64,000 nucleotides of DNA. Origin: a virus. Lineage: Duplodnaviria > Caudoviricetes. Below, piece by piece: positions 1 to 64,000 of this stretch. The position numbers and the translations under genes were made by a program. Location of the stretch: positions 27,530-91,529 of IMG/VR virus record IMGVR_UViG_2639763197_000004; one strand, written 5' to 3'. Within the stretch, counting starts at the first letter, position 1. The number at the start of each line of letters is the position of its first letter. The notes below the pieces were generated by a model. It made no database searches. It had not been told where the DNA came from and saw only the letters and a program-made list of their open reading frames with translations.

Positions 1-374
1 GCCGCAACCAGTTTTTGCAGTTGTCCAGGGTCGAGCCATTCAACGCGCTCAACCTTGAACATGCGCAAGGCCATACCATCGGCATACGCCCAGGAGCGTT
101 TCGCCTCGGCGAGAAAGGCCTTAATTTTACCCACCAGCTTCTCCCGGTCTGGCGCAGGTTTCGGCGTTTTGCGGCCATGCTTTTTAGCCGGTGCTGACGC
201 CCAGCCCAACCGGGCGAACTCGGCTAGTACTGCGCCGGTCTGGCGTGGAGTCAGGTCTTTGGCCGAACGCACACCAGCCACACGGACCAGTAAGGCGCGG
301 TAGGTTTCGTCATCTAGCCCCAGATCTTTTTTGGCGATATGGATTTTGCTCAGTTGCATGTTTCGCGTGCTCAT
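1..374 (-). CDS. Mu GemA/gp16-like (DUF1018) protein, truncated by window edge
   Basis: Manual translation from ATG 374: MSTRNMQLSKIHIAKKDLGLDDETYRALLVRVAGVRSAKDL...WAYADGMALRMFKVERVEWL. Absent from ORF track because it runs off the window. Confidence 0.85.
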   Translation of the reverse strand, partial: MSTRNMQLSKIHIAKKDLGLDDETYRALLVRVAGVRSAKDLTPRQTGAVLAEFARLGWASAPAKKHGRKTPKPAPDREKLVGKIKAFLAEAKRSWAYADGMALRMFKVERVEWLDPGQLQKLVA

Positions 375-649
375 TGTCTTCCTCCTTTGATCAGGGCCTG
401 GAACGCGGCCGGGTCGTTTCGGGACAGTGCGGCGACACCATGAATAGCCATGGTGAGCGCATGTTCTGTTTCATCGAACGCCCCGGCGCTGCGGATCTGT
501 TCCACTTCGCTCCTGGTGCCGCTATAGATTTCCATCTTGAGTTTGCTAGCGCCCATAGCCAGGCGCTTATCCTTGTCGCGCTTGCGCTGGGCGCGTTTAC
601 GCTCGCGAGCCAGGCGGGTTTTGCGCTGTGTGGGTGATTCGTCTGTCAT
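371..649 (-). CDS. Hypothetical basic phage protein
   Basis: ORF 371..676; likely start MTDESP at 649; ATGA overlap with gemA. Confidence 0.7.
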   Translation of the reverse strand: MTDESPTQRKTRLARERKRAQRKRDKDKRLAMGASKLKMEIYSGTRSEVEQIRSAGAFDETEHALTMAIHGVAALSRNDPAAFQALIKGGRQ

Positions 650-651
650 GG

Positions 652-718
652 GTGGCTGCTCATCAGTACCGGACAACCACGTCCGGCAGACCGCCCCAGC
701 AAGTCGGGACGGTTTCGC
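652..718 (-). ncRNA. Type II hammerhead ribozyme (copy B)
   Basis: Minus strand GC-GAAA-CCGTCCCG(ACTTGC)TGGGGCGG-TC^TGCCGGAC(GTGGTT)GTCCGGTA-CTGATGA-GC-AGCCAC; intact core; predicted cut between 689 and 688. Confidence 0.88.
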
Positions 719-1390
719 TTAGTGCAGGGCAAGCTGTTCCTGACCGTTAACCCCATGGTTTAAGCGCACATCACCCGCTGCAAGAATGCCGTGCAGGGCG
801 TCGGTCATCGCACGCACGCCATTGCCCTTGCTGGCGTTGCGGTCGCGACAGCCGAGCTTTTCCGTTTCTGCGTGATGCTTGAGCATGTACGCCGAAGTCG
901 CCGGGGATGGTTCATCGTTACCGGCAAAAGCCATGACCTGCTTTCGTACCGCCGATACCCAGGCCGCACAGAACACGTCGGCGCGCTTCGTCTTGGTCGC
1001 GGTCTTGCAACGCTTCAACTGAGTGTTGATAAAGTCGCGTCGAGACTGCCGAACCTGGCGCAGCAATAGCGTCATGGTGTAGCTGGCCAACTCCGCCAGT
1101 TCGCCGATAAAACGCCACTCACCGATACCAGCCATGAACAGGACTTTGCAGGCGTAGGCTTGAGTAACGGCTCCAACCAGGTTGGCTTCCCATTGCGGCG
1201 GGGTCATCTTTGAACCACTACGGGCGGCACATTCGTAGACTTCGGATAGCTGGATATCCGATTCTTCTAAGCGATACTTTTCCATCAAGGCACGGGCCTG
1301 GCGCATGGCAGCGGCGGCTTCGTGCGGGTTGTCGCTTGCTGCCAGGCGCAGCAGTTTTTTGATCTTGTCTAAGGCTTTGCTGTGATCCAT
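719..1390 (-). CDS. DUF2786-domain phage protein
   Basis: N-terminus LDKIKKLLRLAASDNPHEAAAAMRQARALMEKY typical of DUF2786; SD GAGGA. Confidence 0.85.
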   Translation of the reverse strand: MDHSKALDKIKKLLRLAASDNPHEAAAAMRQARALMEKYRLEESDIQLSEVYECAARSGSKMTPPQWEANLVGAVTQAYACKVLFMAGIGEWRFIGELAELASYTMTLLLRQVRQSRRDFINTQLKRCKTATKTKRADVFCAAWVSAVRKQVMAFAGNDEPSPATSAYMLKHHAETEKLGCRDRNASKGNGVRAMTDALHGILAAGDVRLNHGVNGQEQLALH

Positions 1391-1398
1391 GTCTTCCT

Positions 1399-1465
1399 CG
1401 GCTGCTCATCAGTACCAGGCAACCACGCCTGGCAGACCGCCCCCAGCAAGCCGGGACGGTTTCGC
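1399..1465 (-). ncRNA. Type II hammerhead ribozyme (copy A)
   Basis: Minus strand GC-GAAA-CCGTCCCGG(CTTG)CTGGGGGCGG-TC^TGCCAGGC(GTGGTT)GCCTGGTA-CTGATGA-GC-AGCCG; predicted cut between 1435 and 1434. Confidence 0.88.
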
Positions 1466-1687
1466 TTATTGAAGGGTCGTGGTGCTCGGTTGCCAGCGGC
1501 AGGCAGGAATGGCACCCAACATCTTTTCGCTGGCGACCAGGTCGAATAGCTTGTTGGAAAGTCGCACGGCTTCCGTCTGCCGGGGTGCGCCCAGGGGGCT
1601 GGTCGGTACGCCTGTCATATCGACGGTGACGGAGGGCTTGCCGTTGCCTTCGGTGCGGTCCTCCAGGGTGATTGTGATCTTTGCCAT
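1466..1687 (-). CDS. Hypothetical phage protein
   Basis: 73 aa ORF in tightly packed operon with SD AGGA. Confidence 0.75.
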   Translation of the reverse strand: MAKITITLEDRTEGNGKPSVTVDMTGVPTSPLGAPRQTEAVRLSNKLFDLVASEKMLGAIPACRWQPSTTTLQ

Positions 1688-1695
1688 GGGGCTTC

Positions 1696-2103
1696 CTATC
1701 GTTGAGTGTGGAAATTGATGTGGTAGTCGCGAGCCACCTGGCGCACGTACTTTTCGGTCATGTGGTGCTTACGTGCGATCCACTTGGGTGAGTTGCCCAG
1801 TGCTGCATCTGCCATGATCAACGTGGCGTGCTTGCGGGTATCCGGCACGACTTCCTCAAGCTCGGCAGATACAGAGGGCGAAGTTGCGGCCACAGAGACA
1901 AACAAGTGGGCATAGACCGGTGTCCGCTCTGGGTTAATAGTGAAGGTCGCAGGGGCGCTGCTCATCTGGTGGCCTACCTTCTGAATTTTTCCGCCGCGTC
2001 CCAAAAATTGCTCAGTCAGGCGGTCGAGGTTGGCGCGTTCAACATCGTGTTGCGGCGAGTGAATGGGCAGAGGATCGCTGCGGGTGTCGTGATAGCGCTG
2101 CAT
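1696..2103 (-). CDS. Hypothetical phage protein, C-terminal HTH-like segment
   Basis: 135 aa ORF; SPKWIARKHHMTEKYVRQV. Confidence 0.7.
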   Translation of the reverse strand: MQRYHDTRSDPLPIHSPQHDVERANLDRLTEQFLGRGGKIQKVGHQMSSAPATFTINPERTPVYAHLFVSVAATSPSVSAELEEVVPDTRKHATLIMADAALGNSPKWIARKHHMTEKYVRQVARDYHINFHTQR

Positions 2104-2105
2104 GG

Positions 2106-2384
2106 TCAGGCCCCCGATGCTCTGAAACCTGATTGGTTGCGTTTACCCAGCCACTGGATAAAGCGCGCCACGGCGGTCATACCTTCACGCGGGTTTTGTG
2201 CCTCAGGAACACCGGGAACAAAGAGCGTTTCGTTGTCCAGTCGAGATAATCGAGCGCACGCGGTGAGGATGTCGCGGACCATTTTTTCTTCGCCGGTGGC
2301 TAGCGCAATGGCACCCTCTGGGAGGGTGACGCCGAAGTCGATATGGCCGGATGAAAAACAATAGGCGGTGATGGTTTTTTTCAT
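2106..2384 (-). CDS. Mu-like early protein (family often annotated host-nuclease inhibitor)
   Basis: Start MKKTITAYCFSSGHIDFG...LFVPGVPEA. Confidence 0.6.
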   Translation of the reverse strand: MKKTITAYCFSSGHIDFGVTLPEGAIALATGEEKMVRDILTACARLSRLDNETLFVPGVPEAQNPREGMTAVARFIQWLGKRNQSGFRASGA

Positions 2385-2385
2385 T

Positions 2386-3006
2386 TCAAACTCCCGCGAT
2401 ATCGAGGCTGATAGCTTCGTACTGGTCAGTATCACCAACACGCTGATACACACGGATGTAGGACTTGGAGCCAACCACCTGACAGGCGTCACCAATGGCC
2501 TGCATGGCGCTCTGCCAGCGTTCATCTGTGATTTCCATACGGCGCAACGCCAACACACGGGCCGTGCGAATGTCGCCTTTCTGGTCAGTCCGAAAGGCGT
2601 CATTCACCAGCGTGACAATTTCGGGGCGTGCCCCGGTGGTCCAGTCGCGTAGGCATTCATCAATCAATGCCCGCGCTGCCTGGAGGCGTTCGTCGAAGGC
2701 GATGCTTTCCTGGACGGCGCGCATGATCTTGTAGCGACCATCAAAACTAATCAGGCTGACATTGCCCTTCTTGCCGCCGATCTGAGCCCCGTACTGCTCG
2801 GCGCTCAACTCGACGAAGGCTTCGATATCGCCAAATGCCGCCGCTTTGAACTGCGACAGTACGGCGCTGGCTGCTCGGGCTTTTTCAACCAGTGCGAGAA
2901 CCAGGGCGTCACGTTCCAGGTCGATAGGCTTGATCAGAATTTCGGGAATCAGCCGCTTTTGAGCGTCAACGCGGTAGCCTTCGGGAATGGTTTGTTGTTG
3001 TGTCAT
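2386..3006 (-). CDS. DUF3164 family Mu-like phage protein
   Basis: GGKKGNVSLISFDG...FDERLQAARALIDECL...SKSYIRVY motifs. Confidence 0.85.
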   Translation of the reverse strand: MTQQQTIPEGYRVDAQKRLIPEILIKPIDLERDALVLALVEKARAASAVLSQFKAAAFGDIEAFVELSAEQYGAQIGGKKGNVSLISFDGRYKIMRAVQESIAFDERLQAARALIDECLRDWTTGARPEIVTLVNDAFRTDQKGDIRTARVLALRRMEITDERWQSAMQAIGDACQVVGSKSYIRVYQRVGDTDQYEAISLDIAGV

Positions 3007-3017
3007 TGCAAGGTTCC

Positions 3018-3341
3018 TCAGTGGAGAGTCGGGCGCGACCAGTCAGCAGGACGGGCGGCGCTAATGGGTTCGCGCCATTCCAGGGTCACGCCCTGAAACT
3101 GCACGTTGTAACGAGTGCTGCCGGCCGTGCCGTGGCGTTGGTAGCCGTCGGTATGGCCGAGGTTGATCAGGCGCTGACCTGATTCGGGAGTGATCACCAG
3201 GAGATTGTTTGCAGGGTGAAACGCCTGCACGCGGATGCCATGCGCCTGCAAATTGCGGGCGGCGGCGTTAAACACCCGCAGACGGTCTGCCAGGGTCGGG
3301 GTCAGGACTTTCAATGGCGTGCGGTTAGTGGAGGCGAGCAT
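3018..3341 (-). CDS. Hypothetical Mu-like phage protein
   Basis: Likely start MLASTNR with SD AGGAG. Confidence 0.65.
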   Translation of the reverse strand: MLASTNRTPLKVLTPTLADRLRVFNAAARNLQAHGIRVQAFHPANNLLVITPESGQRLINLGHTDGYQRHGTAGSTRYNVQFQGVTLEWREPISAARPADWSRPTLH

Positions 3342-3702
3342 GGGCGTTCTCCTGGTTGCAGCAGTCGGGGTTGATTGGGCAGTGTTGGCAGGCGCGCCAG
3401 TGCTGCATCGCCTGCGGGTTGTGAGTCGGTGCCGGTTTTTCGCGGTAGCTTTGGCACTGGTCAGAGGTGATGGTCTCGTCCAGAGCGACGCATTCAATAC
3501 GGCCCAGGGTTTCCATCACACGCCGCTCCACGCCCGCAGTGCTGGGGGATGCGTAGCGGTTGGATAGAATCAGACTGACGGCCGTGCGGCTCATACCAAT
3601 GCGCTGGCTGGCCTTGGTTTTGTTGGTGGCTGCGACCTCGGCGGCAAGCAGGCGCACGAACAGCGGCGCTTCGCTACCCCAAGCGGACAGGTTGACGTTC
3701 AT
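3325..3702 (-). CDS. HTH protein with C-terminal Cys motifs
   Basis: ASQRIGMSRTAVSLIL HTH; WRACQHCP. Confidence 0.75.
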   Translation of the reverse strand: MNVNLSAWGSEAPLFVRLLAAEVAATNKTKASQRIGMSRTAVSLILSNRYASPSTAGVERRVMETLGRIECVALDETITSDQCQSYREKPAPTHNPQAMQHWRACQHCPINPDCCNQENAHARLH

Positions 3703-4313
3703 AGGTCAGCCTCCGCAGGTGCAGGCTGACGGAACACGACCTTGCCCAGGTTCGGGTCAAACACCTGCCCGATTTTCTGAATCATCGGCGGACGGGGTCC
3801 GGTGTATTTGCCAGGGGCCAAGCGATAGCGAGCCTTTTGTTTCTGGCTGCCGGGCTGAACCTCAATCACATAGCCCGCACGCTTGAGCCAAACCAGATAA
3901 GAGCCAGCGGTTGAGACAGTTGTCGGCGTTACGGTTGAGGCCTGGGCCGCTAACTCGTTGGCGTCCAGTTCCCCAAGAATGCGCAGCGTGCGCCACATTG
4001 CTTCGGTGCCTTTGCCCGAATTGCTTGGTTTGCCTTCCTTGGTGAGGGAAGGGGCTTCAGCACCTACGTCCTTGATCAACCGCAGTGTTTGCGCTTTAAA
4101 CAGCTCACCGGAAACTACCTCGACAAAGTCACCACGTATCAGCGACTGCACGTAGGTATTGACGACAGTTCGGTCTGTTTTGGAACGCTGGGTAATTTCG
4201 GCAATTTTGAAGCCGTCACGGCCTGCACGGATGGCTTCCCAGATGCGCTGGCGATTGCTTTTGCTGCCGCGCATTTCCAGATCAATGGATTTACGACCAC
4301 GACCGCCAGCCAT
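3699..4313 (-). CDS. Mu-like DNA-binding (winged HTH) protein
   Basis: Start MAGGRGRK overlapping the B stop; RQRIWEAIR...TGPRPP...VFDPN. Confidence 0.75.
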   Translation of the reverse strand: MAGGRGRKSIDLEMRGSKSNRQRIWEAIRAGRDGFKIAEITQRSKTDRTVVNTYVQSLIRGDFVEVVSGELFKAQTLRLIKDVGAEAPSLTKEGKPSNSGKGTEAMWRTLRILGELDANELAAQASTVTPTTVSTAGSYLVWLKRAGYVIEVQPGSQKQKARYRLAPGKYTGPRPPMIQKIGQVFDPNLGKVVFRQPAPAEADL

Positions 4314-5035
4314 CACGCGCCCCTCCGTACAGGAGCCTCGCCGGTAAACCAGCCCCGTGAGCCCCAGCCAGCGAGGTCGATGCTGTCGATGCACATGGCT
4401 TGGGTTTCGCTATAAACCTTGTAGAGATTGACAGCGACACGACGCAGGCAGCCGCGCACCTTGACGCGCAGATCTTCCAGCAGGTCATCGGCAAAACTCA
4501 GTTTCGGATAGCTGGCCTGGGCCAGGGCGCGCAGATCGTCGAGGGTCGCGGGTTGAGCGGGCACCCACTCCAACACCCGGTTATGCAGGCGCTCCAGTTT
4601 GGCCAGGCTACCCGGCACACGTTCTTCCCCGATCAGCACAATGGTGCCCTGACTGGCGTTATAGATGTCGGTCAACACGTTGGCGACGGCCTTTTCCAGC
4701 AGGTATTGCACGTCGTCTATTAGCAGGGGGCGACCACTGCGGGACAGTTGCTCGGCAACCTGATCAACCATCACCGACAGAGTCAGACCAGGTGCGATAC
4801 CCATCTCGCGCAGGATGGCTTGCAGAAAGGCTTTTTTGCTCCAGGTGTCGCGACACTCGACGTAATAGGCACGGTGCTGGTTGGCTGCGAAGGCCGCACC
4901 AACGCTTTTACCCAGCCCACTCGCGCCATACATCACCACTAGCCCAGGCAACCCCGCAGGGCGTGCATGGGCACGGGCAATGGCGGCAGACAACAGGCCG
5001 ACATTTGTCAGGGGAACAATCTTGGTAACACTCAT
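4313..5035 (-). CDS. MuB-like AAA+ transposition ATPase
   Basis: Walker A GASGLGKS, Walker B LLIDD; directly downstream of the transposase. Confidence 0.92.
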   Translation of the reverse strand: MSVTKIVPLTNVGLLSAAIARAHARPAGLPGLVVMYGASGLGKSVGAAFAANQHRAYYVECRDTWSKKAFLQAILREMGIAPGLTLSVMVDQVAEQLSRSGRPLLIDDVQYLLEKAVANVLTDIYNASQGTIVLIGEERVPGSLAKLERLHNRVLEWVPAQPATLDDLRALAQASYPKLSFADDLLEDLRVKVRGCLRRVAVNLYKVYSETQAMCIDSIDLAGWGSRGWFTGEAPVRRGA

Positions 5036-5059
5036 AATTCGACTCCTAAAGGTCTTGGG

Positions 5060-7120
5060 TTAAGCGCGGGCCTGGTCGGCGAACGCGAACATTTGCTGAA
5101 TGGATTTGAAGTCCGGGTGTTGCGGGTAGCGGGCATGCCACTGCATTTCCTCGGCCGTCGGCGATTCGCCGCTAGTGATGCGGCCATCGATCAGGAGCCA
5201 GAGGCGGTATCGGGCGGTTGGGTCGGCTGGCAATTCAAAGGCCGAGGCCTGCGGTGCAGCCAATTGAGCGAAGCGCTGGGCCTCGGCGAGTTGGTCAGGC
5301 GACAGGTCGTACTGGCTCGACTGCGAAGCAATGACGCGCATTTCCACGTCTTGCCCGGTAATGGTTTTGGCTTTTTTGACCAAGCGGGACAACTGGCCGC
5401 GCTCGCGCTTCTCGCTGGCTTTTTCCAGCATTGTTTTCGGCATGGCAGGGCTAGCGTTGCCGTCGAGCAGCGCCTCGCCGATCAGATCGCCCTCCAGGGA
5501 GTGGACCCAAACACGGCTGGCGTCACGGAAGTCATAGGCCACGCGGACCTGTTCCCCGTGGAAACCGTCCAGGTCTTTAAGGAAGTAGGTGCCGCTGTTC
5601 CATTGCACCTGGCAACGGTGAACGGTGCGCTCGACCTGTGGCCGGGTCAGGCTCTCGACGATGTTGCTGTCAGCCAACAATGGTTCCCAGCCCTCGGCCT
5701 CTGCCGACTTCCAAGACTCCATTGGGCTTTGGTGGCGCTTGCGCATGGTCGCAAGGTCGCGGAATTTCGGCAGACCGCGATGTGGGCGGCGGTTGTAGTC
5801 ATCGAGTGCTTCTTGCAGGGCCGCGAAGAACACCGAAAATTCAGGCACAACTGTCGGCGCGATACCCAGGGCGAGCTGTTTACGGGACAGCTTGTGGGTC
5901 TTGGTAGCGGCCTCTTTATCCATGTCGGCGCCGATGTAACTGTCGAACGTCTTGGCGAGCCGAACCAGAATGGTTTTATGGGGGCGCTCAATTACGCCGC
6001 GAGCCTGGGAGTTGTAGGGCAGCGAGTGCGTGATAGTGCCGCCCAGGCGGTCGTTGACCTCATAAACAACGGCGTTGTCAAAGCCGCTGCCGTTGTCCAC
6101 GTAAAACACCTTGTACATGCCGCAACGACTTACGCCGTCACGTAAGGTGTCCAATGTGGCTAGGGTTGACTCGGCCAGGTTGACGGAGAAACCGACGATA
6201 CGGCGGGTGCCCCAATCAATGACCATGGTGATTTCCGGGCGGAAAATCTGCCCCGTCAATGGATTGATCACTTCGGCGTCAAAGGTGTGGCCGTCAGCCA
6301 CCCACACGTCATTCGGCCAGAGCATGTCGGCCTGACGGCGGTTATAGGCTTTTAAGGCGTTCAGTTCGTGCGGACCCATGCGCCCATGCTCACGCACCGA
6401 CGGGCTGAGTTTTTTCAGCCAGCGGCGTACCGCGTGAATGCTGGGGCAAACACTGGAATTGATGTTCTGGTGCAATTGCTTGAACTGTTCATAAGCGGCT
6501 TCAACGCTTGGTTTCTGCGGGCGTTGGTAGTGCTTGAGGAATGCTTGCGCCCAGGACGGGACGCTCATGTCTTTTTGACGACGGGCCGGAGCCAGGCCTA
6601 TTTCGCCGTGGGCGCGGTAGTCCGCCAGCCAACGCTTGAGGGTGCGCTCAGACAGGGTGCGGTCTTCGGTCTTGCGGTCGTTGGCGCGGATTACTCGGTC
6701 ATTCAGATACGGACTGAGGTCGCCGGTTTTCGCCAACCCAACCAGGGTAAGAATGGCGCGGTTTTGGCTGACTACCTTGCTCATGCGTTCGATTTCACGC
6801 ACGAACGCAAGGCGCGCAGTCATTACAGAAGACTGTGAGTCGTTCAAGCGTGACGCTTTTTCTGAGTCACGCCCGGCTATTACTATGTGTGAATCAACTG
6901 CTGGCTCAGGTGTATTACTGACGACAGCCGCTGTTATGAGCGCAGCTTGGGTTTCCTTCGGCAAGACAGCAAATGCATATTCAGTGGCCTTGCTGCCAAG
7001 ACGTCGCTGACCTTCCCAGCACTCACGCAAGGCAAGCTTACGGATACCCTGCACCGTGCCTGGCATGCTGGGCAGCCCAGCCAGCTCTTGGGGCGAGTAC
7101 CAACTACGCATGGTCGTCAC
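5060..7120 (-). CDS. MuA-like DDE transposase
   Basis: N-terminal Mu HTH; VWVADGH / YVDNGSGF / SQARGVIER DDE triad; Mu transposase C-terminal region. Confidence 0.95.
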   Translation of the reverse strand: MTTMRSWYSPQELAGLPSMPGTVQGIRKLALRECWEGQRRLGSKATEYAFAVLPKETQAALITAAVVSNTPEPAVDSHIVIAGRDSEKASRLNDSQSSVMTARLAFVREIERMSKVVSQNRAILTLVGLAKTGDLSPYLNDRVIRANDRKTEDRTLSERTLKRWLADYRAHGEIGLAPARRQKDMSVPSWAQAFLKHYQRPQKPSVEAAYEQFKQLHQNINSSVCPSIHAVRRWLKKLSPSVREHGRMGPHELNALKAYNRRQADMLWPNDVWVADGHTFDAEVINPLTGQIFRPEITMVIDWGTRRIVGFSVNLAESTLATLDTLRDGVSRCGMYKVFYVDNGSGFDNAVVYEVNDRLGGTITHSLPYNSQARGVIERPHKTILVRLAKTFDSYIGADMDKEAATKTHKLSRKQLALGIAPTVVPEFSVFFAALQEALDDYNRRPHRGLPKFRDLATMRKRHQSPMESWKSAEAEGWEPLLADSNIVESLTRPQVERTVHRCQVQWNSGTYFLKDLDGFHGEQVRVAYDFRDASRVWVHSLEGDLIGEALLDGNASPAMPKTMLEKASEKRERGQLSRLVKKAKTITGQDVEMRVIASQSSQYDLSPDQLAEAQRFAQLAAPQASAFELPADPTARYRLWLLIDGRITSGESPTAEEMQWHARYPQHPDFKSIQQMFAFADQARA

Positions 7121-7544
7121 CGAGCATTTTTTTCAGGTCACGGACTTTTCGCGTTGCATCGTGCGCCACGCGCGATAGCCGTCCGATCTCCGCGTCCAAA
7201 GCCTCGCGTCCGTATGCAACACGGCCACCGCGCAGGTGTACCTGCCAATTAGTCAGGACATGGCTTGCACAAACTTCTTCCAGCAACGCTGCTCTATATA
7301 GAGGAAGGTTGTGATCTGTACGGGCAGGACTCGACCAAGCGTCTAACATGTTCTTACTTACGTCGTCGCCAGAGAGGCGGGACATGCGAGCCGCAATCTC
7401 ATAGCGGTCTAGATCAGACTCTTTGAGGACTTCGCTCACAAGCTCGCTGACCTGAGCGCCGTAGTTGCCAAGGCCTGGTATAGAAAGCACAGGCTGCGGA
7501 ACAGAGAAGATGTCTAAGGTTCTGTCGTCTTTTTGGTTACGCAT
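7104..7544 (-). CDS. Mu-like phage regulatory protein
   Basis: DRYEIAARMS...VSKNMLDAWSS; located between ner and A. Confidence 0.75.
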   Translation of the reverse strand: MRNQKDDRTLDIFSVPQPVLSIPGLGNYGAQVSELVSEVLKESDLDRYEIAARMSRLSGDDVSKNMLDAWSSPARTDHNLPLYRAALLEEVCASHVLTNWQVHLRGGRVAYGREALDAEIGRLSRVAHDATRKVRDLKKMLGDDHA

Positions 7545-7546
7545 GT

Positions 7547-7882
7547 TCAGGCACTCCTTGCCGCTTTACAGTGTCCAACCGGCTGTAGTCCGGTATCCTT
7601 GCTGTAGGAAGTGTTTACTTCTGCACGGCTAGGTCGCTGCCGGTGCGGAGTGCCATCAGCGTTCCAGCGCTCCGGCCAAATGTCCGCAGGCTCTAGGCTC
7701 AGGACGATGGCAAGTGAGCGTTCAATGCGCGGATATGGGGTGTTTTTGGCGTTACGGATTGCGCGGTCGGTTACGTCTAGCTGGCGCGCAAGCTCAGCCA
7801 TGGACGTGCCACGAACACGGAGTTGATATTTGATCCACTCCCATCTGCTGGCAGGGTCGGTGGGCATGACGATATCGCTCAT
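7547..7882 (-). CDS. ner: Ner-like transcriptional regulator
   Basis: WIKYQLRVRGTSMAELAR...YPRIER...IWPERW; divergent from the repressor. Confidence 0.85.
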   Translation of the reverse strand: MSDIVMPTDPASRWEWIKYQLRVRGTSMAELARQLDVTDRAIRNAKNTPYPRIERSLAIVLSLEPADIWPERWNADGTPHRQRPSRAEVNTSYSKDTGLQPVGHCKAARSA

Positions 7883-7947
7883 AGTTTTGAACCATCTTCA
7901 CGGGTGGTTTTTTTGGGACGTCTAACGTCCTGTTGCGGATAAACATA

Positions 7948-8019
7948 TCTCGAAAACAGGATTCGGTAAACTGTTTTCGAGAGTTTCTATTCCCTTTTTC
8001 GGTTTCCGATCCCGAAAAA
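7948..8019. promoter_or_regulatory. Operator region between ner and c
   Basis: Perfect 12-bp inverted repeat TCTCGAAAACAG-N11-CTGTTTTCGAGA (7948-7982) and TTTTTCGG...CCGAAAAA. Confidence 0.65.
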
Positions 8020-8041
8020 TAGATTTAGAGCATAGGATTCA

Positions 8042-8761
8042 ATGCCTTACGACGAAAAGAAACAAAAGAAACTCGCTGGAAAAGATGTTTCTTTTCCATA
8101 TTCGGGATTGGAAACTCGAATTGCGGCTGTTGCCGACCTTTACGAGTCTCGAAAACAGGCTGCGCTGACAGCCGATGCCGCGCTGTCTTCACTCCAGCGC
8201 TGGATCGCAGGCGAAGGTATGCCCGCGTTTGACTCCGTAGCGTTGCTGGCTACCGCCAAGGGCGTCTCTCTGGACTGGATTGCTACGGGCAAGGGGGAGA
8301 TGTTTGTGGGGGCGGCCAAAAAGGAGGCTGTGGCAGACACTGAGGGTGTCTATTCTCACGTACCGCTTTACGACGCCCGCTGTAGTGCGGGCCATGGCTC
8401 TTGGACCGACGGGACTAAGGTGCTCACGCACCTGGCTTTCACGACGTACTCACTGCGTAAGAAGGGCCTTGAGCCATCTAAGCTGTCAGCTATCCGTGTG
8501 GATGGTGATTCAATGGAAGGGCTGTTAAGCGATGGCGACACCGTCATGATTGACCATGGCCGCAATTCGCTTGAGGGTGAGGCGGTCTACGTGATTCGTC
8601 TCGATGACCACCTCTACGCAAAGCGCCTGCAACGGCAGTTTGACGGTTCGGTTAGCATCATCAGTCAGAACAAGGAATACCAGCCAATGGTCGTCCCCAA
8701 GGAACGCTTGGGAGACCTGGAAATAATCGGCCGTGTGGTATGGGCTGGTGGCTGGATCTAA
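8042..8761 (+). CDS. Mu-like prophage repressor, HTH + S24 peptidase
   Basis: HTH (SLDWIATGKG), Ala-Gly site CSAG, GDSM serine, YAKRL lysine. Confidence 0.92.
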   Translation: MPYDEKKQKKLAGKDVSFPYSGLETRIAAVADLYESRKQAALTADAALSSLQRWIAGEGMPAFDSVALLATAKGVSLDWIATGKGEMFVGAAKKEAVADTEGVYSHVPLYDARCSAGHGSWTDGTKVLTHLAFTTYSLRKKGLEPSKLSAIRVDGDSMEGLLSDGDTVMIDHGRNSLEGEAVYVIRLDDHLYAKRLQRQFDGSVSIISQNKEYQPMVVPKERLGDLEIIGRVVWAGGWI

Positions 8762-8772
8762 GTAATGCACCT

Positions 8773-8977
8773 ATGTCAAAGAGCCCGCTAAATCTGGGCT
8801 CTATGACTAATTTCGATTGTTTACCCGCTTGCATTGCTTTGGCACCGTTTTTTCTGGTTTGCAGGACCATCCTTGCCTGCAACGTCCCGGTTTGCCTGGC
8901 TTGTCACGAGTTGTCCTGTTTTATCCAGCTTCTTCCCACCAGATCCTCCCCAGTGCCAAAGCTGCCACTAACCCACA
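8773..8977. repeat. Candidate Mu-like left end with repeated transposase-binding motifs
   Basis: GTGCCAAA 8953-8960, its reverse complement TTTGGCAC 8838-8845, ATGTCAAA 8773-8780; terminal ...ACA at 8977. Confidence 0.6.
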
Positions 8978-10020
8978 GAAGGCTGCGCAACCGCACCGAT
9001 GCGCCTGTAAACGCGCTTGGTGATCTCCTGCTCCGAGTGCCCGAGAAGGAGGCTGGCGTCTGCGATATCTGTAATTTCGGATGCCGCCTTCGGTCGGATA
9101 TCCTTGAACTGAAACTGTTGGATCTTCTCCGCGTCATCAACTCGTCCCTCACTGGCGGCCAAAGAGCGAGCAGCTTCTCGGGCGTCGTCCCACCGGTTAC
9201 GCAGCATTTGTTGAGACACGCGCATCCCCGTTCTGCTGAGGATGAAGTGCTGCGAGTTGTGCTGGCTGTTCCTGGCAATGATGTCCTCAATGAGTAGGCC
9301 GAGGGTGTTCTTCACACCGCCTGCCTGCATTTGAATCCTGAGACGCTTGCCTGTTTTTCCCTGCTGCACGGTTAGGTAATCCCCCTCGATATCCCCCCGC
9401 CTCATTGCGATTACGTCTGCCGGGCGCTGGCCGGTCAGATAGGCCAAGTCCATCGCGTCCCTAAGCTCTTGTGGAGCCTTGCCATACACAGCGGTCCAAA
9501 CCATTTCATTGGCGTAGTAGTCGCGGACCTTCTCTTTATTCTTCCGGACACCGGCGCAAGGGTTTTCCCGATCCGTAAAGCCCCATTCTCGGGCCATGTT
9601 GTAGACGTGGGAGAGCAGGGCGATCTCTCTGTTTGCCCTAGTCTTCGCCGTTCTGGCGTCCCGGTACTGCGCAACCATGGAAGGGGTGATTGCATCGATG
9701 GGCGCCCCCTCGAACCCTTTGCGTAGGTGCTTGAGCTCTGCCTTGTTGTCTTTCTGCGTCCGCGGCGCTTTCTTCGGGATGATGTCCCGCTCGTACCTGT
9801 CAAAAATTCCCTTCATGATCTTCAGGTCTGCCGGCTTTGCCTTGGACTCAAGTTCGGCCCACTTGAGCCTGGCTTTGTCCAAATCTCCACCGAGAGACAA
9901 TTCCTTTCCATTTGCATCTCGGTAGTAATAGCCGACCCACGCTGTACCGTTCTTGCGTGGGCGCTTGCGCCGAACCATCCCGGGGGGCAAGTCCCTATTC
10001 TCTGTCTTGCGGGGGCGCAT
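8968..10020 (-). CDS. int: Tyrosine integrase
   Basis: LTGQRPAD, FKDIRPKAAS, LLGH...ITKRVY catalytic motifs. Confidence 0.95.
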   Translation of the reverse strand: MRPRKTENRDLPPGMVRRKRPRKNGTAWVGYYYRDANGKELSLGGDLDKARLKWAELESKAKPADLKIMKGIFDRYERDIIPKKAPRTQKDNKAELKHLRKGFEGAPIDAITPSMVAQYRDARTAKTRANREIALLSHVYNMAREWGFTDRENPCAGVRKNKEKVRDYYANEMVWTAVYGKAPQELRDAMDLAYLTGQRPADVIAMRRGDIEGDYLTVQQGKTGKRLRIQMQAGGVKNTLGLLIEDIIARNSQHNSQHFILSRTGMRVSQQMLRNRWDDAREAARSLAASEGRVDDAEKIQQFQFKDIRPKAASEITDIADASLLLGHSEQEITKRVYRRIGAVAQPSVG

Positions 10021-10021
10021 A

Positions 10022-10264
10022 TCAGTTCACTCTTGAAAAGTCTGGCGTCCAAGCCGGTCGTGCCGGAGGCGGATTGTTCTCGACTATGCTGGGGCTGACC
10101 ATGCCCAGCTTCATGCGCGCGAACATGCGGCCCACCAGGGGGCGACCACCACGGCTTTCGACGTAGACCCAGTTGCGGTCTTTGAGCCACTTTCGTTGGT
10201 GGGCTCGGTGTTTGTAACCGGTCAGGTCGGCGAGCTCGTCGTCCGACAGGATCTCTGCCTCCAT
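10022..10264 (-). CDS. Excisionase-like DUF4224 protein
   Basis: LSDDELADLTGYK...QRKWL...GRPLVGR; directly upstream of int. Confidence 0.85.
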   Translation of the reverse strand: MEAEILSDDELADLTGYKHRAHQRKWLKDRNWVYVESRGGRPLVGRMFARMKLGMVSPSIVENNPPPARPAWTPDFSRVN

Positions 10265-10266
10265 TA

Positions 10267-10488
10267 CTACCTCCCGCCGCCCGCTGTAGGCCGCGCTGTC
10301 TTGATGATGTGGATGATGAAACCGAAGGTGAGCAGCATCCAGGCGACGGTGCCGGCGAATGCTGCGATCAGGGGTTGTTCGGTACCGGTGGAGAGCAGCT
10401 CCGGCACCTGCCAGAAAAACCAGAAGGTGGACCCCGCCACGTACAACACGATGGCTGTCAAGAGCAGGGTGAGTTTCGTTGCGTACAT
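10267..10488 (-). CDS. Small two-TM membrane protein
   Basis: Two hydrophobic segments in 73 aa. Confidence 0.75.
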   Translation of the reverse strand: MYATKLTLLLTAIVLYVAGSTFWFFWQVPELLSTGTEQPLIAAFAGTVAWMLLTFGFIIHIIKTARPTAGGGR

Positions 10489-10524
10489 GGGGTGTCCTTG
10501 CCGCGCTGGGCGGCAGAAGGTGGG

Positions 10525-11142
10525 TTACTGAGGTTTTGATTTCATCAGGTCGGAAATCTCATCCGCTTCCTTTTCGACCTGCCAGCGCTTCACCTCGGTC
10601 CAGTCGGCCGGGGCCTCCCATAGCAGAGCATCCAGGTCACGGTCGAAACCGGTCTTGGCCGCCTTGATCGCCTTGTACTGCTCCAGTTCATCCGGATCGA
10701 CATCCTTCCAAGGGACGCTGACAAACCAGATGTTGCGCGGAGCCCCGTAGCCCCACAGGGTTGGTGCGTACCATTTTCCTGCATCGGTGAGCATCGGCAG
10801 CCCTGGCTCCAAGTCGACCAGGCGCAGCGCGTGCTCGATGGGTGCCGGGGTTGGCAGCGATTTGATGTTGGCCCAGATTGCTTTGCCCGCTGGCGTGTTC
10901 TTGCGAGGCACCCACAGGCGCGTCTTCTTGTCGTGGCGGTAGATGTCCTGATCGGGCGTAGTTGCGAAGGTGAAGCCAGCAAAGGTGCCGGCGCGGTCGT
11001 AATTTTTCGAACCGGTGGCGCCGTGCTTCACAGCCAGCTCATCGTAGAGCTTGCCGGCGGCAATACGCAGCTCGAACAGGCGATCGATCTCGTCAACCAT
11101 CGGGCCTTGGGTGATTCGGAAGTAGCGCTGATATACGCTCAT
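10525..11142 (-). CDS. Hypothetical phage protein
   Basis: Likely start MSVYQRY with SD GGAG. Confidence 0.75.
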   Translation of the reverse strand: MSVYQRYFRITQGPMVDEIDRLFELRIAAGKLYDELAVKHGATGSKNYDRAGTFAGFTFATTPDQDIYRHDKKTRLWVPRKNTPAGKAIWANIKSLPTPAPIEHALRLVDLEPGLPMLTDAGKWYAPTLWGYGAPRNIWFVSVPWKDVDPDELEQYKAIKAAKTGFDRDLDALLWEAPADWTEVKRWQVEKEADEISDLMKSKPQ

Positions 11143-11191
11143 GGCATAGCTCCGCCCGCCGCTCACCGGCAGGCATGTAGGGGGATTGGGG

Positions 11192-12256
11192 TTAGGCTGC
11201 TGGGTGTTGCGCTGTATCGCGGAAAACATCCATCTGCGCCGCGCCGTCGAGCCATGCCGCTGCGATCCGGTGTTCAGCCATTGCGGCGTATTCCGGGTTT
11301 AGTTCGCACAGGATCGATTTGCGACCTTCCTGCATGGCGACCACCGCCGTAGTGCCGGCACCGCCGAAAGGGTCAAGCACGACGCCGCCGAGTGGCGCGC
11401 CGGCCAGAATGCAGGGTCGGATCAGGTCCGGAGGGAAGGTCGCGAAGTGCGCACCCTTGAAACCTTGCGTCGGCACTGTCCACACACTGCGCTTGTTACG
11501 AGTATCCAATGAATAGGCGCTTTCCTCTCGATCTGGCCGGTGTGTTCCCAGTGATTGCCCAGGGATAGCTTGCTCTCGCTTTGAATCATCGCGCTTGAAA
11601 CTATCGCGCTTGCTACGAACGGCTTTCATTGGCCCGTTTGACTTTCCGGGCACTCGGTCGCTGCCCTGCTGTTGCTCGATATCCTGCGCCAGTCGCTTGA
11701 TCGAGCTGTGCGCTACAGGCTCCTTGATCGCATCCTGGTCATAGTAATAGCGCGGTGACTTGCTCAACAGGAACAGGTATTCATGCGACTTTGTGCACCG
11801 GTCTCTGGTGGATTCAGGCATGGGGTTCGGCTTGTGCCAAATGATGTCCTGGCGCAGGTACCAACCATCATCTTGAAGGGCGAAGGCGAGGCGCCAGGGG
11901 ATGCCCATGAGGTCTTTCGGCTTGATGCCAGTCGGATCTCGAGGGCGGACGCTCATTGTGCGAGCCTCCAGCTTTTCATCTACGCCGCGAGTGGTCCTGC
12001 CCCCGTTGGCGTAGCTATCGCCCATGTTCACCCAGATTGTTCCGTCATTGCGCAGCACCCGACGTACCTCGCGAAACACTTCAACGAGGCGCCCGACGAA
12101 TTCAGCAGGTGTCTCCTCCAAGCCGATCTGGTCGGCCATACCGTAGTCACGCAGCCCGTAGTAGGGCGGAGACGTGACGCAGGTGTTCACCGACTGGTCC
12201 TTCAGCGTCCGCATCGACTCAATGCAGTCGCCGATCAAAACGCGATGTTGTTTCAT
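11192..12256 (-). CDS. DNA amino-methyltransferase (N4-C/N6-A, beta class)
   Basis: TSPPY motif IV near N-terminus; HFATFP; VLDPFGGAGTT SAM-binding motif. Confidence 0.93.
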   Translation of the reverse strand: MKQHRVLIGDCIESMRTLKDQSVNTCVTSPPYYGLRDYGMADQIGLEETPAEFVGRLVEVFREVRRVLRNDGTIWVNMGDSYANGGRTTRGVDEKLEARTMSVRPRDPTGIKPKDLMGIPWRLAFALQDDGWYLRQDIIWHKPNPMPESTRDRCTKSHEYLFLLSKSPRYYYDQDAIKEPVAHSSIKRLAQDIEQQQGSDRVPGKSNGPMKAVRSKRDSFKRDDSKREQAIPGQSLGTHRPDREESAYSLDTRNKRSVWTVPTQGFKGAHFATFPPDLIRPCILAGAPLGGVVLDPFGGAGTTAVVAMQEGRKSILCELNPEYAAMAEHRIAAAWLDGAAQMDVFRDTAQHPAA

Positions 12257-12365
12257 GGGCGAGTTAGTCCTTGCCGCTATAGCGGCTGACTTTGAAGGGG
12301 GAGGGGTTACATCAAATCAGTTGTGCCAGTGCCAGCAGGCACCAGCAGTAGGCGGGGAGTTGGAT

Positions 12366-12680
12366 TCAGTACGGCACGCATTCTTTGCAGTTCGCCGTCC
12401 AACCCCTGGAGCCGCAGCCATTGCAGACGTGTTCATCCTTGGCTGGCTCTGCTGGCTTGAGCGTATCCAGGATGTCGCGCAGGTAGCCGGTTGCGATTGA
12501 TGGCTGCCTTCCTGCGCATTCAATCAACCGAGTGACAAACGTTATCGCTGAATCCGCTCGCTCATCCTCTGCGGTCAGCAGGGCTTGCAGGGCGTCACGC
12601 TCGGCGGTTACCCGGGTCAGTGCTTCGGCGTAAATGCGTCCTGCGTCTGGATGCCCAGTGCTAATCGTTATCTCACTCAT
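12366..12680 (-). CDS. Hypothetical protein with C-terminal CxxC..CxxC
   Basis: 104 aa ORF; SD GGAGG. Confidence 0.7.
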   Translation of the reverse strand: MSEITISTGHPDAGRIYAEALTRVTAERDALQALLTAEDERADSAITFVTRLIECAGRQPSIATGYLRDILDTLKPAEPAKDEHVCNGCGSRGWTANCKECVPY

Positions 12681-12704
12681 GACCCACCTCCAAATAATCA
12701 GAAA

Positions 12705-12830
12705 TCACAACCGACGGCCTCTGTAGGCAACCGGCATAAACACAAAATTGCCTCGTTTGTCTTTGATGACGGTCACCTTGTCACTGGTCAGACGCTTCAT
12801 CAGATCTTCGAAACTGTATTGGCGGACCAT
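12705..12830 (-). CDS. Small hypothetical protein (41 aa)
   Basis: Manual translation MVRQYSFEDLMKRLTSDKVTVIKDKRGNFVFMPVAYRGRRL. Confidence 0.5.
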   Translation of the reverse strand: MVRQYSFEDLMKRLTSDKVTVIKDKRGNFVFMPVAYRGRRL

Positions 12831-12875
12831 AGGAGTAGCCTTGCCGGGCCATGCCCTGGCGGTGGAGTTGGTGGG

Positions 12876-14036
12876 TTACTTCTTCAGGAATGTCTTGGTC
12901 AGCGCCGCATTGACGCTGTTGCCGCGCTTCAACACGACGCGAGCCAGTGCTGCCCTGTCTTTCTCGCTGTGGCTGGCCTGGCTGAGCAGGCCGAAGTAGC
13001 TGTTTGCGGTCTCGCGCAGATCCTCGGCGGGCGCCGCGGCTGTTCGCTTCAGCGCCTGGGCCAGGGATCGTTTGCGGGTGGTTCGCCGCCAGGGCTTGAT
13101 GACGTGACCAACGAAGTCGACGCCCCGATCCACGGGTTGCAGAATCGTCTTAGTGGGGTTCAGCTTAGCGCCGAGCCTTGGCAGGAACGCTTCGACCTCG
13201 GCCAACCACTGGTTGAGTTGCTGCGGGGACTCATGCAGAAACACGAAGTCATCGACGTACCGGATGTAGTGCTTGGCGCGCAGCGTGTGCTTGGCGAACT
13301 GGTCCAGGGCGTCGAGGTAGACGTTCGCGAAGAACTGCGACGACAGGTTGCCGATCGGCAGGCCGAGGTGAGCGGGCTGCGCAACCAGGCGCTTGTGCTG
13401 CGGCACCCGGTTGAACAGGTGCGCCGGGCTGCGGATCTCGTAATCCTCACGCGGGTCGTGCATGAGGATCTGCGTGGCTAGGGCCAGCCACCAGGGTTCG
13501 GTGATCTTGGCCTCCAGTTGCTTGCGCAGCACGGCCTTGTCGATGGCGACGAAGAAGTTTGCCAGGTCGCACTTCAGGTAGAAGATCGGTTTCGACCAGT
13601 TCTGCGAGGCGCTGCGGATCTTCGACTCAAGCCGTGTGGCGGCGTACAGCGTGCCGCGCCCTGGAATGCATGCGCAACTGTCCGCTATGAATCTGGCGTA
13701 GAAGCGCGGTGCCACATGGTTGTACATGAGGTGGTGGACGACGCGGTCCCGAAAGGCTGCTGCCCAGACTTCCCGGGCTTTCGGTCGGGTGACCACGAAA
13801 CAGATAGATCGGCCTGGCCGGTATGTGCCGGCAATCAGGTCGTCGTGCAGTTGGATCAGGTTCCGCTCCAGGTCGATCTCGAAAGCCAGCGCGCTGTCGC
13901 TGTTGCGCTTGGTGCGCCGGCAGTCGTAATAGGCCTGCACCAGATCCTGAAACGGGTAGGGGCCCAAAGTCGAATCTGCGGACGGGGCGGACACGGAGCT
14001 CGTTGTTCTTGTCGTTGTTGTTCTGATTGCCATCAT
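12876..14036 (-). CDS. DGR reverse transcriptase
   Basis: FRDRVVHH, CDLANFF, GLPIGNLSSQFFANVYL (DGR-type SQ), YIRYVDDF, GVDFVG. Start uncertain: ATG inside TR or a TTG just after it. Confidence 0.95.
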   Translation of the reverse strand: MMAIRTTTTRTTSSVSAPSADSTLGPYPFQDLVQAYYDCRRTKRNSDSALAFEIDLERNLIQLHDDLIAGTYRPGRSICFVVTRPKAREVWAAAFRDRVVHHLMYNHVAPRFYARFIADSCACIPGRGTLYAATRLESKIRSASQNWSKPIFYLKCDLANFFVAIDKAVLRKQLEAKITEPWWLALATQILMHDPREDYEIRSPAHLFNRVPQHKRLVAQPAHLGLPIGNLSSQFFANVYLDALDQFAKHTLRAKHYIRYVDDFVFLHESPQQLNQWLAEVEAFLPRLGAKLNPTKTILQPVDRGVDFVGHVIKPWRRTTRKRSLAQALKRTAAAPAEDLRETANSYFGLLSQASHSEKDRAALARVVLKRGNSVNAALTKTFLKK

Positions 14037-14076
14037 CGAAGTTCATGTTGAATGCGTTGTTGGCTGAGCGCTGCGA
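13972..14076 (-). repeat. DGR template repeat (TR)
   Basis: 105 nt, 33 adenines, 9 AAC + 1 AAT codons; differs from both VRs only at adenines. Confidence 0.96.
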
Positions 14077-14247
14077 CCTATCGTGCTATCTACGTCGCCA
14101 GGCCGAAGGCAAAGCCGATCAGCAAGGAAACTGCGCAAGACCTGCCCGGTCGCTTTAGACCGGCGGTATCTCTTGTGCGCATGGCGGTGACCCAAGGGTC
14201 AGCGGCACGACCAGATTCAATTCGCACAGACCAGAAAGCCGTAACCT

Positions 14248-14604
14248 TCAGGTAGCGGGCGCGGTTGGGGTGGAGCGTTTCCAGGCGTTTGCTTGCTTGC
14301 CTATTGAGGCCGTTACCTCAATTGCCTGGGCGTGTTGCGGAATGCTGATGAAGCGGTTGTCTTTGAAGAGTCGCATCAGGAACTCGACCACTTGCACCTT
14401 CTCGACCAGCAAGGTGAGGTGTGGCCGCTTGTCCTGGGTTGCGTTGGCCCGGGCAATTAGCATCAGCACTTCGATGCATTCGTCGATCACTCGCTTGCCG
14501 AGTGACTGCTTCAGGTCGCGGGGGATGTTCCGGGTCATCGTTGTGGCCATATGCAGCAGGCCCATCGAAGCCTTGTAGATCGCAAGTTCCGTATGCATTG
14601 CCAT
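14248..14604 (-). CDS. avd: DGR accessory variability determinant (Avd, four-helix bundle)
   Basis: 118 aa basic helical protein (ELAIYK...IPRDLKQSLG...IGKQANAWK) between the targets and TR/RT. Confidence 0.88.
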   Translation of the reverse strand: MAMHTELAIYKASMGLLHMATTMTRNIPRDLKQSLGKRVIDECIEVLMLIARANATQDKRPHLTLLVEKVQVVEFLMRLFKDNRFISIPQHAQAIEVTASIGKQANAWKRSTPTAPAT

Positions 14605-14626
14605 GTGGCTCGCTCTCCAAGAGCAA

Positions 14627-14644
14627 CCGGCCGCAAGCGGCCGG
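14627..14644. promoter_or_regulatory. GC hairpin/cruciform downstream of VR1 (DGR target-recognition element)
   Basis: CCGGCCG-CAAG-CGGCCGG, 14 nt after the target stop codon. Confidence 0.7.
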
Positions 14645-14658
14645 ATTAAATAAGCGAA

Positions 14659-15279
14659 TTAATCAATAAGCTCGCTGCGGACGGGGCGGACACGGAGCTC
14701 GTCGTACTTGCCGAGGCTGAGCTGAGTGCCACCACCGAAGGTCATGTAGAAAGCGTAGTAGGCTGAGCGCTGCGAACTCGACCAGTACCAGGTGTCGCGG
14801 AACGCTTCAGCACCGCCTTCCTGGAACACGGCGTGGAGGGTCTGCGCCGGGTCTTCTTCGCTGTACAGCAGGCCTACAGGCTCGCTGTTTGGGTTGTCGC
14901 CATTGCGCGAGCTCGCCCAGTTCTCTTCGGTGGTCGGCTTGAAGTGGCGGTACTGCAGCTCCTGCACATCGCGCGCCGGGATCGCCCAGTCGTTGTAACC
15001 GCCAATGCTCAGGGCCAGCACCTTCGCTGCAATCTCGCTGCCCGCCGCCGCCATGGCCTGGGTGTTGGCCAAGCTGTCGGTGAAGCTGTCGGCACCTTCG
15101 ATCTTGACGCCGTACTCGCCCCACTTGCCGACCAGTTCATGCGCCGCCCCGGAGCTGATGTGCAGGGAGCGCTTGCCGGTGGATGGGTCGCGGGTAATGC
15201 CGGTGACGAAGCCGCCGCCGTAGGCCTGGCCGATTGCCGGGATGGTTGCTGCTGGCGCTGCTTTCTCAACTGCGGACAT
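14659..15279 (-). CDS. DGR target protein 1 (DUF1566/Lcl-like C-type-lectin fold)
   Basis: DWAIPA...YWSSSQRS...RVRPVR motif; C-terminal VR1; likely start MSAVEK. Confidence 0.9.
   Translation of the reverse strand: MSAVEKAAPAATIPAIGQAYGGGFVTGITRDPSTGKRSLHISSGAAHELVGKWGEYGVKIEGADSFTDSLANTQAMAAAGSEIAAKVLALSIGGYNDWAIPARDVQELQYRHFKPTTEENWASSRNGDNPNSEPVGLLYSEEDPAQTLHAVFQEGGAEAFRDTWYWSSSQRSAYYAFYMTFGGGTQLSLGKYDELRVRPVRSELID
14674..14775 (-). repeat. DGR variable repeat VR1
   Basis: 102 nt aligned to TR; 17 mismatches, all at TR adenines. Confidence 0.95.
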
Positions 15280-15358
15280 GGTGCTTCCTCTTTTCGAAGG
15301 CAACAAAAAAGGCGCTGTGCGCCCTGGTGTGCCGGATCAAGAACGAATGGATGAAGGA

Positions 15359-15970
15359 TTAAATAAAGAATCTGCGGACGGGGCGGACACGGAGCTCGTC
15401 GAGCTTGACGTCGTAGCCCTGATGGCCATCAACGAAGTCCACGTAGAATGCGAAGTTGGCTGAGCGCTGCGAGGATGACCAGTAGTAGCAGTCTTGGGCG
15501 AATACCTCGGGGCAGTTCAGCCACCCCTGGTACAGCTCGGCAGCGGCCGGCAGGTAGAAGTCATGATGACCATCGGCCTGGTACTCGGCGCACGCATCGG
15601 CGGCGGGATACTTGCGCTCGTCGTCGTTACCAATCAGCACCTGGGTGTTGGTGTAGCCGTCGGTTTTGCTGAGCCCCTTTACCTCAACTCCACGGCCACC
15701 CCATTCAAGGCTGCCCACATCTTTTTCGGCGAAGATCAGGTAATGCGCTGGGACGTCACCGCGAGCTTGAACGAATCCGCCATTGATACCGCCCTGGCCT
15801 GGCCAAGTCTGGCCGATCTCAGGAGCGGCTGACGCCACTGCCGGCTGAACATTCGCGGCCGGTGGCAGAGCATGCACAAACAAGCTAGCCGCGAGCAGCT
15901 GAATCATACGTTCGGCAGTGCCTTTGATTTTGAGGCCGTCAGCCTCGATAGAAATTGTCTTGGCTTTCAT
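15359..15970 (-). CDS. DGR target protein 2 (DUF1566/Lcl-like C-type-lectin fold)
   Basis: DFYLPAAAEL...YYWSSSQRS...RVRPVRRF; C-terminal VR2. Confidence 0.9.
   Translation of the reverse strand: MKAKTISIEADGLKIKGTAERMIQLLAASLFVHALPPAANVQPAVASAAPEIGQTWPGQGGINGGFVQARGDVPAHYLIFAEKDVGSLEWGGRGVEVKGLSKTDGYTNTQVLIGNDDERKYPAADACAEYQADGHHDFYLPAAAELYQGWLNCPEVFAQDCYYWSSSQRSANFAFYVDFVDGHQGYDVKLDELRVRPVRRFFI
15368..15472 (-). repeat. DGR variable repeat VR2
   Basis: 105 nt aligned to TR; 15 mismatches, all at TR adenines. Confidence 0.95.
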
Positions 15971-16028
15971 CGGTGTTCCTCGGGTAAGCGCCGCCCTCCG
16001 CGTTACCGGATGCAGCGAGTAGGGTGGG

Positions 16029-16340
16029 TTATTCGTCGTGGTAGATGCGAAGGGCTTCGCGGTTGTAGGCGAGCTGCAGTTTTGCCGACACGTTTTCGGG
16101 TATCACGTATTCGTGTCGCGGCGGTGCGAGAAACTGAGCTGATCCCGCTTGGCCCAGGCCGTGCAGGTGGTGAATCATCAGCGTCATGGCCTCGCCCTGT
16201 TCCTTGATGCTGTGCCAGGCCATCAGGTCAGCCAAGGCCTGGCGGGTTCCGGACATGGTGTGGAGTCGCAATTCTTCCTCGCCGCGAGTCTTTCGCCTCG
16301 CCGCAGTCTTTGCCGATCGGTCTTTCTGCGCGGCAGCCAT
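16029..16340 (-). CDS. Hypothetical phage protein
   Basis: 103 aa ORF with SD GAGG. Confidence 0.7.
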   Translation of the reverse strand: MAAAQKDRSAKTAARRKTRGEEELRLHTMSGTRQALADLMAWHSIKEQGEAMTLMIHHLHGLGQAGSAQFLAPPRHEYVIPENVSAKLQLAYNREALRIYHDE

Positions 16341-16424
16341 GGCCTACCTCTTCTATTCCGCTGGCCGGCAGTGCGAGCCAGGTTTGACGTTTGCGTTGCT
16401 GGATGCGGGTTATGGGGCGCATGG

Positions 16425-17087
16425 TCAGGCTCCCAGGCGGTGGGCTTGCGCCCGTGCCTTGTCTGCGACCTCGTCGACCATGCGATTGAGTTCCAGGTTG
16501 AACTGGACCAGCTCCTTGTGCAGGTTTGCGATGTAGTCCTCGTCGCGGTAAATCGTCTCGATATAGAGCTGACACTCCTCATCCTGACGGGAATCGAACG
16601 AAATGAAGTCCCACCACTTGCGACCTGTAACGAACATGCATCCCTGAATCTGCGGGATGTGTTCTTCGGGCATGCCTTCGAGCCAGGTCCTGATGTGAAT
16701 TGCTTCGTTGAAAGGGCACTTTGATTCAGTACCGCCGTCATCGTTGATCAGGCCGTCGGGAGAGCAGCCAAGCCAGTCGTACTTGGGGTGGACGATGAAC
16801 TCGGAGGGGAGGACGATGTTGCCGGTCAGCATCTCGTAGGCGTCCTGGGCCTTTTGCTCTTCAGCGTGCCCCCATTTCAGGGAGGCGCTGCTGACGTTGT
16901 GTTTGGACTTCTTTGCCAGCCGCTCGAAGCACAGTTCGCGCATATAGGAGGTGCGCGCGCCCATCGGCTCGCGCTTCCCATGTTTGTCAGGCTTTCCCCA
17001 GGCCAACGCGTCTTTAAAGCGGCTGGCTGTCACGCGACCAGATCGGTCTGCATGCCACTTGTCCGTGCCCTGAAGCTCAGTTCTCAC
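16425..17087 (-). CDS. YqaJ/lambda-exonuclease family protein
   Basis: QGTDKWHADRSGRVTAS, GCSPDG, ESKCP, QIQG motifs. Confidence 0.92.
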   Translation of the reverse strand: MRTELQGTDKWHADRSGRVTASRFKDALAWGKPDKHGKREPMGARTSYMRELCFERLAKKSKHNVSSASLKWGHAEEQKAQDAYEMLTGNIVLPSEFIVHPKYDWLGCSPDGLINDDGGTESKCPFNEAIHIRTWLEGMPEEHIPQIQGCMFVTGRKWWDFISFDSRQDEECQLYIETIYRDEDYIANLHKELVQFNLELNRMVDEVADKARAQAHRLGA

Positions 17088-18076
17088 TACGCGGCCTCCT
17101 CTGAATGGGGCTGGTCTGCGTTGGAGCCGCTCATGTCGGTGAAGTCAGCATCAACGGTCGCCGCCATGCTCTTGAGTGCTTCGTGGCATTCAAGACCGAT
17201 TGCCGCTCGCTGCTTCGGCTTGAGGCCCGCCCAAGCTGCTGCGTAGGCTTCGATGTCCTGGCGCTTCGCGACGACCAGAAGATCCGCAAATACTCCGTCG
17301 ATGTCAGGCGATGAAGATTTAGGCCCGAACGACACGCCTGCCGCGGCAGCGGTGTTCGCAGTCTGCTTGGCGGGGGTGATATCGATCTCGCCGCCGTACG
17401 AGTCCTCGAATTCGTCAGGGGTGTAAACACCAAGGATCACGTCAGGGCAGAAGAGTCGCGCCCATTTTTTGGTGACCAGGTATGCGATTTGCTGCTTCGG
17501 GTCTTCCGCCCAGAGCGTAGAGTTGCGTGTGCGAACCTGGGTCAGCAACAGCTCAAGAGTGCGGGGTTCGTCTTCGCCTTTGAAAGTTGCCCAGACCTTG
17601 ATCCCGAGGCCTTTTTCGTCGTCAAAGCTCCAGGCCGGGACACGATACTTTTTGGGCTCGCCTGTATCCTCGTCCTTCTTGGTCTTACTGGTGACTTCGC
17701 GCATCTTCCCGATGACGTTTTCCCAGGAGCCGAACCACTCAAAGTTCAAGCGACCTTTGACCGGCGCCTTGGCGGTGATCACTGCGTTCACGAGCTGGGC
17801 CTCATAGCTCAATGCGCCACCGTTGACGATAAAGGTCTTCTGCGCCACCGCGAATGGGTTCATCTGCCATTGCATCGCTTGCAGCACTACCGCCATGCAG
17901 TCAGCCTGGTTGCCTTTGAGGTGCTTAGGGACTGTTGTAACGCCCTTTGACATCATCATCGCGAGATCGCTCATCGACTTCATGGTGCCCGGGTCGAGGA
18001 TGAGTGCTGCAGCGTTGTGCGATGGGTCGTGATAAGTGGCGAGGCCTGTTTGGGCTTGGGTGTCTGTGTCGGTCAT
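17087..18076 (-). CDS. RecT-family ssDNA annealing protein
   Basis: VPKHLKGNQADC...WQMNPFAVAQKT...LSYEAQL...PDVILGVY; adjacent to the exonuclease. Confidence 0.88.
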   Translation of the reverse strand: MTDTDTQAQTGLATYHDPSHNAAALILDPGTMKSMSDLAMMMSKGVTTVPKHLKGNQADCMAVVLQAMQWQMNPFAVAQKTFIVNGGALSYEAQLVNAVITAKAPVKGRLNFEWFGSWENVIGKMREVTSKTKKDEDTGEPKKYRVPAWSFDDEKGLGIKVWATFKGEDEPRTLELLLTQVRTRNSTLWAEDPKQQIAYLVTKKWARLFCPDVILGVYTPDEFEDSYGGEIDITPAKQTANTAAAAGVSFGPKSSSPDIDGVFADLLVVAKRQDIEAYAAAWAGLKPKQRAAIGLECHEALKSMAATVDADFTDMSGSNADQPHSEEAA

Positions 18077-18129
18077 AGCGCTCTCCGTAGCCAGCATGGG
18101 TTGTGCTGGCCGTCAGATGGAAAGGGTGG

Positions 18130-19290
18130 TTAGAAGCTGAGGGCACGCAGCCAAGTGCGAGCGGTGTCGATGTCAACGTCGAAGCCCAGGGCGACCACTT
18201 CGACAATTTCTTCAGCCGGGGGTGAAGTCGGGTCTACGTCGATGGAAGCCATGGAGGCGGCGACTACTGCAACAGGCGCAGTTTCAACTTCCTTTTCGAT
18301 TGGAGCGGCAGCGACAGCCGCTACTGGAGCAGGCGCGGCAGCCTGGGCGCGCAGACGGGCCAGCTCTTCCTGGTCGCGCTGATACTGTGCCTCGCGCTCG
18401 CGCTGCTGGCGTTGTTGCTCTTCCTGCTGCTCACGCTGCTGACGTTGCTGAGCCTCCATGTCACGGCGTTGCTGGTCCAACTCATCCTGTTGCTGCTTCA
18501 AGCGCTTGCGGTCTTCTTCTGCGCGCTGTTTGCGAAGTTCTTCAGCCTCTGCGTCTGCGATTCGTTGCTTCTCGCGGAGCTCATCAAGCTCCCTTTGCTG
18601 TGCCAGTAGCTTTTCGGCGGCCGCTTCGCGCTCCAGGGCAGACTTGTGCAGTGCTTCCAACTGATCAATCGCATTGTCGCGAGCGATGGTGGCTTCAGCT
18701 TCAAACTCGCCATACTCTTCGGGCAGGATCACCGCTTCCTTGACGCCCTGCAGGATGTTATAGACGTCGGCTGCGCTTCGGCTTGCATAGGCGGCAGCGA
18801 CAGAGCTGAAGCGGTTGATTCTTGTCCGGATGGCTTCGATGCGCTCATGTTCCAGGCGCTCTTTCTCGGCCTTCGCGTCAGCGACACGTTTTTCTTCGGC
18901 TTTGATGGCGTCATCAACAGGCTCTTCGAGCACCAAAACACGGGCCTTCAACGCTTCGCCAAAATCTTTGACCTGATTAACTCGTGCCTGCGCTTCTTTC
19001 ACCTTCTGCTGGTATGGCACCAATGCTGTCTTGGTGGTGTTCGCCAGGGCATAGCGCACGTCGCGGATGTCGACGCGAACCTCTTTGGCATTTGCCAAAC
19101 CTTCGCTCGTCGAGCAATCAACGACCAGCTTCGCGTAGGTGGTCTCTAGGCGAACGATCTGTTCTTCATGCGGTTGATATTCGACGATGTCGGTTATCGA
19201 AACGGCAGGCGTTACAGATTTGTTCACTTCTGGGGCCTCAGATGTTTCGAGCGATTCTTGTGCAAGTGCTTGATTGGTATTTTTGGACAT
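18130..19290 (-). CDS. Long coiled-coil phage protein
   Basis: E/Q/R-rich heptads; upstream of the recombination genes. Confidence 0.75.
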   Translation of the reverse strand: MSKNTNQALAQESLETSEAPEVNKSVTPAVSITDIVEYQPHEEQIVRLETTYAKLVVDCSTSEGLANAKEVRVDIRDVRYALANTTKTALVPYQQKVKEAQARVNQVKDFGEALKARVLVLEEPVDDAIKAEEKRVADAKAEKERLEHERIEAIRTRINRFSSVAAAYASRSAADVYNILQGVKEAVILPEEYGEFEAEATIARDNAIDQLEALHKSALEREAAAEKLLAQQRELDELREKQRIADAEAEELRKQRAEEDRKRLKQQQDELDQQRRDMEAQQRQQREQQEEQQRQQREREAQYQRDQEELARLRAQAAAPAPVAAVAAAPIEKEVETAPVAVVAASMASIDVDPTSPPAEEIVEVVALGFDVDIDTARTWLRALSF

Positions 19291-19347
19291 GACGATTCCT
19301 CGCCGCGCCAGGCGCAGCATTGAAAGTAGTAAGGTTGGGTGATGCCG

Positions 19348-19575
19348 TCAGGCGGCAGTAACGGGCGATGCGTTGTAGTTGGAGTAGATCTCGTCGATGC
19401 GCGCGCGGAAGCGCCGATGCTCGTTGTCGTCTATAACTCTCAGCATGAAAGCTAGGGTGACGCACGATGTAGCGGCCGCGCTGGCATTGGTCTTTCCCAG
19501 GTCGCGAATCATGTTTTTGATCTCGCCCTCGATCCAGCTCACGGCGTTCTGGTGGTCGCGCTGAGCGATGTTCAT
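19348..19575 (-). CDS. Hypothetical phage protein
   Basis: ATGA-coupled early operon ORF. Confidence 0.7.
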   Translation of the reverse strand: MNIAQRDHQNAVSWIEGEIKNMIRDLGKTNASAAATSCVTLAFMLRVIDDNEHRRFRARIDEIYSNYNASPVTAA

Positions 19576-19802
19576 TCAGCGCCCCTTACTGGCGGGCAGA
19601 TCAGTTCCATCTGCCCCATGGCTACGCTGATACGCAGCTTTAAGCTGGCGCGCTCTCTAAGGCGGCGCGCTTCAATCTTCGCCAGGTCTTCTGCCGTGTA
19701 TTCGTGGAACAGATCGAAATGCTGAGTTTTACCGAAGTTCGGTAAATCCCAGCGCCTGTCGGATTCCCGGGCCTGGGCGCTATCCGCGTAGCTGGTTGGC
19801 AT
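19572..19802 (-). CDS. Hypothetical phage protein
   Basis: Likely start MPTSYAD; SD GGAG. Confidence 0.6.
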   Translation of the reverse strand: MPTSYADSAQARESDRRWDLPNFGKTQHFDLFHEYTAEDLAKIEARRLRERASLKLRISVAMGQMELICPPVRGAE

Positions 19803-20046
19803 GGCGAGACTCCAGGGACCGGGAAAGGGCACAGGCTTCATTGTGGTCTTGGCGGAACCCCTTCACCTTTCCGGTGGAGGCTTCGACGACGTGGAAGAAC
19901 TCGTGGCCCGCTGGAACTACACGGTAGCGGGGGGAGCTCTTTGGCGTGCTGGAGCCGACCATGCCGAGACAAAAGGCTATGGAGATATTGCGGCGTTGGT
20001 TCATTGCAAGTGCTACATCGCAGTGAGCTTGGTGACTTTGGATCAT
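19780..20046 (-). CDS. Hypothetical phage protein
   Basis: Start MIQSHQ with SD GGAGG. Confidence 0.65.
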   Translation of the reverse strand: MIQSHQAHCDVALAMNQRRNISIAFCLGMVGSSTPKSSPRYRVVPAGHEFFHVVEASTGKVKGFRQDHNEACALSRSLESRHANQLRG

Positions 20047-20152
20047 GGTCGCCTCCAGATTGGCGGGTTGTTCACCTATATTCGTCAACACTCATGCCTT
20101 CCGCTGGTTGCCGATGGGCGCGGGGGAGGAGTGCTGACGGGTAGAGGCGCGT

Positions 20153-20180
20153 AAAAAAGCCCAGTCGAAACCGGGCTTTT
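20153..20180. terminator. Bidirectional intrinsic terminator
   Basis: AAAAAAGCCCAG-TCGAAA-CCGGGCTTTT. Confidence 0.75.
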
Positions 20181-20519
20181 CCCTCTTTACGTACAAGCCT
20201 GCCGGGCGCATGTGGCGTCGGGCAGCTATTGGCTAGTCCATGGTGAAACCCTCCTATCGTTCGCTCACTGGGAAGGCAGTGGCCACCTATTGAATTAATC
20301 CGCATGTGCGGGCTGCTGCTACCTTTCGGCTCCCTCCCGGCGGGATGTGCAGTGGGCCCCGGGGCTTCCAAATACCTCCAGGGGGACTAGAGGCATTTGT
20401 GAAACCAGATGGCAGGCCTGAAACAGCAGGGCGCCATCTGTGATGCAGGTGGTCGGTTATAGGCCGCAGTTTCGTCCGCATCCGTCTGCCCACTCGGCGG
20501 AATGGACAGAGGTGATGCT

Positions 20520-20771
20520 TCATGCTGGAAACAGTTCTTTCTGAGCCACCCGTCTAGCCTTGTACTCATCAATCACACCGTTAACCGTCTCCAGATATCG
20601 AGTCAGAATTTCCGTGGCAATCTCTCCAACCCCCTCAGTAGCCAGCGCCTCTTCAAACCTTGTCTTGAGTTTGACTACAGCCGGAAGCGCTACACGCTCT
20701 TGGTAGTCAACCGTTCGCATGTCGTTCGACGAAATTTGCAGACATTCGATGTTTTGCGTTTCGATGTGCAT
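20520..20771 (-). CDS. Hypothetical phage protein
   Basis: Start MHIETQ with SD GGAG. Confidence 0.6.
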   Translation of the reverse strand: MHIETQNIECLQISSNDMRTVDYQERVALPAVVKLKTRFEEALATEGVGEIATEILTRYLETVNGVIDEYKARRVAQKELFPA

Positions 20772-20833
20772 TTGAGTTTGTCTCCGGTTGTTTTCCCAAT
20801 GCCCACCGCTCTGGATGGGCATCAGTGAAAAGG

Positions 20834-21376
20834 TCAGTACGGCTTTTCAGCCTTGCCTTGGTCTTGCAAGCTTTTGATGTGAAACAGGCCGTCCAGCATG
20901 GTGTCCATCTGTTTGGCCAGTTGGATGCGAAGGCCGTCTTTCAGGGCGCCCGATACGTTGCGCACGCTCTGGGTCATTTCCTTTGTGAAGTCTTCGGCGC
21001 AGACCTGAGTCATGATGTATTCGGCTCGGGTGACCGTGTTGTAGTCGCTCGTTGCCGCTTTGCCGGTGCGCGGTTCAACCTTGGCTGACCAGTAAGCGTT
21101 CACGGTCTTTTCCAACTCTTTGCGGATGGTGGTGGCCGGGCCTTCTGGCTCGCCCCAGGTGTTAACTCGGCGATATTCGCGTTCGAACGAACCGTTGATG
21201 GTTTCGTTGATTGCGGCTTCAATTTGCGCTGTTACGCGCTCGTTGAAGATCTTGTCGATGCGTTTTTTCAGTTCCGCAGCGACCATGCCGGAAAGGTCAT
21301 CGCCGGCGCGCAGAAGCTCATCAGATACCTTGGCTACGATTGCGGTTTTCAGATCGTCTTCGTTGATGTTGAGCAT
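20834..21376 (-). CDS. Hypothetical phage protein
   Basis: Start MLNINEDD with SD GGAG. Confidence 0.75.
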   Translation of the reverse strand: MLNINEDDLKTAIVAKVSDELLRAGDDLSGMVAAELKKRIDKIFNERVTAQIEAAINETINGSFEREYRRVNTWGEPEGPATTIRKELEKTVNAYWSAKVEPRTGKAATSDYNTVTRAEYIMTQVCAEDFTKEMTQSVRNVSGALKDGLRIQLAKQMDTMLDGLFHIKSLQDQGKAEKPY

Positions 21377-21436
21377 TTTGTGACTCCCGTTGATTTCCAA
21401 TGCCGCCTCATAGAAGCGGCATCAGGAATATTCGGA

Positions 21437-21670
21437 TCAGCCATGCGCATAAGGCACGCCGTTTGCGATAAGCCACTTCTCCATCCATGCATTGGTGGAG
21501 TGTTCAATGCTCCGGCAGTCGAAGCTGAGGCAGTCCTCGGCATCACTGTTGAAGTGACCGCCGTCTGGCATCACCACTCGCAGCCATGTTTCGTCATGGC
21601 CTTTATGCATGCTGAGCGTGCAACCTGCTTTCAGCAGCGGCACCAAGCTCACCGTTACCTGTCTGCCCAT
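21437..21670 (-). CDS. Hypothetical phage protein, first gene of the pL operon
   Basis: Start MGRQV with SD AAGGAG. Confidence 0.65.
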   Translation of the reverse strand: MGRQVTVSLVPLLKAGCTLSMHKGHDETWLRVVMPDGGHFNSDAEDCLSFDCRSIEHSTNAWMEKWLIANGVPYAHG

Positions 21671-21938
21671 CTTTGTATCTCCTTGCTTGTTTGATTTTCC
21701 GGATGACCCTGTCGCCAAGGTCATCGAGGAAATCTGCTCTCTCCACCACGCTCATCGCCCGATTCATATCTCTAGTCGGCGTCACACATTTCGTGGACGG
21801 TGTTCTTCGCCGACCGGCTTGCGTGGTTTCGCGTACTCACATCTGGTGAGCACGGCCAGTTCCAGAGCTGGCGTGGAGATCGAATTTATTGTTCGCGCTG
21901 TGCCCGTTGCCGGGGATCGATCTGCGAAGTTCCTGAGC

Positions 21939-21950
21939 TGTTAAAGAGCG
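21939..21950 (-). promoter_or_regulatory. boxA antitermination element in the pL leader
   Basis: CGCTCTTTAACA on the minus strand, ~45 nt after the predicted pL start, preceded by two hairpins. Confidence 0.8.
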
Positions 21951-22001
21951 GTCAGGCCCTGAGGCCCTGGCGAGTCCCTGTTGGGTGACTCGATGGGGTG
22001 A

Positions 22002-22067
22002 ACATTAGGCATTCCTTCTTTTGTAGTCAATAGGTATGCCTAATTATTTTTCGTTAGGCATGAAAAA
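22002..22067 (-). promoter_or_regulatory. pL promoter and oL operators
   Basis: TTGACT-N17-TAATGT (22030-22002); operators TTAGGCATTCCTTC, ATAGGTATGCCTAA, TTAGGCATGAAAAA. Confidence 0.85.
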
Positions 22068-22085
22068 ACCCGCTCAGTGGCGGGC
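22063..22085 (-). terminator. Terminator ending the cI-distal operon
   Basis: GCCCGCCACTGAGCGGGTTTTTT on the minus strand. Confidence 0.75.
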
Positions 22086-22104
22086 TTCTACATTTCCTGT
22101 TCGG

Positions 22105-22341
22105 TTACGGCGCGTAGCCAAACTGTTTTCTGAAATCATCCTCAAGCTTGCGGCAGGCGCCGCTGATTATTCCTTTAGCTCCAGCGGAGCCTGTGTAGCT
22201 GCTTTCCTCTCGATGGCATAGATCAATTGCATCGCGTGCACGCGCTTTTGCTTTTCCCTCAGGTGTGTTTCCGACAATGGCGCCAAACCCTAGGAACAGC
22301 ACAACCGCCACTACCAGACCTATCACTATCTTCCCGATCAT
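22105..22341 (-). CDS. Small membrane-anchored protein
   Basis: N-terminal TM segment, two Cys; SD GGAGG. Confidence 0.75.
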   Translation of the reverse strand: MIGKIVIGLVVAVVLFLGFGAIVGNTPEGKAKARARDAIDLCHREESSYTGSAGAKGIISGACRKLEDDFRKQFGYAP

Positions 22342-22496
22342 TGGTATCCCTCCCGTAATTGAGCCAGCACTTTACCATTCGTGGCGTACAGCCACCATTG
22401 GCATCCAGGGCGAGGGTGCGCAAGAACCAAGTGGGGCTGGTCGTTAACATGCCAGGCACCTACTGCGGAGTTAATTGCGTTGGATACGCGGGCAGA

Positions 22497-22730
22497 TCAG
22501 TGGAGTACAGGGGAAAAGAGCGCCCTGGCAGCCTCGTCCAGTAGCCTATCGATCTCAACCAGTTCGGCCTCTTTGATATCAATCGCACTTTTATAGGCGC
22601 ATGCCATGAACTGCAGCACCTCAAGGTCTGAAATCTTCGCAAGATCTTCTTTAAGGTCGGGGCGCTGGCTGAGTAGAAGCGCTCGAATCTCTTGTGCTGT
22701 TTTCGATTTTTCCATGCGTGATTCCTCCAT
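22497..22730 (-). CDS. Hypothetical protein
   Basis: 77 aa ORF with SD. Confidence 0.55.
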   Translation of the reverse strand: MEESRMEKSKTAQEIRALLLSQRPDLKEDLAKISDLEVLQFMACAYKSAIDIKEAELVEIDRLLDEAARALFSPVLH

Positions 22731-22854
22731 AGCTCAGCCCAAGTCTAGCCCAAGAGAATGCGTAATAACGCCCGCTGATCGCCAGATTGCCGAAGGGGTG
22801 GGTCTAGATACAAGAAGCCCGGCGCTGGGCCGGGCTATTGAATACAGCTACATT

Positions 22855-23613
22855 TCAAGCAGCGCGGAGCGCCGAAGTTAACTGCGCTGGCGAGGTGTAG
22901 ATCAGAACGGATGCGCATTCAGCTAGAGCGGCAGAGGCCTTGGCAATTTCATTCGCAGCCGCTTCCTCAAAAATCACCGTCCGACGAATGCCAGGTATCG
23001 CATTCTTGATGTCGATCATTTTTCCAAGCGCCTGGTACACAGAGGGCCAGTAAGGAGTGCCGCCTACCGCGCTGATAGTTTGCACCACTTGAATCTCAGC
23101 CTTGTCGACGTCAATGGCAAACGGAAATTTCAGCTGGTGCCCGCTGGCTCCTGTAATTGAGTAATTACGCTTCACCTTGCCAGGGAAGGTCTTTCTCAAG
23201 GCGGCGGAGATAAGGCTCTCGAATCTGGACTCTCCACTCGCTTCCCATTGCCCGCAATGGTGGCTTATAGCGGTGGCAGCATCGATTATCTGCGTTAGAT
23301 AAAACGGTGCCTCGGCTTGATCGCAGGCAACGAAAATCTCACCATCATCAGAAAGCTGGACATGATTTTCCATAGCTATCGCTGCCAGCTTTCTGCCGCG
23401 CGCGGCCGTTGGCTGGATGCCGACAGTCATCGCGTGGAAAAGGGTGTCTGCGTTATCCGAGATTCGGACCCTGCCGCGACCTATGTCTTGGACGTAGGCA
23501 CCGATCAAGTTGCCGTCGTACGGGACGGAGACATGGCTTTCCATGTAAATAACGCTTTCGCTTACCGGGATACAGGTTAGAGCGAGTGCGCTTCCAAGGT
23601 CTGCGCAGTTCAT
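22855..23613 (-). CDS. DUF1828-like protein
   Basis: VPYDGNLIGAYV...VRISDNADT; C-terminal ITGASGHQLKFPF. Confidence 0.75.
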   Translation of the reverse strand: MNCADLGSALALTCIPVSESVIYMESHVSVPYDGNLIGAYVQDIGRGRVRISDNADTLFHAMTVGIQPTAARGRKLAAIAMENHVQLSDDGEIFVACDQAEAPFYLTQIIDAATAISHHCGQWEASGESRFESLISAALRKTFPGKVKRNYSITGASGHQLKFPFAIDVDKAEIQVVQTISAVGGTPYWPSVYQALGKMIDIKNAIPGIRRTVIFEEAAANEIAKASAALAECASVLIYTSPAQLTSALRAA

Positions 23614-24146
23614 ATCAGCCTCAATTGGCCGTCATGGCCTATCTCATCAGGTAAATTCAGTTTTGGTGCGCCTGTGATATTGGCACGCATCAGAAACAGC
23701 TGCCATAGCTGTTCAGCGGATTCTCTGGGAATGGGCTCAGCGTACCCATAGGACGCCTCAAGCACTGGGATGTGCATGTGTGGATGGCCTATGGTTTGCT
23801 GGTAGTAGGCGAGACCTTTTCCGACCTTGTTTCGATGGCGAGTGAAGCCACCTTCGTCGACGGCGAATGAGCGGCTGCTTTTCACAAAGAACCCGAAGTA
23901 AAGGTGCTCGGGTACGCCATCAACCTTGCCAGCCTTATACTCAAGCTGGACGAAAAGACCCTCCAGGGTTCGCTCGCCTACCATGAGCGTTGCACGATAC
24001 TTGTGCGTCGATGGCCACTTATGAACGCTGGTCATGACCCAATCAATTCGGTCCCCGCCAAACCATCGTTTCTGAGTATTGATGCCCTTCATAGCCTCTT
24101 CATAAGGTATGAGATTCTTAGAAACCATCCTGGTACTACTCCTCAC
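23610..24146 (-). CDS. Hypothetical protein coupled to the DUF1828-like gene
   Basis: ATGA overlap; RHRN...GHPHMH His motif. Confidence 0.75.
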   Translation of the reverse strand: MRSSTRMVSKNLIPYEEAMKGINTQKRWFGGDRIDWVMTSVHKWPSTHKYRATLMVGERTLEGLFVQLEYKAGKVDGVPEHLYFGFFVKSSRSFAVDEGGFTRHRNKVGKGLAYYQQTIGHPHMHIPVLEASYGYAEPIPRESAEQLWQLFLMRANITGAPKLNLPDEIGHDGQLRLI

Positions 24147-24182
24147 CCTTATTAATGCAGCTTACAATTCCCGCCGCGCTAC

Positions 24183-24422
24183 CTACTCAGCCCGTTCCCG
24201 CACGATCCGGCCATCCCGCACCTCATCCGCATACCCGGCGAGCTTGTCCTCGGCGGACTGCATCACCCGGCAGATCTTCAGCACGGCCTGGGCGTCTGCC
24301 TCATTTCCGGCCAGGCTCAATCGCTCAGCGATTCGCATCAGTTCGACAGCGGACCACTTGAGGTCCGAGGCGATGCCCTGGAGGTCGCGCTTTAGGTCTT
24401 GATTAGGTTTGGTTAGGGTCAT
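24183..24422 (-). CDS. Small helical protein (paralog of 24747..24947)
   Basis: MTLTKPNQDLKRDL. Confidence 0.7.
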   Translation of the reverse strand: MTLTKPNQDLKRDLQGIASDLKWSAVELMRIAERLSLAGNEADAQAVLKICRVMQSAEDKLAGYADEVRDGRIVRERAE

Positions 24423-24693
24423 GCTTTAACCTCAGATCTTCTGCGAGCCTCTGACTGAACCGCTCCACAGGAATGCCGGTAAGCTTAAGAACCGCTTGAG
24501 CAACCTCAATGTCTAGAGCCTTAGTACCTAGAAAATAATTATTAATGGTCGAAGTGGATACCCCTATCTCGCTCGCTATGGCGCTCCGAGCTAGACGATC
24601 CGCCTTTTGCCTGCTTGCGTTATAAGCGGCAATCGCTCTGCGAAGGGCTAGGCACTCGTCTTCTTCCCATATCCACAAGCCATGATTACGCAT
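24403..24693 (-). CDS. XRE/Cro-CI-type HTH protein
   Basis: RSAIASEIGVSTSTINNYFLGTKAL...FSQRLA. Confidence 0.75.
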   Translation of the reverse strand: MRNHGLWIWEEDECLALRRAIAAYNASRQKADRLARSAIASEIGVSTSTINNYFLGTKALDIEVAQAVLKLTGIPVERFSQRLAEDLRLKHDPNQT

Positions 24694-24746
24694 AAATTCT
24701 CGCTCAAGTGCGCAATGCCATTCTGGCTAGGTAGGTCGCACAACCT

Positions 24747-24947
24747 TCACGCCTTCACCGCATCCGCAAGCGCCGCCGCCCGATCCGCATGCTTGTAGAG
24801 TTTCGCAATCAGCATAAGGGCAGCTGTCGCATCGACATCTCGGCAGTCATTAGTGATTCTCAGCACTTCGTCTGCGGCCTGCTCGATATCAAGCGCTAGG
24901 GTCTTGAGTTCGCGGCTTAGCTCTTGGTCGGGCTTGGTGAGGGGCAT
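24747..24947 (-). CDS. Small helical protein (paralog of 24183..24422)
   Basis: MPLTKPDQELSREL; SD GGAGG. Confidence 0.7.
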   Translation of the reverse strand: MPLTKPDQELSRELKTLALDIEQAADEVLRITNDCRDVDATAALMLIAKLYKHADRAAALADAVKA

Positions 24948-24976
24948 GGGGCCTCCGGCAGAACTCTGTGCAATTT

Positions 24977-25420
24977 TTATCCGGCTTTAGCTTTGCAAAG
25001 TCGCATCGCCACGTTTTGAGCGCCGCCAAGCCTTTCAACAATTGACTCCCAGGACTTGCTGCTGGCAACGGAGAGAGCCGCCGCGTGCTTTCCTGTGCTA
25101 CGGGATTCAACTGCCTCACGGATAGTCAGTAGAAAGCGCAAGAAGTCGCCGCCACTTACTGGGATCTGACCAATTTCGGAGGCCATCGTCGCCTCGTATT
25201 CGAAAAGGCCGGATAGCCTTGTGCACGGCACCCAAATGCCCTGCCAGGACCTTTCGATAATCTTCGGCGGGGGCTGCGTGCGATCCCAGTGAGTATCGTT
25301 ATGGTGCTGCAATATCCTAAGTGGCGTCCTTAGCTGCATAGTTGCGCAGAATTTGAAGTGCTGGATCAGTTCTGCATCATCCCACTGCGGCACTTCGCTC
25401 TTGTGCGTCATCCGTGGCAT
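24977..25420 (-). CDS. Hypothetical protein downstream of cI
   Basis: 147 aa ORF starting 12 nt after the cI stop. Confidence 0.7.
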   Translation of the reverse strand: MPRMTHKSEVPQWDDAELIQHFKFCATMQLRTPLRILQHHNDTHWDRTQPPPKIIERSWQGIWVPCTRLSGLFEYEATMASEIGQIPVSGGDFLRFLLTIREAVESRSTGKHAAALSVASSKSWESIVERLGGAQNVAMRLCKAKAG

Positions 25421-25432
25421 TTTGGTAATCGC

Positions 25433-26164
25433 CTAAAGCTTCCGGGCATTCCAGACAAGCAGAACACGGGCCTGGATATGCACTTTGGCGAGCATATCCC
25501 CCTCGATCATGATTGCTGGGTACACGGGGTTATCTGAAATCATGCGCAGGGAGCCGCCTGTCAGGCGCTGAAGCCGCTTAATGAAAAGCTCGCCCTCCAG
25601 CGTGAAGACATAGATCGCATCGGTTCGGATCTCGGTTATGCCGCGATCTACCAGCAGGGCGTCGCCATTACGGAAAGTGCCCTCCATGCTGTCACCATCG
25701 CCATCGATGATGGCCAGGTTCTCTAGCTTGGAATACGACAAGCCCTGAGTCTTCAGCCAGTCGAGATGAACGGTAATATCCCTGATCACTTCGATGTGAT
25801 CGGGCGGCACTCTTCCCGGCCCCATTGAGCCGGCCACGTCCAGCTGAGGGATCGTGATGAAGCTGGAATCTTGCGATTTTCGGCGAGACTCAATCAGCAC
25901 GACATTGCTCTCCTTGCTTGCAGGCTGCGCTCCACCATCCACCCCCTTACGCATCGGCCCCTTTCCAGTAGCCAGCCACATCGGCATCACCTTCAGATAG
26001 TCGGCAGCGATCAAAAGATTCTGCCCCTCAATCGTCTTTGTTTTCCCTGAGATCCAGTCGTTTACAGACGGCGCGCGAATGCCACAAGCGCGAGCCAGGG
26101 CGGCCTGCGTAACTTTTGGCGGGCCGGCCATCACCAGTTTTAACCGTTCTTGAAGTGTCCTCAT
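25433..26164 (-). CDS. cI: CI-like repressor, HTH + S24 peptidase
   Basis: TQAALARACGIRAPSVNDW HTH; GDSM and FIKRL catalytic motifs; divergent from cro. Confidence 0.93.
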   Translation of the reverse strand: MRTLQERLKLVMAGPPKVTQAALARACGIRAPSVNDWISGKTKTIEGQNLLIAADYLKVMPMWLATGKGPMRKGVDGGAQPASKESNVVLIESRRKSQDSSFITIPQLDVAGSMGPGRVPPDHIEVIRDITVHLDWLKTQGLSYSKLENLAIIDGDGDSMEGTFRNGDALLVDRGITEIRTDAIYVFTLEGELFIKRLQRLTGGSLRMISDNPVYPAIMIEGDMLAKVHIQARVLLVWNARKL

Positions 26165-26230
26165 TAGGGGAGCCTAACACCAGGCATCTAAGGTATTCCT
26201 ATTGACCTAAATAAAAGGTATGCCTAATAT
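26164..26230 (+). promoter_or_regulatory. oR operators and pR promoter
   Basis: Operators TTAGGGGAGCCTAA, TAAGGTATTCCTAT, AAAGGTATGCCTAA at 26164/26189/26214; TTGACC-N17-TAATAT. Confidence 0.85.
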
Positions 26231-26263
26231 CCGTACCTATGCGAATAGCCGGAGAAATCAGGC

Positions 26264-26458
26264 ATGAACCCAAATGAAATTATTGACGCTCTCGGTGGCA
26301 CTTTCCGTGTCGCCGAGTTGTGTGAAGTGCGACCTCCATCAGTAAGCGATTGGAGGAAATACGGCATCCCAAGGGCTCGGATGATGTTTCTGCGCATCGC
26401 CAGGCCAGACGTGTTCAAGGAACTGGACGCCCAAGGCGCCAAGAAAACCGCCGCCTGA
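26264..26458 (+). CDS. cro: Cro-like repressor
   Basis: IIDALGGTFRVAELCEVRPPSVSDWRKYGIPRAR. Confidence 0.88.
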   Translation: MNPNEIIDALGGTFRVAELCEVRPPSVSDWRKYGIPRARMMFLRIARPDVFKELDAQGAKKTAA

Positions 26459-26540
26459 CATCCCCGTCCGCCGTTCCATTGAGCAAATGATCGCCTCTGC
26501 ACCTGCAGGGCGCCACGTAAAGAATTTCGAGGTTTTAGGC

Positions 26541-26963
26541 ATGCAGGATTTTTTGAGGGCTTGCGACACCGCCGTAGAAGAGGCGAACACCAAGAATCTC
26601 GCCACGTTGATGAGTATGCCTCCTGTGAGCCTGCTTCAGCGTGCCAACGCGAATTACGACAACGCCTGGTTCAACGTAAAGCACCTGTATGCCTTGCTGC
26701 TGCATACGGATGACATGCGCCCCTTGGCTGCACTGGCTGGCGAGTTTGGTTATTCGATCATGAAGACGGATCAGCCTAAGGCTATCGACATTCATGACGC
26801 ACTGGGGCGCGCAACCCTGGAGTTTGCAGAAGTCACCGTCGAGACGCATGCGGCGATGGCTGATGGTCGAGTAGACCAGGTTGATCGCGCCCGGATTCTT
26901 CGCGAGATCGATCATGCCGAGAGCGCCCTGGCGCAGTTGAAAGCCTCGGTGAAGGTGGCCTGA
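26541..26963 (+). CDS. CII-like phage regulatory protein
   Basis: Position after cro; AMADGRVDQVDRARI motif. Confidence 0.7.
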   Translation: MQDFLRACDTAVEEANTKNLATLMSMPPVSLLQRANANYDNAWFNVKHLYALLLHTDDMRPLAALAGEFGYSIMKTDQPKAIDIHDALGRATLEFAEVTVETHAAMADGRVDQVDRARILREIDHAESALAQLKASVKVA

Positions 26964-27223
26964 TGTTTCGCCCGCACCCTGCGCGTCATATCAATCAGGT
27001 TCTCGATGAGGCCTTGGAAAAACTCGCTGACTCAGTGCCGGTGGAGGCGGGCACCCGTGAGTTTCATCAATTCGCAGCAGAGAAGGCTGCGCTACTGGTT
27101 CGGCTTTCCTACAGCGATCCAGCCAAGAAAAAAGCCCGCAACGACTGCATGAGTCATTTGCGGGCTTCTTTGTCTCGTTCGGCTGCAACCGAAGCGAGCA
27201 TTTCAAATATCAGGACGCATTAA
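26963..27223 (+). CDS. Hypothetical phage protein
   Basis: TGATG-coupled ORF. Confidence 0.55.
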   Translation: MFRPHPARHINQVLDEALEKLADSVPVEAGTREFHQFAAEKAALLVRLSYSDPAKKKARNDCMSHLRASLSRSAATEASISNIRTH

Positions 27224-27225
27224 GT

Positions 27226-28050
27226 ATGAGCAATGTCATCCCACTTCGCAATACCGGGGGATTTACCCGGATGGACAACGACCTGTACGAAGCCTTGATA
27301 GGTGCAGACCTGTCAGGCCGTGAGCTGCGTGTCGCCCTGGCGATCCACAGGCTCACCAGCGGCTACAACAAGGAAGCGGTGAAGGTAGCGGCCCTCTACA
27401 TCGCCAAGATGATGTACAGCGACGAAGACAAGGCTGTGTCTGAGCGCGCAAACGTATCTCGGGCCATCAACTCCCTGATTCGCCAGCGGGTTTTGTTTCG
27501 TAATGGTGGAAGCCGTGATCCGATCACTTTCCTACCCGTCAACGAATGGAAAATTGACCATAAATCCATTGTGTTGAAATCTACACACTGTGTAGAAAAG
27601 ACACCTGCCACTGTGTCGAAAATTACACACATAAAAGACATAAATACAAATCTAACTGCTAACGCAGTTGTCGCCGCTGACGCTTCGACCGGCGAGGATT
27701 TGGAATCTGAACCGGAACAGCAGGGCACCCCAGAACCTGATCAGCCTCCTGCAGCCAAGGTTGATCGAATCCCATACGGACGCATCGCTGAGATCTACAA
27801 CACCGTATGCGGCGAGAAGCTGCCGAAGTGCCTGAAGCTCTCGAACAAACGCAAGAACCTGATCAAGGGCTGCTGGAACCTGGAGATCAACGGCGTTCAT
27901 CCCTTCCGCAAGGGTGAGTTCTGGACTGCGTACTTCACCGATTGCCTGACCAACAAGCACTGGATCGGCGAGAACGACCGTGGCTGGACTGCTGATATTG
28001 AGTTTCTGACCCGCCAGGACAAGGTCCTGAAAGTGTTGGAGGCCCTATGA
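27226..28050 (+). CDS. Lambda O-like replication initiator
   Basis: GFTRMDNDLYEALIGADLSGRELRV; C-terminal GENDRGWTADIEFL. Confidence 0.9.
   Translation: MSNVIPLRNTGGFTRMDNDLYEALIGADLSGRELRVALAIHRLTSGYNKEAVKVAALYIAKMMYSDEDKAVSERANVSRAINSLIRQRVLFRNGGSRDPITFLPVNEWKIDHKSIVLKSTHCVEKTPATVSKITHIKDINTNLTANAVVAADASTGEDLESEPEQQGTPEPDQPPAAKVDRIPYGRIAEIYNTVCGEKLPKCLKLSNKRKNLIKGCWNLEINGVHPFRKGEFWTAYFTDCLTNKHWIGENDRGWTADIEFLTRQDKVLKVLEAL
27570..27655. repeat. Replication origin iterons and AT-rich tract inside O
   Basis: TGTGTTGAAATCTACACA, TGTGTAGAAAAGACAC, TGTGTCGAAAATTACACA followed by an A-rich run. Confidence 0.7.
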
Positions 28051-29447
28051 TTACTGACCGTCCACTGGTTGCGATGGAAGCGGAGTACGGCGTTGTCGGC
28101 TCCCTGTTCATCAAGCCAGACCTGATTGAAACGATCGGCGCCATGGTTAGCCCGACCGACTTCTACGACCAAGACGTTGCTGAGATTTACACGCTGATCC
28201 TTGCCGCCCGTTCCGCTGGCCGCCCTGCAGACCCTGTTTCGATTGCTGACATTCGCCACGAACTGTCCAGCGGCGAACTGACCATGATTCGGGCCTCCGA
28301 GATCTATAACGGTGTGCCAAGCGCCGCGAACGGTCTTGAATACGCCCGAATCGTGGTAGAGCGATCCAAGGCCCGCAAGGTCGCGGAGATCGGTCAAGCC
28401 ATCATCGACATGGCGAGCCACGCACGACCATTGGCCGGGATCATCGCCGACGCTCAAGAGGCCGTCCTGGCCCTGAACAGCGAAGACGACGAGCCGGATG
28501 TGATCAGCCTACGTGAAGCGCTCGGCCCGGTCGTTGACGAAATGGACGCTCGCTTCAATGGCGAGGGCATCAACGGACACGCCACGGGGTTGAAGGATCT
28601 GGACGAGTTGGTCCAAGGCCTGCGCGGCTCACACGTCATCATCATCGCTGGGCGTCCGGGCACTGGTAAAACCACGCTGGGCCTGGGTATCGCCGAAAAC
28701 CTGACTATCCGAGAAAGCAAGTCAGCGCTGGTGTTCTCGCTCGAAATGTCTGCCAAGGAGCTTTCCAAGCGCAGCCTGGCGTCTTCTTCGGCGGTAACGC
28801 TTGGCAGCATCGACACCGGCCAGGCCATGGGCAACGGCGAATCGATCACGCGCATTACCGGCGCCGTGAGCCGCATGCACTCTGCCGATCTGCGCATCTG
28901 TCAGAAGGGCGGGCTGCCACTGAGCCGCATCCGCAACATCGCCCGGTTTCAGCACCGCGCAAAGCCGCTGGACTTGATCGTCATCGACTACATCGGCCTG
29001 ATCGCACCAGAGGCTAGCTCTCGCCAGCAGAACCGGAACCTGGAGCTGGGCGCCATCAGTCGGGGCATCAAGGCAATGGCCAAGGAACTGGACATCCCGA
29101 TCATCGTCCTGGCCCAGCTCAATCGCAGCATCGAGACGCGCTCGACCAAGAAGCCGCAAATGTCCGACCTGCGCGACTCCGGCGAGATTGAGCAGGACGC
29201 CGACATCATCATGATCGCCCACCGCGACGCTGATTCAGACCTTGGGCGCAGCGGCGTAACCGAGATCGACGTGGTGAAGCACCGTCATGCAGCAGTCGGC
29301 CACTGCCTGCTGCAGCACCAGGGCGAGTATGCACGGTTCGTGAATTACGCCGGGCAACGTGAGCAGCAGCAAGAGGCCGCCGCGCCAGCGCCCCGCAAGT
29401 CCTCCAAATCCCTTCTGAACGACTTTAACCCACGGGGTGGTTTCTGA
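28047..29447 (+). CDS. dnaB: Phage DnaB-like replicative helicase
   Basis: AGRPGTGKT, FSLEM, IVIDY, AQLNR, DLRDSGEIEQDAD. Confidence 0.95.
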   Translation: MITDRPLVAMEAEYGVVGSLFIKPDLIETIGAMVSPTDFYDQDVAEIYTLILAARSAGRPADPVSIADIRHELSSGELTMIRASEIYNGVPSAANGLEYARIVVERSKARKVAEIGQAIIDMASHARPLAGIIADAQEAVLALNSEDDEPDVISLREALGPVVDEMDARFNGEGINGHATGLKDLDELVQGLRGSHVIIIAGRPGTGKTTLGLGIAENLTIRESKSALVFSLEMSAKELSKRSLASSSAVTLGSIDTGQAMGNGESITRITGAVSRMHSADLRICQKGGLPLSRIRNIARFQHRAKPLDLIVIDYIGLIAPEASSRQQNRNLELGAISRGIKAMAKELDIPIIVLAQLNRSIETRSTKKPQMSDLRDSGEIEQDADIIMIAHRDADSDLGRSGVTEIDVVKHRHAAVGHCLLQHQGEYARFVNYAGQREQQQEAAAPAPRKSSKSLLNDFNPRGGF

Positions 29448-29950
29448 TGAACGAATCCAGACAGCAACAGATTCTCGCCGGTCAGTCCTCAATCGCTCAG
29501 AAGGTTTTCACCCTCGTTCCCATCCAGGCGGCTTGGAGCAATCACGAAATCCACGGTGCCGCCCTCACAGCCAAGGCCACCGGCGCATCGCCCTACGCCA
29601 TCCGCCGCGCCTTGGGCGAACTCAAGGAAGCCGGTCTGATCCGTGAGCCGGTTGGTGGCAAGTTTCAGCGTGACGCAGCGACCCCCAAAAAAATCAAGGA
29701 GCAAGCCGTGACCCAGGTAGCCAAACAAGCCGTTGTTTCGATCAAGAAGCCCGAAGGTGCCCTGGATGTTCTGGCCAGCCTTTCCGGTGAGGTTGTGAGC
29801 CTGGCTGATGATTTCAGCAGGCGCATGAAGGCGCTCGCCAGTCGCATCGAAGAGGTGGCGCTGTCCGTGGAGGTTGAGCGCGAAACCAACGCAGCGGCCG
29901 TGGGCAAGCTGAAACAGCTGCAGGAACTGCTGAAGGGGATCTCGCAATGA
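29447..29950 (+). CDS. Hypothetical phage protein
   Basis: Coupled ORF, 167 aa. Confidence 0.75.
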   Translation: MNESRQQQILAGQSSIAQKVFTLVPIQAAWSNHEIHGAALTAKATGASPYAIRRALGELKEAGLIREPVGGKFQRDAATPKKIKEQAVTQVAKQAVVSIKKPEGALDVLASLSGEVVSLADDFSRRMKALASRIEEVALSVEVERETNAAAVGKLKQLQELLKGISQ

Positions 29951-30582
29951 CCGACTACACCGAACTGCAGCGTCTGGCCGAGCATCATCTTTCGCTTGGC
30001 CATGCCTACACGGTAGCAACTCCATCCGCAGTCCTGGCCCTGATCGCCGAGAACGATCGGCTTCGGGAAGCGCATGAGCAGATCTGCACGAATTACAACA
30101 AGGTCAGCTACGCGTCAGAAGAGCGAGGCAAGCAGATCGACCAGCTCAAGGCAGAGCTTGAACACACTGGGTACGACCACGACCTGTTGCGCAATGAGCG
30201 CGACCAGCTAAAGGCCGAGAACGAGTCGCTGCGCGACGATATTGAGCAGACCCAGTACGACACCAACGCTTGGCGCAATGGTGAAGAGTCGGTCTGGATC
30301 GAGGTCTTTAACAGCGAAGGCGATGACCCATTCATCAGCGCTATCAGCGGCCAGATTACCGTCGAGCAGTTGGCCCTGATCCAGGCTGAGATCCTTGAAT
30401 ATCGGGAGGACTATTTCGAGAAGGGTTCGGGACTTTACGTTTTCAGGTGTGCCCATCACCAGGCCCATCACGACAACGTAGGCATGACTGAGCCTGCTCA
30501 CTGGGAGACTGACTTTGAGTCGTATAGCCCTTTCCCATGGGAAGAAGAGGCCGCCGCCATGGGCAATGGAGAGCAGTCATGA
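29947..30582 (+). CDS. Ead/Ea22-like phage protein
   Basis: MTDYTELQRLAE...ATPSAVLALIAENDRL. Confidence 0.65.
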   Translation: MTDYTELQRLAEHHLSLGHAYTVATPSAVLALIAENDRLREAHEQICTNYNKVSYASEERGKQIDQLKAELEHTGYDHDLLRNERDQLKAENESLRDDIEQTQYDTNAWRNGEESVWIEVFNSEGDDPFISAISGQITVEQLALIQAEILEYREDYFEKGSGLYVFRCAHHQAHHDNVGMTEPAHWETDFESYSPFPWEEEAAAMGNGEQS

Positions 30583-31055
30583 ACCCGATCATCACTCACC
30601 AGATGCAACCGTGCGCTTACAGCTGCGTGTCGACCTGCATGGCAATGATCGTTGGCCGGCCGGCACAGGAAGTCATCGAAGAGATGCATCAGCCATATCG
30701 CGCCGGCGAGCTGACTTTGCGGCAGATGCTGGAGCGCCTCGGCGTTGAATACACGGCCTTCTTCAGTCTGGACTGCCCACCGCTAGCCGATGAAGGCGTT
30801 TATATGTGCACGTCACCTTCGCTCAACATCGAAGGCGGCAACCATCAGATCCTGATCGAGGTTACCGACCAGGGCTACTTCGTATTTGACCCGGTGCAGG
30901 GTCGCGAGGATCGCAAATATTACGTGGCGCGCGGTCGCGGCGAGGGCATTCCGCTGGCGATCGACCTTGGCGGCTTCGTCGTCGACGCCTTTATCTCGCG
31001 TGAACATCTTTTGGCCCGGCGCGCCGGCGAACCTTTGACGGAGGTTGCAGCATGA
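30579..31055 (+). CDS. C39-like papain-fold peptidase
   Basis: HQMQPCAYSCVSTCMAM (Q..C), GNHQILI (H), VFDP (D). Confidence 0.6.
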   Translation: MNPIITHQMQPCAYSCVSTCMAMIVGRPAQEVIEEMHQPYRAGELTLRQMLERLGVEYTAFFSLDCPPLADEGVYMCTSPSLNIEGGNHQILIEVTDQGYFVFDPVQGREDRKYYVARGRGEGIPLAIDLGGFVVDAFISREHLLARRAGEPLTEVAA

Positions 31056-31567
31056 CCAAGCCTGCCAAGCCTCGCCCAATGCCCGTGTACCTGGTGCTGC
31101 GCCGTCTGGTCGACCCTGCCACCGGCAAGGAGGTGGCCGCTTTCGTGCCTTCCTCCGACGCTGACCGGTCGATCCTTCGCGAGCGGGATTTCCGGATCAA
31201 CACGAAGATCCGCGCCGACCTCAAGCAGCCGCGCAATCCTCGGTTCAATGGATTGGTCCACGGCCTGGGCCGGGTGCTGAGCCAGAACATCGAACGGTTC
31301 TCCGGAAAGCAGTCCCACGACGCAATCAAGGCCCTGCAGCTGGAGTCTGGCGTTTACTGCGACGAGGAGCTGTTCGACATCCCTGGTCTGGGCCAACTCA
31401 CCCGCAAGACGCCGCGCAGCCTCTCGTACGACTCGATGGGCGAAGAGATCTTCCAAGACTTTTGGCGCCAGTGCTGCGCATACCTCGTGCTGCATGATTG
31501 GCCGACGCTCACCGAAGAGCGACTGACCGAGATGGCCGAGTTCGAAGCATTCAAGGAGGTCGCATGA
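31052..31567 (+). CDS. nin-region phage protein
   Basis: PRNPRFN...PRSLSYDSM motif; upstream of NinG. Confidence 0.65.
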   Translation: MTKPAKPRPMPVYLVLRRLVDPATGKEVAAFVPSSDADRSILRERDFRINTKIRADLKQPRNPRFNGLVHGLGRVLSQNIERFSGKQSHDAIKALQLESGVYCDEELFDIPGLGQLTRKTPRSLSYDSMGEEIFQDFWRQCCAYLVLHDWPTLTEERLTEMAEFEAFKEVA

Positions 31568-32163
31568 GCCTCCAAGCCAAACAACCCAAGCCAAAGACCT
31601 GCAAGAACCCAGCATGCAGGGCCTCATTTGTCCCGCAGCGCCTCGGTCAGGCGGTGTGCAGCCCTAAGTGTGCGCTGGCCACCGTAGAGGTGCAGAAGGC
31701 CAAGGAGAAGAAGTCGCTGGCCCAGGCCGGCCGCCGGGAGATCAAGGTGCGCAAGGAGGCGCTCAAGACTCGTGGCTACCACATTCGCGAAGCACAGCAG
31801 GCGTTCAACGAGTACATCCGCACCCGGGACCAGGCCGCCGGCCACCTCTGCATATCCAGCGGCAAGCCATTGGACTGGAGCGGTAACGCGGTAGATGCAG
31901 GCCATTACCGCAGCGTCGGCTCTGCGCCGCACCTGCGCTTCGATGAGCGCAACTGCCACGCACAGAGCAAGCAGGATAACCGATTCCTCTCCGGCAACGC
32001 GGTGGACTACCGGATTGGCCTGATCGCGCGCATCGGCCAGGAGGCGGTCGACGCCCTGGAATCCGACCAGAGCGTGCGCAAGTACACCGTGGATGAGATC
32101 AAGGTCATCAAGGCTGCGTACCGGGCAAAGACCAGAGAACTGAAGAAGGGGCAGGTAGCATGA
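31564..32163 (+). CDS. ninG: NinG/Rap-like recombination nuclease
   Basis: AQQAFNEYIRTRD, CISSG, DAGHYRS, LRFDERNCHAQ. Confidence 0.9.
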   Translation: MSLQAKQPKPKTCKNPACRASFVPQRLGQAVCSPKCALATVEVQKAKEKKSLAQAGRREIKVRKEALKTRGYHIREAQQAFNEYIRTRDQAAGHLCISSGKPLDWSGNAVDAGHYRSVGSAPHLRFDERNCHAQSKQDNRFLSGNAVDYRIGLIARIGQEAVDALESDQSVRKYTVDEIKVIKAAYRAKTRELKKGQVA

Positions 32164-32741
32164 AGATCAACTCAGCGCGCCAGGCGTGGCATGACTGCAA
32201 ATACAACCCGGCCCCGGGCCAGACCTCTGATGTTGTGCAATTGGGCGTGGTGGTGCAGAACACCGAGCGCGGCCCTACGGCGAATCATGCGGTGCATGGG
32301 GCGCTGGCGGGGCATATCCAGTCGGCAATCGCTCGGCTACATCCGCAGATCCGCGTCTTCGGCGACTTCATGTACGCCGCTGAGCAGAGCGACGACATCC
32401 GTGAGGCAGCCGAGGAGGTGGTATTCCTGGCAGTGCAGAGCAAGTCGCCACGCATGACGGCGGCCAAGCGGGAGAAGCTGGAGTATGTGGTGAAGGGCGT
32501 CATGCGTCGGTACCAGTACATGCACCAGGGCGGCCAGTCGGCCAACGAAGACCCGTTCGCCAATCCCGAGAAGTTCAGGGAGTGGATGTGGCAGTTCTAC
32601 GGTGTGCGCCTGGAGTCGGTTCGATGGGATCGGGAGTGGGGTGGCTATATCAAGCTCGCATTCGAGTGCTGCGAGGATCTGGACCGCCGAGCGCTCAGCC
32701 CGGTTGCGGCGGTAATTTACGAAATGCGCGAGGCCGCTTGA
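32160..32741 (+). CDS. Late antiterminator Q-like protein
   Basis: Last nin gene before the late promoter/terminator and holin. Confidence 0.65.
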   Translation: MKINSARQAWHDCKYNPAPGQTSDVVQLGVVVQNTERGPTANHAVHGALAGHIQSAIARLHPQIRVFGDFMYAAEQSDDIREAAEEVVFLAVQSKSPRMTAAKREKLEYVVKGVMRRYQYMHQGGQSANEDPFANPEKFREWMWQFYGVRLESVRWDREWGGYIKLAFECCEDLDRRALSPVAAVIYEMREAA

Positions 32742-32748
32742 GGCCCTA

Positions 32749-32777
32749 TTGCGTTCCCGCTCGGCTGGTGGCATATT
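32749..32777 (+). promoter_or_regulatory. Late promoter pR'-like
   Basis: TTGCGT-N17-CATATT right after Q. Confidence 0.6.
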
Positions 32778-32826
32778 AGCGCCATCCTGATAATTTTGCC
32801 TTCGGCAACTTAATTACTGATCCAAG

Positions 32827-32854
32827 AAAACCCGGCCATCGAGCCGGGTTTTTT
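32827..32854 (+). terminator. tR'-like terminator
   Basis: AAAACCCGGC-CATCGA-GCCGGGTTTTTT. Confidence 0.8.
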
Positions 32855-33073
32855 ATTGCTCAAAATTCACTGCAGCCAGGGCAGCCCTCGGGAGGCCTGG
32901 ACGCTGATAAGCCGGTAGTGCAGCGCTACGGAAAAACACCGGCAGCCCGTGCACTCTGACCTCACATGCTTGTGGAGTGGCGCGAGACAGGAAGGGCGAG
33001 ATCGATGCATTGGGGCGTCGACGCTTGGATTGTCTCTGGCAGACAGCGCGGAAAGACGCGCACACTTATTCAG

Positions 33074-33105
33074 GGCCTCGACATTGATCGGGGCCTTTTC
33101 GTTTT
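33074..33105 (+). terminator. Second late-leader terminator
   Basis: GGCCTCGA-CATTGA-TCGGGGCC-TTTTCGTTTT. Confidence 0.6.
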
Positions 33106-33177
33106 CGGCCCCGCCACACCCATTGCCCCGAGCTGGGAGTGCTGCCGGGACTGATTCAACTCGCAATGGAGAGAGCA

Positions 33178-33501
33178 ATGGCAGAACCAGCGAGCACAGC
33201 CGCCAGCGTATTGCTGGTGAAGTACGGCGTGGTCATGGCTGCATTCATTGGCTCGATCTTGTCTCTTGGCTTCCTCAGAGATCTGACTCGGGGCCAGGCA
33301 GCCGCAGCGGTGGCCACCGGCTTCTTTTTCTCTGTGTACCTGACACAGCCCGTCACTGGCTGGCTCGCTACAAGACTGGAACTTGTAGTAGACGACAACC
33401 TCCTGTGCGGTGTTGCCTTCGTACTTGGCCTGACCGCCATGAACATCATCCCAGCCATCAAAGCAGTCATAGGGTCTTTCCCGACGACGCGAGGTGCCTG
33501 A
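33178..33501 (+). CDS. Holin-like 3-TM protein
   Basis: Three hydrophobic helices; first late gene. Confidence 0.75.
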   Translation: MAEPASTAASVLLVKYGVVMAAFIGSILSLGFLRDLTRGQAAAAVATGFFFSVYLTQPVTGWLATRLELVVDDNLLCGVAFVLGLTAMNIIPAIKAVIGSFPTTRGA

Positions 33502-33502
33502 C

Positions 33503-33775
33503 ATGAACAGCATCCTAGTTTCAGTGATGGGGGTATTTGATGCGCTTCTGTGCGTATTGGTGGCCCTGGCTGCGTGTGACTATCTTCGCCGGATTCGCCC
33601 CGTAGACCAGCCGCTTCTGTGTTCAGCCTTCTACCTGGTAGCCATTGGTGCGTTCGGCGCGTTCGTGACCGCCATCCAAGGCCATTGGGTCAACCCGTTC
33701 GGCGTGATGCTTCATGCCGGTGTGGTGGCTTATGCCTGGGCGAGACGCGGCTATGTCTTCGGCAAGGTCGAATAA
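33503..33775 (+). CDS. Second holin-like membrane protein
   Basis: Three TM segments, basic tail. Confidence 0.65.
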   Translation: MNSILVSVMGVFDALLCVLVALAACDYLRRIRPVDQPLLCSAFYLVAIGAFGAFVTAIQGHWVNPFGVMLHAGVVAYAWARRGYVFGKVE

Positions 33776-33828
33776 TCCGCGCCACGTTTTCGAATGTGCC
33801 AAATCGTGGCGCGCAATTGGAGTAGGGC

Positions 33829-34071
33829 ATGAGCGACCAATCAGGCGAACACGTCCACTACAGGGATGATGGCCGAGGCCGGCGTTAGGTGATCATCGAC
33901 GGCCAGCCCGCTACACACGTGATCTGGTGCGACACAAAGGCCGGTATCGCAGTTGTTGCCGACCAGCCGATCAAGTCCACCGATGGCGAGACAGTCGACT
34001 TTCACCCGGTATGGGGTGAGATCAAGGTGATCCCAATTGAACAGGCCTCTTCCCCCGGCGAACCTGCTTGA
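33829..34071 (+). pseudogene. Phage ORF interrupted by an in-frame TAG
   Basis: SD GGAG + ATG 33829, 19 codons, TAG 33886-33888, same frame continues 60 aa. Confidence 0.45.
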
Positions 34072-34660
34072 GCTGTCCGATCTCTCCGACTTCGGTATCC
34101 GCCTGACGCCTGCGCCCGAAGTGTGGGAGTGGCTCCAGGCCGAGATCCTTGCTGACACCGGCAGCATTCACAATGAAGACCATGCTCATCTACTGGATGC
34201 AGACATCCGGATCATGTGGGCCTCGTCTAGCTTCGAGAAGCAGGGTCGTACAATTCTAGGCCAGGCCGAGCAGGTAGCGTTCCGCGCTGGTGGCTGGCAG
34301 AAGGCCCGGATGGAACAACAGATGCGTGATTGGTTCGGCGATGTGCCGGCCTTCATCATCACCTTGGCTGCCGACTACTGCGCCCAGTGCAGCGACCTTG
34401 AGTTCTGTGCGCTCCTGGAGCACGAGCTTTACCACATTGCTCATGCCATGGATAAGTACGGTCAGCCAGCCTTCACCAAAGAAGGGGCGCCGAAGCTCGA
34501 GATGCGTGGCCACGATGTCGAGGAGTTCGTCGGTGTCGTCCGCCGCTACGGTGCAAGCCCTGACGTTCAAGCGTTGGTGGATGCTGCAAACAGTCCTGCT
34601 GAGGTGGGGAAATTGAACATTGCGAGGGCCTGCGGAACCTGTCTGCTGAGATCGGCCTGA
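34037..34660 (+). CDS. Putative phage metallopeptidase
   Basis: LLEHELYH and HDVEEF motifs. Confidence 0.8.
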   Translation: MNRPLPPANLLELSDLSDFGIRLTPAPEVWEWLQAEILADTGSIHNEDHAHLLDADIRIMWASSSFEKQGRTILGQAEQVAFRAGGWQKARMEQQMRDWFGDVPAFIITLAADYCAQCSDLEFCALLEHELYHIAHAMDKYGQPAFTKEGAPKLEMRGHDVEEFVGVVRRYGASPDVQALVDAANSPAEVGKLNIARACGTCLLRSA

Positions 34661-34691
34661 TTCTTGACAGGCTCTAGACGGATGAGAATTT

Positions 34692-35168
34692 ATGGCAGCC
34701 CTGAAAAATGAGGTTAAGAGCTTCATCGTTCAGGCGCTGGCGTGCTTTGACACCCCCTCCCAGGTGGTGGAAGCCGTCAAGAACGAATACGGGGTTGTGG
34801 TGAGCCGCCAGCAGGTGGAGACGCACGACCCAACCAAGTCTGCTGGGAAGGGGCTGGCGGTGAAGTGGGTGACCCTGTTTCACGATACTCGTAAGCGATT
34901 CCGCGAAGAGACCGCAGAGATACCCATCGCCAACCGCGCCTATCGACTTCGTGGCCTGGGACGAATGGCTGAGAAGGCCGAGAGCATGCGCAACCTGGCG
35001 CTGACCGCTCAGCTGTACGAGCAGGCCGCCAAAGAGGTGGGCGACGTCTACGTGAATCGCCGCCTCGAACCTGAGAAACCTCTGGGCTCCCAAGCGGACC
35101 AGCAGCACGCCGTTGCTGAGTACACCTTGGAGCCTGATGAGAATGTCCCCGCTACCCCGTACCTTTGA
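34692..35168 (+). CDS. Terminase small subunit (DUF2280)
   Basis: FIVQALACFDTPSQV...IPIANRAYRL...EQAAKE. Confidence 0.85.
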   Translation: MAALKNEVKSFIVQALACFDTPSQVVEAVKNEYGVVVSRQQVETHDPTKSAGKGLAVKWVTLFHDTRKRFREETAEIPIANRAYRLRGLGRMAEKAESMRNLALTAQLYEQAAKEVGDVYVNRRLEPEKPLGSQADQQHAVAEYTLEPDENVPATPYL

Positions 35169-36465
35169 CCCACCAGTGAAACTGACGACCAAGCAGGCGA
35201 ACATTTACTGCTGGGGCTTCCAGCCTGAGGCCCGCTTCCGCGATGCGGTGTGTGGCCGCCGGTTCGGCAAGACGTTCCTGGGCAAGGCCGAAATGCGCCG
35301 TGCTGCCCGCCTGGCTGCTGAGTGGGGCGTGAGTGTTGAGGACGAGATCTGGTATGGCGCGCCGACGTTCAAACAGGCCAAGCGCGTGTTCTGGCGGCGA
35401 CTGAAGCAGGCTATCCCCGAAGCATGGCGTGCACACCGCCCGAACGAGACGGAATGCTCGATCACCCTTAAGTCCGGCCACGTCATGCGCGTGGTGGGGC
35501 TCGACAACTACGACAACCTGCGCGGCTCCGGCCTGTTCTTCGTCCTGGTGGATGAATGGGCCGACTGCCCGTGGGCGGCGTGGGAAGAAGTTCTGCGGCC
35601 GATGCTATCGACTTGTCAGTACCAGATTCCTGACGTTGGTATGCGAAAGGGAGGCCATGCACTTCGCATTGGCACTCCGAAGGGCTTCAACCACTGCTAC
35701 GACACTTATCTGGACGGTAAACCAGGTGGCGAGCCGGACCACAAGAGCTGGCAGTACACCTCGTTACAAGGCGGCAACGTTCCTCCTGAAGAGCTTGAGG
35801 CGGCACGCCGGAAGATGGACCCGCGCACCTTCCGGCAAGAGTACGAAGCCGGCTTTGAGAACTACGCGGGCGTCGTCTACTACACGTTCAATCGCGACGA
35901 GTGCCGAACCAGCGAGCGAATCAAGCCGGGCGAGGCGTTGCACATCGGCATGGACTTCAACGTCATGAAGATGGCGGCCGTTGTCTATGTCGTGCGTAAC
36001 GATTTGCCGATGGCCCTGGATGAGTTTCACGGTGTTCGGGACACACCGGAGATGATCGAGAAGATCCAGGCACGATTCCCTGGGCACTCGGTGGCGGTCT
36101 ATCCCGACGCCAGCGGGCAGAACACCAGCAGCAATAACGCGAGCGAGTCCGACTTGTCTCTGCTGAAAAAAGCAAAATTCACGGTGATCGTCGACTCCAC
36201 AAACCCTGGTGTGAAAGACCGCGTGAACTCGGTAAACGCCATGTTCCTGAACGCCTACGGCGAGCGACGACTGAAGGTCAATATCGACCAGTGCCCTCAG
36301 CTCACCTTGTGCCTGGAGCGACAGACCTACACCGACAAGGGCGAGCCGGACAAAGACCCGAAGAAGGGTCATGACCACATGAACGACGCCGCCGGCTACT
36401 TCATCGCCAAGCGCTATCCGATCAAAGCGATCGTCACTTCTATCAAAATGGGATACGCCCGATGA
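35143..36465 (+). CDS. Terminase large subunit
   Basis: CGRRFGKT, VLVDE, IGTP, IGMDFN, DHMNDA. Confidence 0.95.
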   Translation: MSPLPRTFDPPVKLTTKQANIYCWGFQPEARFRDAVCGRRFGKTFLGKAEMRRAARLAAEWGVSVEDEIWYGAPTFKQAKRVFWRRLKQAIPEAWRAHRPNETECSITLKSGHVMRVVGLDNYDNLRGSGLFFVLVDEWADCPWAAWEEVLRPMLSTCQYQIPDVGMRKGGHALRIGTPKGFNHCYDTYLDGKPGGEPDHKSWQYTSLQGGNVPPEELEAARRKMDPRTFRQEYEAGFENYAGVVYYTFNRDECRTSERIKPGEALHIGMDFNVMKMAAVVYVVRNDLPMALDEFHGVRDTPEMIEKIQARFPGHSVAVYPDASGQNTSSNNASESDLSLLKKAKFTVIVDSTNPGVKDRVNSVNAMFLNAYGERRLKVNIDQCPQLTLCLERQTYTDKGEPDKDPKKGHDHMNDAAGYFIAKRYPIKAIVTSIKMGYAR

Positions 36466-37880
36466 GCAACGACGTCTCCTTCAAGCGGGCGGAATACATA
36501 GCTGTGCTGGATCGCTGGGCAACCGTTCGCGACGTCTGTGCCGGCCAGCACCGGGTTGTCGACCGACTGCCGTACATCAACTCACACGACAAGTCGCCTG
36601 AGAACCTAGACCGGAACAAGGCCTATCGCGAACGTGCGGTATTCAAGAACGCCACTGGGCACACCCGTAACGGGCTGCTCGGCCTGGCGTTCCACAAAGA
36701 CCCAACGTTGACGGTGTCGAAGAAGCTGGAATACCTGCAGGACAACGCCAACGGTTCGGGCGTGAGCATCTACCAGCACTCGCAGGGCACGCTAGAGAAG
36801 GTGCTTGAGGCCGGTCGGCATGGCCTGTACGTCGACTATCACCAGGACGACGGTATCGGCGGCCACTCGGTGATCCTTTCCTACTGCGCCGAGGACATCA
36901 TCAACTGGCGCACGGGAATGGTTAACGGCCATAGTGTGTTGACCCTAGTGGTGCTGCGCGAGTCGCCAGAGATACCTGAAGGCTTTGGTTTCAAGACGGT
37001 TGAGCAGTACCGGGAGCTGGCGCTGGAAGACGACGGTTTCGTTTGCCGCGTTTGGCGCCGGTCTGGGCCTAAAGGTGGCGGGCCACTGGCAGTCATCGAC
37101 GAGTTCAAGCCCGAAGGTGTAACCGGTCGCCTCAAGGAGATCCCGTTCACCTTCGTCGGTGCACAGAACAACGATCCAAGCATCGACGAGTCGCCGCTCT
37201 ACGACATCGCCATGATCAACCTGGGCCATTACCGGAACAGTGCCGATTACGAAGACAGCGTTTTCTGGTGTGGGCAGGCACAGCCTTGGATCAGTGGTTT
37301 GGATGAGCAGTGGGTAAAGCTGCTCGAGGCAAAGGGTGTCTACGTCGGATCGCGCGCGCCGATGCTTCTGCCTGCTGGTAGTGCATTTGGCTATGCACAG
37401 CCCGCTCCGAACACTCTGGTCAAGGAGGCCATGGGCGACAAGAACCAGATGATGATCGAGCTGGGCGCCCGGATGGTGGTTGCGTCACTTGCTACCAAGA
37501 CCGCTACGGAGTCCCGCGGCGATCAGTCAGCCTCGACATCGGTGCTGGCCGGGTGCGTGGCGAACGTCAGCGAGGCCTACACCCGGGCAATCATGTGGTG
37601 CTGCGCTTACATGGGCATCACCGACAAGAAGGTCGCCTACCAGGTCAATCAAGAGTTCGTCGAGCTGACGGCCGATCCGCAGATGATCACGGCCTTGGTG
37701 GGCTTGTGGCAGAACGGTGGCTTCGCGAAAGCGGATCTTCGAGCCTACCTACGCAAGCTTGGACTGATCGCACCAGAGCGCACCGACCAACAGATCGACG
37801 GCGAGCTGGAAGAGCAGGGCGACGGCCTGGGCCTGGACGACGAGGACAAAGTAGATGGCGGTGAACCAAGCGATACTTGA
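36462..37880 (+). CDS. Portal protein (DUF4055)
   Basis: Follows terL; HYRNSADYE motif; 472 aa. Confidence 0.88.
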   Translation: MSNDVSFKRAEYIAVLDRWATVRDVCAGQHRVVDRLPYINSHDKSPENLDRNKAYRERAVFKNATGHTRNGLLGLAFHKDPTLTVSKKLEYLQDNANGSGVSIYQHSQGTLEKVLEAGRHGLYVDYHQDDGIGGHSVILSYCAEDIINWRTGMVNGHSVLTLVVLRESPEIPEGFGFKTVEQYRELALEDDGFVCRVWRRSGPKGGGPLAVIDEFKPEGVTGRLKEIPFTFVGAQNNDPSIDESPLYDIAMINLGHYRNSADYEDSVFWCGQAQPWISGLDEQWVKLLEAKGVYVGSRAPMLLPAGSAFGYAQPAPNTLVKEAMGDKNQMMIELGARMVVASLATKTATESRGDQSASTSVLAGCVANVSEAYTRAIMWCCAYMGITDKKVAYQVNQEFVELTADPQMITALVGLWQNGGFAKADLRAYLRKLGLIAPERTDQQIDGELEEQGDGLGLDDEDKVDGGEPSDT

Positions 37881-38940
37881 TGCAACCATCCGGCACGCAG
37901 TGTTCCTCGAAAAGCTCAAGGCGGGGGAGGTGGGCAAGTTTGCTCCCTTCCTCAAGGAGATTGACCGGTCTATCCGTGAGCGGCTGACCCAGTCGGACCT
38001 GACGGAATACAACACGAAGCGTCTGGAAGCGTTGCTGAAAGAGGTCGACAGCCTGTTACTGGGCATTTTCGACCGCTACAGCGCGCAACTGAACCTAGAC
38101 CTGGTGGATATTGCCAACTACGAGGCTGAGTTTGAGGCGACAAGTCTCGTCAGGTCGGCGCCGGTTGGCGTGTCGCTGGATGTGGTCGCCCCGACGGCTG
38201 CTGCAATCCGTACCGCAGTGTTGACGAACCCGCTCAGCGTGCGTGGTACCGGTGGCGGGAAGCTGCTAAAGGCCTTCATCAAGGGGTGGACTGGCGCAGA
38301 GCGTGAGCGTGTAACCGGCACGATCCGGCAAGGCTTCTTCGAGGGGCAAACCAACTTCCAGATCATTCGCAACATTCGCGGTACCAAGGCGGCGGGGTAC
38401 AAAGACGGGATTCTCGCGACTACCAACCGCAATGCCAGCACGGTTGTGCACACCGCCATTCAGCATGTGTCATCCCAGGCACGGATGGAGGTCGCCAAGG
38501 CCAACACGGATATCGTCGAAGAAATCCAGATGGTGGCCACGCTGGACAGCAAGACCAGCCAGCAATGCCGCTCACTGGATGGCCGCAGGTTTCCGGTCGA
38601 GTCTGGCCCAAGGCCGCCGTTTCACCCGAATTGCCGAACCACGTGGATCATGCTGATCAGGCTCAGCGAGCTTTTCGCCAAGGATGCCACGCGGGCTTCA
38701 GTAGGCGCTGACGGTGGTAGGCAGGTTAACGCCAGTCTCGACTACTACCACTGGCTACAGCAGCAACCAGCAGCGTTTCAGGATGCCGCAATCGGGCCTG
38801 TAAGAGCCAAGCTGTTCCGCGAGGGAGGTCTGACCATCGAGCGTTTCACTGAACTACAGCTTGATCGCAACTTTGCGCCGTTAACGCTCGCCCAGATGAA
38901 GGTTTTGGAGCCTCTGGCATTCGAGCAGGCCGGAATTTAA
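37855..38940 (+). CDS. Head morphogenesis protein (Mu gpF/SPP1 gp7)
   Basis: ATLDSKTSQQC...PPFHPNCR. Confidence 0.9.
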   Translation: MAVNQAILDATIRHAVFLEKLKAGEVGKFAPFLKEIDRSIRERLTQSDLTEYNTKRLEALLKEVDSLLLGIFDRYSAQLNLDLVDIANYEAEFEATSLVRSAPVGVSLDVVAPTAAAIRTAVLTNPLSVRGTGGGKLLKAFIKGWTGAERERVTGTIRQGFFEGQTNFQIIRNIRGTKAAGYKDGILATTNRNASTVVHTAIQHVSSQARMEVAKANTDIVEEIQMVATLDSKTSQQCRSLDGRRFPVESGPRPPFHPNCRTTWIMLIRLSELFAKDATRASVGADGGRQVNASLDYYHWLQQQPAAFQDAAIGPVRAKLFREGGLTIERFTELQLDRNFAPLTLAQMKVLEPLAFEQAGI

Positions 38941-38957
38941 CCGAACATATTCAATCA

Positions 38958-38978
38958 GCCGCCTCCGGGCGGTTTTTT
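38958..38978 (+). terminator. Intrinsic terminator
   Basis: GCCGCCTCCGGGCGGTTTTTT. Confidence 0.7.
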
Positions 38979-39022
38979 ATTGCTTGCAAAGCGGGCGAAA
39001 CATACCCAAGGGGTGCATCAAC

Positions 39023-39751
39023 GTGGCAGAAGAAAACGAAATCGACCTGGAAAATCCGGCAATCAAGGCCGCTATCGCGACTGCCGTTGAAGCATCAGTT
39101 TCTGGTCTGAAAACTAAAAACTCGGAACTGCTGGGCAAGCTGAAGGAAACCTCCGGCAAGCTGACCCAGTTTGAAACCCAGTTTGAAGGCATCGACATCG
39201 ACGCCGTCAAAGGCCTGCTCAGTCGCGCCGGGCAGGACGAAGAAACCAAGTTGCTGACTGAGGGCAAGGTGGACGAGGTGTTTAATAAGCGCACCGAGCG
39301 CCTGCGTGGCGAGCACGACAAGCAGTTGAAGACGCTCGCGGGCCGCGCCGAGAAGGCCGAAGCGTTCGCCGCCAAGTTCCAGGGCAAAGTCCTGGGCGAC
39401 TCGGTGCGCGGTGCGGCACTGAAAGCCGGCGCGCTGCCAGAAGCAACCGACGACATCATCCTGCGCGCCAAAGGCGTGTTCTCTCTGAACGAAGAGGGCG
39501 AAGCGGTCGCTGTTGACGAGAATGGCCAGATCATCCTCGGCAAAGACGGCAAGACCCCTCTTACTCCGCTTGAATGGGCGGAATCACTGCGCGAAAGCGC
39601 ACCTCACTTGTGGCCCAGGGCTACAGGAACAAATGCCCTGGAGCGGGTGCATGGTCAGGCCACGCCGAAACGCTCCGAAATGACCTCCGAGCAGAAGCGC
39701 GATTTCCAGCGCAAGCACGGCCAAACCGCATATCTCGCATTGCCCAAGTAA
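39023..39751 (+). CDS. Capsid scaffold protein
   Basis: Coiled-coil, GLKTKNSELL; precedes the MCP. Confidence 0.8.
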   Translation: MAEENEIDLENPAIKAAIATAVEASVSGLKTKNSELLGKLKETSGKLTQFETQFEGIDIDAVKGLLSRAGQDEETKLLTEGKVDEVFNKRTERLRGEHDKQLKTLAGRAEKAEAFAAKFQGKVLGDSVRGAALKAGALPEATDDIILRAKGVFSLNEEGEAVAVDENGQIILGKDGKTPLTPLEWAESLRESAPHLWPRATGTNALERVHGQATPKRSEMTSEQKRDFQRKHGQTAYLALPK

Positions 39752-39763
39752 GGGGATTGACCC

Positions 39764-40726
39764 ATGGCTACAACTGTTAACAGCGACCTGATCATCTACA
39801 ACGATGAGGCGCAAACCGCATATCTGGAACGCATTCAGGACAACCTGGACGTGTTCAACGCATCGTCCAACGGCGCGATCGTTCTCGACAACGAGCTGAT
39901 CCAGGGCGACTTCCGCAAGCGTGCCTTTTACAAACTCGGCGGCGGTCTGGAACACCGCGATGTCAACTCCGACGGCAAGGTCACCGCTAAGAAAATCGGC
40001 GCTGGCGAGGCTGTAGGCGTCAAGGCACCATGGAAATACGGCCCGTACCAGACCACCGAAGAGGCGTTTAAGCGCCGCGGCCGGGCAGTGGAAGAGTTCT
40101 CCCAAATCATCGGCGCCGATGTTGCCGATGCCACCATCGAAGGCTTCATCGAATACGCCACCGGCGCACTCAAGGCCGCCATCGGCTCGAACGCCGCCAT
40201 GGTGGTGTCGGCCAACATCGAAACCGACGGCAAGAAAACCCTGACCCGTGGCATGCGCAAATTCGGTGACAAATTCGGCCGGATCGCGCTGTGGGTCATG
40301 CACTCGTCTGCCTACTTCGACATCGTTGATGAAGCGATTGCGAGCAAGGTCTACGAAGAAGCCGGCGTCGTGATCTACGGCGGCCTGCCTGGCACCCTGG
40401 GCAAGCCTGTGCTGGTGACCGACAAGGCGCCAGTGGATGCCATCTTCGGCTTGCTGCCGAACGCCGTGGTCATCACCGAGTCCCAGGCCCCCGGCTTCCG
40501 CTCGTACGACGTCAACGACGAGGAAAACCTGGCTATCGGCTACCGCGCCGAAGGTACCGTCAACATCGACGTGCTGGGCTACAGCTGGAAGGAGTCCACC
40601 GGCGGCACCAACCCAACACTGGCGGCCGTTGGCTCTGCTGCGAACTGGGTTAAGCACTCCGACAGCAACAAGGTCACCGCCGGCGTGATGATCAATCTCA
40701 CCACCACGCCACCAGTTGGCGGCTGA
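39764..40726 (+). CDS. Major capsid protein
   Basis: 320 aa, highly biased codons, position after the scaffold. Confidence 0.88.
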   Translation: MATTVNSDLIIYNDEAQTAYLERIQDNLDVFNASSNGAIVLDNELIQGDFRKRAFYKLGGGLEHRDVNSDGKVTAKKIGAGEAVGVKAPWKYGPYQTTEEAFKRRGRAVEEFSQIIGADVADATIEGFIEYATGALKAAIGSNAAMVVSANIETDGKKTLTRGMRKFGDKFGRIALWVMHSSAYFDIVDEAIASKVYEEAGVVIYGGLPGTLGKPVLVTDKAPVDAIFGLLPNAVVITESQAPGFRSYDVNDEENLAIGYRAEGTVNIDVLGYSWKESTGGTNPTLAAVGSAANWVKHSDSNKVTAGVMINLTTTPPVGG

Positions 40727-40772
40727 TATCCACCCCAGGAAGCGGCCAGCGATGGCCGCCACGGAGATTACG

Positions 40773-41363
40773 ATGGAACTCGTTTACACGAACCAGCTTG
40801 ATGGCTTTGAGCCGGGCAAGCGCTACCGCGTCCCGGGCCTATTCCGCAGCGTCGAGCGAGATGTAACATCGGTGACCGTAGTAGGTGACTATCCGGGGAT
40901 CGTCGCTGCATACGAAGATGCCGGTGTTGATGTTGAGGTTGTTGAGTTGCCGGTGCCTGTTGTTTTCGGCACGCAGACGTCGGTCTCTGGTGAGCTGTCT
41001 CAGCTGCTTGCCGATCTGCAAGCCGAGAGTGGCGCCATGGTTCTGCTGGTTGAAGGCATGGAGGGTGGCGAAATCCACCGTCCAGAGTCTGGCGACTTGG
41101 CATTGCGCTTGTTCGAAGTGCTGGGCACCATCCATGCATCAGTTGGTGAGCTGACAGCCGAGCGTGACGGCTTGCTTCTTACTGTCGACGAGCTGCGCGA
41201 TGAGGTTGAAGCTCTGAAGAGAGCCGCCATCACGCCGACGGCTGGTGAGGTCGATGAGATCGCCGCGCTGAAAGCAAAGCTCGATGAGGCCAAGGTTCCG
41301 TACCGGGCCAACGCTTCGAAGGAATCCCTGGAGAAGCTCGTTGCTGAGCTGACCAAGGAGTAA
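40773..41363 (+). CDS. Head-associated protein with C-terminal HeH/LEM-like motif
   Basis: LKAKLDEAKVPYRANASKESL. Confidence 0.65.
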   Translation: MELVYTNQLDGFEPGKRYRVPGLFRSVERDVTSVTVVGDYPGIVAAYEDAGVDVEVVELPVPVVFGTQTSVSGELSQLLADLQAESGAMVLLVEGMEGGEIHRPESGDLALRLFEVLGTIHASVGELTAERDGLLLTVDELRDEVEALKRAAITPTAGEVDEIAALKAKLDEAKVPYRANASKESLEKLVAELTKE

Positions 41364-41422
41364 TACTGCTGGCTGTCGGCGATCCGGCGGCCAATCTTCA
41401 AACCATTCCAGCGAGTTGACGC

Positions 41423-41926
41423 ATGACACTCATCATCGAGGACGGCACCGGCAAGCCTGATGCCGAAAGTTACGCGAGCGCGGAGGATCTGGCCCTGTAT
41501 GCCGTGAAATTCGGCACGGTCATCCCTGGGGGCGTACCAGAGCAGGAAGCGTTGCTGCGCCGGGCCGCTCTGGCGATGGATGGCATGATCTGGAAGGGGC
41601 GCAAGACCAGCAGCGAGCAGGCGTTGTCCTGGCCGCGCCGGGAAGTGCTGCTGGATCACGAGATCAAGCCGAACAACTACCTGCCGGCGCGGATCCAGTA
41701 TGGCCAGATGGCCCTGGCCGCCGAAATCCATCAGGACGACATTGACCCGGTGGAGAAGCGCAAGGGGGCGGTTCTGCTTGATCGTGTTGAAGGTGCGGTG
41801 ACCCGGCAGTACGCGGCGATTCCAAACACCAGCAACCGGCTACTGCCAGCGGCACCGGATCGGCCAAGTGCTACGCAGTTTGCGGATTACCTACAAAAGC
41901 GCGGGCTGTTCGCCGTCCGCGCATAG
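41423..41926 (+). CDS. Head-tail adaptor (DnaT-like family)
   Basis: LIIEDGTGKPDAESY...QALSWPR. Confidence 0.8.
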   Translation: MTLIIEDGTGKPDAESYASAEDLALYAVKFGTVIPGGVPEQEALLRRAALAMDGMIWKGRKTSSEQALSWPRREVLLDHEIKPNNYLPARIQYGQMALAAEIHQDDIDPVEKRKGAVLLDRVEGAVTRQYAAIPNTSNRLLPAAPDRPSATQFADYLQKRGLFAVRA

Positions 41927-41943
41927 CCACAACGGAGACCACC

Positions 41944-42315
41944 ATGGCCACCTTCTACGACGAAATGGCCGTGATGGCTCTGGAGATGATCACAGAGTTC
42001 GGCCAGCCCGTGACCATTCGCAAAACTGAAGTAGGCGAGTGGGACCCTGAGCTGGGCGGTGAAGTACCAGGAGCAACCGTCGAGCAGATCGCCCAGGGCA
42101 TCCTGCTCGACTTCACCGGCCAAGAATTCCAAAACAACAGCCTCATCAGGCAGGGCGACAAGAAGCTCAAGATCGCCGCGCAGGGCTTGTCCTGGGTGCC
42201 GGGCTTGCTCGACAAGGTGGTCGCTCAGGGCCGCACTTGGGCTATCGTCCCTCCGCTGAAAGAGGTCAACCCTGCTGGCACTCAGATCCTGTATGAGTTG
42301 CAGGTGCGGTCGTAA
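41944..42315 (+). CDS. Head closure protein
   Basis: Neck position; LYELQVR C-terminus. Confidence 0.75.
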   Translation: MATFYDEMAVMALEMITEFGQPVTIRKTEVGEWDPELGGEVPGATVEQIAQGILLDFTGQEFQNNSLIRQGDKKLKIAAQGLSWVPGLLDKVVAQGRTWAIVPPLKEVNPAGTQILYELQVRS

Positions 42316-42420
42316 TCCGGGATTTGAAGCTGACATCATTATTGTGGGTGTTGATGAGTGGACAAAAAATCGTGGCCGTAATAGCGTTGTGCCTTAACTT
42401 TCTTGCTGTGAGAAACGTAT

Positions 42421-42732
42421 ATGGATATGCGCCGCATTATTACACTGGTTGGCATTGCAGCTTTCTTATCTACTACAGCCTATGCGGACACTGATGTAAA
42501 AAAAGAGATCATTGATCGATGCAAGGTTCAGATGGGGAGTTACGGATCAGCAATGGTGAAGGCTTGCGTTGATCAGGATCTAAGTGCAGTAGCTGAAATC
42601 AAGCAAATTCCAGACGAGCACAAAAAAACTGTGGCTCGCTGTATGAAGCAGATGCGCCAGTACGGATTCGCTATGGTCAAAGCCTGCGCTGATCAGGATA
42701 TTGAGGCGGACAAGGCGCTCGAGGAGTATTGA
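42421..42732 (+). CDS. Moron: secreted Cys-containing protein with internal repeat
   Basis: Signal peptide, lower GC, duplicated RC..QM..YG.AMVKAC.DQD, own terminator at 42795-42820. Confidence 0.8.
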   Translation: MDMRRIITLVGIAAFLSTTAYADTDVKKEIIDRCKVQMGSYGSAMVKACVDQDLSAVAEIKQIPDEHKKTVARCMKQMRQYGFAMVKACADQDIEADKALEEY

Positions 42733-42845
42733 GCCTTCGCGGCGTAACTGCCTGATCGGCGGTCATACGCTCAAACCAATTAATTGTCGTAACTAAACCC
42801 GCCATTGAGCGGGTTTTTTTATGCTCGGCTGGAGAGGAGTCGGTT

Positions 42846-43442
42846 GTGTCTACCAAATACGCAAACCAATCCGGCAGCTTCGCTCTGAGCCTGGCCGCGT
42901 TCGCCGCCCAGGCTACCGAAGCACTCGATGCAAGCCTGCGCGAGATCATCATCGAAGTCGGTAGCAGTCTGATCCGCATGTCTCCCGTGGGTAACCCGGA
43001 GATTTGGGCGCAGAACGCTGTGGCGACCCAGTACAACAAGGCCGTCGACGACCACAACAGCGCGCTGCGGAGCGATCCGGACAACCTCACAAAGGCGGGC
43101 AGGCTAAGGCCAGGGCGCAAGGTGCACGACGGCATGGACATCGTCGCACCAGCAGGCTACGTCGGCGGCAGGTTTCGCGGTAACTGGATGTTCAGTATCG
43201 GTACACCGAACAACGCCACGACCGAAGAGGTCGACCCTAAGGGCGCCAAGTCAACGGCGCGTATCACTGCCGGCGCAATCGAATTCAAGGCAGGCGACAC
43301 CTGCTACATCACCAACAGTCTCGGTTATGCCATCCCGCTGGAGTTCGGCCATTCGACCCAGGCGCCCGGCGGCATGGTCCGGGTAACCGTGGCTCGCTTC
43401 CAGCAGATCGTGCTGGAGGCCATCAGGAACAATCAGGTATGA
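42846..43442 (+). CDS. HK97 gp10-like neck protein
   Basis: SPVG...GGRFRGNW...LEFGHSTQAPGGMVR. Confidence 0.85.
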   Translation: MSTKYANQSGSFALSLAAFAAQATEALDASLREIIIEVGSSLIRMSPVGNPEIWAQNAVATQYNKAVDDHNSALRSDPDNLTKAGRLRPGRKVHDGMDIVAPAGYVGGRFRGNWMFSIGTPNNATTEEVDPKGAKSTARITAGAIEFKAGDTCYITNSLGYAIPLEFGHSTQAPGGMVRVTVARFQQIVLEAIRNNQV

Positions 43443-43858
43443 CTCACGCAATCATTGCTTCGATCTACGAGGCCAAGCTCATCGCCTGGAACGCTGCCAG
43501 GTCGGAGAAGTTGAAGATCATCTTCGAGAACACGGCCTACACGCCGGCGGCGGGCGAGACATACCTGCGAGCGGTCACGATCCCCGGCGACACCGCGAGC
43601 AATACGCTTGGGGGTGACCATCGGCTGTTCACTGGCGTGTTCCAAGTGAGCATCATCGCGCCGGCTGGCACGGGCAAGACCAAGACGAACCCGATAGCAG
43701 CCGAACTGACCGACCTCTTCCCGCTATATGTGCGCGACACGAAGAACGGCTTCGTCGTCACGCCCATGACGCCGGTAGATCAGGGGCCAGGTATCACCGG
43801 CGACTCCACCTACACCGTACCGCTGTCGTTCTCGTACCGGTCCGACACCACACCATAA
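43439..43858 (+). CDS. Tail terminator (DUF4128-like)
   Basis: Position; GVFQVSII.PAGTG. Confidence 0.8.
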   Translation: MTHAIIASIYEAKLIAWNAARSEKLKIIFENTAYTPAAGETYLRAVTIPGDTASNTLGGDHRLFTGVFQVSIIAPAGTGKTKTNPIAAELTDLFPLYVRDTKNGFVVTPMTPVDQGPGITGDSTYTVPLSFSYRSDTTP

Positions 43859-43926
43859 CCCGCCCGTTGGGCAAATCCTGAACCCGCCAAGTGCGGGTTT
43901 TGTCATTTCTGCAAAGAGGAAAACCC

Positions 43927-44598
43927 ATGTCGATCTACTTCCCCAACGGGGCAACACTGGCGATCTCAACCGGCTTTGCTGCCGCCAAGTTGATCTCCGC
44001 CATCAGCAACGCAAGTCCGGGCGTGGCCACGGCCCTGGCCAACGGTTTCGCCAATGGAGACATCCTGCTGGTCACTTCTGGTTGGGAGGACATCAACGAG
44101 CGAGCCGTGCGCGTTTCCAACGCTGCGGCCGGCGCCTTCACGCTGGAAGGCATCGATACCTCGAACGTTGCGTTCTTCCCGGAGGGCATCAGCGCGGGCA
44201 CCGCCAAAAAGGTCACCGGCTGGGTTGCGGTGAACCAAGTGATCGGTAACTCGATGTCTGGCGGTGAGCAGCAATACTGGACGTATGCACCGCTGGAGGC
44301 TCGCCGCGACAAGCAGATCCCGACCACCAAGAATGCCCAGGCGTTTGCGTTCCAGCTCGCCGACGATGACAGCCTGGCCTGGTACGACGAACTGGACAAG
44401 GCTGATCGTGAGAAGGAAGTGCGGATTCTGCGCATGTCTCTGCCGAACGGCAAAACGATCTACTACGCTGGTTACCCGTCGTTCAACAAAACGCCAACGC
44501 TGGTGCGCAACGAGGGTGCGGCTGTGACGTTCGGCTTCACCATCAACGCAGAGATTACGGCGTACCGCGCGCCGGTGGCTGCTGGCGGGGTTAGCTGA
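43927..44598 (+). CDS. Major tail tube protein
   Basis: Position; FPNGA...SGGEQQY. Confidence 0.85.
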   Translation: MSIYFPNGATLAISTGFAAAKLISAISNASPGVATALANGFANGDILLVTSGWEDINERAVRVSNAAAGAFTLEGIDTSNVAFFPEGISAGTAKKVTGWVAVNQVIGNSMSGGEQQYWTYAPLEARRDKQIPTTKNAQAFAFQLADDDSLAWYDELDKADREKEVRILRMSLPNGKTIYYAGYPSFNKTPTLVRNEGAAVTFGFTINAEITAYRAPVAAGGVS

Positions 44599-44600
44599 TC

Positions 44601-44990
44601 ATGGCGAAGTTCAAGATCGCGCAAGGCGCTACCTTTAAGGCTGATGTGGAGATTCCGCGCGTTGGCGGTGCATTCATCAAGGTGCCGTTTGAGTTCAAGT
44701 ATCGGAACCGCAATGAGCTGGCGGCCTTGTTTGCGGGGTGGCAGCAGCGGGCGAAGGACGATCAGGAGGCTTTCAAGGCCAAAGCTGACGATCTGACTCT
44801 GGTGGATATCACTGATGCGGATATTGAACGCCAGGTAGATCAGGTCCAGGCATTGGTTGAAGGCTGGGGGTTTGAAGACAAGCTGAACCTTGAGTCGATC
44901 CGTGCGCTGGTGGAAACATCTGCCGGCGCCGGTGAGGCTATTGTCGCGGCCTATCAAACGGCTTACGCACCGGCCCGCACGGGAAACTGA
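44601..44990 (+). CDS. Tail assembly chaperone (gpG-like)
   Basis: Ends ...ARTGN at the slippery GGGAAAC. Confidence 0.85.
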   Translation: MAKFKIAQGATFKADVEIPRVGGAFIKVPFEFKYRNRNELAALFAGWQQRAKDDQEAFKAKADDLTLVDITDADIERQVDQVQALVEGWGFEDKLNLESIRALVETSAGAGEAIVAAYQTAYAPARTGN

Positions 44991-45301
44991 TTCGCGTCGC
45001 ACGCGCCCTGTATGAGCCACCTCCGAGTGCCGAGCAGTTGGCGGCATTTGGTCTTGACGCCTCGGACATGGAAGAGGCGTTCGAGGTGTGGCCGTGTGTT
45101 TGGCCTTCATTCCGCCTATTCGACGGCCTCTCTACTCAGTGGCGCACCGGTGCGTGCGGCGCGACCGGCATTGATTACACCGCAATCACCAGCGTTGCCG
45201 AGCTCATCGGCATGAAGAAAAAACAACTCAGAGAGATCTTCCCCGACCTTCAAGTAATGGAGGCCGAGGCGTTGCTCGTTATGTCTGAGCAATCGAAATA
45301 A
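44981..45301 (+). CDS. Tail assembly chaperone gpT-like (DUF1799), reached by -1 frameshift
   Basis: G GGA AAC at 44981-44987; -1 frame is open from there (KLIRVARALYE...TQWR.G..G.TGIDY). Confidence 0.8.
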   Translation, partial: GKLIRVARALYEPPPSAEQLAAFGLDASDMEEAFEVWPCVWPSFRLFDGLSTQWRTGACGATGIDYTAITSVAELIGMKKKQLREIFPDLQVMEAEALLVMSEQSK

Positions 45302-45311
45302 TGGAGCACTC

Positions 45312-48300
45312 ATGTCTACGATCGCTGAGCTTGGCATTGCGGTAAATTCAGGCGAAGCGGTCAAGGCCACCTCCGACCTGGAGAATCTCGCGAAGGCCGG
45401 CGCCAAGGCTGAGAAAGCGGCTGATGGTGTGTCTGCCGGCTTCGACAAGGCGGCGACCGCAACGGCGGATCTGTCGGCGTCTGAGCGCAAGCTTTCCGAG
45501 ACGCTCGACGAGGCCAAGGCCCGCCTTCTGGCAACGGCGAAGGCTTCCCTGGAGTCGAGCGAGTATTACCAGCGCTTGACCACCAGCGTGAACACCAACG
45601 CTTCCGCCATGGAGTCGTCTGGATCGTCGGTCAGCAGCCTGGCTTCGCTTCAGCGGCGCTTGCAGGCTGAATCGGATGCGCTTGTCGGCTCCACTGATCG
45701 GCAGGCCGAGGCAACCAAGAAGGCGGCTGCGGCGACCGGCGCGCAGGCCGAAGGGCTGCAAGAGCTGCTCAGCAAGCTCAACCCAACGATGGCTGCGCTC
45801 GACAAGCTCGATCAGCAGCAGGCGCAGCTGCAGAAGTACAAGGCCGCCGGCGTCATTAATGCCGATACCTTCCGCGAATACTCGACACGCATCGACGCGT
45901 CCCGGCAGAAGCTGGGCGAATTCGATGAGGGGCTTCGAAAAACCGGTATCAGTTCGGGGCAGACGCAGGCGGCGCTTCGGCAATTGCCTGCGCAGTTCAC
46001 GGACATCTTCACCAGCCTGGCGGGCGGGCAGAACCCGCTACTGGTACTGATTCAGCAGGGCGGCCAGATCAAGGACTCTTTCGGCGGCATTGGCCCGACG
46101 ATGGACGCCCTGAAAGACAAGTTCCGGTCGTTGTTTTCTGGTGGCGCCGGTGCTGCTGTGCTGGGGGAATCCCTCGCAGGTATCGCCTCGGGCGCGAAGG
46201 ACACCGCCGAGAACGCGGGCGAGGCAAGCGAAAGCCTGTCAGACCTGGCTGAAAGTTCGAACACCGCAGCGGAAGCCGCTGAGAACGCCAAGAAGGCTGT
46301 CGGAGCTATTGGTCCAGCAGTCAGTGGTGTGACGTTTAGTCTTGCGGGAATGGCGCTCGCTGTGGTCGCAGCAGTTGCTGTGCTGGGAACGTTGATCTAT
46401 GGCTACAACACCGGCAGTCAGGAGGCGGATGAGTACAAGAAGGCGCTGATCCTCACTGGCAACGCAGCTGGCACATCTGCTGGGCAACTGGCTGATCTTG
46501 CGCAACAGGTGAGCGCAACCAACGGCACCACCAGCGAGGCTGCTGCATCGCTCGCCAAGCTGGCAGCCAGCGGCGTGGTAGCCGGTGGAAGCTTCAAAGA
46601 TATCGCGGATGCTGCGGCGGCCATGGAAGACGCTACCGGTAAATCGGTGGATGCCACCATCGCTGAGTTCGTCAAGATCGCGAAGGACCCGGTTGCAGCA
46701 GCCAAAGAGCTGAACGATCAGTACCACTTTCTGACCGCATCGGTTTATTCGCAGATCGTTGCACTTAAGGAGCAGGGCGACACCATCGGCGCGGCCAAGC
46801 TGCTGACTGATACCTACGCGGATACCGTCAAAAGCCGATCCACGGAGATCACCGACAATCTGGGCTTCATAGAAAAAGCCTGGAAAGGCATCACCGACGA
46901 AGCAAAGAAATCGCTGGATGCGATCAAGAACATTGGTCGTGACGAAGGGCCAGCAAAAAGGATTATCGATTTAACGCAGAAAGTCGCTTTTGCAGAGAGC
47001 GCGCTCAAGGCCGACCCTAAAGATAGCGATGCCAAAAAGAAGCTTGCAGAGTCCAAGCTAGAGCTCGACTTCCTCGTAAAGCAGCGGGATACCCAGGACG
47101 CAATAAACAAGGCCCAGGCCCTCTATCAGAGCAAGCAGGATAAGGCTCAGGATTCGCAGCGGACATTCGATGCGAGAGAAAAATCATTCCGTACCAACGA
47201 GCAGAAGCGTAATGCTGAACTCAAGGAGCTGGATCGGGAGCTGAAGTCGTTTCGTGATGCAGATCCGAACGACCCGCGCCTTGAGCAGTCGCGGGTAGAC
47301 AAGCAGCGCGCGAACATCAATGCCAAGTTCAAGGACCCCAAGGGTGCATCATCCGCCGGCGCTGTAGACCTCACGGCATACAACGATGCGCAGAACGCGC
47401 TCAAGGGTATTCAGGACGAATACGCCAACACCCAGAAGCAGTTGGACGCCGCGCAGAAGGCCGGGTTGATCTCGCAAGCTGATTACGCGATACAGCGTGC
47501 AGTTTTGATCAGAGCTGAAAAGGACGAGGTAACCGCCGGTTACGAAGCGGAGATATCCGCTCTTGAAGCCGCCCAGGGCAAAAAGACCACCACCGCCGCG
47601 CAAAGCATCGAGCTAGATAAGAAGATTGCCGACGCGCGAGCAGGGATGGTAAAGGCGCAGAAGGACGCCGACAGCCAGCTAGAGGTGCTGGCTACCAATG
47701 AGACCGGGCGACTCGCCAAGCAGGAGCGGGCTATCAGCTCATACGTGCAGGCGCTGGGGCAGCAACAGCGGGCCCTGGAGCTTGCCGGCCAGCGTGCAGT
47801 GCTCGGCGTTGGCCAGGGAGATCGGCAGAACGCGCTCAACGGAGAGCTGAACAGTCAGCAAGATCGGTTTGCTCAGCAGTCGCTGGATCTGGAAAACCAG
47901 CGCTCCGATCCATCGCGCAATATGTCGGACGAAGAGTTCACCCGAAAATCGCAGGCGCTCGCCGATGCGAACAAGAAGGCGACCGACCAGATCCGGCAAA
48001 ACTACGCGGATGTGGAGGCCGCTCAGGGCGATTGGACGAAGGGCGCTACATCGGCCTGGGCCAACTACCTGGATTCGGCGCAAAACATCGCAGGGCAGAC
48101 CAAGAGCCTGTTCGGCAACGCGTTCAGCTCGATGGAGGATTCAATCGTCAACTTCGCCATGACCGGGAAGCTGTCGTTTGCTGACTTCACCAAGTCGATC
48201 CTGGCAGACATGGCGCGCATTGCCACCCGCCAGGCCAGTTCGGCATTGTTGGGCAGTTTGGTGGGGGCAGCGGCCAGCTACTTGGGCGGCAGCGCCGCGG

Positions 48301-48758
48301 GTGGCGGCAATGGGCTGGCAGCTGGGTCTGCTGGTGCCACATCGTCAAACCTCGGCGCGTCCTCGGCCGGTTATTCAGGTACCTACCTCAGTGGCTTCAG
48401 GGCAACTGGCGGCCCCGTTGATCCGAACTCTCTGTACCAGGTGAACGAACTCGGTCCAGAGCTCTACAACGAGGGAGGGAAGTCGTACCTGATGACGGGT
48501 GCAAACGGCGGGAGTGTTACGCCACTTACTTCAGGGGGCGGCGCAGGTTTGTCGGGTATTTCTGGAGCCGGGGCTGCGCAGATCAGTGTTTCGGTAACGC
48601 TTAACAGTGATGGATCGAGCAAGACGGAAACGAACACCCCAGGCCTTGAGCAGTTCGGCAAGGATATTGGGGCGTTCGTTGATACTCGGTACAGGAAGCT
48701 TTTATCTATGGATCTGCGTCCTGATGGAGCCATTGGCAGGGCAATGAATCGTCGATGA
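45312..48758 (+). CDS. Tape measure protein (lambda H-like)
   Basis: 1148 aa Ala-rich; QLPAQFTDIFTSLAGGQNP; C-terminal FRATGG. Confidence 0.93.
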   Translation: MSTIAELGIAVNSGEAVKATSDLENLAKAGAKAEKAADGVSAGFDKAATATADLSASERKLSETLDEAKARLLATAKASLESSEYYQRLTTSVNTNASAMESSGSSVSSLASLQRRLQAESDALVGSTDRQAEATKKAAAATGAQAEGLQELLSKLNPTMAALDKLDQQQAQLQKYKAAGVINADTFREYSTRIDASRQKLGEFDEGLRKTGISSGQTQAALRQLPAQFTDIFTSLAGGQNPLLVLIQQGGQIKDSFGGIGPTMDALKDKFRSLFSGGAGAAVLGESLAGIASGAKDTAENAGEASESLSDLAESSNTAAEAAENAKKAVGAIGPAVSGVTFSLAGMALAVVAAVAVLGTLIYGYNTGSQEADEYKKALILTGNAAGTSAGQLADLAQQVSATNGTTSEAAASLAKLAASGVVAGGSFKDIADAAAAMEDATGKSVDATIAEFVKIAKDPVAAAKELNDQYHFLTASVYSQIVALKEQGDTIGAAKLLTDTYADTVKSRSTEITDNLGFIEKAWKGITDEAKKSLDAIKNIGRDEGPAKRIIDLTQKVAFAESALKADPKDSDAKKKLAESKLELDFLVKQRDTQDAINKAQALYQSKQDKAQDSQRTFDAREKSFRTNEQKRNAELKELDRELKSFRDADPNDPRLEQSRVDKQRANINAKFKDPKGASSAGAVDLTAYNDAQNALKGIQDEYANTQKQLDAAQKAGLISQADYAIQRAVLIRAEKDEVTAGYEAEISALEAAQGKKTTTAAQSIELDKKIADARAGMVKAQKDADSQLEVLATNETGRLAKQERAISSYVQALGQQQRALELAGQRAVLGVGQGDRQNALNGELNSQQDRFAQQSLDLENQRSDPSRNMSDEEFTRKSQALADANKKATDQIRQNYADVEAAQGDWTKGATSAWANYLDSAQNIAGQTKSLFGNAFSSMEDSIVNFAMTGKLSFADFTKSILADMARIATRQASSALLGSLVGAAASYLGGSAAGGGNGLAAGSAGATSSNLGASSAGYSGTYLSGFRATGGPVDPNSLYQVNELGPELYNEGGKSYLMTGANGGSVTPLTSGGGAGLSGISGAGAAQISVSVTLNSDGSSKTETNTPGLEQFGKDIGAFVDTRYRKLLSMDLRPDGAIGRAMNRR

Positions 48759-48761
48759 CTG

Positions 48762-48977
48762 TTAGGTCAGGGAGGACCGCACCTTGTCGAGCACTAGTTT
48801 TTCTAGCTGATTGAAGGTGAGATCGCGCGCGCCTTCATGCTCAAAGGTGACGCCGATTCTGCCCCCGCCCTGGCCGCCGGGTATGTCGAGGCGAACATCG
48901 ACGCTGCCGCAGATGCTTGATTTTCCCGACTCTGCGAAGTGGTCATCGACACTCAGTTCCAACACTTTAAGTTCCAT
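48762..48977 (-). CDS. Small antisense moron ORF between H and M
   Basis: 71 aa with SD GAGG, fills the intergenic gap. Confidence 0.6.
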   Translation of the reverse strand: MELKVLELSVDDHFAESGKSSICGSVDVRLDIPGGQGGGRIGVTFEHEGARDLTFNQLEKLVLDKVRSSLT

Positions 48978-49023
48978 AAACGCCTCTTTCCTTGATTAAA
49001 AAATCATTCTATCCGGAGCCGTC

Positions 49024-49362
49024 ATGGTAATCGAGACTTTCGCCTGGGCAACGCAGAATGGGGATTCGCCAACATTTGAATACAGGACCAGAGAGTCCCG
49101 GTTCGGTGGAGGCTACAAGCAAGTTGTTGGTGATGGGCCAAACAATAAAGAGGACTCATACCCAATCACGCACACCGGTAGCAAGGCGAGAGTGCTTGAA
49201 GTTATGGCCTTCTTCGACCGGCACGGCGGAGCGAAGGCGTTCCTCTGGACAACCCCGCTTGGCGAGCTTGGGCTTTTCACATGCAAGGATCCTGTACCGA
49301 CGCCCGTCGGCGGCGGGGTCTTCAAGCTGACGGCGACGTTCGAGCGTGCGTTCCACCCATAA
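49024..49362 (+). CDS. Minor tail protein M-like
   Basis: FFDRHGGAKAFLWTTP. Confidence 0.88.
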   Translation: MVIETFAWATQNGDSPTFEYRTRESRFGGGYKQVVGDGPNNKEDSYPITHTGSKARVLEVMAFFDRHGGAKAFLWTTPLGELGLFTCKDPVPTPVGGGVFKLTATFERAFHP

Positions 49363-49371
49363 GGAGCTCCC

Positions 49372-50121
49372 ATGTCACTTATCAGTGATATCCAGACTCT
49401 AGAGCCTGGTAGTGAAGTACTGCTGTTTGAGTTGGATGGCTCCGACTATGGAGCTGACATCTTAAGGTTTCACGGTCACGCCATTCCGCACACGCCCGAG
49501 GATTTGTTGGCTGCAGGCGTGAATGCAGACCAGTTGCCTGCCAAATCCATCTGGTGGCAGGGAAACGAGTATGCCGCCTGGCCAATGCAGATCGACGGGA
49601 TCGAGGCAAATTCGGACGGCACCGCAGTGCGGCCAACATTGACGGTGGGTAACGTCAACGGTCGTATTACGGCGCTTTGTTTGGCTTTCGACAATCTGCT
49701 CGAATTCCAACTGACGATGCATCTCACCCTGGCTCAGTACCTGGACGCTGCCAACTTCCCCGAGGGCAATCCCGAGGCTGATCCGGGGGAGGAGGCGCTT
49801 GAGGTTTGGTACGTGGATCAGAAGATATCTGAGAACGGCACCACTGTGGCTTGGGAGCTCGCCAGCCCCGGCGACGTTGGTGGTGAGACGATCGGTCGGC
49901 AGATGACAACCCTGTGCCACTGGGCGATGACCAACGGCTACCGAGGGCCGAACTGCGGATACACCGGCCCTTACCGCGACAAGGATGGCAACCTGACCGA
50001 CAACCCCGTGCTGGACGAGTGCGACGGTTGTATGGGTACCGGGTGCGTACCGCGTTTTGGCGTCGGCAACCCGCTGCCGTACGGGGGATTTCCCGCTGTG
50101 TCCCTCATCGCCAGGAGCTGA
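49372..50121 (+). CDS. Minor tail protein L-like
   Basis: RPTLTVGN; Cys cluster CHW...CGY..C..C. Confidence 0.9.
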   Translation: MSLISDIQTLEPGSEVLLFELDGSDYGADILRFHGHAIPHTPEDLLAAGVNADQLPAKSIWWQGNEYAAWPMQIDGIEANSDGTAVRPTLTVGNVNGRITALCLAFDNLLEFQLTMHLTLAQYLDAANFPEGNPEADPGEEALEVWYVDQKISENGTTVAWELASPGDVGGETIGRQMTTLCHWAMTNGYRGPNCGYTGPYRDKDGNLTDNPVLDECDGCMGTGCVPRFGVGNPLPYGGFPAVSLIARS

Positions 50122-50124
50122 AAA

Positions 50125-50880
50125 ATGCGCAAACACATCATTGCGGCTATCCAGGCGCATGCGGCAGCCGAGTACCCGAAAGAGTGCTGCGGGCTTTTGA
50201 TTTCCGTGGGCCGGGCGCAGAAGTACTTCCCGTGCCGGAACATCGCCATGGAGCCGAATGAAGAATTCCAGCTCGATCCCGAGGACTATGCCGCGGCTGA
50301 AGATATTGGCGAGGTGATGGGGGTTGTCCATTCACACCCTGATGCGACCTCCAGGCCATCACCTCACGACTTGGCCATGTGTGAGGCCACGGCCTTGCCC
50401 TGGCACATTTTGTCTTGGCCTGAAGGGGATATAAGGACGATCACACCGACAGGCAGTGTGCCGCTACTCAAGCGACCGTTTGTTCATGGAGTTTGGGACT
50501 GTTGGGCGGTATGCGCCGAGTGGTACCAGCGTGAGTGGGGGCTGGAGTTCGAAGCCTTCCAGCGTGCCGATGGCTGGTGGGAGAGTGCTGATAGCGCCAG
50601 CCTGTACGAGCAACATTATGAGGCCGCTGGGTTCATCCGAGTAGACAGACCGCAGCGTGGCGACATGATCGTGATGGCTGTAGGTCGCACTGCGCACCCG
50701 AACCACGCCGGCATCTATCTGGGCAGTGCCCCCGCGCTACCCGGTGAGCAGACCGAGGTCTTCGGCTCCGGTCCGTTCCTGCTGCACCACCTGTATGGCA
50801 GGCCGTCAGAAATCATCGTTTTTGGTGGGCCATGGTTCGACCGGACCCGCCTGGTGCTGCGCCACCATGATGCGAGGTGA
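50125..50880 (+). CDS. Tail tip assembly K-like (JAB + NlpC/P60)
   Basis: YPKECCG, VHSHPD, DC, HAGIY. Confidence 0.9.
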   Translation: MRKHIIAAIQAHAAAEYPKECCGLLISVGRAQKYFPCRNIAMEPNEEFQLDPEDYAAAEDIGEVMGVVHSHPDATSRPSPHDLAMCEATALPWHILSWPEGDIRTITPTGSVPLLKRPFVHGVWDCWAVCAEWYQREWGLEFEAFQRADGWWESADSASLYEQHYEAAGFIRVDRPQRGDMIVMAVGRTAHPNHAGIYLGSAPALPGEQTEVFGSGPFLLHHLYGRPSEIIVFGGPWFDRTRLVLRHHDAR

Positions 50881-50910
50881 TACATTGAGCGCTTTCGAGG
50901 GAGAGAAGAA

Positions 50911-51255
50911 ATGCGAATTCTGATCGGGGCGTTGGGCTTGGCGTTGGTCGCGGGGTGTGTTTCTCCAGCAGATCTGGAAAGTAATAAGCCGAGTATTGCG
51001 GCGAACACCAAGAAAGACCCAAAAAGGTACGCGCTCTGTGTGTTCCCGAAATGGCAGGCAGCCAGAACAGATTCATCGATGGTCGAGACTGAATCCGGGT
51101 ATCGGCTATGGGTCGCGAGCAACAACATGGCGGACGAGCTTCTTGATATCACAAAAAACGCTGATGGTAGCTCTGTAACTCTGCGGCAGCGAATGCCGTG
51201 GTCGGCGATGCTTGGGCGATCCAGCATAGAATCGGCGGTTAAGTCTTGCCTCTAA
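50911..51255 (+). CDS. Lipoprotein moron between K and I
   Basis: Lipobox LVAGC; followed by terminator at 51273-51293. Confidence 0.8.
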   Translation: MRILIGALGLALVAGCVSPADLESNKPSIAANTKKDPKRYALCVFPKWQAARTDSSMVETESGYRLWVASNNMADELLDITKNADGSSVTLRQRMPWSAMLGRSSIESAVKSCL

Positions 51256-51310
51256 TTACACGACCAACCAAGGCCGCCTACGGGCGGTTTTTTATTGCCA
51301 GGAGAAAAGT

Positions 51311-51895
51311 ATGGCTGCAACGGTAGTGCACTACACCCCTATGGCCAGCATAAAGTTCTCGGGCTCTCTGGCGCAGAGGTTTGGCCGCCTGCATCGCAGG
51401 CAAATTGACTCAGGTTCTGGCTGGGAAGTTTTTCGGGCACTGAACGCGACCCTGGAGGGCTTCGAGGAAGAAATCAAACGGCTTGGCCGCTTAGGGATGC
51501 GCTTCGCTATTTTCAGAAACAGAAAAAACGTTGGCCCGGATGAGCTCGGTCGTGGCGGAACCAAAGAAATTCGAATCGTGCCGGTAGTGGAAGGCAGTAA
51601 GCGAGGAGGAATTCTGCAAACGATAATTGGTGCGGTATTACTTGTGGCGAGTATTTGGTTTCCTTCTCTGGCTCCGGCCGGTATCGCAATGGTCGCTGGT
51701 GGCGTAATCCAAATGCTAAGCCCTCAGGCCAAAGGCCTTTCCCAGAGCGGAAATCCTGAAAACATGCCTTCCTACGCTTTCGGATCTGCCAAGAACACTA
51801 CGGCTAGCGGCAACCCGGTCCCGATCTGCATCGGCCGGCGCCGGTGGGGTGGGGCGATCATCTCTGCCTCGATCTACGCCCAAGACAAGGCGTAG
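51311..51895 (+). CDS. Tail assembly protein I-like
   Basis: IRIVPVVEGSKRGG...SYAF...GNPVP. Confidence 0.9.
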   Translation: MAATVVHYTPMASIKFSGSLAQRFGRLHRRQIDSGSGWEVFRALNATLEGFEEEIKRLGRLGMRFAIFRNRKNVGPDELGRGGTKEIRIVPVVEGSKRGGILQTIIGAVLLVASIWFPSLAPAGIAMVAGGVIQMLSPQAKGLSQSGNPENMPSYAFGSAKNTTASGNPVPICIGRRRWGGAIISASIYAQDKA

Positions 51896-51954
51896 CGCTC
51901 ATCACCAAATATTACAGAACGCCTCCGGGCGTTTTTTTATGCCTGGAGAAAAAC

Positions 51955-54900
51955 GTGGACGCAGCAGCTCACATTGATGTTACCGGTTCGAAGGGTGGCG
52001 AGAAGAAGCCGAAGGCCCCGGTAGAGGCGCCGGACAGTCTCCGCTCCACGAACATTGCCAAGATCCTGCTGGCGGTGGGCGAGGGCGAGTTTGATGGCAC
52101 GCCGGCCGCGCGTGACATTTATCTCGACAACACGCCGATCATGGACGCCAACGGAAATCTAAATTTCCCGGGCGTGAAGTGGGAGTGGCGGCCAGGCACG
52201 GTGGAGCAGGAATACATACGGGGTATCCCTTCAGTTGAAAACGAAACCACCGTCAACGTCGAGCTGCGTAGTGACAATCCCTTCACCCGCACATTGAGTA
52301 ACATCCAACTCTCCAGGCTGCGCGTGCGATTCGCTTGGCCGCGCCTGGTGAGCCAAGACGGCAGCGGCAACACCAATGGCTATCGGATCGAGTACGCCAT
52401 CGACATCTCTACCGATGGCGGCGCGTTCGTGGAATCGCTGCGCGGGGCTGTGGACGGCAAGACCACCAACGGTTATCAGCGCTCCGAGCCCGTGAGTCTC
52501 CCGAGCGCCACTTTAGGCTGGGCCTTCCGAGTGCGCCGCCTCACCCCGAACGCCAACGCCGGAACGATCGCTGACACGATGACCATCGCGGGATACACCG
52601 AGATCATCGACCAGAAACTGCGGTACCCGAATACCGCGCTGCTGTACATCGAGTTCGACGCCGAGCAGTTCCAGAACATCCCGGCTGTTACCGTCAACTG
52701 CAACGGCCAGCGCTGGCCAGTACCGAGCAACTATGACCCCGTATCTAGGACCTACACCGGGGCGTGGGATGGCACGTTCAAACTGGCCTGGACGAACAAT
52801 CCGGTGTGGGCTACCTACGGCATCTGCATCAATGATCGTTTTGGCCTTGGCAAGCGCATCCAGAGCTGGATGGTCGACAAATGGGAGATGTACCGCATCG
52901 GCCAATACTGTGATCAACAGGTGTCGAACGGGGTTGGAGGCATGGAGCCGCGCTATCTGTGTGATCTGAACCTGCAAGGCAAGGTCGAGGCCTGGACGCT
53001 GCTGCGTGACCTGTCGGCAATCTATCGCGGAATGGTTTACTGGGCGCAGGGCTCGCTGTACATGCAGGCCGACATGCCGCGCGCGCAGGACATCGATTAC
53101 ACCTTCACCCGTTCGAATGTCATCGACGGCGACTTCGTCTACGGCGGCGCCGAGCGTGACACGCATTACAGTCGCGCCCTGGTCAGCTATGACAACCCGC
53201 TCAACAACTTCGACACCGATGTAATACCGGTGACTGACGCAGCCCTCCAGCGCCGGTACCGCGACCGGCCCATTGAAATCTCGGCGATCGGCTGCACGCG
53301 GGCCAGTGAGGCCCAGCGCCGCGGCAAGTGGGCGCTGCTCAGTAACAGCCAAGACCGCACCGTATCGTTCAAGACGGGCATGGAAGGGGCGAGCGTCTTG
53401 CCAGGTTTCGTGATACCCGTCGCTGACGAGCTGGTGGCGGGAAGGCCGAATGGCGGGCGCATCTCTGCGGTGTCGGGACGCGCCGTGACGTTGGACCGTG
53501 ACACGCCGGTGAAGGCCGGTGACCGCTTGATCGTCAACCTTCCGAACGGTACGGCTCAGGCAAGGACCGTAGAGTCTGTTGCCGACCGCACCGTGACGGT
53601 GACCACTGTTTACACGCTGCAGCCCGAGCCGCAACTGCAATGGGCGATTGACTACGAGGATCTGGCCGTTCAGTTGTTCCGCGTGCTCAAGCGCAAGCGC
53701 ACAGCCGAAGGTGAGTACGAGTTCACCGCCCTGGAGTTCAACCCCGGCAAGTTCGCGGCGATCGACAACGGCGCCAAACTGGAAGAGCGCCCAATCAGCG
53801 TTATCCCGGTGACCACCGTCCCGGCCCCGGTCAGCGTCAACCTGACCTCTGGTCACGCTATTGATCAGGGTATCGCGGTAAACACACTGACGATTGAGTG
53901 GCCTGCGGTTGAGGGGGCGGTCGCCTATGACATTGAGTGGCGCAAGGACAGCAACAACTGGATCAAGCTGCAGCGCACTGGCTCGACCAGTGTAGATGTC
54001 ACGGGTATTTACTCGGGGGCGTATCTGGCCCGGGTGCGTGCGGTGAGCGCCTTTGACATCACATCGCAATGGCGAAACTCGATCCTGACCAACCTGGAAG
54101 GCAAAGTCGGCCTTCCGCCGGCGGTGGCGTTCCTGACCACCACCAGCATGGTCTATGGCATCGGCATCCAGTGGGGTTTTCCACCAGGTGCAGAGGACAC
54201 CCAGCGCACGGAGGTCTGGTATAGCGAGTCGCCGGACCTGACGACGGCCGAGAAGCTGAGCGATTTCAGCTACCCCCAAGCGTCTCATGAGATGTACATC
54301 CCCGTGGCCGGCGCGTCGTTCTTCTTCTGGGCTCGGCTAGTTGACCGCACCGGCAATATTGGACCGTTCTACCCGGTACCCGGCGCAGTAAACGGCGCAT
54401 CAAGTTCCGTCCAAAGCGAATACGAGAAACACTTCGAAGGGATGATCAGCAAAGGTTCGCTGTACCAGAGCCTGCGCGAAGAGATCGAGCTGATCTCTGG
54501 CGATGGGCCTGGGTCCGTCAATGATCGGCTGACGGAGGCCAAGGCAGAGCTGGAGGGGCTGCTGGGACAGATCACCGGGGCAGAGCCATACGACCCTGCG
54601 AAGCCATACGGCGCCGGCGCATTCACGCAAAAGGATGGGCACCTGTACCAGGCGACTGGCCCGGTACCGGCCGGCGAAGCACCGCCAAACCCGCTGTACT
54701 GGAAGGATATCGGCACGATCCTGCAAACCACCGACGCGCTGGCCCAGCAGGTTCAACTGGTCACCAGCATGATCGAAGAGATCGAGGGCCAGGTGGTGGC
54801 CACCGCGACATCGGTTGAGGCATTGCGCTCGGCCGCCCGTGGCGATGATGGTGCGGGCGACCTGGCGGACGCGGTGAAGGGCTGGCAATCGACGGCTGAT

Positions 54901-55824
54901 CTCGGGATTGAGAAGCGCACGCGAGCTTCTGAAAGCGATGCAATGGCGCGGCAACTGACCACGCTCAACGCCAGGGTAGGGGCGAACCAGTCCGGGCTGA
55001 CCGTGCTGGAGCAGGTGGTGGCCACCAACAAGCAGACGGCAGCCACCCAACTGACTCAGCTCAAAAGCGACTTGGAGTTGACCGAAGGGAAGGTCGCTGG
55101 GAATGCGCAGGCAATCACCGGCCTCGACACCAAGGTCACTAACCTCGACGGGAAGGTCACGTCTCAAGCGTCCAGTAATGAGGCGCTGCGGGCTTCGGTG
55201 CGCGGCGATGATGGTGCCGGCGATCTTGCCGGCGCTATCAAGGCCTGGGAGGCGGCGGCCAGCTTTGAGGTTGAGAAGAAGGTGCAGGCTTCCGCTAACC
55301 AGGCGCTGGCCAGAACCTCGGAAACCCTGCAGTCGAGCATCGGCGAGACCAACGCCTCGGTTCAGCAAGTGAGCGAGACGGTTGTCGATCTCAACGGCAA
55401 GGTGTCCGCTCAGACGACGATCAAAACCAAGACCACCGCCAACGGCAAGACAGTAATGGCGGCCTTGGCACTGGGTAGCGATGGGGAAACGTCGGAGATC
55501 CTGGCGTTTGCGCAGCGCTTCGCGATTGTCGATGAGGTCAGTGGGCAGTTGATTACGCCGTTCGTTGTGAGCGGTGGCCAGGTGTTCATCAACCAGGCGG
55601 TGATCAACAAGGCATTTATCCAGGAGATCATCCTGGGCATGACGCTGCGATCTGAGGCTGTCGACTCTAGGGGGCGCCCGCTGCTGGAGATAAATGTGAA
55701 GGCGGGCACATTCGTACTTCGCGGCGATGGTACTGGCGGATCGATTCTGCTCAATAACAACGGCCTTGCTGTGTATGACGGTAATGACGTGCGTCGGACT
55801 ATGACCGGCAATCTAAGGCTTTGA
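51955..55824 (+). CDS. Central tail fibre/tip protein J-like
   Basis: GSKGG, YPNTA, WTNNP, FN3 region, coiled coil, C-terminal DUF1983-like. Confidence 0.93.
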   Translation: MDAAAHIDVTGSKGGEKKPKAPVEAPDSLRSTNIAKILLAVGEGEFDGTPAARDIYLDNTPIMDANGNLNFPGVKWEWRPGTVEQEYIRGIPSVENETTVNVELRSDNPFTRTLSNIQLSRLRVRFAWPRLVSQDGSGNTNGYRIEYAIDISTDGGAFVESLRGAVDGKTTNGYQRSEPVSLPSATLGWAFRVRRLTPNANAGTIADTMTIAGYTEIIDQKLRYPNTALLYIEFDAEQFQNIPAVTVNCNGQRWPVPSNYDPVSRTYTGAWDGTFKLAWTNNPVWATYGICINDRFGLGKRIQSWMVDKWEMYRIGQYCDQQVSNGVGGMEPRYLCDLNLQGKVEAWTLLRDLSAIYRGMVYWAQGSLYMQADMPRAQDIDYTFTRSNVIDGDFVYGGAERDTHYSRALVSYDNPLNNFDTDVIPVTDAALQRRYRDRPIEISAIGCTRASEAQRRGKWALLSNSQDRTVSFKTGMEGASVLPGFVIPVADELVAGRPNGGRISAVSGRAVTLDRDTPVKAGDRLIVNLPNGTAQARTVESVADRTVTVTTVYTLQPEPQLQWAIDYEDLAVQLFRVLKRKRTAEGEYEFTALEFNPGKFAAIDNGAKLEERPISVIPVTTVPAPVSVNLTSGHAIDQGIAVNTLTIEWPAVEGAVAYDIEWRKDSNNWIKLQRTGSTSVDVTGIYSGAYLARVRAVSAFDITSQWRNSILTNLEGKVGLPPAVAFLTTTSMVYGIGIQWGFPPGAEDTQRTEVWYSESPDLTTAEKLSDFSYPQASHEMYIPVAGASFFFWARLVDRTGNIGPFYPVPGAVNGASSSVQSEYEKHFEGMISKGSLYQSLREEIELISGDGPGSVNDRLTEAKAELEGLLGQITGAEPYDPAKPYGAGAFTQKDGHLYQATGPVPAGEAPPNPLYWKDIGTILQTTDALAQQVQLVTSMIEEIEGQVVATATSVEALRSAARGDDGAGDLADAVKGWQSTADLGIEKRTRASESDAMARQLTTLNARVGANQSGLTVLEQVVATNKQTAATQLTQLKSDLELTEGKVAGNAQAITGLDTKVTNLDGKVTSQASSNEALRASVRGDDGAGDLAGAIKAWEAAASFEVEKKVQASANQALARTSETLQSSIGETNASVQQVSETVVDLNGKVSAQTTIKTKTTANGKTVMAALALGSDGETSEILAFAQRFAIVDEVSGQLITPFVVSGGQVFINQAVINKAFIQEIILGMTLRSEAVDSRGRPLLEINVKAGTFVLRGDGTGGSILLNNNGLAVYDGNDVRRTMTGNLRL

Positions 55825-55854
55825 CTGGGTTGAAGTTGCAGGGGAGGTGTGGGC

Positions 55855-56250
55855 ATGGACTTTGGTTTAAGTGTGTTTGACGCTAACGGCGTTAAAACAT
55901 TAGGTATGGAGGATTTCACCCTACAGAAGTTGGCGGTGTTGATAGTCCCGGCTGCAACTGGTGGCGGAAGAGGTTCTAACTATGAGTACATCCTTATGGA
56001 TGTTCCAGGCTATGATCCCGCCACCTGCTTTGTCACGATCACTCCCAAAGTTTACGCGCCGTATGATCAGCCTGGTTACCCTGATACTTGGGGTGGCTTA
56101 CCGACTTACACAAACTTGGGCGGGACAAGAATTGCGATTTACACACAAATCAATTACCGCGAGCCGGACGGTGGTGGTGGCGGGAAAAACCGCGAGATGT
56201 GGACGCGCAATGTTGTGGAGAGCGTCGTAGAAGTGGTCAAGGTAAATTGA
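55855..56250 (+). CDS. Tail tip accessory protein
   Basis: FGLSVFDANG motif after J; lower GC. Confidence 0.7.
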   Translation: MDFGLSVFDANGVKTLGMEDFTLQKLAVLIVPAATGGGRGSNYEYILMDVPGYDPATCFVTITPKVYAPYDQPGYPDTWGGLPTYTNLGGTRIAIYTQINYREPDGGGGGKNREMWTRNVVESVVEVVKVN

Positions 56251-56251
56251 T

Positions 56252-56977
56252 ATGGATGACTACGGTTTTGTAGCTGTAAACGATCACGGATCTGTCAGCA
56301 TCAGCAGCGTGTACAAAGTACTGGTGTTCTCCGAGCGAGGGCAGTTCAGAATCCAGTCTCGCTACACTGACAAGGAAGGCAAAGGGCAGTTTACCTTTGC
56401 CAAACCTATTCGCACCGTGGAACCGCCCCAAATATTTTTGAGGACGATATCGGCATCACACGCCAGCCTTGGGCTGTATACCTCCATTGAAGGATCTTCC
56501 GGTAACTGGACCGGGTTTCATGTCACATCAGCAGTTCGGGGTGGAAGCGTGTTGCAAGACTATTTAATGGAGTTTGTGTCTTGCAAATATTCCGACCAAA
56601 GCAGCTCATCTGAATACGGACTTGAAGTGCGCGATGCACAAAACCGGATCATGTTTGTGTCCAGTGATAGGGTTGTTCGTTATGGGAAGTTCTCAAAGAG
56701 TTGGACGGTGGGCAGAGGACGTTTTGTAGACATTTACTACAGCGATGTAGCAGTAGAAGCCGATGATTTTATAAGTGTGTCGAGTCTTGATCGAGGAATA
56801 ATGTGGTTTGCAAATGACTCGAAATATGCGGGTATCACAATTTTAGAGGGTGGGGTTCCGGTGTTGCAGATCTTTAATCAGAGGCACTACCTAGAACGAT
56901 TTTATTGGCAAGGCTCAGACGGTTTTTTTCTTGGCGTACCTGTCTGCAAGTTTCCAATAGAACGTTACTACAACTAA
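56252..56977 (+). CDS. Tail tip accessory protein
   Basis: YGFVAVNDHG / YGLEVRDAQ repeats; lower GC. Confidence 0.7.
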   Translation: MDDYGFVAVNDHGSVSISSVYKVLVFSERGQFRIQSRYTDKEGKGQFTFAKPIRTVEPPQIFLRTISASHASLGLYTSIEGSSGNWTGFHVTSAVRGGSVLQDYLMEFVSCKYSDQSSSSEYGLEVRDAQNRIMFVSSDRVVRYGKFSKSWTVGRGRFVDIYYSDVAVEADDFISVSSLDRGIMWFANDSKYAGITILEGGVPVLQIFNQRHYLERFYWQGSDGFFLGVPVCKFPIERYYN

Positions 56978-57015
56978 TTTCAAGTGCTGATGTGGGCACT
57001 CAACTGGAGAAACCT

Positions 57016-57774
57016 ATGGCTTCTTGGTTTTCAGAAGGGACTGTGAGCGTGCAGAACGGGGGCACGACAGTAACGGGCGTCGGCACCAAGTTCTCGAACT
57101 GCCGTTCCGGGGATATGTTCGTCGGCCCTGACCAGGGCATCTATCAGGTGATCAACCCTGCAAGCGATACCTCGTTGTCGATCTCCCCGGCATACCGTGG
57201 TGCGGCCGTTGGCGGCGCCGGGTACGGGATTGTGCCCGTCAATGGCTACCCCAAAGCCCTGGCCGATGCCGTGAACCAAATGGTTCAGCAGTGGGGCGCC
57301 ACGCTCGCGGGCCTGGGGAGCGTATCGACGGAGAACGTCGTGCCGGTGGACAAGGGCGGCACTGGTGGCAGAAATCAGGCTGAAGGGCGCTCAGGTCTGG
57401 GGCTCGGCACTGCTGCAACAGCGGCGCTGACCGTGGGCAATGCGGATACCACACCAGGGCGAGTGCTGAAAAATGGAGACCTTGGCCTTGGTGCGGACTG
57501 TGTAGGGATTTCAGATTGGACGACTGCCTACGATGAACTTGGAGGTGCCTTTATTGCGGGTAATGCGATCTTTCCCGGCGGTACCGGAGAGTCTATTAAC
57601 GCAACAGGCATAACCCTAAGGCGCTCAGGGCGAGTTGGGGCCCAGATGATGATCTACAACGGCGACAACCAATTCCTCTTTCGCTCTGCATTCAACGGCT
57701 TCCTTCCCTGGGTGCGGATGTACCACACCGGCAACACCACCCGCATGGCCGACAACACACTGAGGGCGATCTGA
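57016..57774 (+). CDS. Side tail fibre protein
   Basis: WFSEGTVSV...VTGVGTKF; VPVDKGGTG; WVRMYHTGNTT. Confidence 0.8.
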   Translation: MASWFSEGTVSVQNGGTTVTGVGTKFSNCRSGDMFVGPDQGIYQVINPASDTSLSISPAYRGAAVGGAGYGIVPVNGYPKALADAVNQMVQQWGATLAGLGSVSTENVVPVDKGGTGGRNQAEGRSGLGLGTAATAALTVGNADTTPGRVLKNGDLGLGADCVGISDWTTAYDELGGAFIAGNAIFPGGTGESINATGITLRRSGRVGAQMMIYNGDNQFLFRSAFNGFLPWVRMYHTGNTTRMADNTLRAI

Positions 57775-57776
57775 TC

Positions 57777-58325
57777 ATGGCAAGAGCAGCAATTAACATC
57801 ACCGGCACGGGTGAAAAGTTCGATTTCGTTTCGCTGGGCGGGACCGAGGTGACCTGTTCTCGAAAGGACGTGGGCGTCTACTGCGTCACCGGCACCCGGG
57901 GGATGGTCCCATTCCCGCCCATCGATCAGGGCTGGGGCTACGGGCTTCACCCCTCGGAAAATTCCGCCGAGGTGAACATCTCGTTTGAAGATGACCTACT
58001 CACGGTCACCGTGACCAAGGATGGCGAGCCGTACGATTTGAAGGTCATGATCACGCTGCACATCCTGGTGCCGGATCTACCCCGACAGGAAGAGCTGCCG
58101 CCGCCGGCGCTTGATCCAGTGGTGGCTGCACAAACCCAGATCGCGCACCTGCGAGCCGAGGCGGATTACGCAATCGCGCCACTTCAGGACGCCGTCGATA
58201 TCGACGAAGGGACCGAAGCAGAGCTGGCTACCCTCAAGGCCTGGAAGAAATACCGCGTAGCCCTGAACCGAGTGCCCGAGCAGGACGGGTACCCACTCGC
58301 CATTGATTGGCCCGCCGCGCCGTGA
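57777..58325 (+). CDS. Tail fibre assembly protein (Tfa-like)
   Basis: IAPLQDAVD...WKKYRVALNR...IDWP. Confidence 0.85.
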   Translation: MARAAINITGTGEKFDFVSLGGTEVTCSRKDVGVYCVTGTRGMVPFPPIDQGWGYGLHPSENSAEVNISFEDDLLTVTVTKDGEPYDLKVMITLHILVPDLPRQEELPPPALDPVVAAQTQIAHLRAEADYAIAPLQDAVDIDEGTEAELATLKAWKKYRVALNRVPEQDGYPLAIDWPAAP

Positions 58326-58386
58326 CGCCGCGCTGCTGTCGACCACACCCGCCATCGAGCGGGTTTATTTTTGCCTGGAGAAAAGC

Positions 58387-58812
58387 ATGACCACTTCCGA
58401 AAAAGACCGGGACATCCTGGCGCGTACGCTGTGGGGTGAGGCCCGCGGCGAGGGGCTGTCCGGCCAGATCGCCGTAGCCTGGACCATCCGCAACCGCGTG
58501 TTCGACGGCAAGGCCAAGTCCTGGTGGGGTGAGGGCTACGCCGGCGTGTGCCTGAAGCCATGGCAGTTCAGCTGCTGGAACCAGAACGACCCGAACTACG
58601 CCTACCTCAGCGGTGTGAAGCCGATCCCGGCCGCGCAGCTCGCACAGGCCCAGCGTGCTGCTGACCAGGTGATGGCCGGCGCGGTACCGGATCCAACCGG
58701 CGGGGCCACGCACTACTACGCAACCACGATGCCCAGGGCCCCGGCCTGGGCGGCGAAGGCGAAGCAAACGCTGCGCCTGGGGCACCACATCTTTTTCAAG
58801 GCCGTGCCGTAA
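58387..58812 (+). CDS. Endolysin, SleB/Hydrolase_2-type cell wall hydrolase
   Basis: LARTLWGEARGE...QFSCWN...GATHY...GHHIF. Confidence 0.9.
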   Translation: MTTSEKDRDILARTLWGEARGEGLSGQIAVAWTIRNRVFDGKAKSWWGEGYAGVCLKPWQFSCWNQNDPNYAYLSGVKPIPAAQLAQAQRAADQVMAGAVPDPTGGATHYYATTMPRAPAWAAKAKQTLRLGHHIFFKAVP

Positions 58813-59318
58813 TGACGCCCGCGCAGAAGCTGGGCGGGCTGGTGGTGCTGATCCTGGTGCTGATGGCCAGCGCCGCCGGCGTCACCTGGCAGGTGCAGGA
58901 CTGGCGCTACGGAAAACAACTGGCAGAGATCGGCAAAGCCCAGGCAATCGCCCTAACCGAGGCTGGCAATATGGCCCGCCAAGAAGAACAGCGCCGCCAA
59001 TCGGCAGTGAATAAGGAGGCGAGTGATGCGCGAGAACAAAACAAGGCTGCTGCTGTGGATGCTGGCACCGCTGATGCTGTTGGCGACCGGCTGCACGTCG
59101 AGGCAGGTAAATTTGCCGCCACTACCTGCGTCGATCCCGGAATTGCCCGAGGAGGCGCGTCAGCCGCCCGCGCCGCCATGGTGCTCTCCGAATTGTTCCA
59201 GCGGGCTGACAAGAGAGCGGGAGAGCTGGCGGCGGCGTATGACCGAGCCAGGATAGCAGGGCTAGCTTGCGAGCGGAGCTATCAATCGATGAACCACATT
59301 CGTGGTCGAGAAAATTAG
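58812..59318 (+). CDS. i-spanin Rz-like (DUF2514)
   Basis: N-terminal TM, coiled coil, ARIAGLACE. Confidence 0.85.
   Translation: MTPAQKLGGLVVLILVLMASAAGVTWQVQDWRYGKQLAEIGKAQAIALTEAGNMARQEEQRRQSAVNKEASDAREQNKAAAVDAGTADAVGDRLHVEAGKFAATTCVDPGIARGGASAARAAMVLSELFQRADKRAGELAAAYDRARIAGLACERSYQSMNHIRGREN
59026..59256 (+). CDS. o-spanin Rz1-like lipoprotein embedded in Rz
   Basis: SD AAGGAGG, lipobox LATGC, Pro-rich, +1 frame inside Rz. Confidence 0.85.
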   Translation: MRENKTRLLLWMLAPLMLLATGCTSRQVNLPPLPASIPELPEEARQPPAPPWCSPNCSSGLTRERESWRRRMTEPG

Positions 59319-59581
59319 CATGACCTCAATTCATTTAGGAAAAGCGGAATAGGACTGCGTCGACTGAGTAGCGGCAGCGCATGGGCTATGAGCGGCATCA
59401 GCCCGCAGCCTCCAGAGCTTGTCAGTAGCTCTTAGGCTGCTCCGACTACACTTTTTTTGCCAGAGTGCTTGCATAATCTTGAACGACTTCCGCTGTAGGA
59501 ATCATTCCAGAGAAGCAGTGGGTTTCTTTGATGCTTCTCTGTAGTCCTATATTGACAAGAGACGCCATCACACTCGGCTTT

Positions 59582-60064
59582 TCACTTGTTTCGCAAGGAG
59601 CTAAGTCTTTTCAACGACCATCGTCTGACGCCTTCAGAAAATGTAGGACGAGGAGGCCAGACAGTGATTCTTTCGAAATCTATTTCTAAAGCGTCGCCGA
59701 CAAAGTGCCCTCTAAAGGTGCGGACATCAGTGTAGACCGTATCACCCGTTCTACTTAGGAACGGCGTTTGCGAAACCGCGTTTAAGTCGTTTTCAGTTCG
59801 TGTGTATGGTACCGGGCTGCCGACATCGAGACCGGCGCCTTTCATGTAGGAGTCAATTTTTTTGAGTACATCATCCGGTTTTTCTACGGTGCGCCAATAG
59901 ATGAAATGGCCGTCGTCAGTAAATACCAAATAGACGTGCCAAGGGGCGGTGGCTGGTCTCTCTCCTTCGGAATACCACACTTGCTCGCGCACATCAGAAC
60001 TGACGCTTGTTGTGCAGCCAGAGAGGAGCATTAGGCAGAACGTAGCAATCAATAAGCGAATCAT
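59582..60064 (-). CDS. Lipoprotein moron
   Basis: Lipobox LLSGC; SD AAGGA; lower GC. Confidence 0.8.
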   Translation of the reverse strand: MIRLLIATFCLMLLSGCTTSVSSDVREQVWYSEGERPATAPWHVYLVFTDDGHFIYWRTVEKPDDVLKKIDSYMKGAGLDVGSPVPYTRTENDLNAVSQTPFLSRTGDTVYTDVRTFRGHFVGDALEIDFERITVWPPRPTFSEGVRRWSLKRLSSLRNK

Positions 60065-60409
60065 ATTTCCTTCCTTGAGTTAACTATCCAACTCGAAGCG
60101 TCGCACGCAGGCTGGCCCTAAGAATTTTTAACTACTTCTGCCTTGCCGATCCGTAAAAGTGGTTCAGTACTCTTAACTCAAGCACTGCCGCGAAAACGCA
60201 GAGCGCCAAAAGCCAAGACTGAAGACTCGCTTACGATGGAGTCACCCCAACAGACCAGCGCTCACAAAAGCGAGCTCAAGATCATCCCGAAGGATACATG
60301 GAACGCCTGGAAGCCGCGAGGGTACTGACCTCAGCCACAATTGAGCGTTATACGTGGCAATCGATGCAGCTGCATTCGAGGTCCGTCAAGCGATGACGCT
60401 TTGAACCTT

Positions 60410-60892
60410 TCATCTATTGGAGTATGGGGAATTGATCTTCATTCCTCCGCGCATTTTTTTTACACCCGGCTCCATATCCGCCGGGCACGCGCCCTGAAAG
60501 CTGCCACTAATCACTGTGTGTTGTCTTTCAATTTTTCCATTTAGCTCAAACGACGTATCGGCCGTCAGTACATAGGATTTCGCAAGGTCGCCTTTGAAAG
60601 ATCCGGTCATAATCGCTTCAGAGCAGCGTGATTTGAAATTGTAGCTATCGACGTTACCGCTTTTAGATTCGATTTTGCACTCCTGTTCGAAGTCACTCCA
60701 CAGGTCGTCATCTATAAGCCTGTCTTTCTCATGGTCGACGCATACTTCCCAAGAAAACGGCGAGGTGGACGGAGTAACCTTCCACAAACCTGAAGCGCGT
60801 TGCAGACGCAGCGATGGTTCAGCGGCTGACGCCAAAAATGTTACTGAGAAAGCAATTGCGGTCGACAGCAATATGGCGAAGTACTTCATCAT
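60410..60892 (-). CDS. Secreted protein, DUF3617-like
   Basis: Signal peptide, GLWKV, Cys pattern, GACPADMEPG. Confidence 0.7.
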   Translation of the reverse strand: MMKYFAILLSTAIAFSVTFLASAAEPSLRLQRASGLWKVTPSTSPFSWEVCVDHEKDRLIDDDLWSDFEQECKIESKSGNVDSYNFKSRCSEAIMTGSFKGDLAKSYVLTADTSFELNGKIERQHTVISGSFQGACPADMEPGVKKMRGGMKINSPYSNR

Positions 60893-61044
60893 GCATCCTA
60901 TTTGTAGATGATCACGTTGAGCAGGATACTTAAAAAACAAGTCCTCCTCGCTTGGAAAGAGCCATTGATTCACAGCTGCGTGCCTAAACTGCCCACGGCA
61001 TGGTCAGCGTTACTTGCGTAGCCCGCAATACCCAATGTGCCTCA

Positions 61045-61143
61045 GCGCATGCTCAACGAGTTATCGTCATCACCGATGCCGGCGACCAAGGATTGATCGC
61101 GCTGCGGGCGTGCCAGGCGTAAGTAAGAGCCATTGCGCATTGA
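61045..61143 (+). pseudogene. 3' remnant of a second, different Rz-type i-spanin gene
   Basis: Translates AHAQRVIVITDAGDQGLIALRACQA*VRAIAH*. Confidence 0.65.
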
Positions 61144-61302
61144 GGATGATGGGCTACGCTTTTGGCTTGGATGTTCAGGACAGCAATTTTTCATTAAAAC
61201 TGACAGGCTCTTATGGACAAGCAGTTGGCAGGTCTTTCATTCTTTCTCACGCTTAGCTGGGTTGCCTCTGTGATCTTCGTCATGTGGTTTTTCAGCAAAT
61301 GA

Positions 61303-61980
61303 TCACGTTAGCTGTATCAGCTCTGGCCCTTTGTTTCGAACGTTGCCCACGGCCGTGTTGACTTTAAACCATTCGAAAGCCTCGGCCGGCTCGCCCTGGT
61401 GCAACACCATCTGCTCGGCACGCTCCTTGGGCGTGGCCGGGTCCAGCCATTCCCTGGCCAACTCCGGCGTTAGCACCACGGGCCGCCGGTCGTGGATGTC
61501 CACCATGCCGCCGGCGCTGTCGGCGGTGATGATGACAAAACCGTCATGCTCGCCTTGGCCTTCATCTGCGTCGGGTAGCTGGCCTATGGCCGCGCACAGC
61601 ACTGGCGCGCCATCCCGCCGGCGGATCAGGTAGGGCTGTTTCTTAGGCCCGCCTTCATCAACCCATTCAAACCAGTTGTCCACGGGCGTGATTGCCCGGT
61701 GCGGCCAGATCGCCCTGAAGAATGGCCCGTGGGCCACTTTCTCCACGCGGGCGTTGATCGGGGCTGCTCTATCCTTGGCCCAATGCGGCCGCCAACCCCA
61801 CCGCACCAGGTCTGCGTGCAAGGTTTCATCCTGCAGGTGGAGCAGGGCGACTTGGGTTGTGGGCGCCACGTTGTAACGCTCAAGTGGTGCCTCACCTACG
61901 GAGTTCACCAGGGTGCCGGTCATGCTCAGCGTGGACACATACTCTTGAATACCGCTGTACTGCGAAATCCTCCCGCACAT
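61303..61980 (-). CDS. SOS response-associated peptidase (SRAP/YedK/HMCES family)
   Basis: MCGR N-terminus, YNVAP, INARVE, WFEW, IHDRRP. Confidence 0.93.
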   Translation of the reverse strand: MCGRISQYSGIQEYVSTLSMTGTLVNSVGEAPLERYNVAPTTQVALLHLQDETLHADLVRWGWRPHWAKDRAAPINARVEKVAHGPFFRAIWPHRAITPVDNWFEWVDEGGPKKQPYLIRRRDGAPVLCAAIGQLPDADEGQGEHDGFVIITADSAGGMVDIHDRRPVVLTPELAREWLDPATPKERAEQMVLHQGEPAEAFEWFKVNTAVGNVRNKGPELIQLT

Positions 61981-62045
61981 ACGCACCTCTCCGTCTGTCG
62001 AAATCCCCTACAGAAAAATTGACCGCAAGCCGGCTGCAAAGTTAA

Positions 62046-62061
62046 CTGTACGTCTATACAG
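62046..62061. promoter_or_regulatory. LexA (SOS) box
   Basis: CTGT-ACGTCTAT-ACAG between divergent SRAP and umuD. Confidence 0.88.
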
Positions 62062-62081
62062 TATTTGTAAAAGGCTGCTCT

Positions 62082-62507
62082 ATGAGCTTTACCATTTTAG
62101 GTCCGATATCCGAAGGCGGCACGAAGCTGCCATTTTGCTCTTTCCGCGTGCCGGCCGGATTCCCGTCGCCGGCGGCCGACCACATCGAGCAGCACATCTC
62201 ATTGGATGAGGTTCTAAATATCAGGGCTCCCCACGTTTACTTGATCGCTATCACCGGCGAGAGCATGCAGGGGGCGGGCATCTTTGAAGGTGACCTCGCA
62301 GTCGTGGATCGCTCGATTGAGCCAGTCCACGGGCATATCGTTGTGGCTTTGCTTAACAACGACCCTATCTGTAAGCGCCTGTGCAAGCGAGGGAAAGAGG
62401 TCATTCTGCTATCGGAAAACCCGAAGTATCCGGCTCGCTACATCCTGGAAGGCGATGAGCTCTCAATCTGGGGGGTGATAACCAACACCGTGCGCAGCCA
62501 TGTCTAA
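62082..62507 (+). CDS. umuD: DNA polymerase V subunit UmuD/RulA
   Basis: VPAGFPSPAAD, GESM, CKRL. Confidence 0.93.
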   Translation: MSFTILGPISEGGTKLPFCSFRVPAGFPSPAADHIEQHISLDEVLNIRAPHVYLIAITGESMQGAGIFEGDLAVVDRSIEPVHGHIVVALLNNDPICKRLCKRGKEVILLSENPKYPARYILEGDELSIWGVITNTVRSHV

Positions 62508-63774
62508 GCAGCCTGTGTTCGCGCTGATCGACTGCAACAGCTTCTATGCGAGCTGCGAGCGCGTCTTCCGTCCTGACCTGGCCAAGGTGCCCATCGTAGT
62601 TCTCAGCAATAACGATGGCTGTGTTATCGCCCGCAGCTACGACGCGAAGCCTTTTATCAAAATGGGCGAGCCCTATTTCCAGATCAAGCACAAGCTCAAG
62701 CAGCACGGTATTGTGCCGTTTTCTTCAAATTACGCCCTGTATGGGGATATGAGCGAGCGGGTAATGACCGTGATCGAGAGCATGGTGCCTGCGGTCGAGA
62801 TCTACAGTATCGATGAAGCATTTGCTGACTTGACTGGCATCGATGGTCTGGATGCCCTCGGGCGAAATATTCGGGCCCAGGTGCTGCGCGTTACCGGCAT
62901 TCCAGTTGGCGTAGGCATCGCAACTACGAAAACGCTGGCCAAGCTTGCCAACCACACGGCGAAGCGGCTGCAGTCCCAGACCGGTGGAGTGGTGAACATC
63001 ACCGATCCGGCCAAGCGCGCCTGGGTGCTGCGCAATACCGACGTGGCCGAGGTGTGGGGTGTCGGTCGAAAAATGAAACTCCACCTCGACGCACTTGGCA
63101 TCAAGACGGCCATGGACCTGGCCAAGGCTGACCCGTGGGCGCTGCGCAAGAAGTTCAGCATCGTGATTGAGAAGACTGCCCGGGAGTTGGCCGGCACGTC
63201 TTGCCTGGAGCTGGACGAGCCCGACCCGCCGAAGCAGGAGATTTGTTGCAGTCGGATGTTCGGTAAGCGCCTGACCGAGTTGCCGCCGATCAAGGAGGCG
63301 CTGGCCACCTACATGATGCGGGCCTCTGAAAAGCTCCGGGCTCAGGGTTCGCTATGCAAGAAGGTCCGTGTCTGCATCCGTACCGGCATGTTCAACCCGG
63401 AAGAGGCCAAGTATGCGAACGGGGTTGTAGTCGATCTGCCTTATCCAACCGACGACGTGCGCCTACTCACGAAGGCTGCGGTTGATGCGGTGGACCATAT
63501 CTACCGGCCAGGCTTTAAATACAACAAGGCCGAGGTGATGCTGCTCAACCTTTGCCGGCCAGGCGAGTACACCGACGATCTATTCACCGTGTCGCAGCCT
63601 GCGCAGGCTACCAGGGTAATGAGGGTGCTGGACCAGATCAATGGGCGGTGGGGAAAGGGAACGCTGCGGTCTGCCAGTGTGCCGATGAACCCCGACTGGG
63701 GAATGCGTCGGGAAATGATGAGCCAGAGTTTTACGACGAGGCTTGATCAGCTGTGGTCGGTGGCTTGTAAGTAG
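62500..63774 (+). CDS. umuC: DNA polymerase V subunit UmuC/RulB
   Basis: DCNSFYASCE, VLSNNDGC, YSIDE, W.MRREMMS. Confidence 0.95.
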   Translation: MSKQPVFALIDCNSFYASCERVFRPDLAKVPIVVLSNNDGCVIARSYDAKPFIKMGEPYFQIKHKLKQHGIVPFSSNYALYGDMSERVMTVIESMVPAVEIYSIDEAFADLTGIDGLDALGRNIRAQVLRVTGIPVGVGIATTKTLAKLANHTAKRLQSQTGGVVNITDPAKRAWVLRNTDVAEVWGVGRKMKLHLDALGIKTAMDLAKADPWALRKKFSIVIEKTARELAGTSCLELDEPDPPKQEICCSRMFGKRLTELPPIKEALATYMMRASEKLRAQGSLCKKVRVCIRTGMFNPEEAKYANGVVVDLPYPTDDVRLLTKAAVDAVDHIYRPGFKYNKAEVMLLNLCRPGEYTDDLFTVSQPAQATRVMRVLDQINGRWGKGTLRSASVPMNPDWGMRREMMSQSFTTRLDQLWSVACK

Positions 63775-63790
63775 CGACGGTATCCGACGA

Positions 63791-64000
63791 TCAGTCAGGA
63801 GTCATGAGTACGGCTAGTGTCAGCTTTATGAACTCCTCATTCCGGTCGATGGCGTCCAGCGCTCCGCGAACGTTGTCGGCGATTTCGGTGCCGCCTTGCT
63901 GCTCAACCCAGTTCGTAAGTTCCATGATGGCTGCTTCAAGGGCGAGCTGGTTTTCGTTGATTTTGGAAAGCAGGGAAGGGAGCAGGTCAGAGTTCGGCAT
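63791..64000 (-). CDS. Small hypothetical protein
   Basis: 69 aa ORF starting at the last base of the window. Confidence 0.6.
   Translation of the reverse strand: MPNSDLLPSLLSKINENQLALEAAIMELTNWVEQQGGTEIADNVRGALDAIDRNEEFIKLTLAVLMTPD

Follow-up and report, generated by a model that had tools for sequence, protein, structure and literature searches.

Two type II hammerheads flank a DUF2786 gene

The window analysed here is a stretch of 64,000 nucleotides from a 91,529-base provirus record (IMG/VR IMGVR_UViG_2639763197_000004). The element is a D3112-like transposable (Mu-like) Pseudomonas prophage, and the features described below lie on the minus strand of its early operon. Pfam and PHROG profiles place the upstream portion of this operon at 1696-7120, with a transposase (5060-7120), an AAA ATPase (4313-5035), DUF3164 (2386-3006), a Gam-like nuclease inhibitor (within 2106-2603) and phrog_5249 (1696-2103). 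Next comes a 73-aa ORF (1466-1687), recognized from the ORF list and from homologues in relatives, which forms the conserved left flank of a slot for accessory genes. In the window this slot holds a gene for a 223-aa protein (719-1390) that matches DUF2786 (PF10979, E 6.6e-14), DUF7168 (PF23771, E 2.4e-21) and phrog_421 (E 3.5e-59). The conserved right flank is a phrog_4093 gene (371-649, 92 aa, E 5.3e-35), whose profile begins at residue 10 of a longer ORF, and downstream of the slot a GemA gene (3-374; PF06252, E 7.5e-26) runs past the window start. The transposase, AAA ATPase, DUF3164, Gam-like nuclease inhibitor and GemA bear out the Mu-like early operon of a preliminary description made from the sequence, as the Pfam matches at 719-1390 do its single bracketed DUF2786 gene.

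For the DUF2786 protein, a comparison with PDB sequences returned a single match at E 0.42, which gives no lead on function, and its ESM Atlas relatives fall into DUF2786/DUF7168 clusters only. PADLOC, applied to four proteins, gave no match. A scan of window positions 1-9000 found no promoter-like sites and 10 terminator-like sites (9.8 expected), none of the latter on the minus strand below 4998.

The upstream hammerhead (minus strand, 1396-1467) matches the Rfam model RF02276 (Hammerhead_II) with 69.8 bits (E 1.7e-12) and the downstream one (minus strand, 650-720) with 67.1 bits (E 8.9e-12), each over model positions 1-66 of 66. This search, the check that the preliminary description had named, puts both copies well over the gathering score of 37 bits, by about 30 bits, and upholds its two hammerheads in direct repeat on the transcribed strand. 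They are the only RF02276 matches in the whole provirus record, and none of 14 control genomes matched. A repeat search recovers the direct repeat as two blocks, one of 44 nt (91% identity) and one of 36 nt (92% identity), with a spacing of 746-747 nt. Besides the Rfam match and our reading of the sequence, the upstream copy is identified by covariation in relatives and the downstream copy by its conserved position there.

The upstream copy adjoins the stop codon TAA (1468-1466) of the 73-aa ORF. In its stem II, G1465 and C1464 pair with G1405 and C1404; GAA follows at 1463-1461, stem III at 1460-1436, C17 at 1435, stem I at 1434-1413 and CUGAUGA at 1412-1406, and the tail AGCCG (1403-1399) overlaps into the Shine-Dalgarno sequence GAGGA (1399-1395) of the DUF2786 gene. 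The downstream copy adjoins the TAA (721-719) of DUF2786, so that each copy starts right after the preceding stop codon, as had been noted. Here G718 and C717 pair with G659 and C658, C17 lies at 689, stem I at 688-667, CUGAUGA at 666-660 and the tail AGCCAC at 657-652; the ATG (649-647) of the phrog_4093 gene follows 2 nt further on, and we read no Shine-Dalgarno sequence between tail and ATG. Both copies have the complete catalytic core (C3 U4 G5 A6 N7 G8 A9, G12 A13 A14, A15.1-U16.1, G10.1-C11.1 and the GUC triplet). Their stems I, CCAGGC/GCCTGG upstream and CCGGAC/GTCCGG downstream, differ by the two compensatory pairs that the preliminary description had pointed out.

Hammerhead cleavage leaves 5'-OH and 2',3'-cyclic phosphate ends. 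The predicted cuts, 1435/1434 and 689/688, would release an RNA of 746 nt (689-1434), and the arithmetic agrees with the earlier figure. As computed from these sites, the predicted RNA would run from the stem I hairpin, with its 5'-OH, through the ribosome-binding site and ORF to the stem III hairpin with its 2',3'-cyclic phosphate.

Structure is conserved in relatives

We assembled 60 distinct hammerheads from relatives. In this set the paired cells amount to 93.3%, and both partners have changed in 10 pairs. None of 500 shuffles reached the observed value for the percentage paired, for the number of such two-sided changes or for the covariation score; the count of further pair types was matched in 42/500, and slid controls were 27-55% paired. 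Stem I is 99.8% paired (two-sided changes in three pairs), stem III 93.8% (in six pairs) and the 2-bp stem II 100%. In the pseudoknot between loop I and the 3' tail, the four central pairs are present in all 60 sequences; one pair changes from G-C to A-U in three of them, and another occurs as U-G, U-A or C-G, so that this element of the preliminary description is borne out by covariation. Core columns are invariant save N7 and one C11.1-to-U change. By Rfam score, core and covariation, both elements are confirmed at the sequence level as genuine type II hammerhead ribozymes, and the type II topology, in which loops close stems I and III and the 2-bp stem II is open, also proposed earlier, agrees with the full-model match, the sequence and the covariation.

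Nearest-neighbour folding returned the hammerhead fold for the downstream copy, while the upstream copy, folded on its own, had a different minimum-energy structure; these results carry low weight because the method does not handle pseudoknots.

A constant hammerhead borders a variable gene slot

Hammerheads in relatives were located with the RF02276 model and a core-motif regular expression. Two are present in 26 of the 41 IMG/VR records that have a DUF2786 relative and more than two in none, while eight of these records have a single hammerhead with none after the gene. The twin copies are 743-754 nt apart at 8 loci, 920-1002 nt at 6 and 1166-1170 nt at 12, which makes three spacing classes, and the pair encloses one gene, two genes or different genes; at locus L053 the two copies lie 796 nt apart and enclose other genes, DUF2786 not among them. 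A pair that always encloses exactly DUF2786 is rejected on the spacing classes and L053. The preliminary description had proposed a survey of the genes between such pairs, and the contents prove variable, from the three spacing classes and L053 to sites with no cassette at all.

The borders of the slot are far more regular than its contents. A hammerhead ends just upstream of the start of the phrog_4093 relative in 24/24 loci, and homologues of the 73-aa ORF directly precede the first or sole hammerhead in 22/24, the other two being truncated by the locus end. Seven of the 24 close-relative loci are empty sites, with one hammerhead and no cassette, as the preliminary description had predicted. 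Each hammerhead lies directly at the stop codon of the preceding gene, in the window and in the relatives listed, and the 3' tail tracks the downstream gene: the first cassette gene is preceded by AGCCGAGGAA and phrog_4093 by AGCCACCC-ATG. In the sequences compared, the hammerhead before phrog_4093 is the constant one, and a second is present whenever genes are inserted ahead of phrog_4093. The best reading of this census is that the ribozyme pair delimits a variable slot for accessory genes, which would come and go between the copies.

A similar hammerhead occurs at 134 places in 133 phage records, of which 119 are Pseudomonas phages, and it occupies the same operon position in all seven phage loci that were fetched. 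In P. aeruginosa phages DUF2786 is preceded by a single hammerhead and followed by none, indicating that the gene does not need to be bracketed on both sides.

Proposed processing and insulation of the early transcript

The reading that we favour, and consider probable, combines co-transcriptional cutting of the operon at the edges of the variable slot, an insulator effect of these cuts, and recombination of cassettes between the two copies. Both hammerheads would cut the polycistronic early transcript during its synthesis, after C1435 and after C689. The first piece would comprise the replication and transposition segment, its 3' end being a stem III hairpin with 2',3'-cyclic phosphate; the second would be the 746-nt monocistronic DUF2786 mRNA with hairpins at both ends; and the third would be a phrog_4093-gemA(-mor) mRNA that has a 5'-OH and opens with the stem I hairpin. 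With the transcript split in this way, each downstream gene would get a fixed, context-independent leader, and its decay would be uncoupled from that of its neighbours, the net effect being that of a natural ribozyme insulator. The stability effects that we assume for 5'-OH and cyclic phosphate ends come from general E. coli RNA decay rather than from Pseudomonas data. Accessibility of the start sites is predicted to show no clear change between cut and uncut contexts (0.49-0.60 overall), with 0.565 for DUF2786 when cut vs 0.55 and 0.49 uncut, and 0.60 for phrog_4093 when cut vs 0.49 uncut.

Related arrangements lend weight to cleavage, which we infer for the living cell. Passages of Perreault 2011 (PMC3088659) describe in vitro cleavage products of the expected sizes from three tandem prophage arrangements and cleavage in vivo of one tandem arrangement cloned in E. 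coli, and they propose processing into single-gene mRNAs for prophage hammerheads; a 2019 review (PMC6765202) suggests, in the part available, the same role as an unproven one. Among public sequencing runs, 24 were found, all as contigs, and four that are labelled as RNA (X2, X3, X7 and X11) were compared with window positions 1-2600. Their contigs bridge both predicted cut sites, covering 328-742 and 1155-1536 in X2, X3 and X7 and 1014-1535 in X11, which has no contig cover over 385-847. Uncut template was therefore present in those runs, possibly as DNA, which such libraries may hold. The contigs contain no joints and no points at which molecules start or stop; since contigs drop rare forms and do not show ends, this speaks neither for nor against cleavage or circles.

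The hammerheads might also be conditional switches instead of constitutive cutters, their folding competing with a terminating ribosome or depending on ion or temperature conditions, and cleavage would then time the hand-over from the early genes to gemA-mor. Since each hammerhead, in the window and in the relatives listed, abuts a stop codon, a terminating ribosome would cover stems II and III, and the constant copy lies just 5' of the gemA-mor regulatory genes. We nevertheless regard a switch as unlikely: no aptamer-like or additional conserved domain was found beside the hammerheads, the ribozyme filling the whole intergenic space, and pseudoknotted type II hammerheads cleave fast at 0.5 mM Mg2+ according to passages of Perreault 2011 (PMC3088659).

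The ends of the predicted 746-nt RNA

The preliminary description had gone further and suggested that the 746-nt RNA is circularized, by self-ligation or by RtcB, into a circular mRNA that rebuilds one chimeric hammerhead, much as retrozymes do. The two cuts would leave suitable ends, 5'-OH and 2',3'-cyclic phosphate; the two copies have the same stem II (GC/GC) and the same core, which would permit a chimeric hammerhead; and the twin arrangement is frequent, at 26/41 records. Against this, the fragments of a type II cleavage are held together by stem II alone, which here has 2 bp, and the pseudoknot lies entirely inside the 3' fragment. Folding, again by the method that omits pseudoknots, predicts no pairing between the two ends in the minimum-energy fold of the 746-nt RNA, and as a dimer these ends reach only -3.7 kcal/mol through a 4-bp pairing that is not a hammerhead. 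DUF2786 stands with a single hammerhead in the P. aeruginosa phages and in 8/41 IMG/VR records, and cassette content and length vary. Nor would a circle give endless translation, since the ORF is closed by a stop codon. Circular and spliced products had been considered and were not detected (data not shown) according to passages of Perreault 2011 (PMC3088659). The open 2-bp stem, the missing end-to-end helix, DUF2786 genes with one hammerhead, the variable content and the published result leave the circularizing mRNA unsupported, and we judge it quite improbable.

Chimeric hammerheads point to recombination between the copies

At twin loci, stem I separates upstream from downstream copies in 17/17 cases. 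The hammerheads of the seven empty sites are upstream/downstream chimeras with at least three different crossover positions. Loci L066, L072 and L073 combine an upstream stem III with a downstream stem I (L072 and L073 share the same hammerhead sequence), in L065 and L074 both stem III and stem I are of the upstream type and the tail is of the downstream type, the body of L052 is entirely of the downstream type, and L071 is ambiguous. A tree built from the 640 nt downstream intersperses loci that have one hammerhead with twin loci; its well-supported branches require at least three changes, though phage mosaicism weakens this tree.

Chimeras with at least three crossover positions point to DNA recombination between the two ribozyme copies, a reading based on the seven empty sites, and the direction of these events is something that we infer. 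As direct DNA repeats of about 65 bp, the two copies could serve homologous recombination that removes or swaps the cassette and would leave one chimeric hammerhead behind. The mobile gene cassette of the preliminary description stands in this sense, at the DNA level, on the chimeric empty-site hammerheads and their crossover points. We found no literature on chimeric hammerheads at empty sites in a search of material outside subscription journals and supplements, and the matches listed for self-cleaving ribozymes with phage homologous recombination or mosaicism, judged by titles and abstracts, included none that was relevant.

That the repeats matter as DNA only, as homology arms or a selfish repeat whose RNA activity is vestigial, is very improbable. 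The chimeric single copies do show that the DNA copies recombine, but stems I and III and the pseudoknot compensate and the catalytic core is invariant in the 60 distinct sequences, which argues for selection on RNA structure and not on DNA identity; moreover, stem I is kept different within the genome at all 17 twin loci, and homology arms would favour the opposite. Least credible of all is RNA splicing, in which the outer fragments are ligated, the cassette is removed from part of the transcripts and a chimeric hammerhead is restored: the three of seven empty sites that join upstream stem III to downstream stem I have the exact splice-type junction, but the junctions of L052, L065 and L074 lie elsewhere in the ribozyme and fit DNA crossovers in conserved core blocks, fixation of a spliced RNA in DNA would require reverse transcription, and spliced products were not detected according to passages of Perreault 2011 (PMC3088659).

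If either ligation were real, whether RtcB or another host ligase closes the DUF2786 message into a translatable circle or the outer fragments are joined with the cassette spliced out, the hammerhead pairs of Mu-like phages would represent a bacterial equivalent of the circular RNAs that ribozymes make; taken as one possibility, we hold this to be improbable. Better supported than circle or splice is our preferred reading, in which the same ribozyme sequence would serve twice, as an RNA insulator and as DNA homology for swapping the genes of the slot.

Comparison with known systems

The locus is not a new kind of element, and the arrangement has already been described for prophages. Perreault 2011 (PMC3088659) reports, in the passages available, prophage hammerheads that occur several together in the same orientation and flank single genes or short gene blocks, and that are of type II, their stem II having 2 bp and their loop I pairing with the tail in a pseudoknot, all as in the window. 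Both the window and 26/41 related records show this arrangement of like-oriented hammerheads around a gene or short gene block within a prophage operon. Self-cleaving ribozymes are also enriched in the neighbourhood of Mu-like phage genes and of one another, for a reason stated to be unknown in the available part of PMC10085705, and the window shares both the Mu-like context and the close pair of ribozymes. In view of these two reports the arrangement cannot be claimed as new. The cases tested in the former, according to its passages, differ from the window in coming from Clostridium scindens, Azorhizobium caulinodans and Agrobacterium tumefaciens (ardA), the word 'Pseudomonas' is absent from its main text as available, and these passages make no mention of the empty sites and chimeric single ribozymes found here. 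The latter gives, in that part, a statistical association, whereas the present analysis sorts the loci of one family by whether the slot is occupied, differently occupied or empty. What the present analysis adds is the pair frequency, the variable content, the empty sites and the chimeric single hammerheads. Our search found no literature linking a hammerhead with DUF2786, and for D3112-like phages the matches listed included an engineered ribozyme only.

Type II hammerheads also occur in the D3112-like P. aeruginosa phages of Casadabanvirus (D3112, MP22, JBD24, LPB1, LESphi4); they are 87-92% identical and lie at the corresponding point of the early operon, ahead of either DUF2786 or phrog_4093. 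These genomes carry one copy each, whereas two are present in the window and in most IMG/VR relatives. One record, OQ594957.1, carries the annotation 'Hammerhead ribozyme (type II)'.

Retrozyme hammerheads are of type III, and their ends are held by long helices. Unlike those of retrozymes and viroid-like RNAs, the ribozymes here are of type II with an open 2-bp stem and no extended helix that holds the ends, and they enclose an ordinary gene of the prophage DNA that has a ribosome-binding site and encodes a 223-aa protein. The likeness is that two direct hammerhead copies bracket a segment that could be released with ligatable ends, as in the retrozymes of the 2019 review, which places their hammerheads in LTRs, with target-site duplications, PBS and PPT and no ORF (PMC6765202, in the part available).

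The purpose of bacterial and phage hammerheads is still an open question in the available parts of PMC6765202 and PMC10085705, and the locus family offers a clean natural experiment, with the same operon in closely related prophages having no gene, one gene or two genes between ribozymes, or just one ribozyme. Because the relatives include prophages of named Pseudomonas strains that are in culture, and also well-studied phages of P. aeruginosa, processing and insulation could be tested directly with ribozyme-dead mutants. In RiboJ, an engineered ribozyme insulator derived from a satellite RNA ribozyme, a hammerhead before the ribosome-binding site produces a fixed 5' leader; the placement upstream of the ribosome-binding site is the same here, in an arrangement that is natural and would insulate in a like manner. 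Finally, accessory genes occupy fixed left-arm positions in D3112-like genomes, and Cazares et al. 2014 (PMC4378225), who studied Mu-like phages of P. aeruginosa, found, according to the text available, no common flanking sequence at these plasticity regions. The word 'ribozyme' has no occurrence in that text, whereas one slot here is bounded by hammerhead repeats, which are thus a concrete candidate for the missing flanking homology at one accessory-gene slot.

Twin type II hammerheads bracket the DUF2786 gene

The two hammerheads that bracket the DUF2786 gene in the Mu-like early operon match the Rfam type II hammerhead model RF02276 over its full length (1-66 of 66), the upstream copy at 1396-1467 on the minus strand with 69.8 bits (E 1.7e-12) and the downstream copy at 650-720, also on the minus strand, with 67.1 bits (E 8.9e-12), both well over the gathering score of 37 bits. 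No third ribozyme appeared in a looser-threshold scan of window positions 1-40000; the entire 91,529-base provirus record yields two RF02276 matches, both of them those of the window, and none of the 14 control genomes was hit by the same search. The two copies repeat each other in direct orientation, in blocks of 44 nt (91% identity) and 36 nt (92%), at a spacing of 746-747 nt. On the RNA strand each has a stem II of 2 bp (GC/GC), G12, A13 and A14, a stem III hairpin, the GUC triplet, a stem I formed by an 8-bp hairpin, CUGAUGA, and a loop I GUGGUU that can pair with the 3' tail (AGCCG or AGCCAC). Each copy follows immediately on the TAA that closes the ORF before it (1468-1466 and 721-719), and cuts at both predicted sites, 1435/1434 and 689/688, give a computed product of 746 nt. 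The preliminary description had reported this pair and proposed an Rfam search; model matches, repeats, core, cut sites and product length all agree with it.

On the minus strand, the operon runs from the transposase (5060-7120) through an AAA ATPase (4313-5035), DUF3164 (2386-3006), a Gam-like nuclease inhibitor, phrog_5249 and a 73-aa ORF (1466-1687) to the first hammerhead, the DUF2786 gene and the second hammerhead, followed by the phrog_4093 gene (371-649) and GemA (3-374). Nothing resembling a promoter interrupts it, nor does any terminator-like site on the minus strand below 4998. The bracketed gene (719-1390, phrog_421) encodes a 223-aa protein with DUF2786 and DUF7168; comparison with PDB sequences, PADLOC and the ESM Atlas yielded no further clue to what it does. 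Among cultured phages, the nearest relatives belong to the genus Casadabanvirus, the D3112-like transposable phages of Pseudomonas aeruginosa. The genome record of Pseudomonas proteolytica DSM 15321 carries a twin locus whose DUF2786 protein, hammerheads with 12-nt flanks and two 100-nt test stretches are identical to those of the window, and therefore a cultured strain exists for experiments. Five more Pseudomonas genomes of the species-representative set also have twin loci.

Given the published prophage cases and an existing type II hammerhead annotation in the GenBank record of one D3112-like phage, the window pair belongs to a kind already described. Natural type II hammerheads and their pseudoknot between loop I and the tail were described by Perreault et al. 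2011 (PMC3088659), who note that a stem II of just two base pairs is common, report that three tandem arrangements gave cleavage products of the expected size in vitro and that one was cleaved in vivo when cloned in E. coli, and propose processing to operon-length or single-gene mRNAs; a 2019 review (PMC6765202) treats the processing role as suggested and still undefined. According to the introduction of PMC10085705, hammerhead and twister ribozymes associate most strongly with Mu-like phage genes and with each other, for a reason stated there as unknown.

Evidence for selection on the ribozyme fold

Covariation was analysed in an alignment of 60 distinct hammerheads, taken from 47 related loci as well as the window, with pairs counted over the three stems and the pseudoknot. 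Standard pairs occupied 93.3% of cells, compared with 27-55% when partners were slid by 1-3 columns; ten pairs had changes on both sides, and none of 500 shuffles matched the observed percentage paired, both-sided changes or covariation score. Pairing in stem I reached 99.8%, with three pairs alternating among G-C, A-U and C-G. In the pseudoknot, the four central pairs form in 60 of 60 sequences, one of them going from G-C to A-U in three, and the catalytic core columns are unchanged except for N7 and one C11.1-to-U. These patterns are strong evidence that selection acts on the hammerhead fold, and cleavage is predicted.

Gene content of the slot

Similar hammerheads occur at 134 places in 133 phage records (119 of them Pseudomonas phages); apart from one metagenomic record, each genome has a single copy. 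In JBD24, HKPH_J3 and LPB1 the single hammerhead precedes DUF2786 and none follows the gene; in Nox and Ab30 DUF2786 is absent and the single hammerhead stands immediately before the phrog_4093 gene. Among 41 IMG/VR loci with a DUF2786 relative, whose whole records were searched with the Rfam model, 26 had two hammerheads, 10 had one, 5 had none and 0 had more than two. The hammerhead lies upstream of DUF2786 only in eight of the ten, the other two being truncated by the contig end, while the five without comprise four distant relatives (31-42% identity) and one fragment. Spacing divides the 26 pairs into three classes: 743-754 nt with DUF2786 alone inside (8 pairs), 920-1002 nt with one additional small gene (6) and 1166-1170 nt with an additional 138-aa gene (12). 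In L001, a related locus of the last class, the 138-aa ORF (3224-3640) precedes DUF2786 and has no Pfam or PADLOC match; in L053 (1700-2430), a related locus outside that class, the same ORF is followed by one of ~100 aa that replaces DUF2786. These cassette genes are unrelated, yet resemble one another in the two codons that come first after the upstream hammerhead (ATG GAN).

A second survey covered 24 loci chosen by a phrog_4093 relative (identity at least 81%). Fourteen are twins with DUF2786, L053 is a twin in which two other ORFs stand in for DUF2786, and two are truncated by the locus end. The remaining seven are single-ribozyme empty sites of the sort that the preliminary description had suggested looking for, with the 73-aa ORF, one hammerhead and phrog_4093 in succession. 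Because a hammerhead ends just ahead of phrog_4093 in all 24 loci despite the variable content, the constant element is the hammerhead at the boundary before phrog_4093-gemA; a second copy accompanies any insert.

The 3' tail of the hammerhead goes with the downstream gene, starting AGCCGAGGAA before the first cassette gene and reading AGCCACCC-ATG before phrog_4093, and this association extends to P. aeruginosa phages, where the body of the ribozyme is otherwise uniform. The start codon of phrog_4093 follows the pseudoknot tail at a distance of 2-5 nt (AGCCACCC-AUG and variants) without a Shine-Dalgarno sequence, both in the window (647-660, minus) and at the downstream-type hammerheads of related loci L001, L005, L006 and L010-L039; GAGGA always follows the upstream-type hammerhead, unlike the downstream type. 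In three P. aeruginosa phage loci with an upstream hammerhead only (L003 4114-4131, L007 3757-3774, L004 3654-3671), a 12-nt spacer follows DUF2786 (TGA GCG CGTCCGG CG ATG), resembling a hammerhead reduced to its first bases and the 3' strand of stem I; a downstream copy that was lost may have left it behind.

Probable traces of recombination at empty sites

Within the window's clade, the upstream copy (CCAGGC/GCCTGG) and the downstream copy (CCGGAC/GTCCGG) can be told apart by stem I in 17 of 17 twin loci, and the stem III loops also distinguish the two. All seven empty-site hammerheads combine an upstream-type 5' flank with a downstream-type tail, and the position of the switch varies: the body is entirely downstream-type in L052, stem III is upstream-type and stem I downstream-type in L066, L072 and L073, both stems are upstream-type in L065 and L074, and stem III is ambiguous in L071. 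The three switch zones fall in three blocks common to both copies, GCGAAACC, GGTCTGCC and GGTACTGATGAGCAGCC, and such scars are what homologous recombination between the direct repeats in DNA would leave. A route through RNA alone, by cutting and ligation at the scissile bond, predicts just the class of L066, L072 and L073, and not L052 or L065 and L074. In a tree built from the 640 nt that follow the last hammerhead, the proving power of which is limited by phage mosaicism, single-copy loci are dispersed among twin loci, L052 clusters with the window and L051 (support 100/100), and well-supported branches force at least three state changes.

The cassette behaviour suspected in the preliminary description therefore holds, as slot content differs among relatives and the empty sites carry chimeric hammerheads. 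The new side observation is that of the chimeric single hammerheads, which mark the ribozyme pair both as the edge of a variable gene slot and as the substrate on which recombination acts there. Accessory-gene regions were placed in the left arm by a 2014 comparison of Mu-like phages from P. aeruginosa (PMC4378225), which found no flanking sequences in common and makes no mention of ribozymes.

Other elements in the window

Window 12876-15970 (minus) is likely a diversity-generating retroelement, with a reverse transcriptase (RVT_1, 12876-14036), an RT-15 RNA (14074-14264; RF03018, 182 bits) and three copies of a 141-nt repeat (13957-14097, 14656-14796 and 15353-15493). The second and third copies each lie at the 3' end of an ORF with an Lcl_C domain; 24 of 47 and 23 of 43 mismatches to the copy at 13957-14097 fall on its A residues, which make up 42 of its 141 bases. 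At the repressor end of the Mu-like prophage, a tyrosine integrase (8968-10020, minus) and an N6/N4 DNA methylase (11192-12256, minus) lie just past the CI-like repressor (8042-8761, plus), which suggests a second mobile element (8968-12256) adjoining the prophage. A Proteo-phage-1 RNA (32870-32947, plus; RF03044, 82.1 bits, cut-off 42) lies far outside the Mu-like prophage.

Proposed fate of the RNA and comparison with known systems

The ribozymes, excision arithmetic, empty sites and cassette behaviour of the preliminary description stand, whereas its central proposal, that the excised 746-nt DUF2786 RNA is joined into a circle, appears highly improbable: the end chemistry would permit ligation, but type II cleavage products are joined by stem II alone (2 bp here), the pseudoknot is confined to one product, the ends of the excised RNA are not predicted to come together, cassette content varies, one ribozyme suffices for a cassette, and the proposal was raised earlier for similar arrangements in PMC3088659, where circular or spliced products were considered and none detected (data not shown there). 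Contigs from four RNA-labelled runs, which cannot settle circularity, contain no joint. A retrozyme-like element is less likely in that no end-holding helix is predicted and the insert is a protein gene, not non-coding; circles made by a ligase keep a low probability.

On balance, we lean towards co-transcriptional cleavage that splits the early transcript into RNAs with their own leaders, the DNA copies providing homology for cassette exchange. The ribozymes would fold and cut while the early transcript is being made, leaving an upstream early RNA whose 3' end is the stem III hairpin carrying a cyclic phosphate, a cassette mRNA bearing hairpins at both ends, and a phrog_4093-gemA RNA that opens with the stem I hairpin at its 5'-OH end. 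In bacterial RNA decay, such 5'-OH/hairpin and cyclic-phosphate ends are poor entry points for the 5'-end-dependent RNase E and for 3' exonucleases, and separate lifetimes are therefore possible for the pieces. In the DNA, cassettes would be gained, lost and exchanged through homology between the copies. Against processing, RNA-library contigs span both predicted cut sites, the predicted accessibility of the start site does not clearly change, and DUF2786 is accompanied by one hammerhead only in P. aeruginosa phages that carry it. If the transcript is cleaved as proposed, each downstream gene would have the same leader regardless of upstream content, which would be useful at a slot where that content is ever-changing. 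A fixed leader of this kind is the logic of synthetic ribozyme insulators.

Follow-up and report, generated by a model that had tools for sequence, protein, structure and literature searches.

The window analysed here, a stretch of 64,000 nucleotides from the IMG/VR record IMGVR_UViG_2639763197_000004, contains a diversity-generating retroelement (DGR) on its minus strand, in the order target B, target A, GC hairpin, avd, a structured RNA (Rfam RT-15), the template repeat (TR) and the reverse transcriptase (RT) (Table 1). A complete two-target DGR had been proposed in an initial annotation, and each of its parts was located on this strand. The family matches described below and the open frames of the targets (203 and 206 aa) agree with the further claim that RT, Avd and both targets are intact.

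Table 1. Features of the DGR locus, in window coordinates
Feature	Position	Strand	Remarks
Reverse transcriptase (RT)	12876..14036	-	386 aa as longest ATG frame; YVDD present
Template repeat (TR)	13976..14076	-	101 nt, 32 A; repeat comparison
RT-15 structured RNA (Rfam RF03018)	14074..14264	-	182.4 bits, E 1.4e-45, full model
avd	14248..14604	-	accessory four-helix-bundle protein, 118 aa
GC hairpin after VR1	14627..14644	-	7 bp, loop CTTG, 30 nt after VR1; z -2.2
Target A gene	14659..15279	-	206 aa from ATG 15279; ends in VR1
VR1 (end of target A)	14675..14775	-	16 mismatches vs TR, all at TR adenines
Short GC hairpin then T-run	15309..15325	-	downstream of VR2; weak, terminator-like; z -1.4
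Target B gene	15359..15970	-	203 aa; last ~33 codons = VR2
VR2 (end of target B)	15372..15472	-	15 mismatches vs TR, all at TR adenines

The TR encodes SQRSANNAFNMNFDDGNQNNNDKNNELRVRPVR in the frame of the variable repeats (VRs) and shares ~61 nt with the beginning of the RT frame; since the ATG of that frame (14036) falls within TR, the true start of RT is uncertain. As expected for a DGR, the mismatches between TR and the two VRs are all at TR adenines (31/31; T7 G5 C4 in VR1, T7 G6 C2 in VR2), and the chance that all 31 fall on A, with 32 A in 101 positions, is approximately (32/101)^31, or roughly 1e-15. The substitutions differ between VR1 and VR2, supporting the earlier view that both were mutagenised independently. 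The TR of 105 nt with 33 adenines described initially is obtained when TR is extended to 13972; the homology of VR2 to TR continues to 15368, and the 15 VR2 mismatches reported before, all at TR adenines, are found over either 101 or 105 nt. For VR1, 16 of the 17 adenine-site mismatches counted previously were confirmed, whereas the remaining one, an A>C at position 102, was rejected, as three non-A mismatches directly after this position place it beyond the end of the homology. Both VRs stop 13-16 nt short of the stop codon of the target, that is, at the 3' end of the ORF, where a DGR is expected to have them. The invariant 3' 29-mer is present in three copies in the window (0 expected; 100 shuffles), and a 26-mer has only three copies across the entire 91.5-kb provirus record; the tail genes therefore lack a VR, in agreement with what had been reported for them.

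The RT matches RVT_1 (59.7 bits) and phrog_1423 (E 1.8e-116), adjoins TR and has an intact catalytic motif, YVDD, in its translation, as is required of a DGR. The sequence IGNLSSQ is a signature of DGR RTs. In NCBIfam, no DGR-RT model was passed by RT, and the group II, retron and Drt models scored far under their cut-offs. Avd was identified by PF22296 (bAvd, 48.4 bits vs a cut-off of 40) and by phrog_3206, "Avd protein of DGR" (E 2e-30), and scores 51 bits against NF033474, under the cut-off of 80. The spacer between avd and TR is occupied by RT-15, the end of which reaches 3 nt into TR. RT-15 adjoins TR in 15/15 related loci tested, an observation that is new here and assigns this orphan Rfam motif to the present DGR lineage as a structured RNA next to TR. 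A GC hairpin 30-33 nt past the avd-proximal VR is present in 75/82 relatives, with compensatory stem variants, and likely represents a target-recognition hairpin or cruciform. At the corresponding place after the distal VR a hairpin of at least 6 bp occurs in only 21/80 relatives, and a GC hairpin follows TR in only 3/85 loci.

The element has 166 relatives in IMG/VR, and its lineage is spread over about 35 Pseudomonas species and several Burkholderiales. In 85 loci, two VRs were found in 75, three in five, one in two and none in three. Over 167 VRs, 2285/5081 TR-adenine sites (45%) are substituted vs 75/11786 other sites (~0.6%), the latter figure being bounded by a detection rule that admits at most 4 non-A mismatches. 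Most VRs are unique (avd-proximal 74/82, distal 71/80), and the VRs differ where their surroundings hardly do: between the window and locus L007 the flanks differ at 8/2845 nt and the two VRs at 19 and 13, and for two proviruses in one genome record (L024 and L034) these values are 2/2851 nt and 20 and 16. In public runs, which were compared as contigs rather than reads, extra VR1-like contigs carry 19 differences from the window, all at TR-adenine sites. VRs identical to those of the window were found in four runs from four studies, possibly a resampled strain, one run perhaps being the source of the window; VRs are likewise identical in 9/12 locus pairs with <1% flank divergence, some of which may be resamplings of one strain. 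Such stability would fit bursts of activity and not constant mutation in lysogens, and suggests, as it is seen among identical lysogens, that RT is silent in prophages. Run X11, the only one clearly labelled as RNA, is uninformative on transcription, because its depth profile parallels DNA copy number.

Among 107 unique VRs, most AAC sites carry a substitution in 36-88%, the exception being the middle base of the first such codon at 6%, whereas adenines in the codons for Q (CAG), K (AAG) and E (GAG) are changed in 0-2%. We count these fixed scaffold adenines amid varied sites as support for what may be selection on target function. The target open frames are intact in nearly all of 165 targets, and Pseudomonas, Burkholderia and further lineages of the Burkholderiales all retain the pairing of an A and a B paralogue; that every element pairs these two types is new here. 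The same layout is kept in over 80 related proviruses and is present in the cultured phages Cruim01, Haboob and LPPA56 and in Burkholderia phage Magia. Taken together, the locus is almost certainly an intact, recently active DGR of a lineage that temperate phages of Pseudomonas and Burkholderiales commonly carry.

Family searches agree with the initial description of the targets as small CLec/DUF1566-like proteins that lack a tail-fibre domain. Both match phrog_4245 at approximately E 1e-30 (1.3e-30 for target B), and score under the Pfam cut-off of 34.9 for Lcl_C/DUF1566 (PF07603; 29.8 bits for target B, 28.7 for target A). According to the alignment, target B consists of a ~35-aa N-terminal module, a Pro/Ala linker and a CLec/DUF1566-like domain, the module being predicted by AF2 as a beta-hairpin plus helix (pLDDT 70-78 there). 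Target A, with a Shine-Dalgarno-like AGAGGAAG upstream of its ATG (15279), is essentially the bare domain without an extension. The AF2 models of the two targets are of low confidence overall (pLDDT 60 and 69). The model of target A (pLDDT 69) nevertheless aligns 122/131 residues with the C-terminal domain of Legionella Lcl (8q4e; Z 7.2), which the target-family profile also matches (E 7.6e-4), and many CTLDs are matched by this low-confidence model at Z 2.3-3.1. The best structural matches are this Lcl adhesin domain and a Bacteroides fimbrial protein (BACOVA_04982, 4eps). Characterised relatives of the lectin fold bind extracellular ligands, an observation that speaks against an intracellular reading.

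With respect to localisation, a lipobox search was negative in all targets (0/165), and neither a canonical N-terminal signal peptide nor a membrane anchor was seen when the N-termini were read by eye; this absence of lipobox and (by eye) signal peptide is new here. An Ala-rich 19-aa window exceeds a crude hydrophobicity threshold in 17/165 targets, and the type A target of the window has no cysteine. Signal peptides are absent from virion proteins too.

The host element is a lambda-like Pseudomonas prophage with its late genes on the plus strand and a minus-strand gene run of int, xis, a methyltransferase, the DGR, a YqaJ exonuclease and RecT, onward to cI. The co-orientation of the targets with int, xis, exonuclease, RecT and cI bears out their initial placement in the leftward early operon; to deduce early timing from gene position is to reason by analogy with lambda. 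A search of 12000-17000 returned no sigma-70-like promoter. The same co-orientation is observed in Cruim01, Haboob, LPPA56, Magia and the IMG/VR loci examined, and the flanks of the cassette are mosaic among related loci. A distance of ~40 kb from the tail genes, as given in the initial annotation, is true on the integrated map but not on the putative circular map: if a 14-nt repeat at 8958 and 60497, a candidate att core, is indeed the att core, ~6-7 kb would separate the cassette from the tail-fibre and lysis genes once the genome is circular. On the circular map the cassette is still on the strand opposite the tail-fibre/lysis genes, beyond int.

The virion modules that accompany the cassette are diverse. 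Among 41 related records of at least 40 kb, 22 encode only a J-type tail tip, four only a tail sheath, one both and 14 neither, and record G001, which carries the closest cassette, lacks J and differs in its set of portal, protease, baseplate and tailspike. At the protein level, no similarity was found between the targets and the late proteins of the window, and both family searches and the search for VR copies suggest that the targets are probably not, as in BPP-1-type elements, tail fibres or receptor-binding virion proteins. The occurrence of near-identical cassettes in phages with unrelated tails is new here, and argues against a docked virion role because the cassettes lie beside unrelated virion modules. 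In combination, the conserved paired layout, the unrelated tails and the lack of export signals would favour, at somewhat less than even odds, a virion-independent and probably intracellular role.

Like that of Bordetella phage BPP-1 (mtd-avd-TR-brt), also a temperate phage, the element combines a target with a 3' VR, Avd, TR and RT, shows adenine-specific mutagenesis, and has an AAC-rich TR with a GC-rich 3' end, a downstream GC hairpin with a 4-nt loop, and a variable domain of the C-type-lectin fold. In BPP-1, mtd is located with the tail genes. In contrast to BPP-1, which has a single tail-fibre-tip target (Mtd), two small non-tail proteins are encoded here in the early leftward operon, an RT-15 structured RNA lies 5' of TR, and TR overlaps the RT frame; the fold match of the target to Mtd is weak (Z 2.9). 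The VR within a DUF1566/Lcl_C lectin fold is shared with Legionella pneumophila LdtA and the "category d" targets (CLec2, DUF1566), about half of which are short and DUF1566-only according to Wu et al. (2018), although the targets here fall below the Pfam gathering score. LdtA is described as a surface lipoprotein with an export signal, whereas our targets lack a lipobox, and the Legionella element is cellular whereas this DGR resides in a phage early operon.

The announcement of Burkholderia cenocepacia phage Magia (Microbiol Resour Announc 2021) reported, for a myophage, a potential DGR with short targets, and proposed no function beyond "adapt or alter host range". Magia belongs to the same lineage (RT 66% and Avd 47% identical, RT-15 RNA present), with its element in a leftward operon between RecT/exonuclease and xis/int and short "lectin fold" targets carrying IMH-like regions. 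Its annotated targets differ from those described here, being about 120 aa, one of them ~6 kb upstream, and as no VR was found by a fixed-register scan its TR/VR geometry differs. The early-operon layout is thus already announced and annotated for Magia, and short DUF1566-only targets are a published DGR class. In the "Bacuni" phages of Bacteroides uniformis, hosts and phages unrelated to those studied here, most of what distinguishes phages of differing host range falls within the DUF1566 targets of the DGR, which the authors interpret as adhesins; that DGR likewise has two DUF1566-type targets that match BACOVA_04982 (4eps), with a 35-codon VR at the target 3' end.

By analogy with BPP-1, a transcript with the RT-15 RNA and TR would be copied by an RT-Avd complex, with random bases inserted opposite template adenines. 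The cDNA would then substitute the last ~100 nt of the two adjacent target genes, guided by the GC-rich 3' end that they have in common, with the conserved GC hairpin as a further guide for the avd-proximal gene. The 18 variable codons would allow about 1e17 possible peptides and would be placed on the ligand-binding face of the C-type-lectin-like (DUF1566/Lcl_C) domain. Diversification might occur during lytic growth, with RT and TR transcribed, and selection in the next infection, the targets binding host or competitor molecules in the infected or induced cell. Based on the cI-repressed early operon, the transfer of the module between unrelated virions and the lack of a lipobox, signal or anchor, we tentatively propose (probability about 0.45) that the type A and type B targets are soluble binding proteins that the infected or induced cell produces, and not virion parts. 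The intracellular aspect, like the anti-defence or host-takeover roles suggested in the initial annotation, draws only on gene position, the lipobox search, the crude hydrophobicity scan and the N-termini read by eye. Anti-defence would be one candidate role, an unlikely one, for which gene position is the sole support. It is equally doubtful that the targets are cytoplasmic early proteins evolved in real time to neutralise variable proteins of host immunity or competitor phages, and we would not expect, though it is conceivable, that they form a phage-side adaptive counter-defence repertoire that is portable whatever the virion type.

Alternatively, the targets could serve host recognition, early-made lectin-fold proteins ending up on the virion or acting as soluble adsorption adaptors, with the N-terminal module and Pro/Ala linker of type B as docking piece and a tropism switch as in BPP-1. 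The adhesin and fimbrial domains among the closest folds, the correlation of Bacuni DUF1566 targets with host range, the module and linker owned by type B and, if the att guess holds, the ~6-7 kb to the tail-fibre genes in the circular genome point in this direction, as does the predominance of tail proteins among phage DGR targets. Elsewhere, moreover, the phrog_4245 domain is found at the C-terminal end of proteins of 466-591 aa that also contain fn3/Ig domains, and one of these proteins carries tail-fibre N-terminal families. Nevertheless, in every locus examined the cassette is opposite the late operon and within the early leftward operon, near-identical copies of it accompany tails of the J type, the sheath type and others, type A lacks any extension, and the targets are unlike the late proteins of the window. 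The type B module, too, has no relatives beyond its family among 1.84 billion representatives (of 12 matches, 11 were to its own family or fragments and one to a low-complexity repeat), and on balance we regard host recognition as unlikely.

A benefit to the lysogen appears less probable still. Here the targets would be expressed from the prophage, by an own promoter or read-through, as intracellular sensors or decoys against invading phages, or, in a variant of similarly low probability, be released on spontaneous lysis to bind surfaces or neighbouring cells. The presence of two DGR prophages in single genomes, seen for L024 and L034 and from the 2x depth and extra VR variants of runs X6 and X12, could reflect a gain for the host, and cellular DGR targets free of export signals have been noted earlier. 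Phage Medea1 keeps the target pair, its homologues annotated DUF1566, at the same place and has lost RT, Avd and TR. Against this, the 5-kb region is without a promoter-like site, the cassette lies ~10 kb down an operon presumably silenced by lambda-type repressors, neither lipobox nor, by eye, signal peptide is present, and VRs are stable among identical lysogens. Finally, the mosaic flanks and the loss of RT, Avd and TR in some phages might suggest a selfish or decaying module that hitch-hikes in an accessory-gene hotspot, making variable proteins without a selected ligand; this is highly improbable in view of the open frames in nearly all of 165 targets, the invariant adenines of K, Q and E codons beside saturated sites, and the A + B pairing kept across Pseudomonas, Burkholderia and other Burkholderiales.

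DGRs are known chiefly as elements that retarget the tail fibres of phages and proteins of the cell surface. The targets described here lie among, and point the same way as, early recombination and integration genes, are mobile between phages with unrelated tails, and belong to an abundant lineage, and as this lineage has cultured members in tractable hosts, the function of the targets is directly testable. If they are adsorption factors, this would be an ordinary DGR with an unusual map position; if they act inside the cell, it would be the first phage case in which programmed hypervariation is aimed at an intracellular ligand.

The cassette in the window is a genuine diversity-generating retroelement (DGR), intact and recently active, in which all sequence-level hallmarks of DGRs are present. 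On the minus strand, from 15970 to 12876, it comprises target B, target A, a hairpin, avd, a spacer, the template repeat (TR) and the reverse transcriptase (RT), and the initial annotation had both the parts and their order right. The phrog_1423 match of the RT has an E-value of 1.8e-116, and the YVDD motif is present. Both targets match Lcl_C/DUF1566 slightly under the Pfam cut-off and phrog_4245 strongly; NCBIfam names neither the targets nor the adjoining unknown genes.

Features of the DGR cassette (positions in the window)
Feature	Position or length	Strand	Remark
Target B	15970..15359	-	203-aa ORF
Target A	15279..14659	-	206-aa ORF
GC hairpin	14644..14627	-	between target A and avd
avd	14604..14248	-	passes Pfam bAvd
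avd-TR spacer	190 nt	-	between avd and TR
TR	14076..13976	-	101-nt repeat, ungapped three-way alignment
Reverse transcriptase frame	14036..12876	-	RVT_1, phrog_1423

By script count the 101-nt TR holds 32 adenines, or 33 over the 105 nt originally described. It differs from the variable repeat of the distal target B (VR2) at 15 positions, as had been reported, and from that of the avd-proximal target A (VR1) at 16, each mismatch falling on a TR adenine; a 17th previously counted for VR1 lies just past the end of homology. Replacement bases are unlike between VR1 and VR2, in agreement with the earlier description, and by our own arithmetic the chance of 31 random mismatches all falling on 32 adenines of 101 is ~1e-15. 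Three copies of the invariant 3' end of the repeat are present in the window and three in the whole 91.5-kb provirus record; the tail genes of that record contain none, which bears out the claim that these hold no VR. The TR translates as SQRSANNAFNMNFDDGNQNNNDKNNELRVRPVR, in which 18 variable codons allow about 1e17 peptides; a stop codon can be reached by mutation from just one of the 18.

Related loci show the same pattern. Among 167 VRs compared with the TR of their own locus, 2285 of 5081 TR-adenine sites (45%) are substituted, against 75 of 11786 non-adenine sites (0.64%, a figure capped by the detection rule, which allowed ≤4 non-A mismatches), and most VRs are unique (74/82 avd-proximal, 71/80 distal). 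Flank and VR divergence were compared in 175 locus pairs of comparable geometry, 12 of which have <1% flank divergence. The VRs are identical in nine of these 12, some of which may resample one strain, and one further pair has no flank differences and two VR differences. Two proviruses in one genome record (loci L024 and L034) differ at 2 of 2851 flanking nt and at 20 and 16 positions in the VRs, and another locus, L007, differs from the window at 8 of 2845 flanking nt and at 19 and 13 positions in the VRs. In four public sequencing runs from four studies, some of which may resample one strain and one of which may be the source of the window itself, a 7-kb region shows two point differences and VRs exactly as in the window. 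These comparisons indicate that VR turnover is far above that of the flanks, but bursty, with VRs stable among identical lysogens, as would be expected of an RT in a repressed early operon.

Three of the four runs also contain one or two extra VR1-type contigs with 19 differences from the window, all at TR-adenine sites. As read depth in runs X6, X11 and X12 is doubled over 12267-15397 of the window, the three VR1-type contigs of X6 and X12 are most simply explained by a second cassette copy rather than a mixed population. Although X11 carries a metatranscriptomic label, contig depth in it alternates between 1x and 2x just as in the DNA-like runs and is no evidence of transcription. Single genomes can hold two prophages with near-identical DGR cassettes and completely different VRs, as L024 and L034 illustrate.

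The spacer between avd and TR is covered over its whole length by the Rfam structured RNA RT-15 (RF03018; 14074-14264, minus strand, 182 bits), which ends 3 nt inside the TR. All 15 related loci tested (L004-L007, L036, L056, L084, L111, L114-L116, L119-L121, L123) have the motif at the corresponding position, among them the phages Haboob, LPPA56 and Magia and genomes of Paraburkholderia, Rugamonas and Methylophilus; in each it fills the spacer and ends on the opening bases of the TR. RT-15, an orphan motif in Rfam, is an integral component of the DGRs of this lineage. The source paper on RT motifs speculates that further motifs of this kind function in other DGRs. Since the structured RNA precedes the TR on its 5' side, opposite to the RNA element of the Bordetella phage BPP-1, and the TR extends into the RT frame, the RNA geometry is unlike the BPP-1 model.

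By RT, 166 IMG/VR relatives were identified, the best 80 of which have an RT 88-99% identical to that of the window. Together with four cultured phages and the window these provide 85 loci with a TR, of which 75 carry two VRs, five carry three, two carry one and three carry none. The three without a VR in a fixed-register scan are Magia (L005), L049, whose sequence stops shortly upstream of the TR, and L058. When one genome was taken per species, about 35 Pseudomonas species had an RT relative of 74-100% identity and one Janthinobacterium record a relative at 88%; those at 64-70% come from records of Rugamonas, Paraburkholderia, Burkholderia, Methylophilus and Gallionella. A crude seed-and-extend finder detected one or more A-only VRs in 30 of 43 of these genome loci; its 13 misses are not evidence of absence. 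In one group of loci (e.g., L036, L043, L046, L056) the RT is 90-92% identical to that of the window, while Avd is only about 50% and the targets 33-48% identical, the TR is unlike that of the window and the target order is inverted; this combination points to probable recombination inside the cassette, between the RT and the remainder.

In alignments, each element contains one type A and one type B paralogue. Type A (206 or 158 aa) is barely longer than its lectin-like domain. In type B, an N-terminal module of about 35 aa, predicted by AF2 as a beta-hairpin and a helix (pLDDT 70-78), precedes a Pro/Ala linker. The B-A order is flipped to A-B in one sub-lineage, in Haboob and in LPPA56. Some elements have three targets, the additional one being short, type A-like and encoded about 2 kb upstream; such a third VR-bearing gene is found at L039, L075 and L079 (IMG/VR records G018, G034 and G037) and at L078, and a tail sheath is encoded in three of the four three-target IMG/VR records of at least 40 kb. 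In the cultured phage Cruim01 a third VR lies about 7.7 kb upstream. A profile search of 1.84 billion representatives with the type B module returned only its own family or fragments and one low-complexity repeat protein, with no fusions informing function, and the ESM Atlas gave no usable match to the type B N-terminus.

The type A model (pLDDT 69) best matches the C-terminal domain of Legionella Lcl (Z 7.2, 122 residues aligned), followed by the Bacteroides fimbrial protein 4eps (Z 6.2) and, at Z 2.3-3.1, by many C-type lectin domains, TvpA, Mtd and TaqVP. Foldseek against the PDB returned nothing at E ≤0.001 (best 8q4e, E 0.047), and the target family profile matched the Lcl domain in the PDB with E 7.6e-4. 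The type B model was too poor to be searched (pLDDT 60, VR <30).

PHROG annotation of 64 ORFs reveals a lambda-like siphovirus prophage in the window. The minus strand carries int (8968-10020), xis, a DNA methyltransferase, the DGR, a YqaJ exonuclease, RecT and more genes up to a CI-type repressor (25433-26164), and the plus strand cII, O, DnaB, NinB, NinG, terminase, portal, capsid, tape measure, J (the lambda-type tail tip), tail fibre, endolysin and Rz (to 59318). This gene order and strandedness place the cassette within the leftward early operon, between RecT/YqaJ and the methyltransferase as originally proposed and ~10 kb downstream of the repressor; a promoter scan, weak evidence in itself, found no sigma-70-like promoter in 12-17 kb of the window. 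The 14-nt direct repeat AAAGCTGCCACTAA occurs right after the int stop codon (8958-8971) and 1.2 kb beyond Rz (60497-60510), with about 0.05 such matches expected by chance on our own estimate. It is a candidate att core and would bound a 51.5-kb prophage. The distance of 40 kb between cassette and tail genes given earlier holds for the integrated map, but if the att guess is right the cassette lies in the circular genome about 6-7 kb from the tail-fibre/lysis genes, on the opposite strand and beyond int.

Directly upstream of the cassette is a 103-aa gene of unknown function (phrog_5439; 16029-16340, minus strand). Members of the family precede the cassette in 43 of 86 loci, and the gene may travel together with it; a YqaJ-like exonuclease is upstream in 32 of 86, and the rest of the flanking sequence is mosaic. 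Beyond the lysis genes on the right, and probably no longer within the prophage, lies a umuD/umuC-like pair (phrog_811, phrog_1268; 62082-63774, plus strand). In the late operon, just ahead of the putative small terminase gene, a 207-aa ORF (34037-34660, plus strand) matches phrog_513, annotated as transposase (E 1.4e-96).

The target proteins are under selection. Site-wise substitution was scored in 107 unique VRs sharing one TR family: substitution reaches 36-88% of them at AAC/AAT and GAT/GAC sites, except that in the first AAC codon the second base stays at 6%, and the silent third position of GCA is substituted in 21%. The adenines of the two CAG (Q), AAG (K) and GAG (E) codons are substituted in 0-2%, so scaffold residues are purified after mutagenesis. 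Target ORFs are intact at nearly all loci, and it is very improbable that the targets have no selected function. We tentatively favor, at a probability of about 0.45, that they are intracellular early binders that act independently of the virion. The cassette invariably points the same way as early genes, and the same layout is seen in Cruim01, Haboob, LPPA56 and Magia. The cassette also occurs with different tails: of 41 related records of at least 40 kb, 22 have only a J-type tip, four only a sheath, one both and 14 neither, and a record with a 99.7% identical cassette has a different set of portal, protease, baseplate and tailspike. None of 165 targets has a lipobox, no N-terminal signal peptide was seen by eye, and the targets show no similarity to the late proteins of the window. 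Moreover, the phage Medea1 (L087) keeps an orphan type A and type B pair with VR-like 3' ends at the same early-operon place (5482-7301), though an HNH endonuclease gene replaces avd, TR and RT. Aurca01 looked similar to Medea1 at first sight.

Against an intracellular role, characterized members of the targets' fold bind extracellular ligands, the DUF1566 DGR targets of Bacuni phages track host range, and virion proteins likewise lack signal peptides. An accessory role in adsorption, to which six longer proteins with the targets' domain behind fn3/Ig domains and one with it behind tail-fibre N-terminal families also point, nevertheless seems unlikely to us. A benefit to the lysogen, or a released factor, is less probable still. 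The proposal of the initial annotation, intracellular binding early in infection, appears reasonable and gains indirect support from these comparisons, whereas a specifically anti-defence function is doubtful, being slightly less probable than the adsorption role.

The initial annotation overstated the novelty of the system. BPP-1 carries a tail-fibre DGR, and the cassette of the window is not of this type, but short DUF1566-only targets have been published and the annotation of the Burkholderia phage Magia has a cassette at the same early-operon position. The targets probably belong to the CLec2/DUF1566 class, about half of which are short domain-only proteins according to the accessible part of that study (Wu et al., 2018). 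In the accessible part of a later survey, viral targets are classed mostly as tail proteins, with non-structural ones mentioned just in passing (Roux et al., 2021). Our literature search, which covered article texts rather than supplementary catalogues, found no phage DGR directed against intracellular or anti-defence targets and no description of Pseudomonas members of the lineage, some of which may be listed in the catalogues of these two studies. The terms DGR, retron and reverse transcriptase are all absent from the Cruim01 paper, as is DUF1566 from the Medea1 paper. Taken together, the element is a further member of a large, essentially undescribed phage lineage of a known (DGR) kind. The lineage is experimentally accessible, and it would be of high interest if its targets do act inside the cell.
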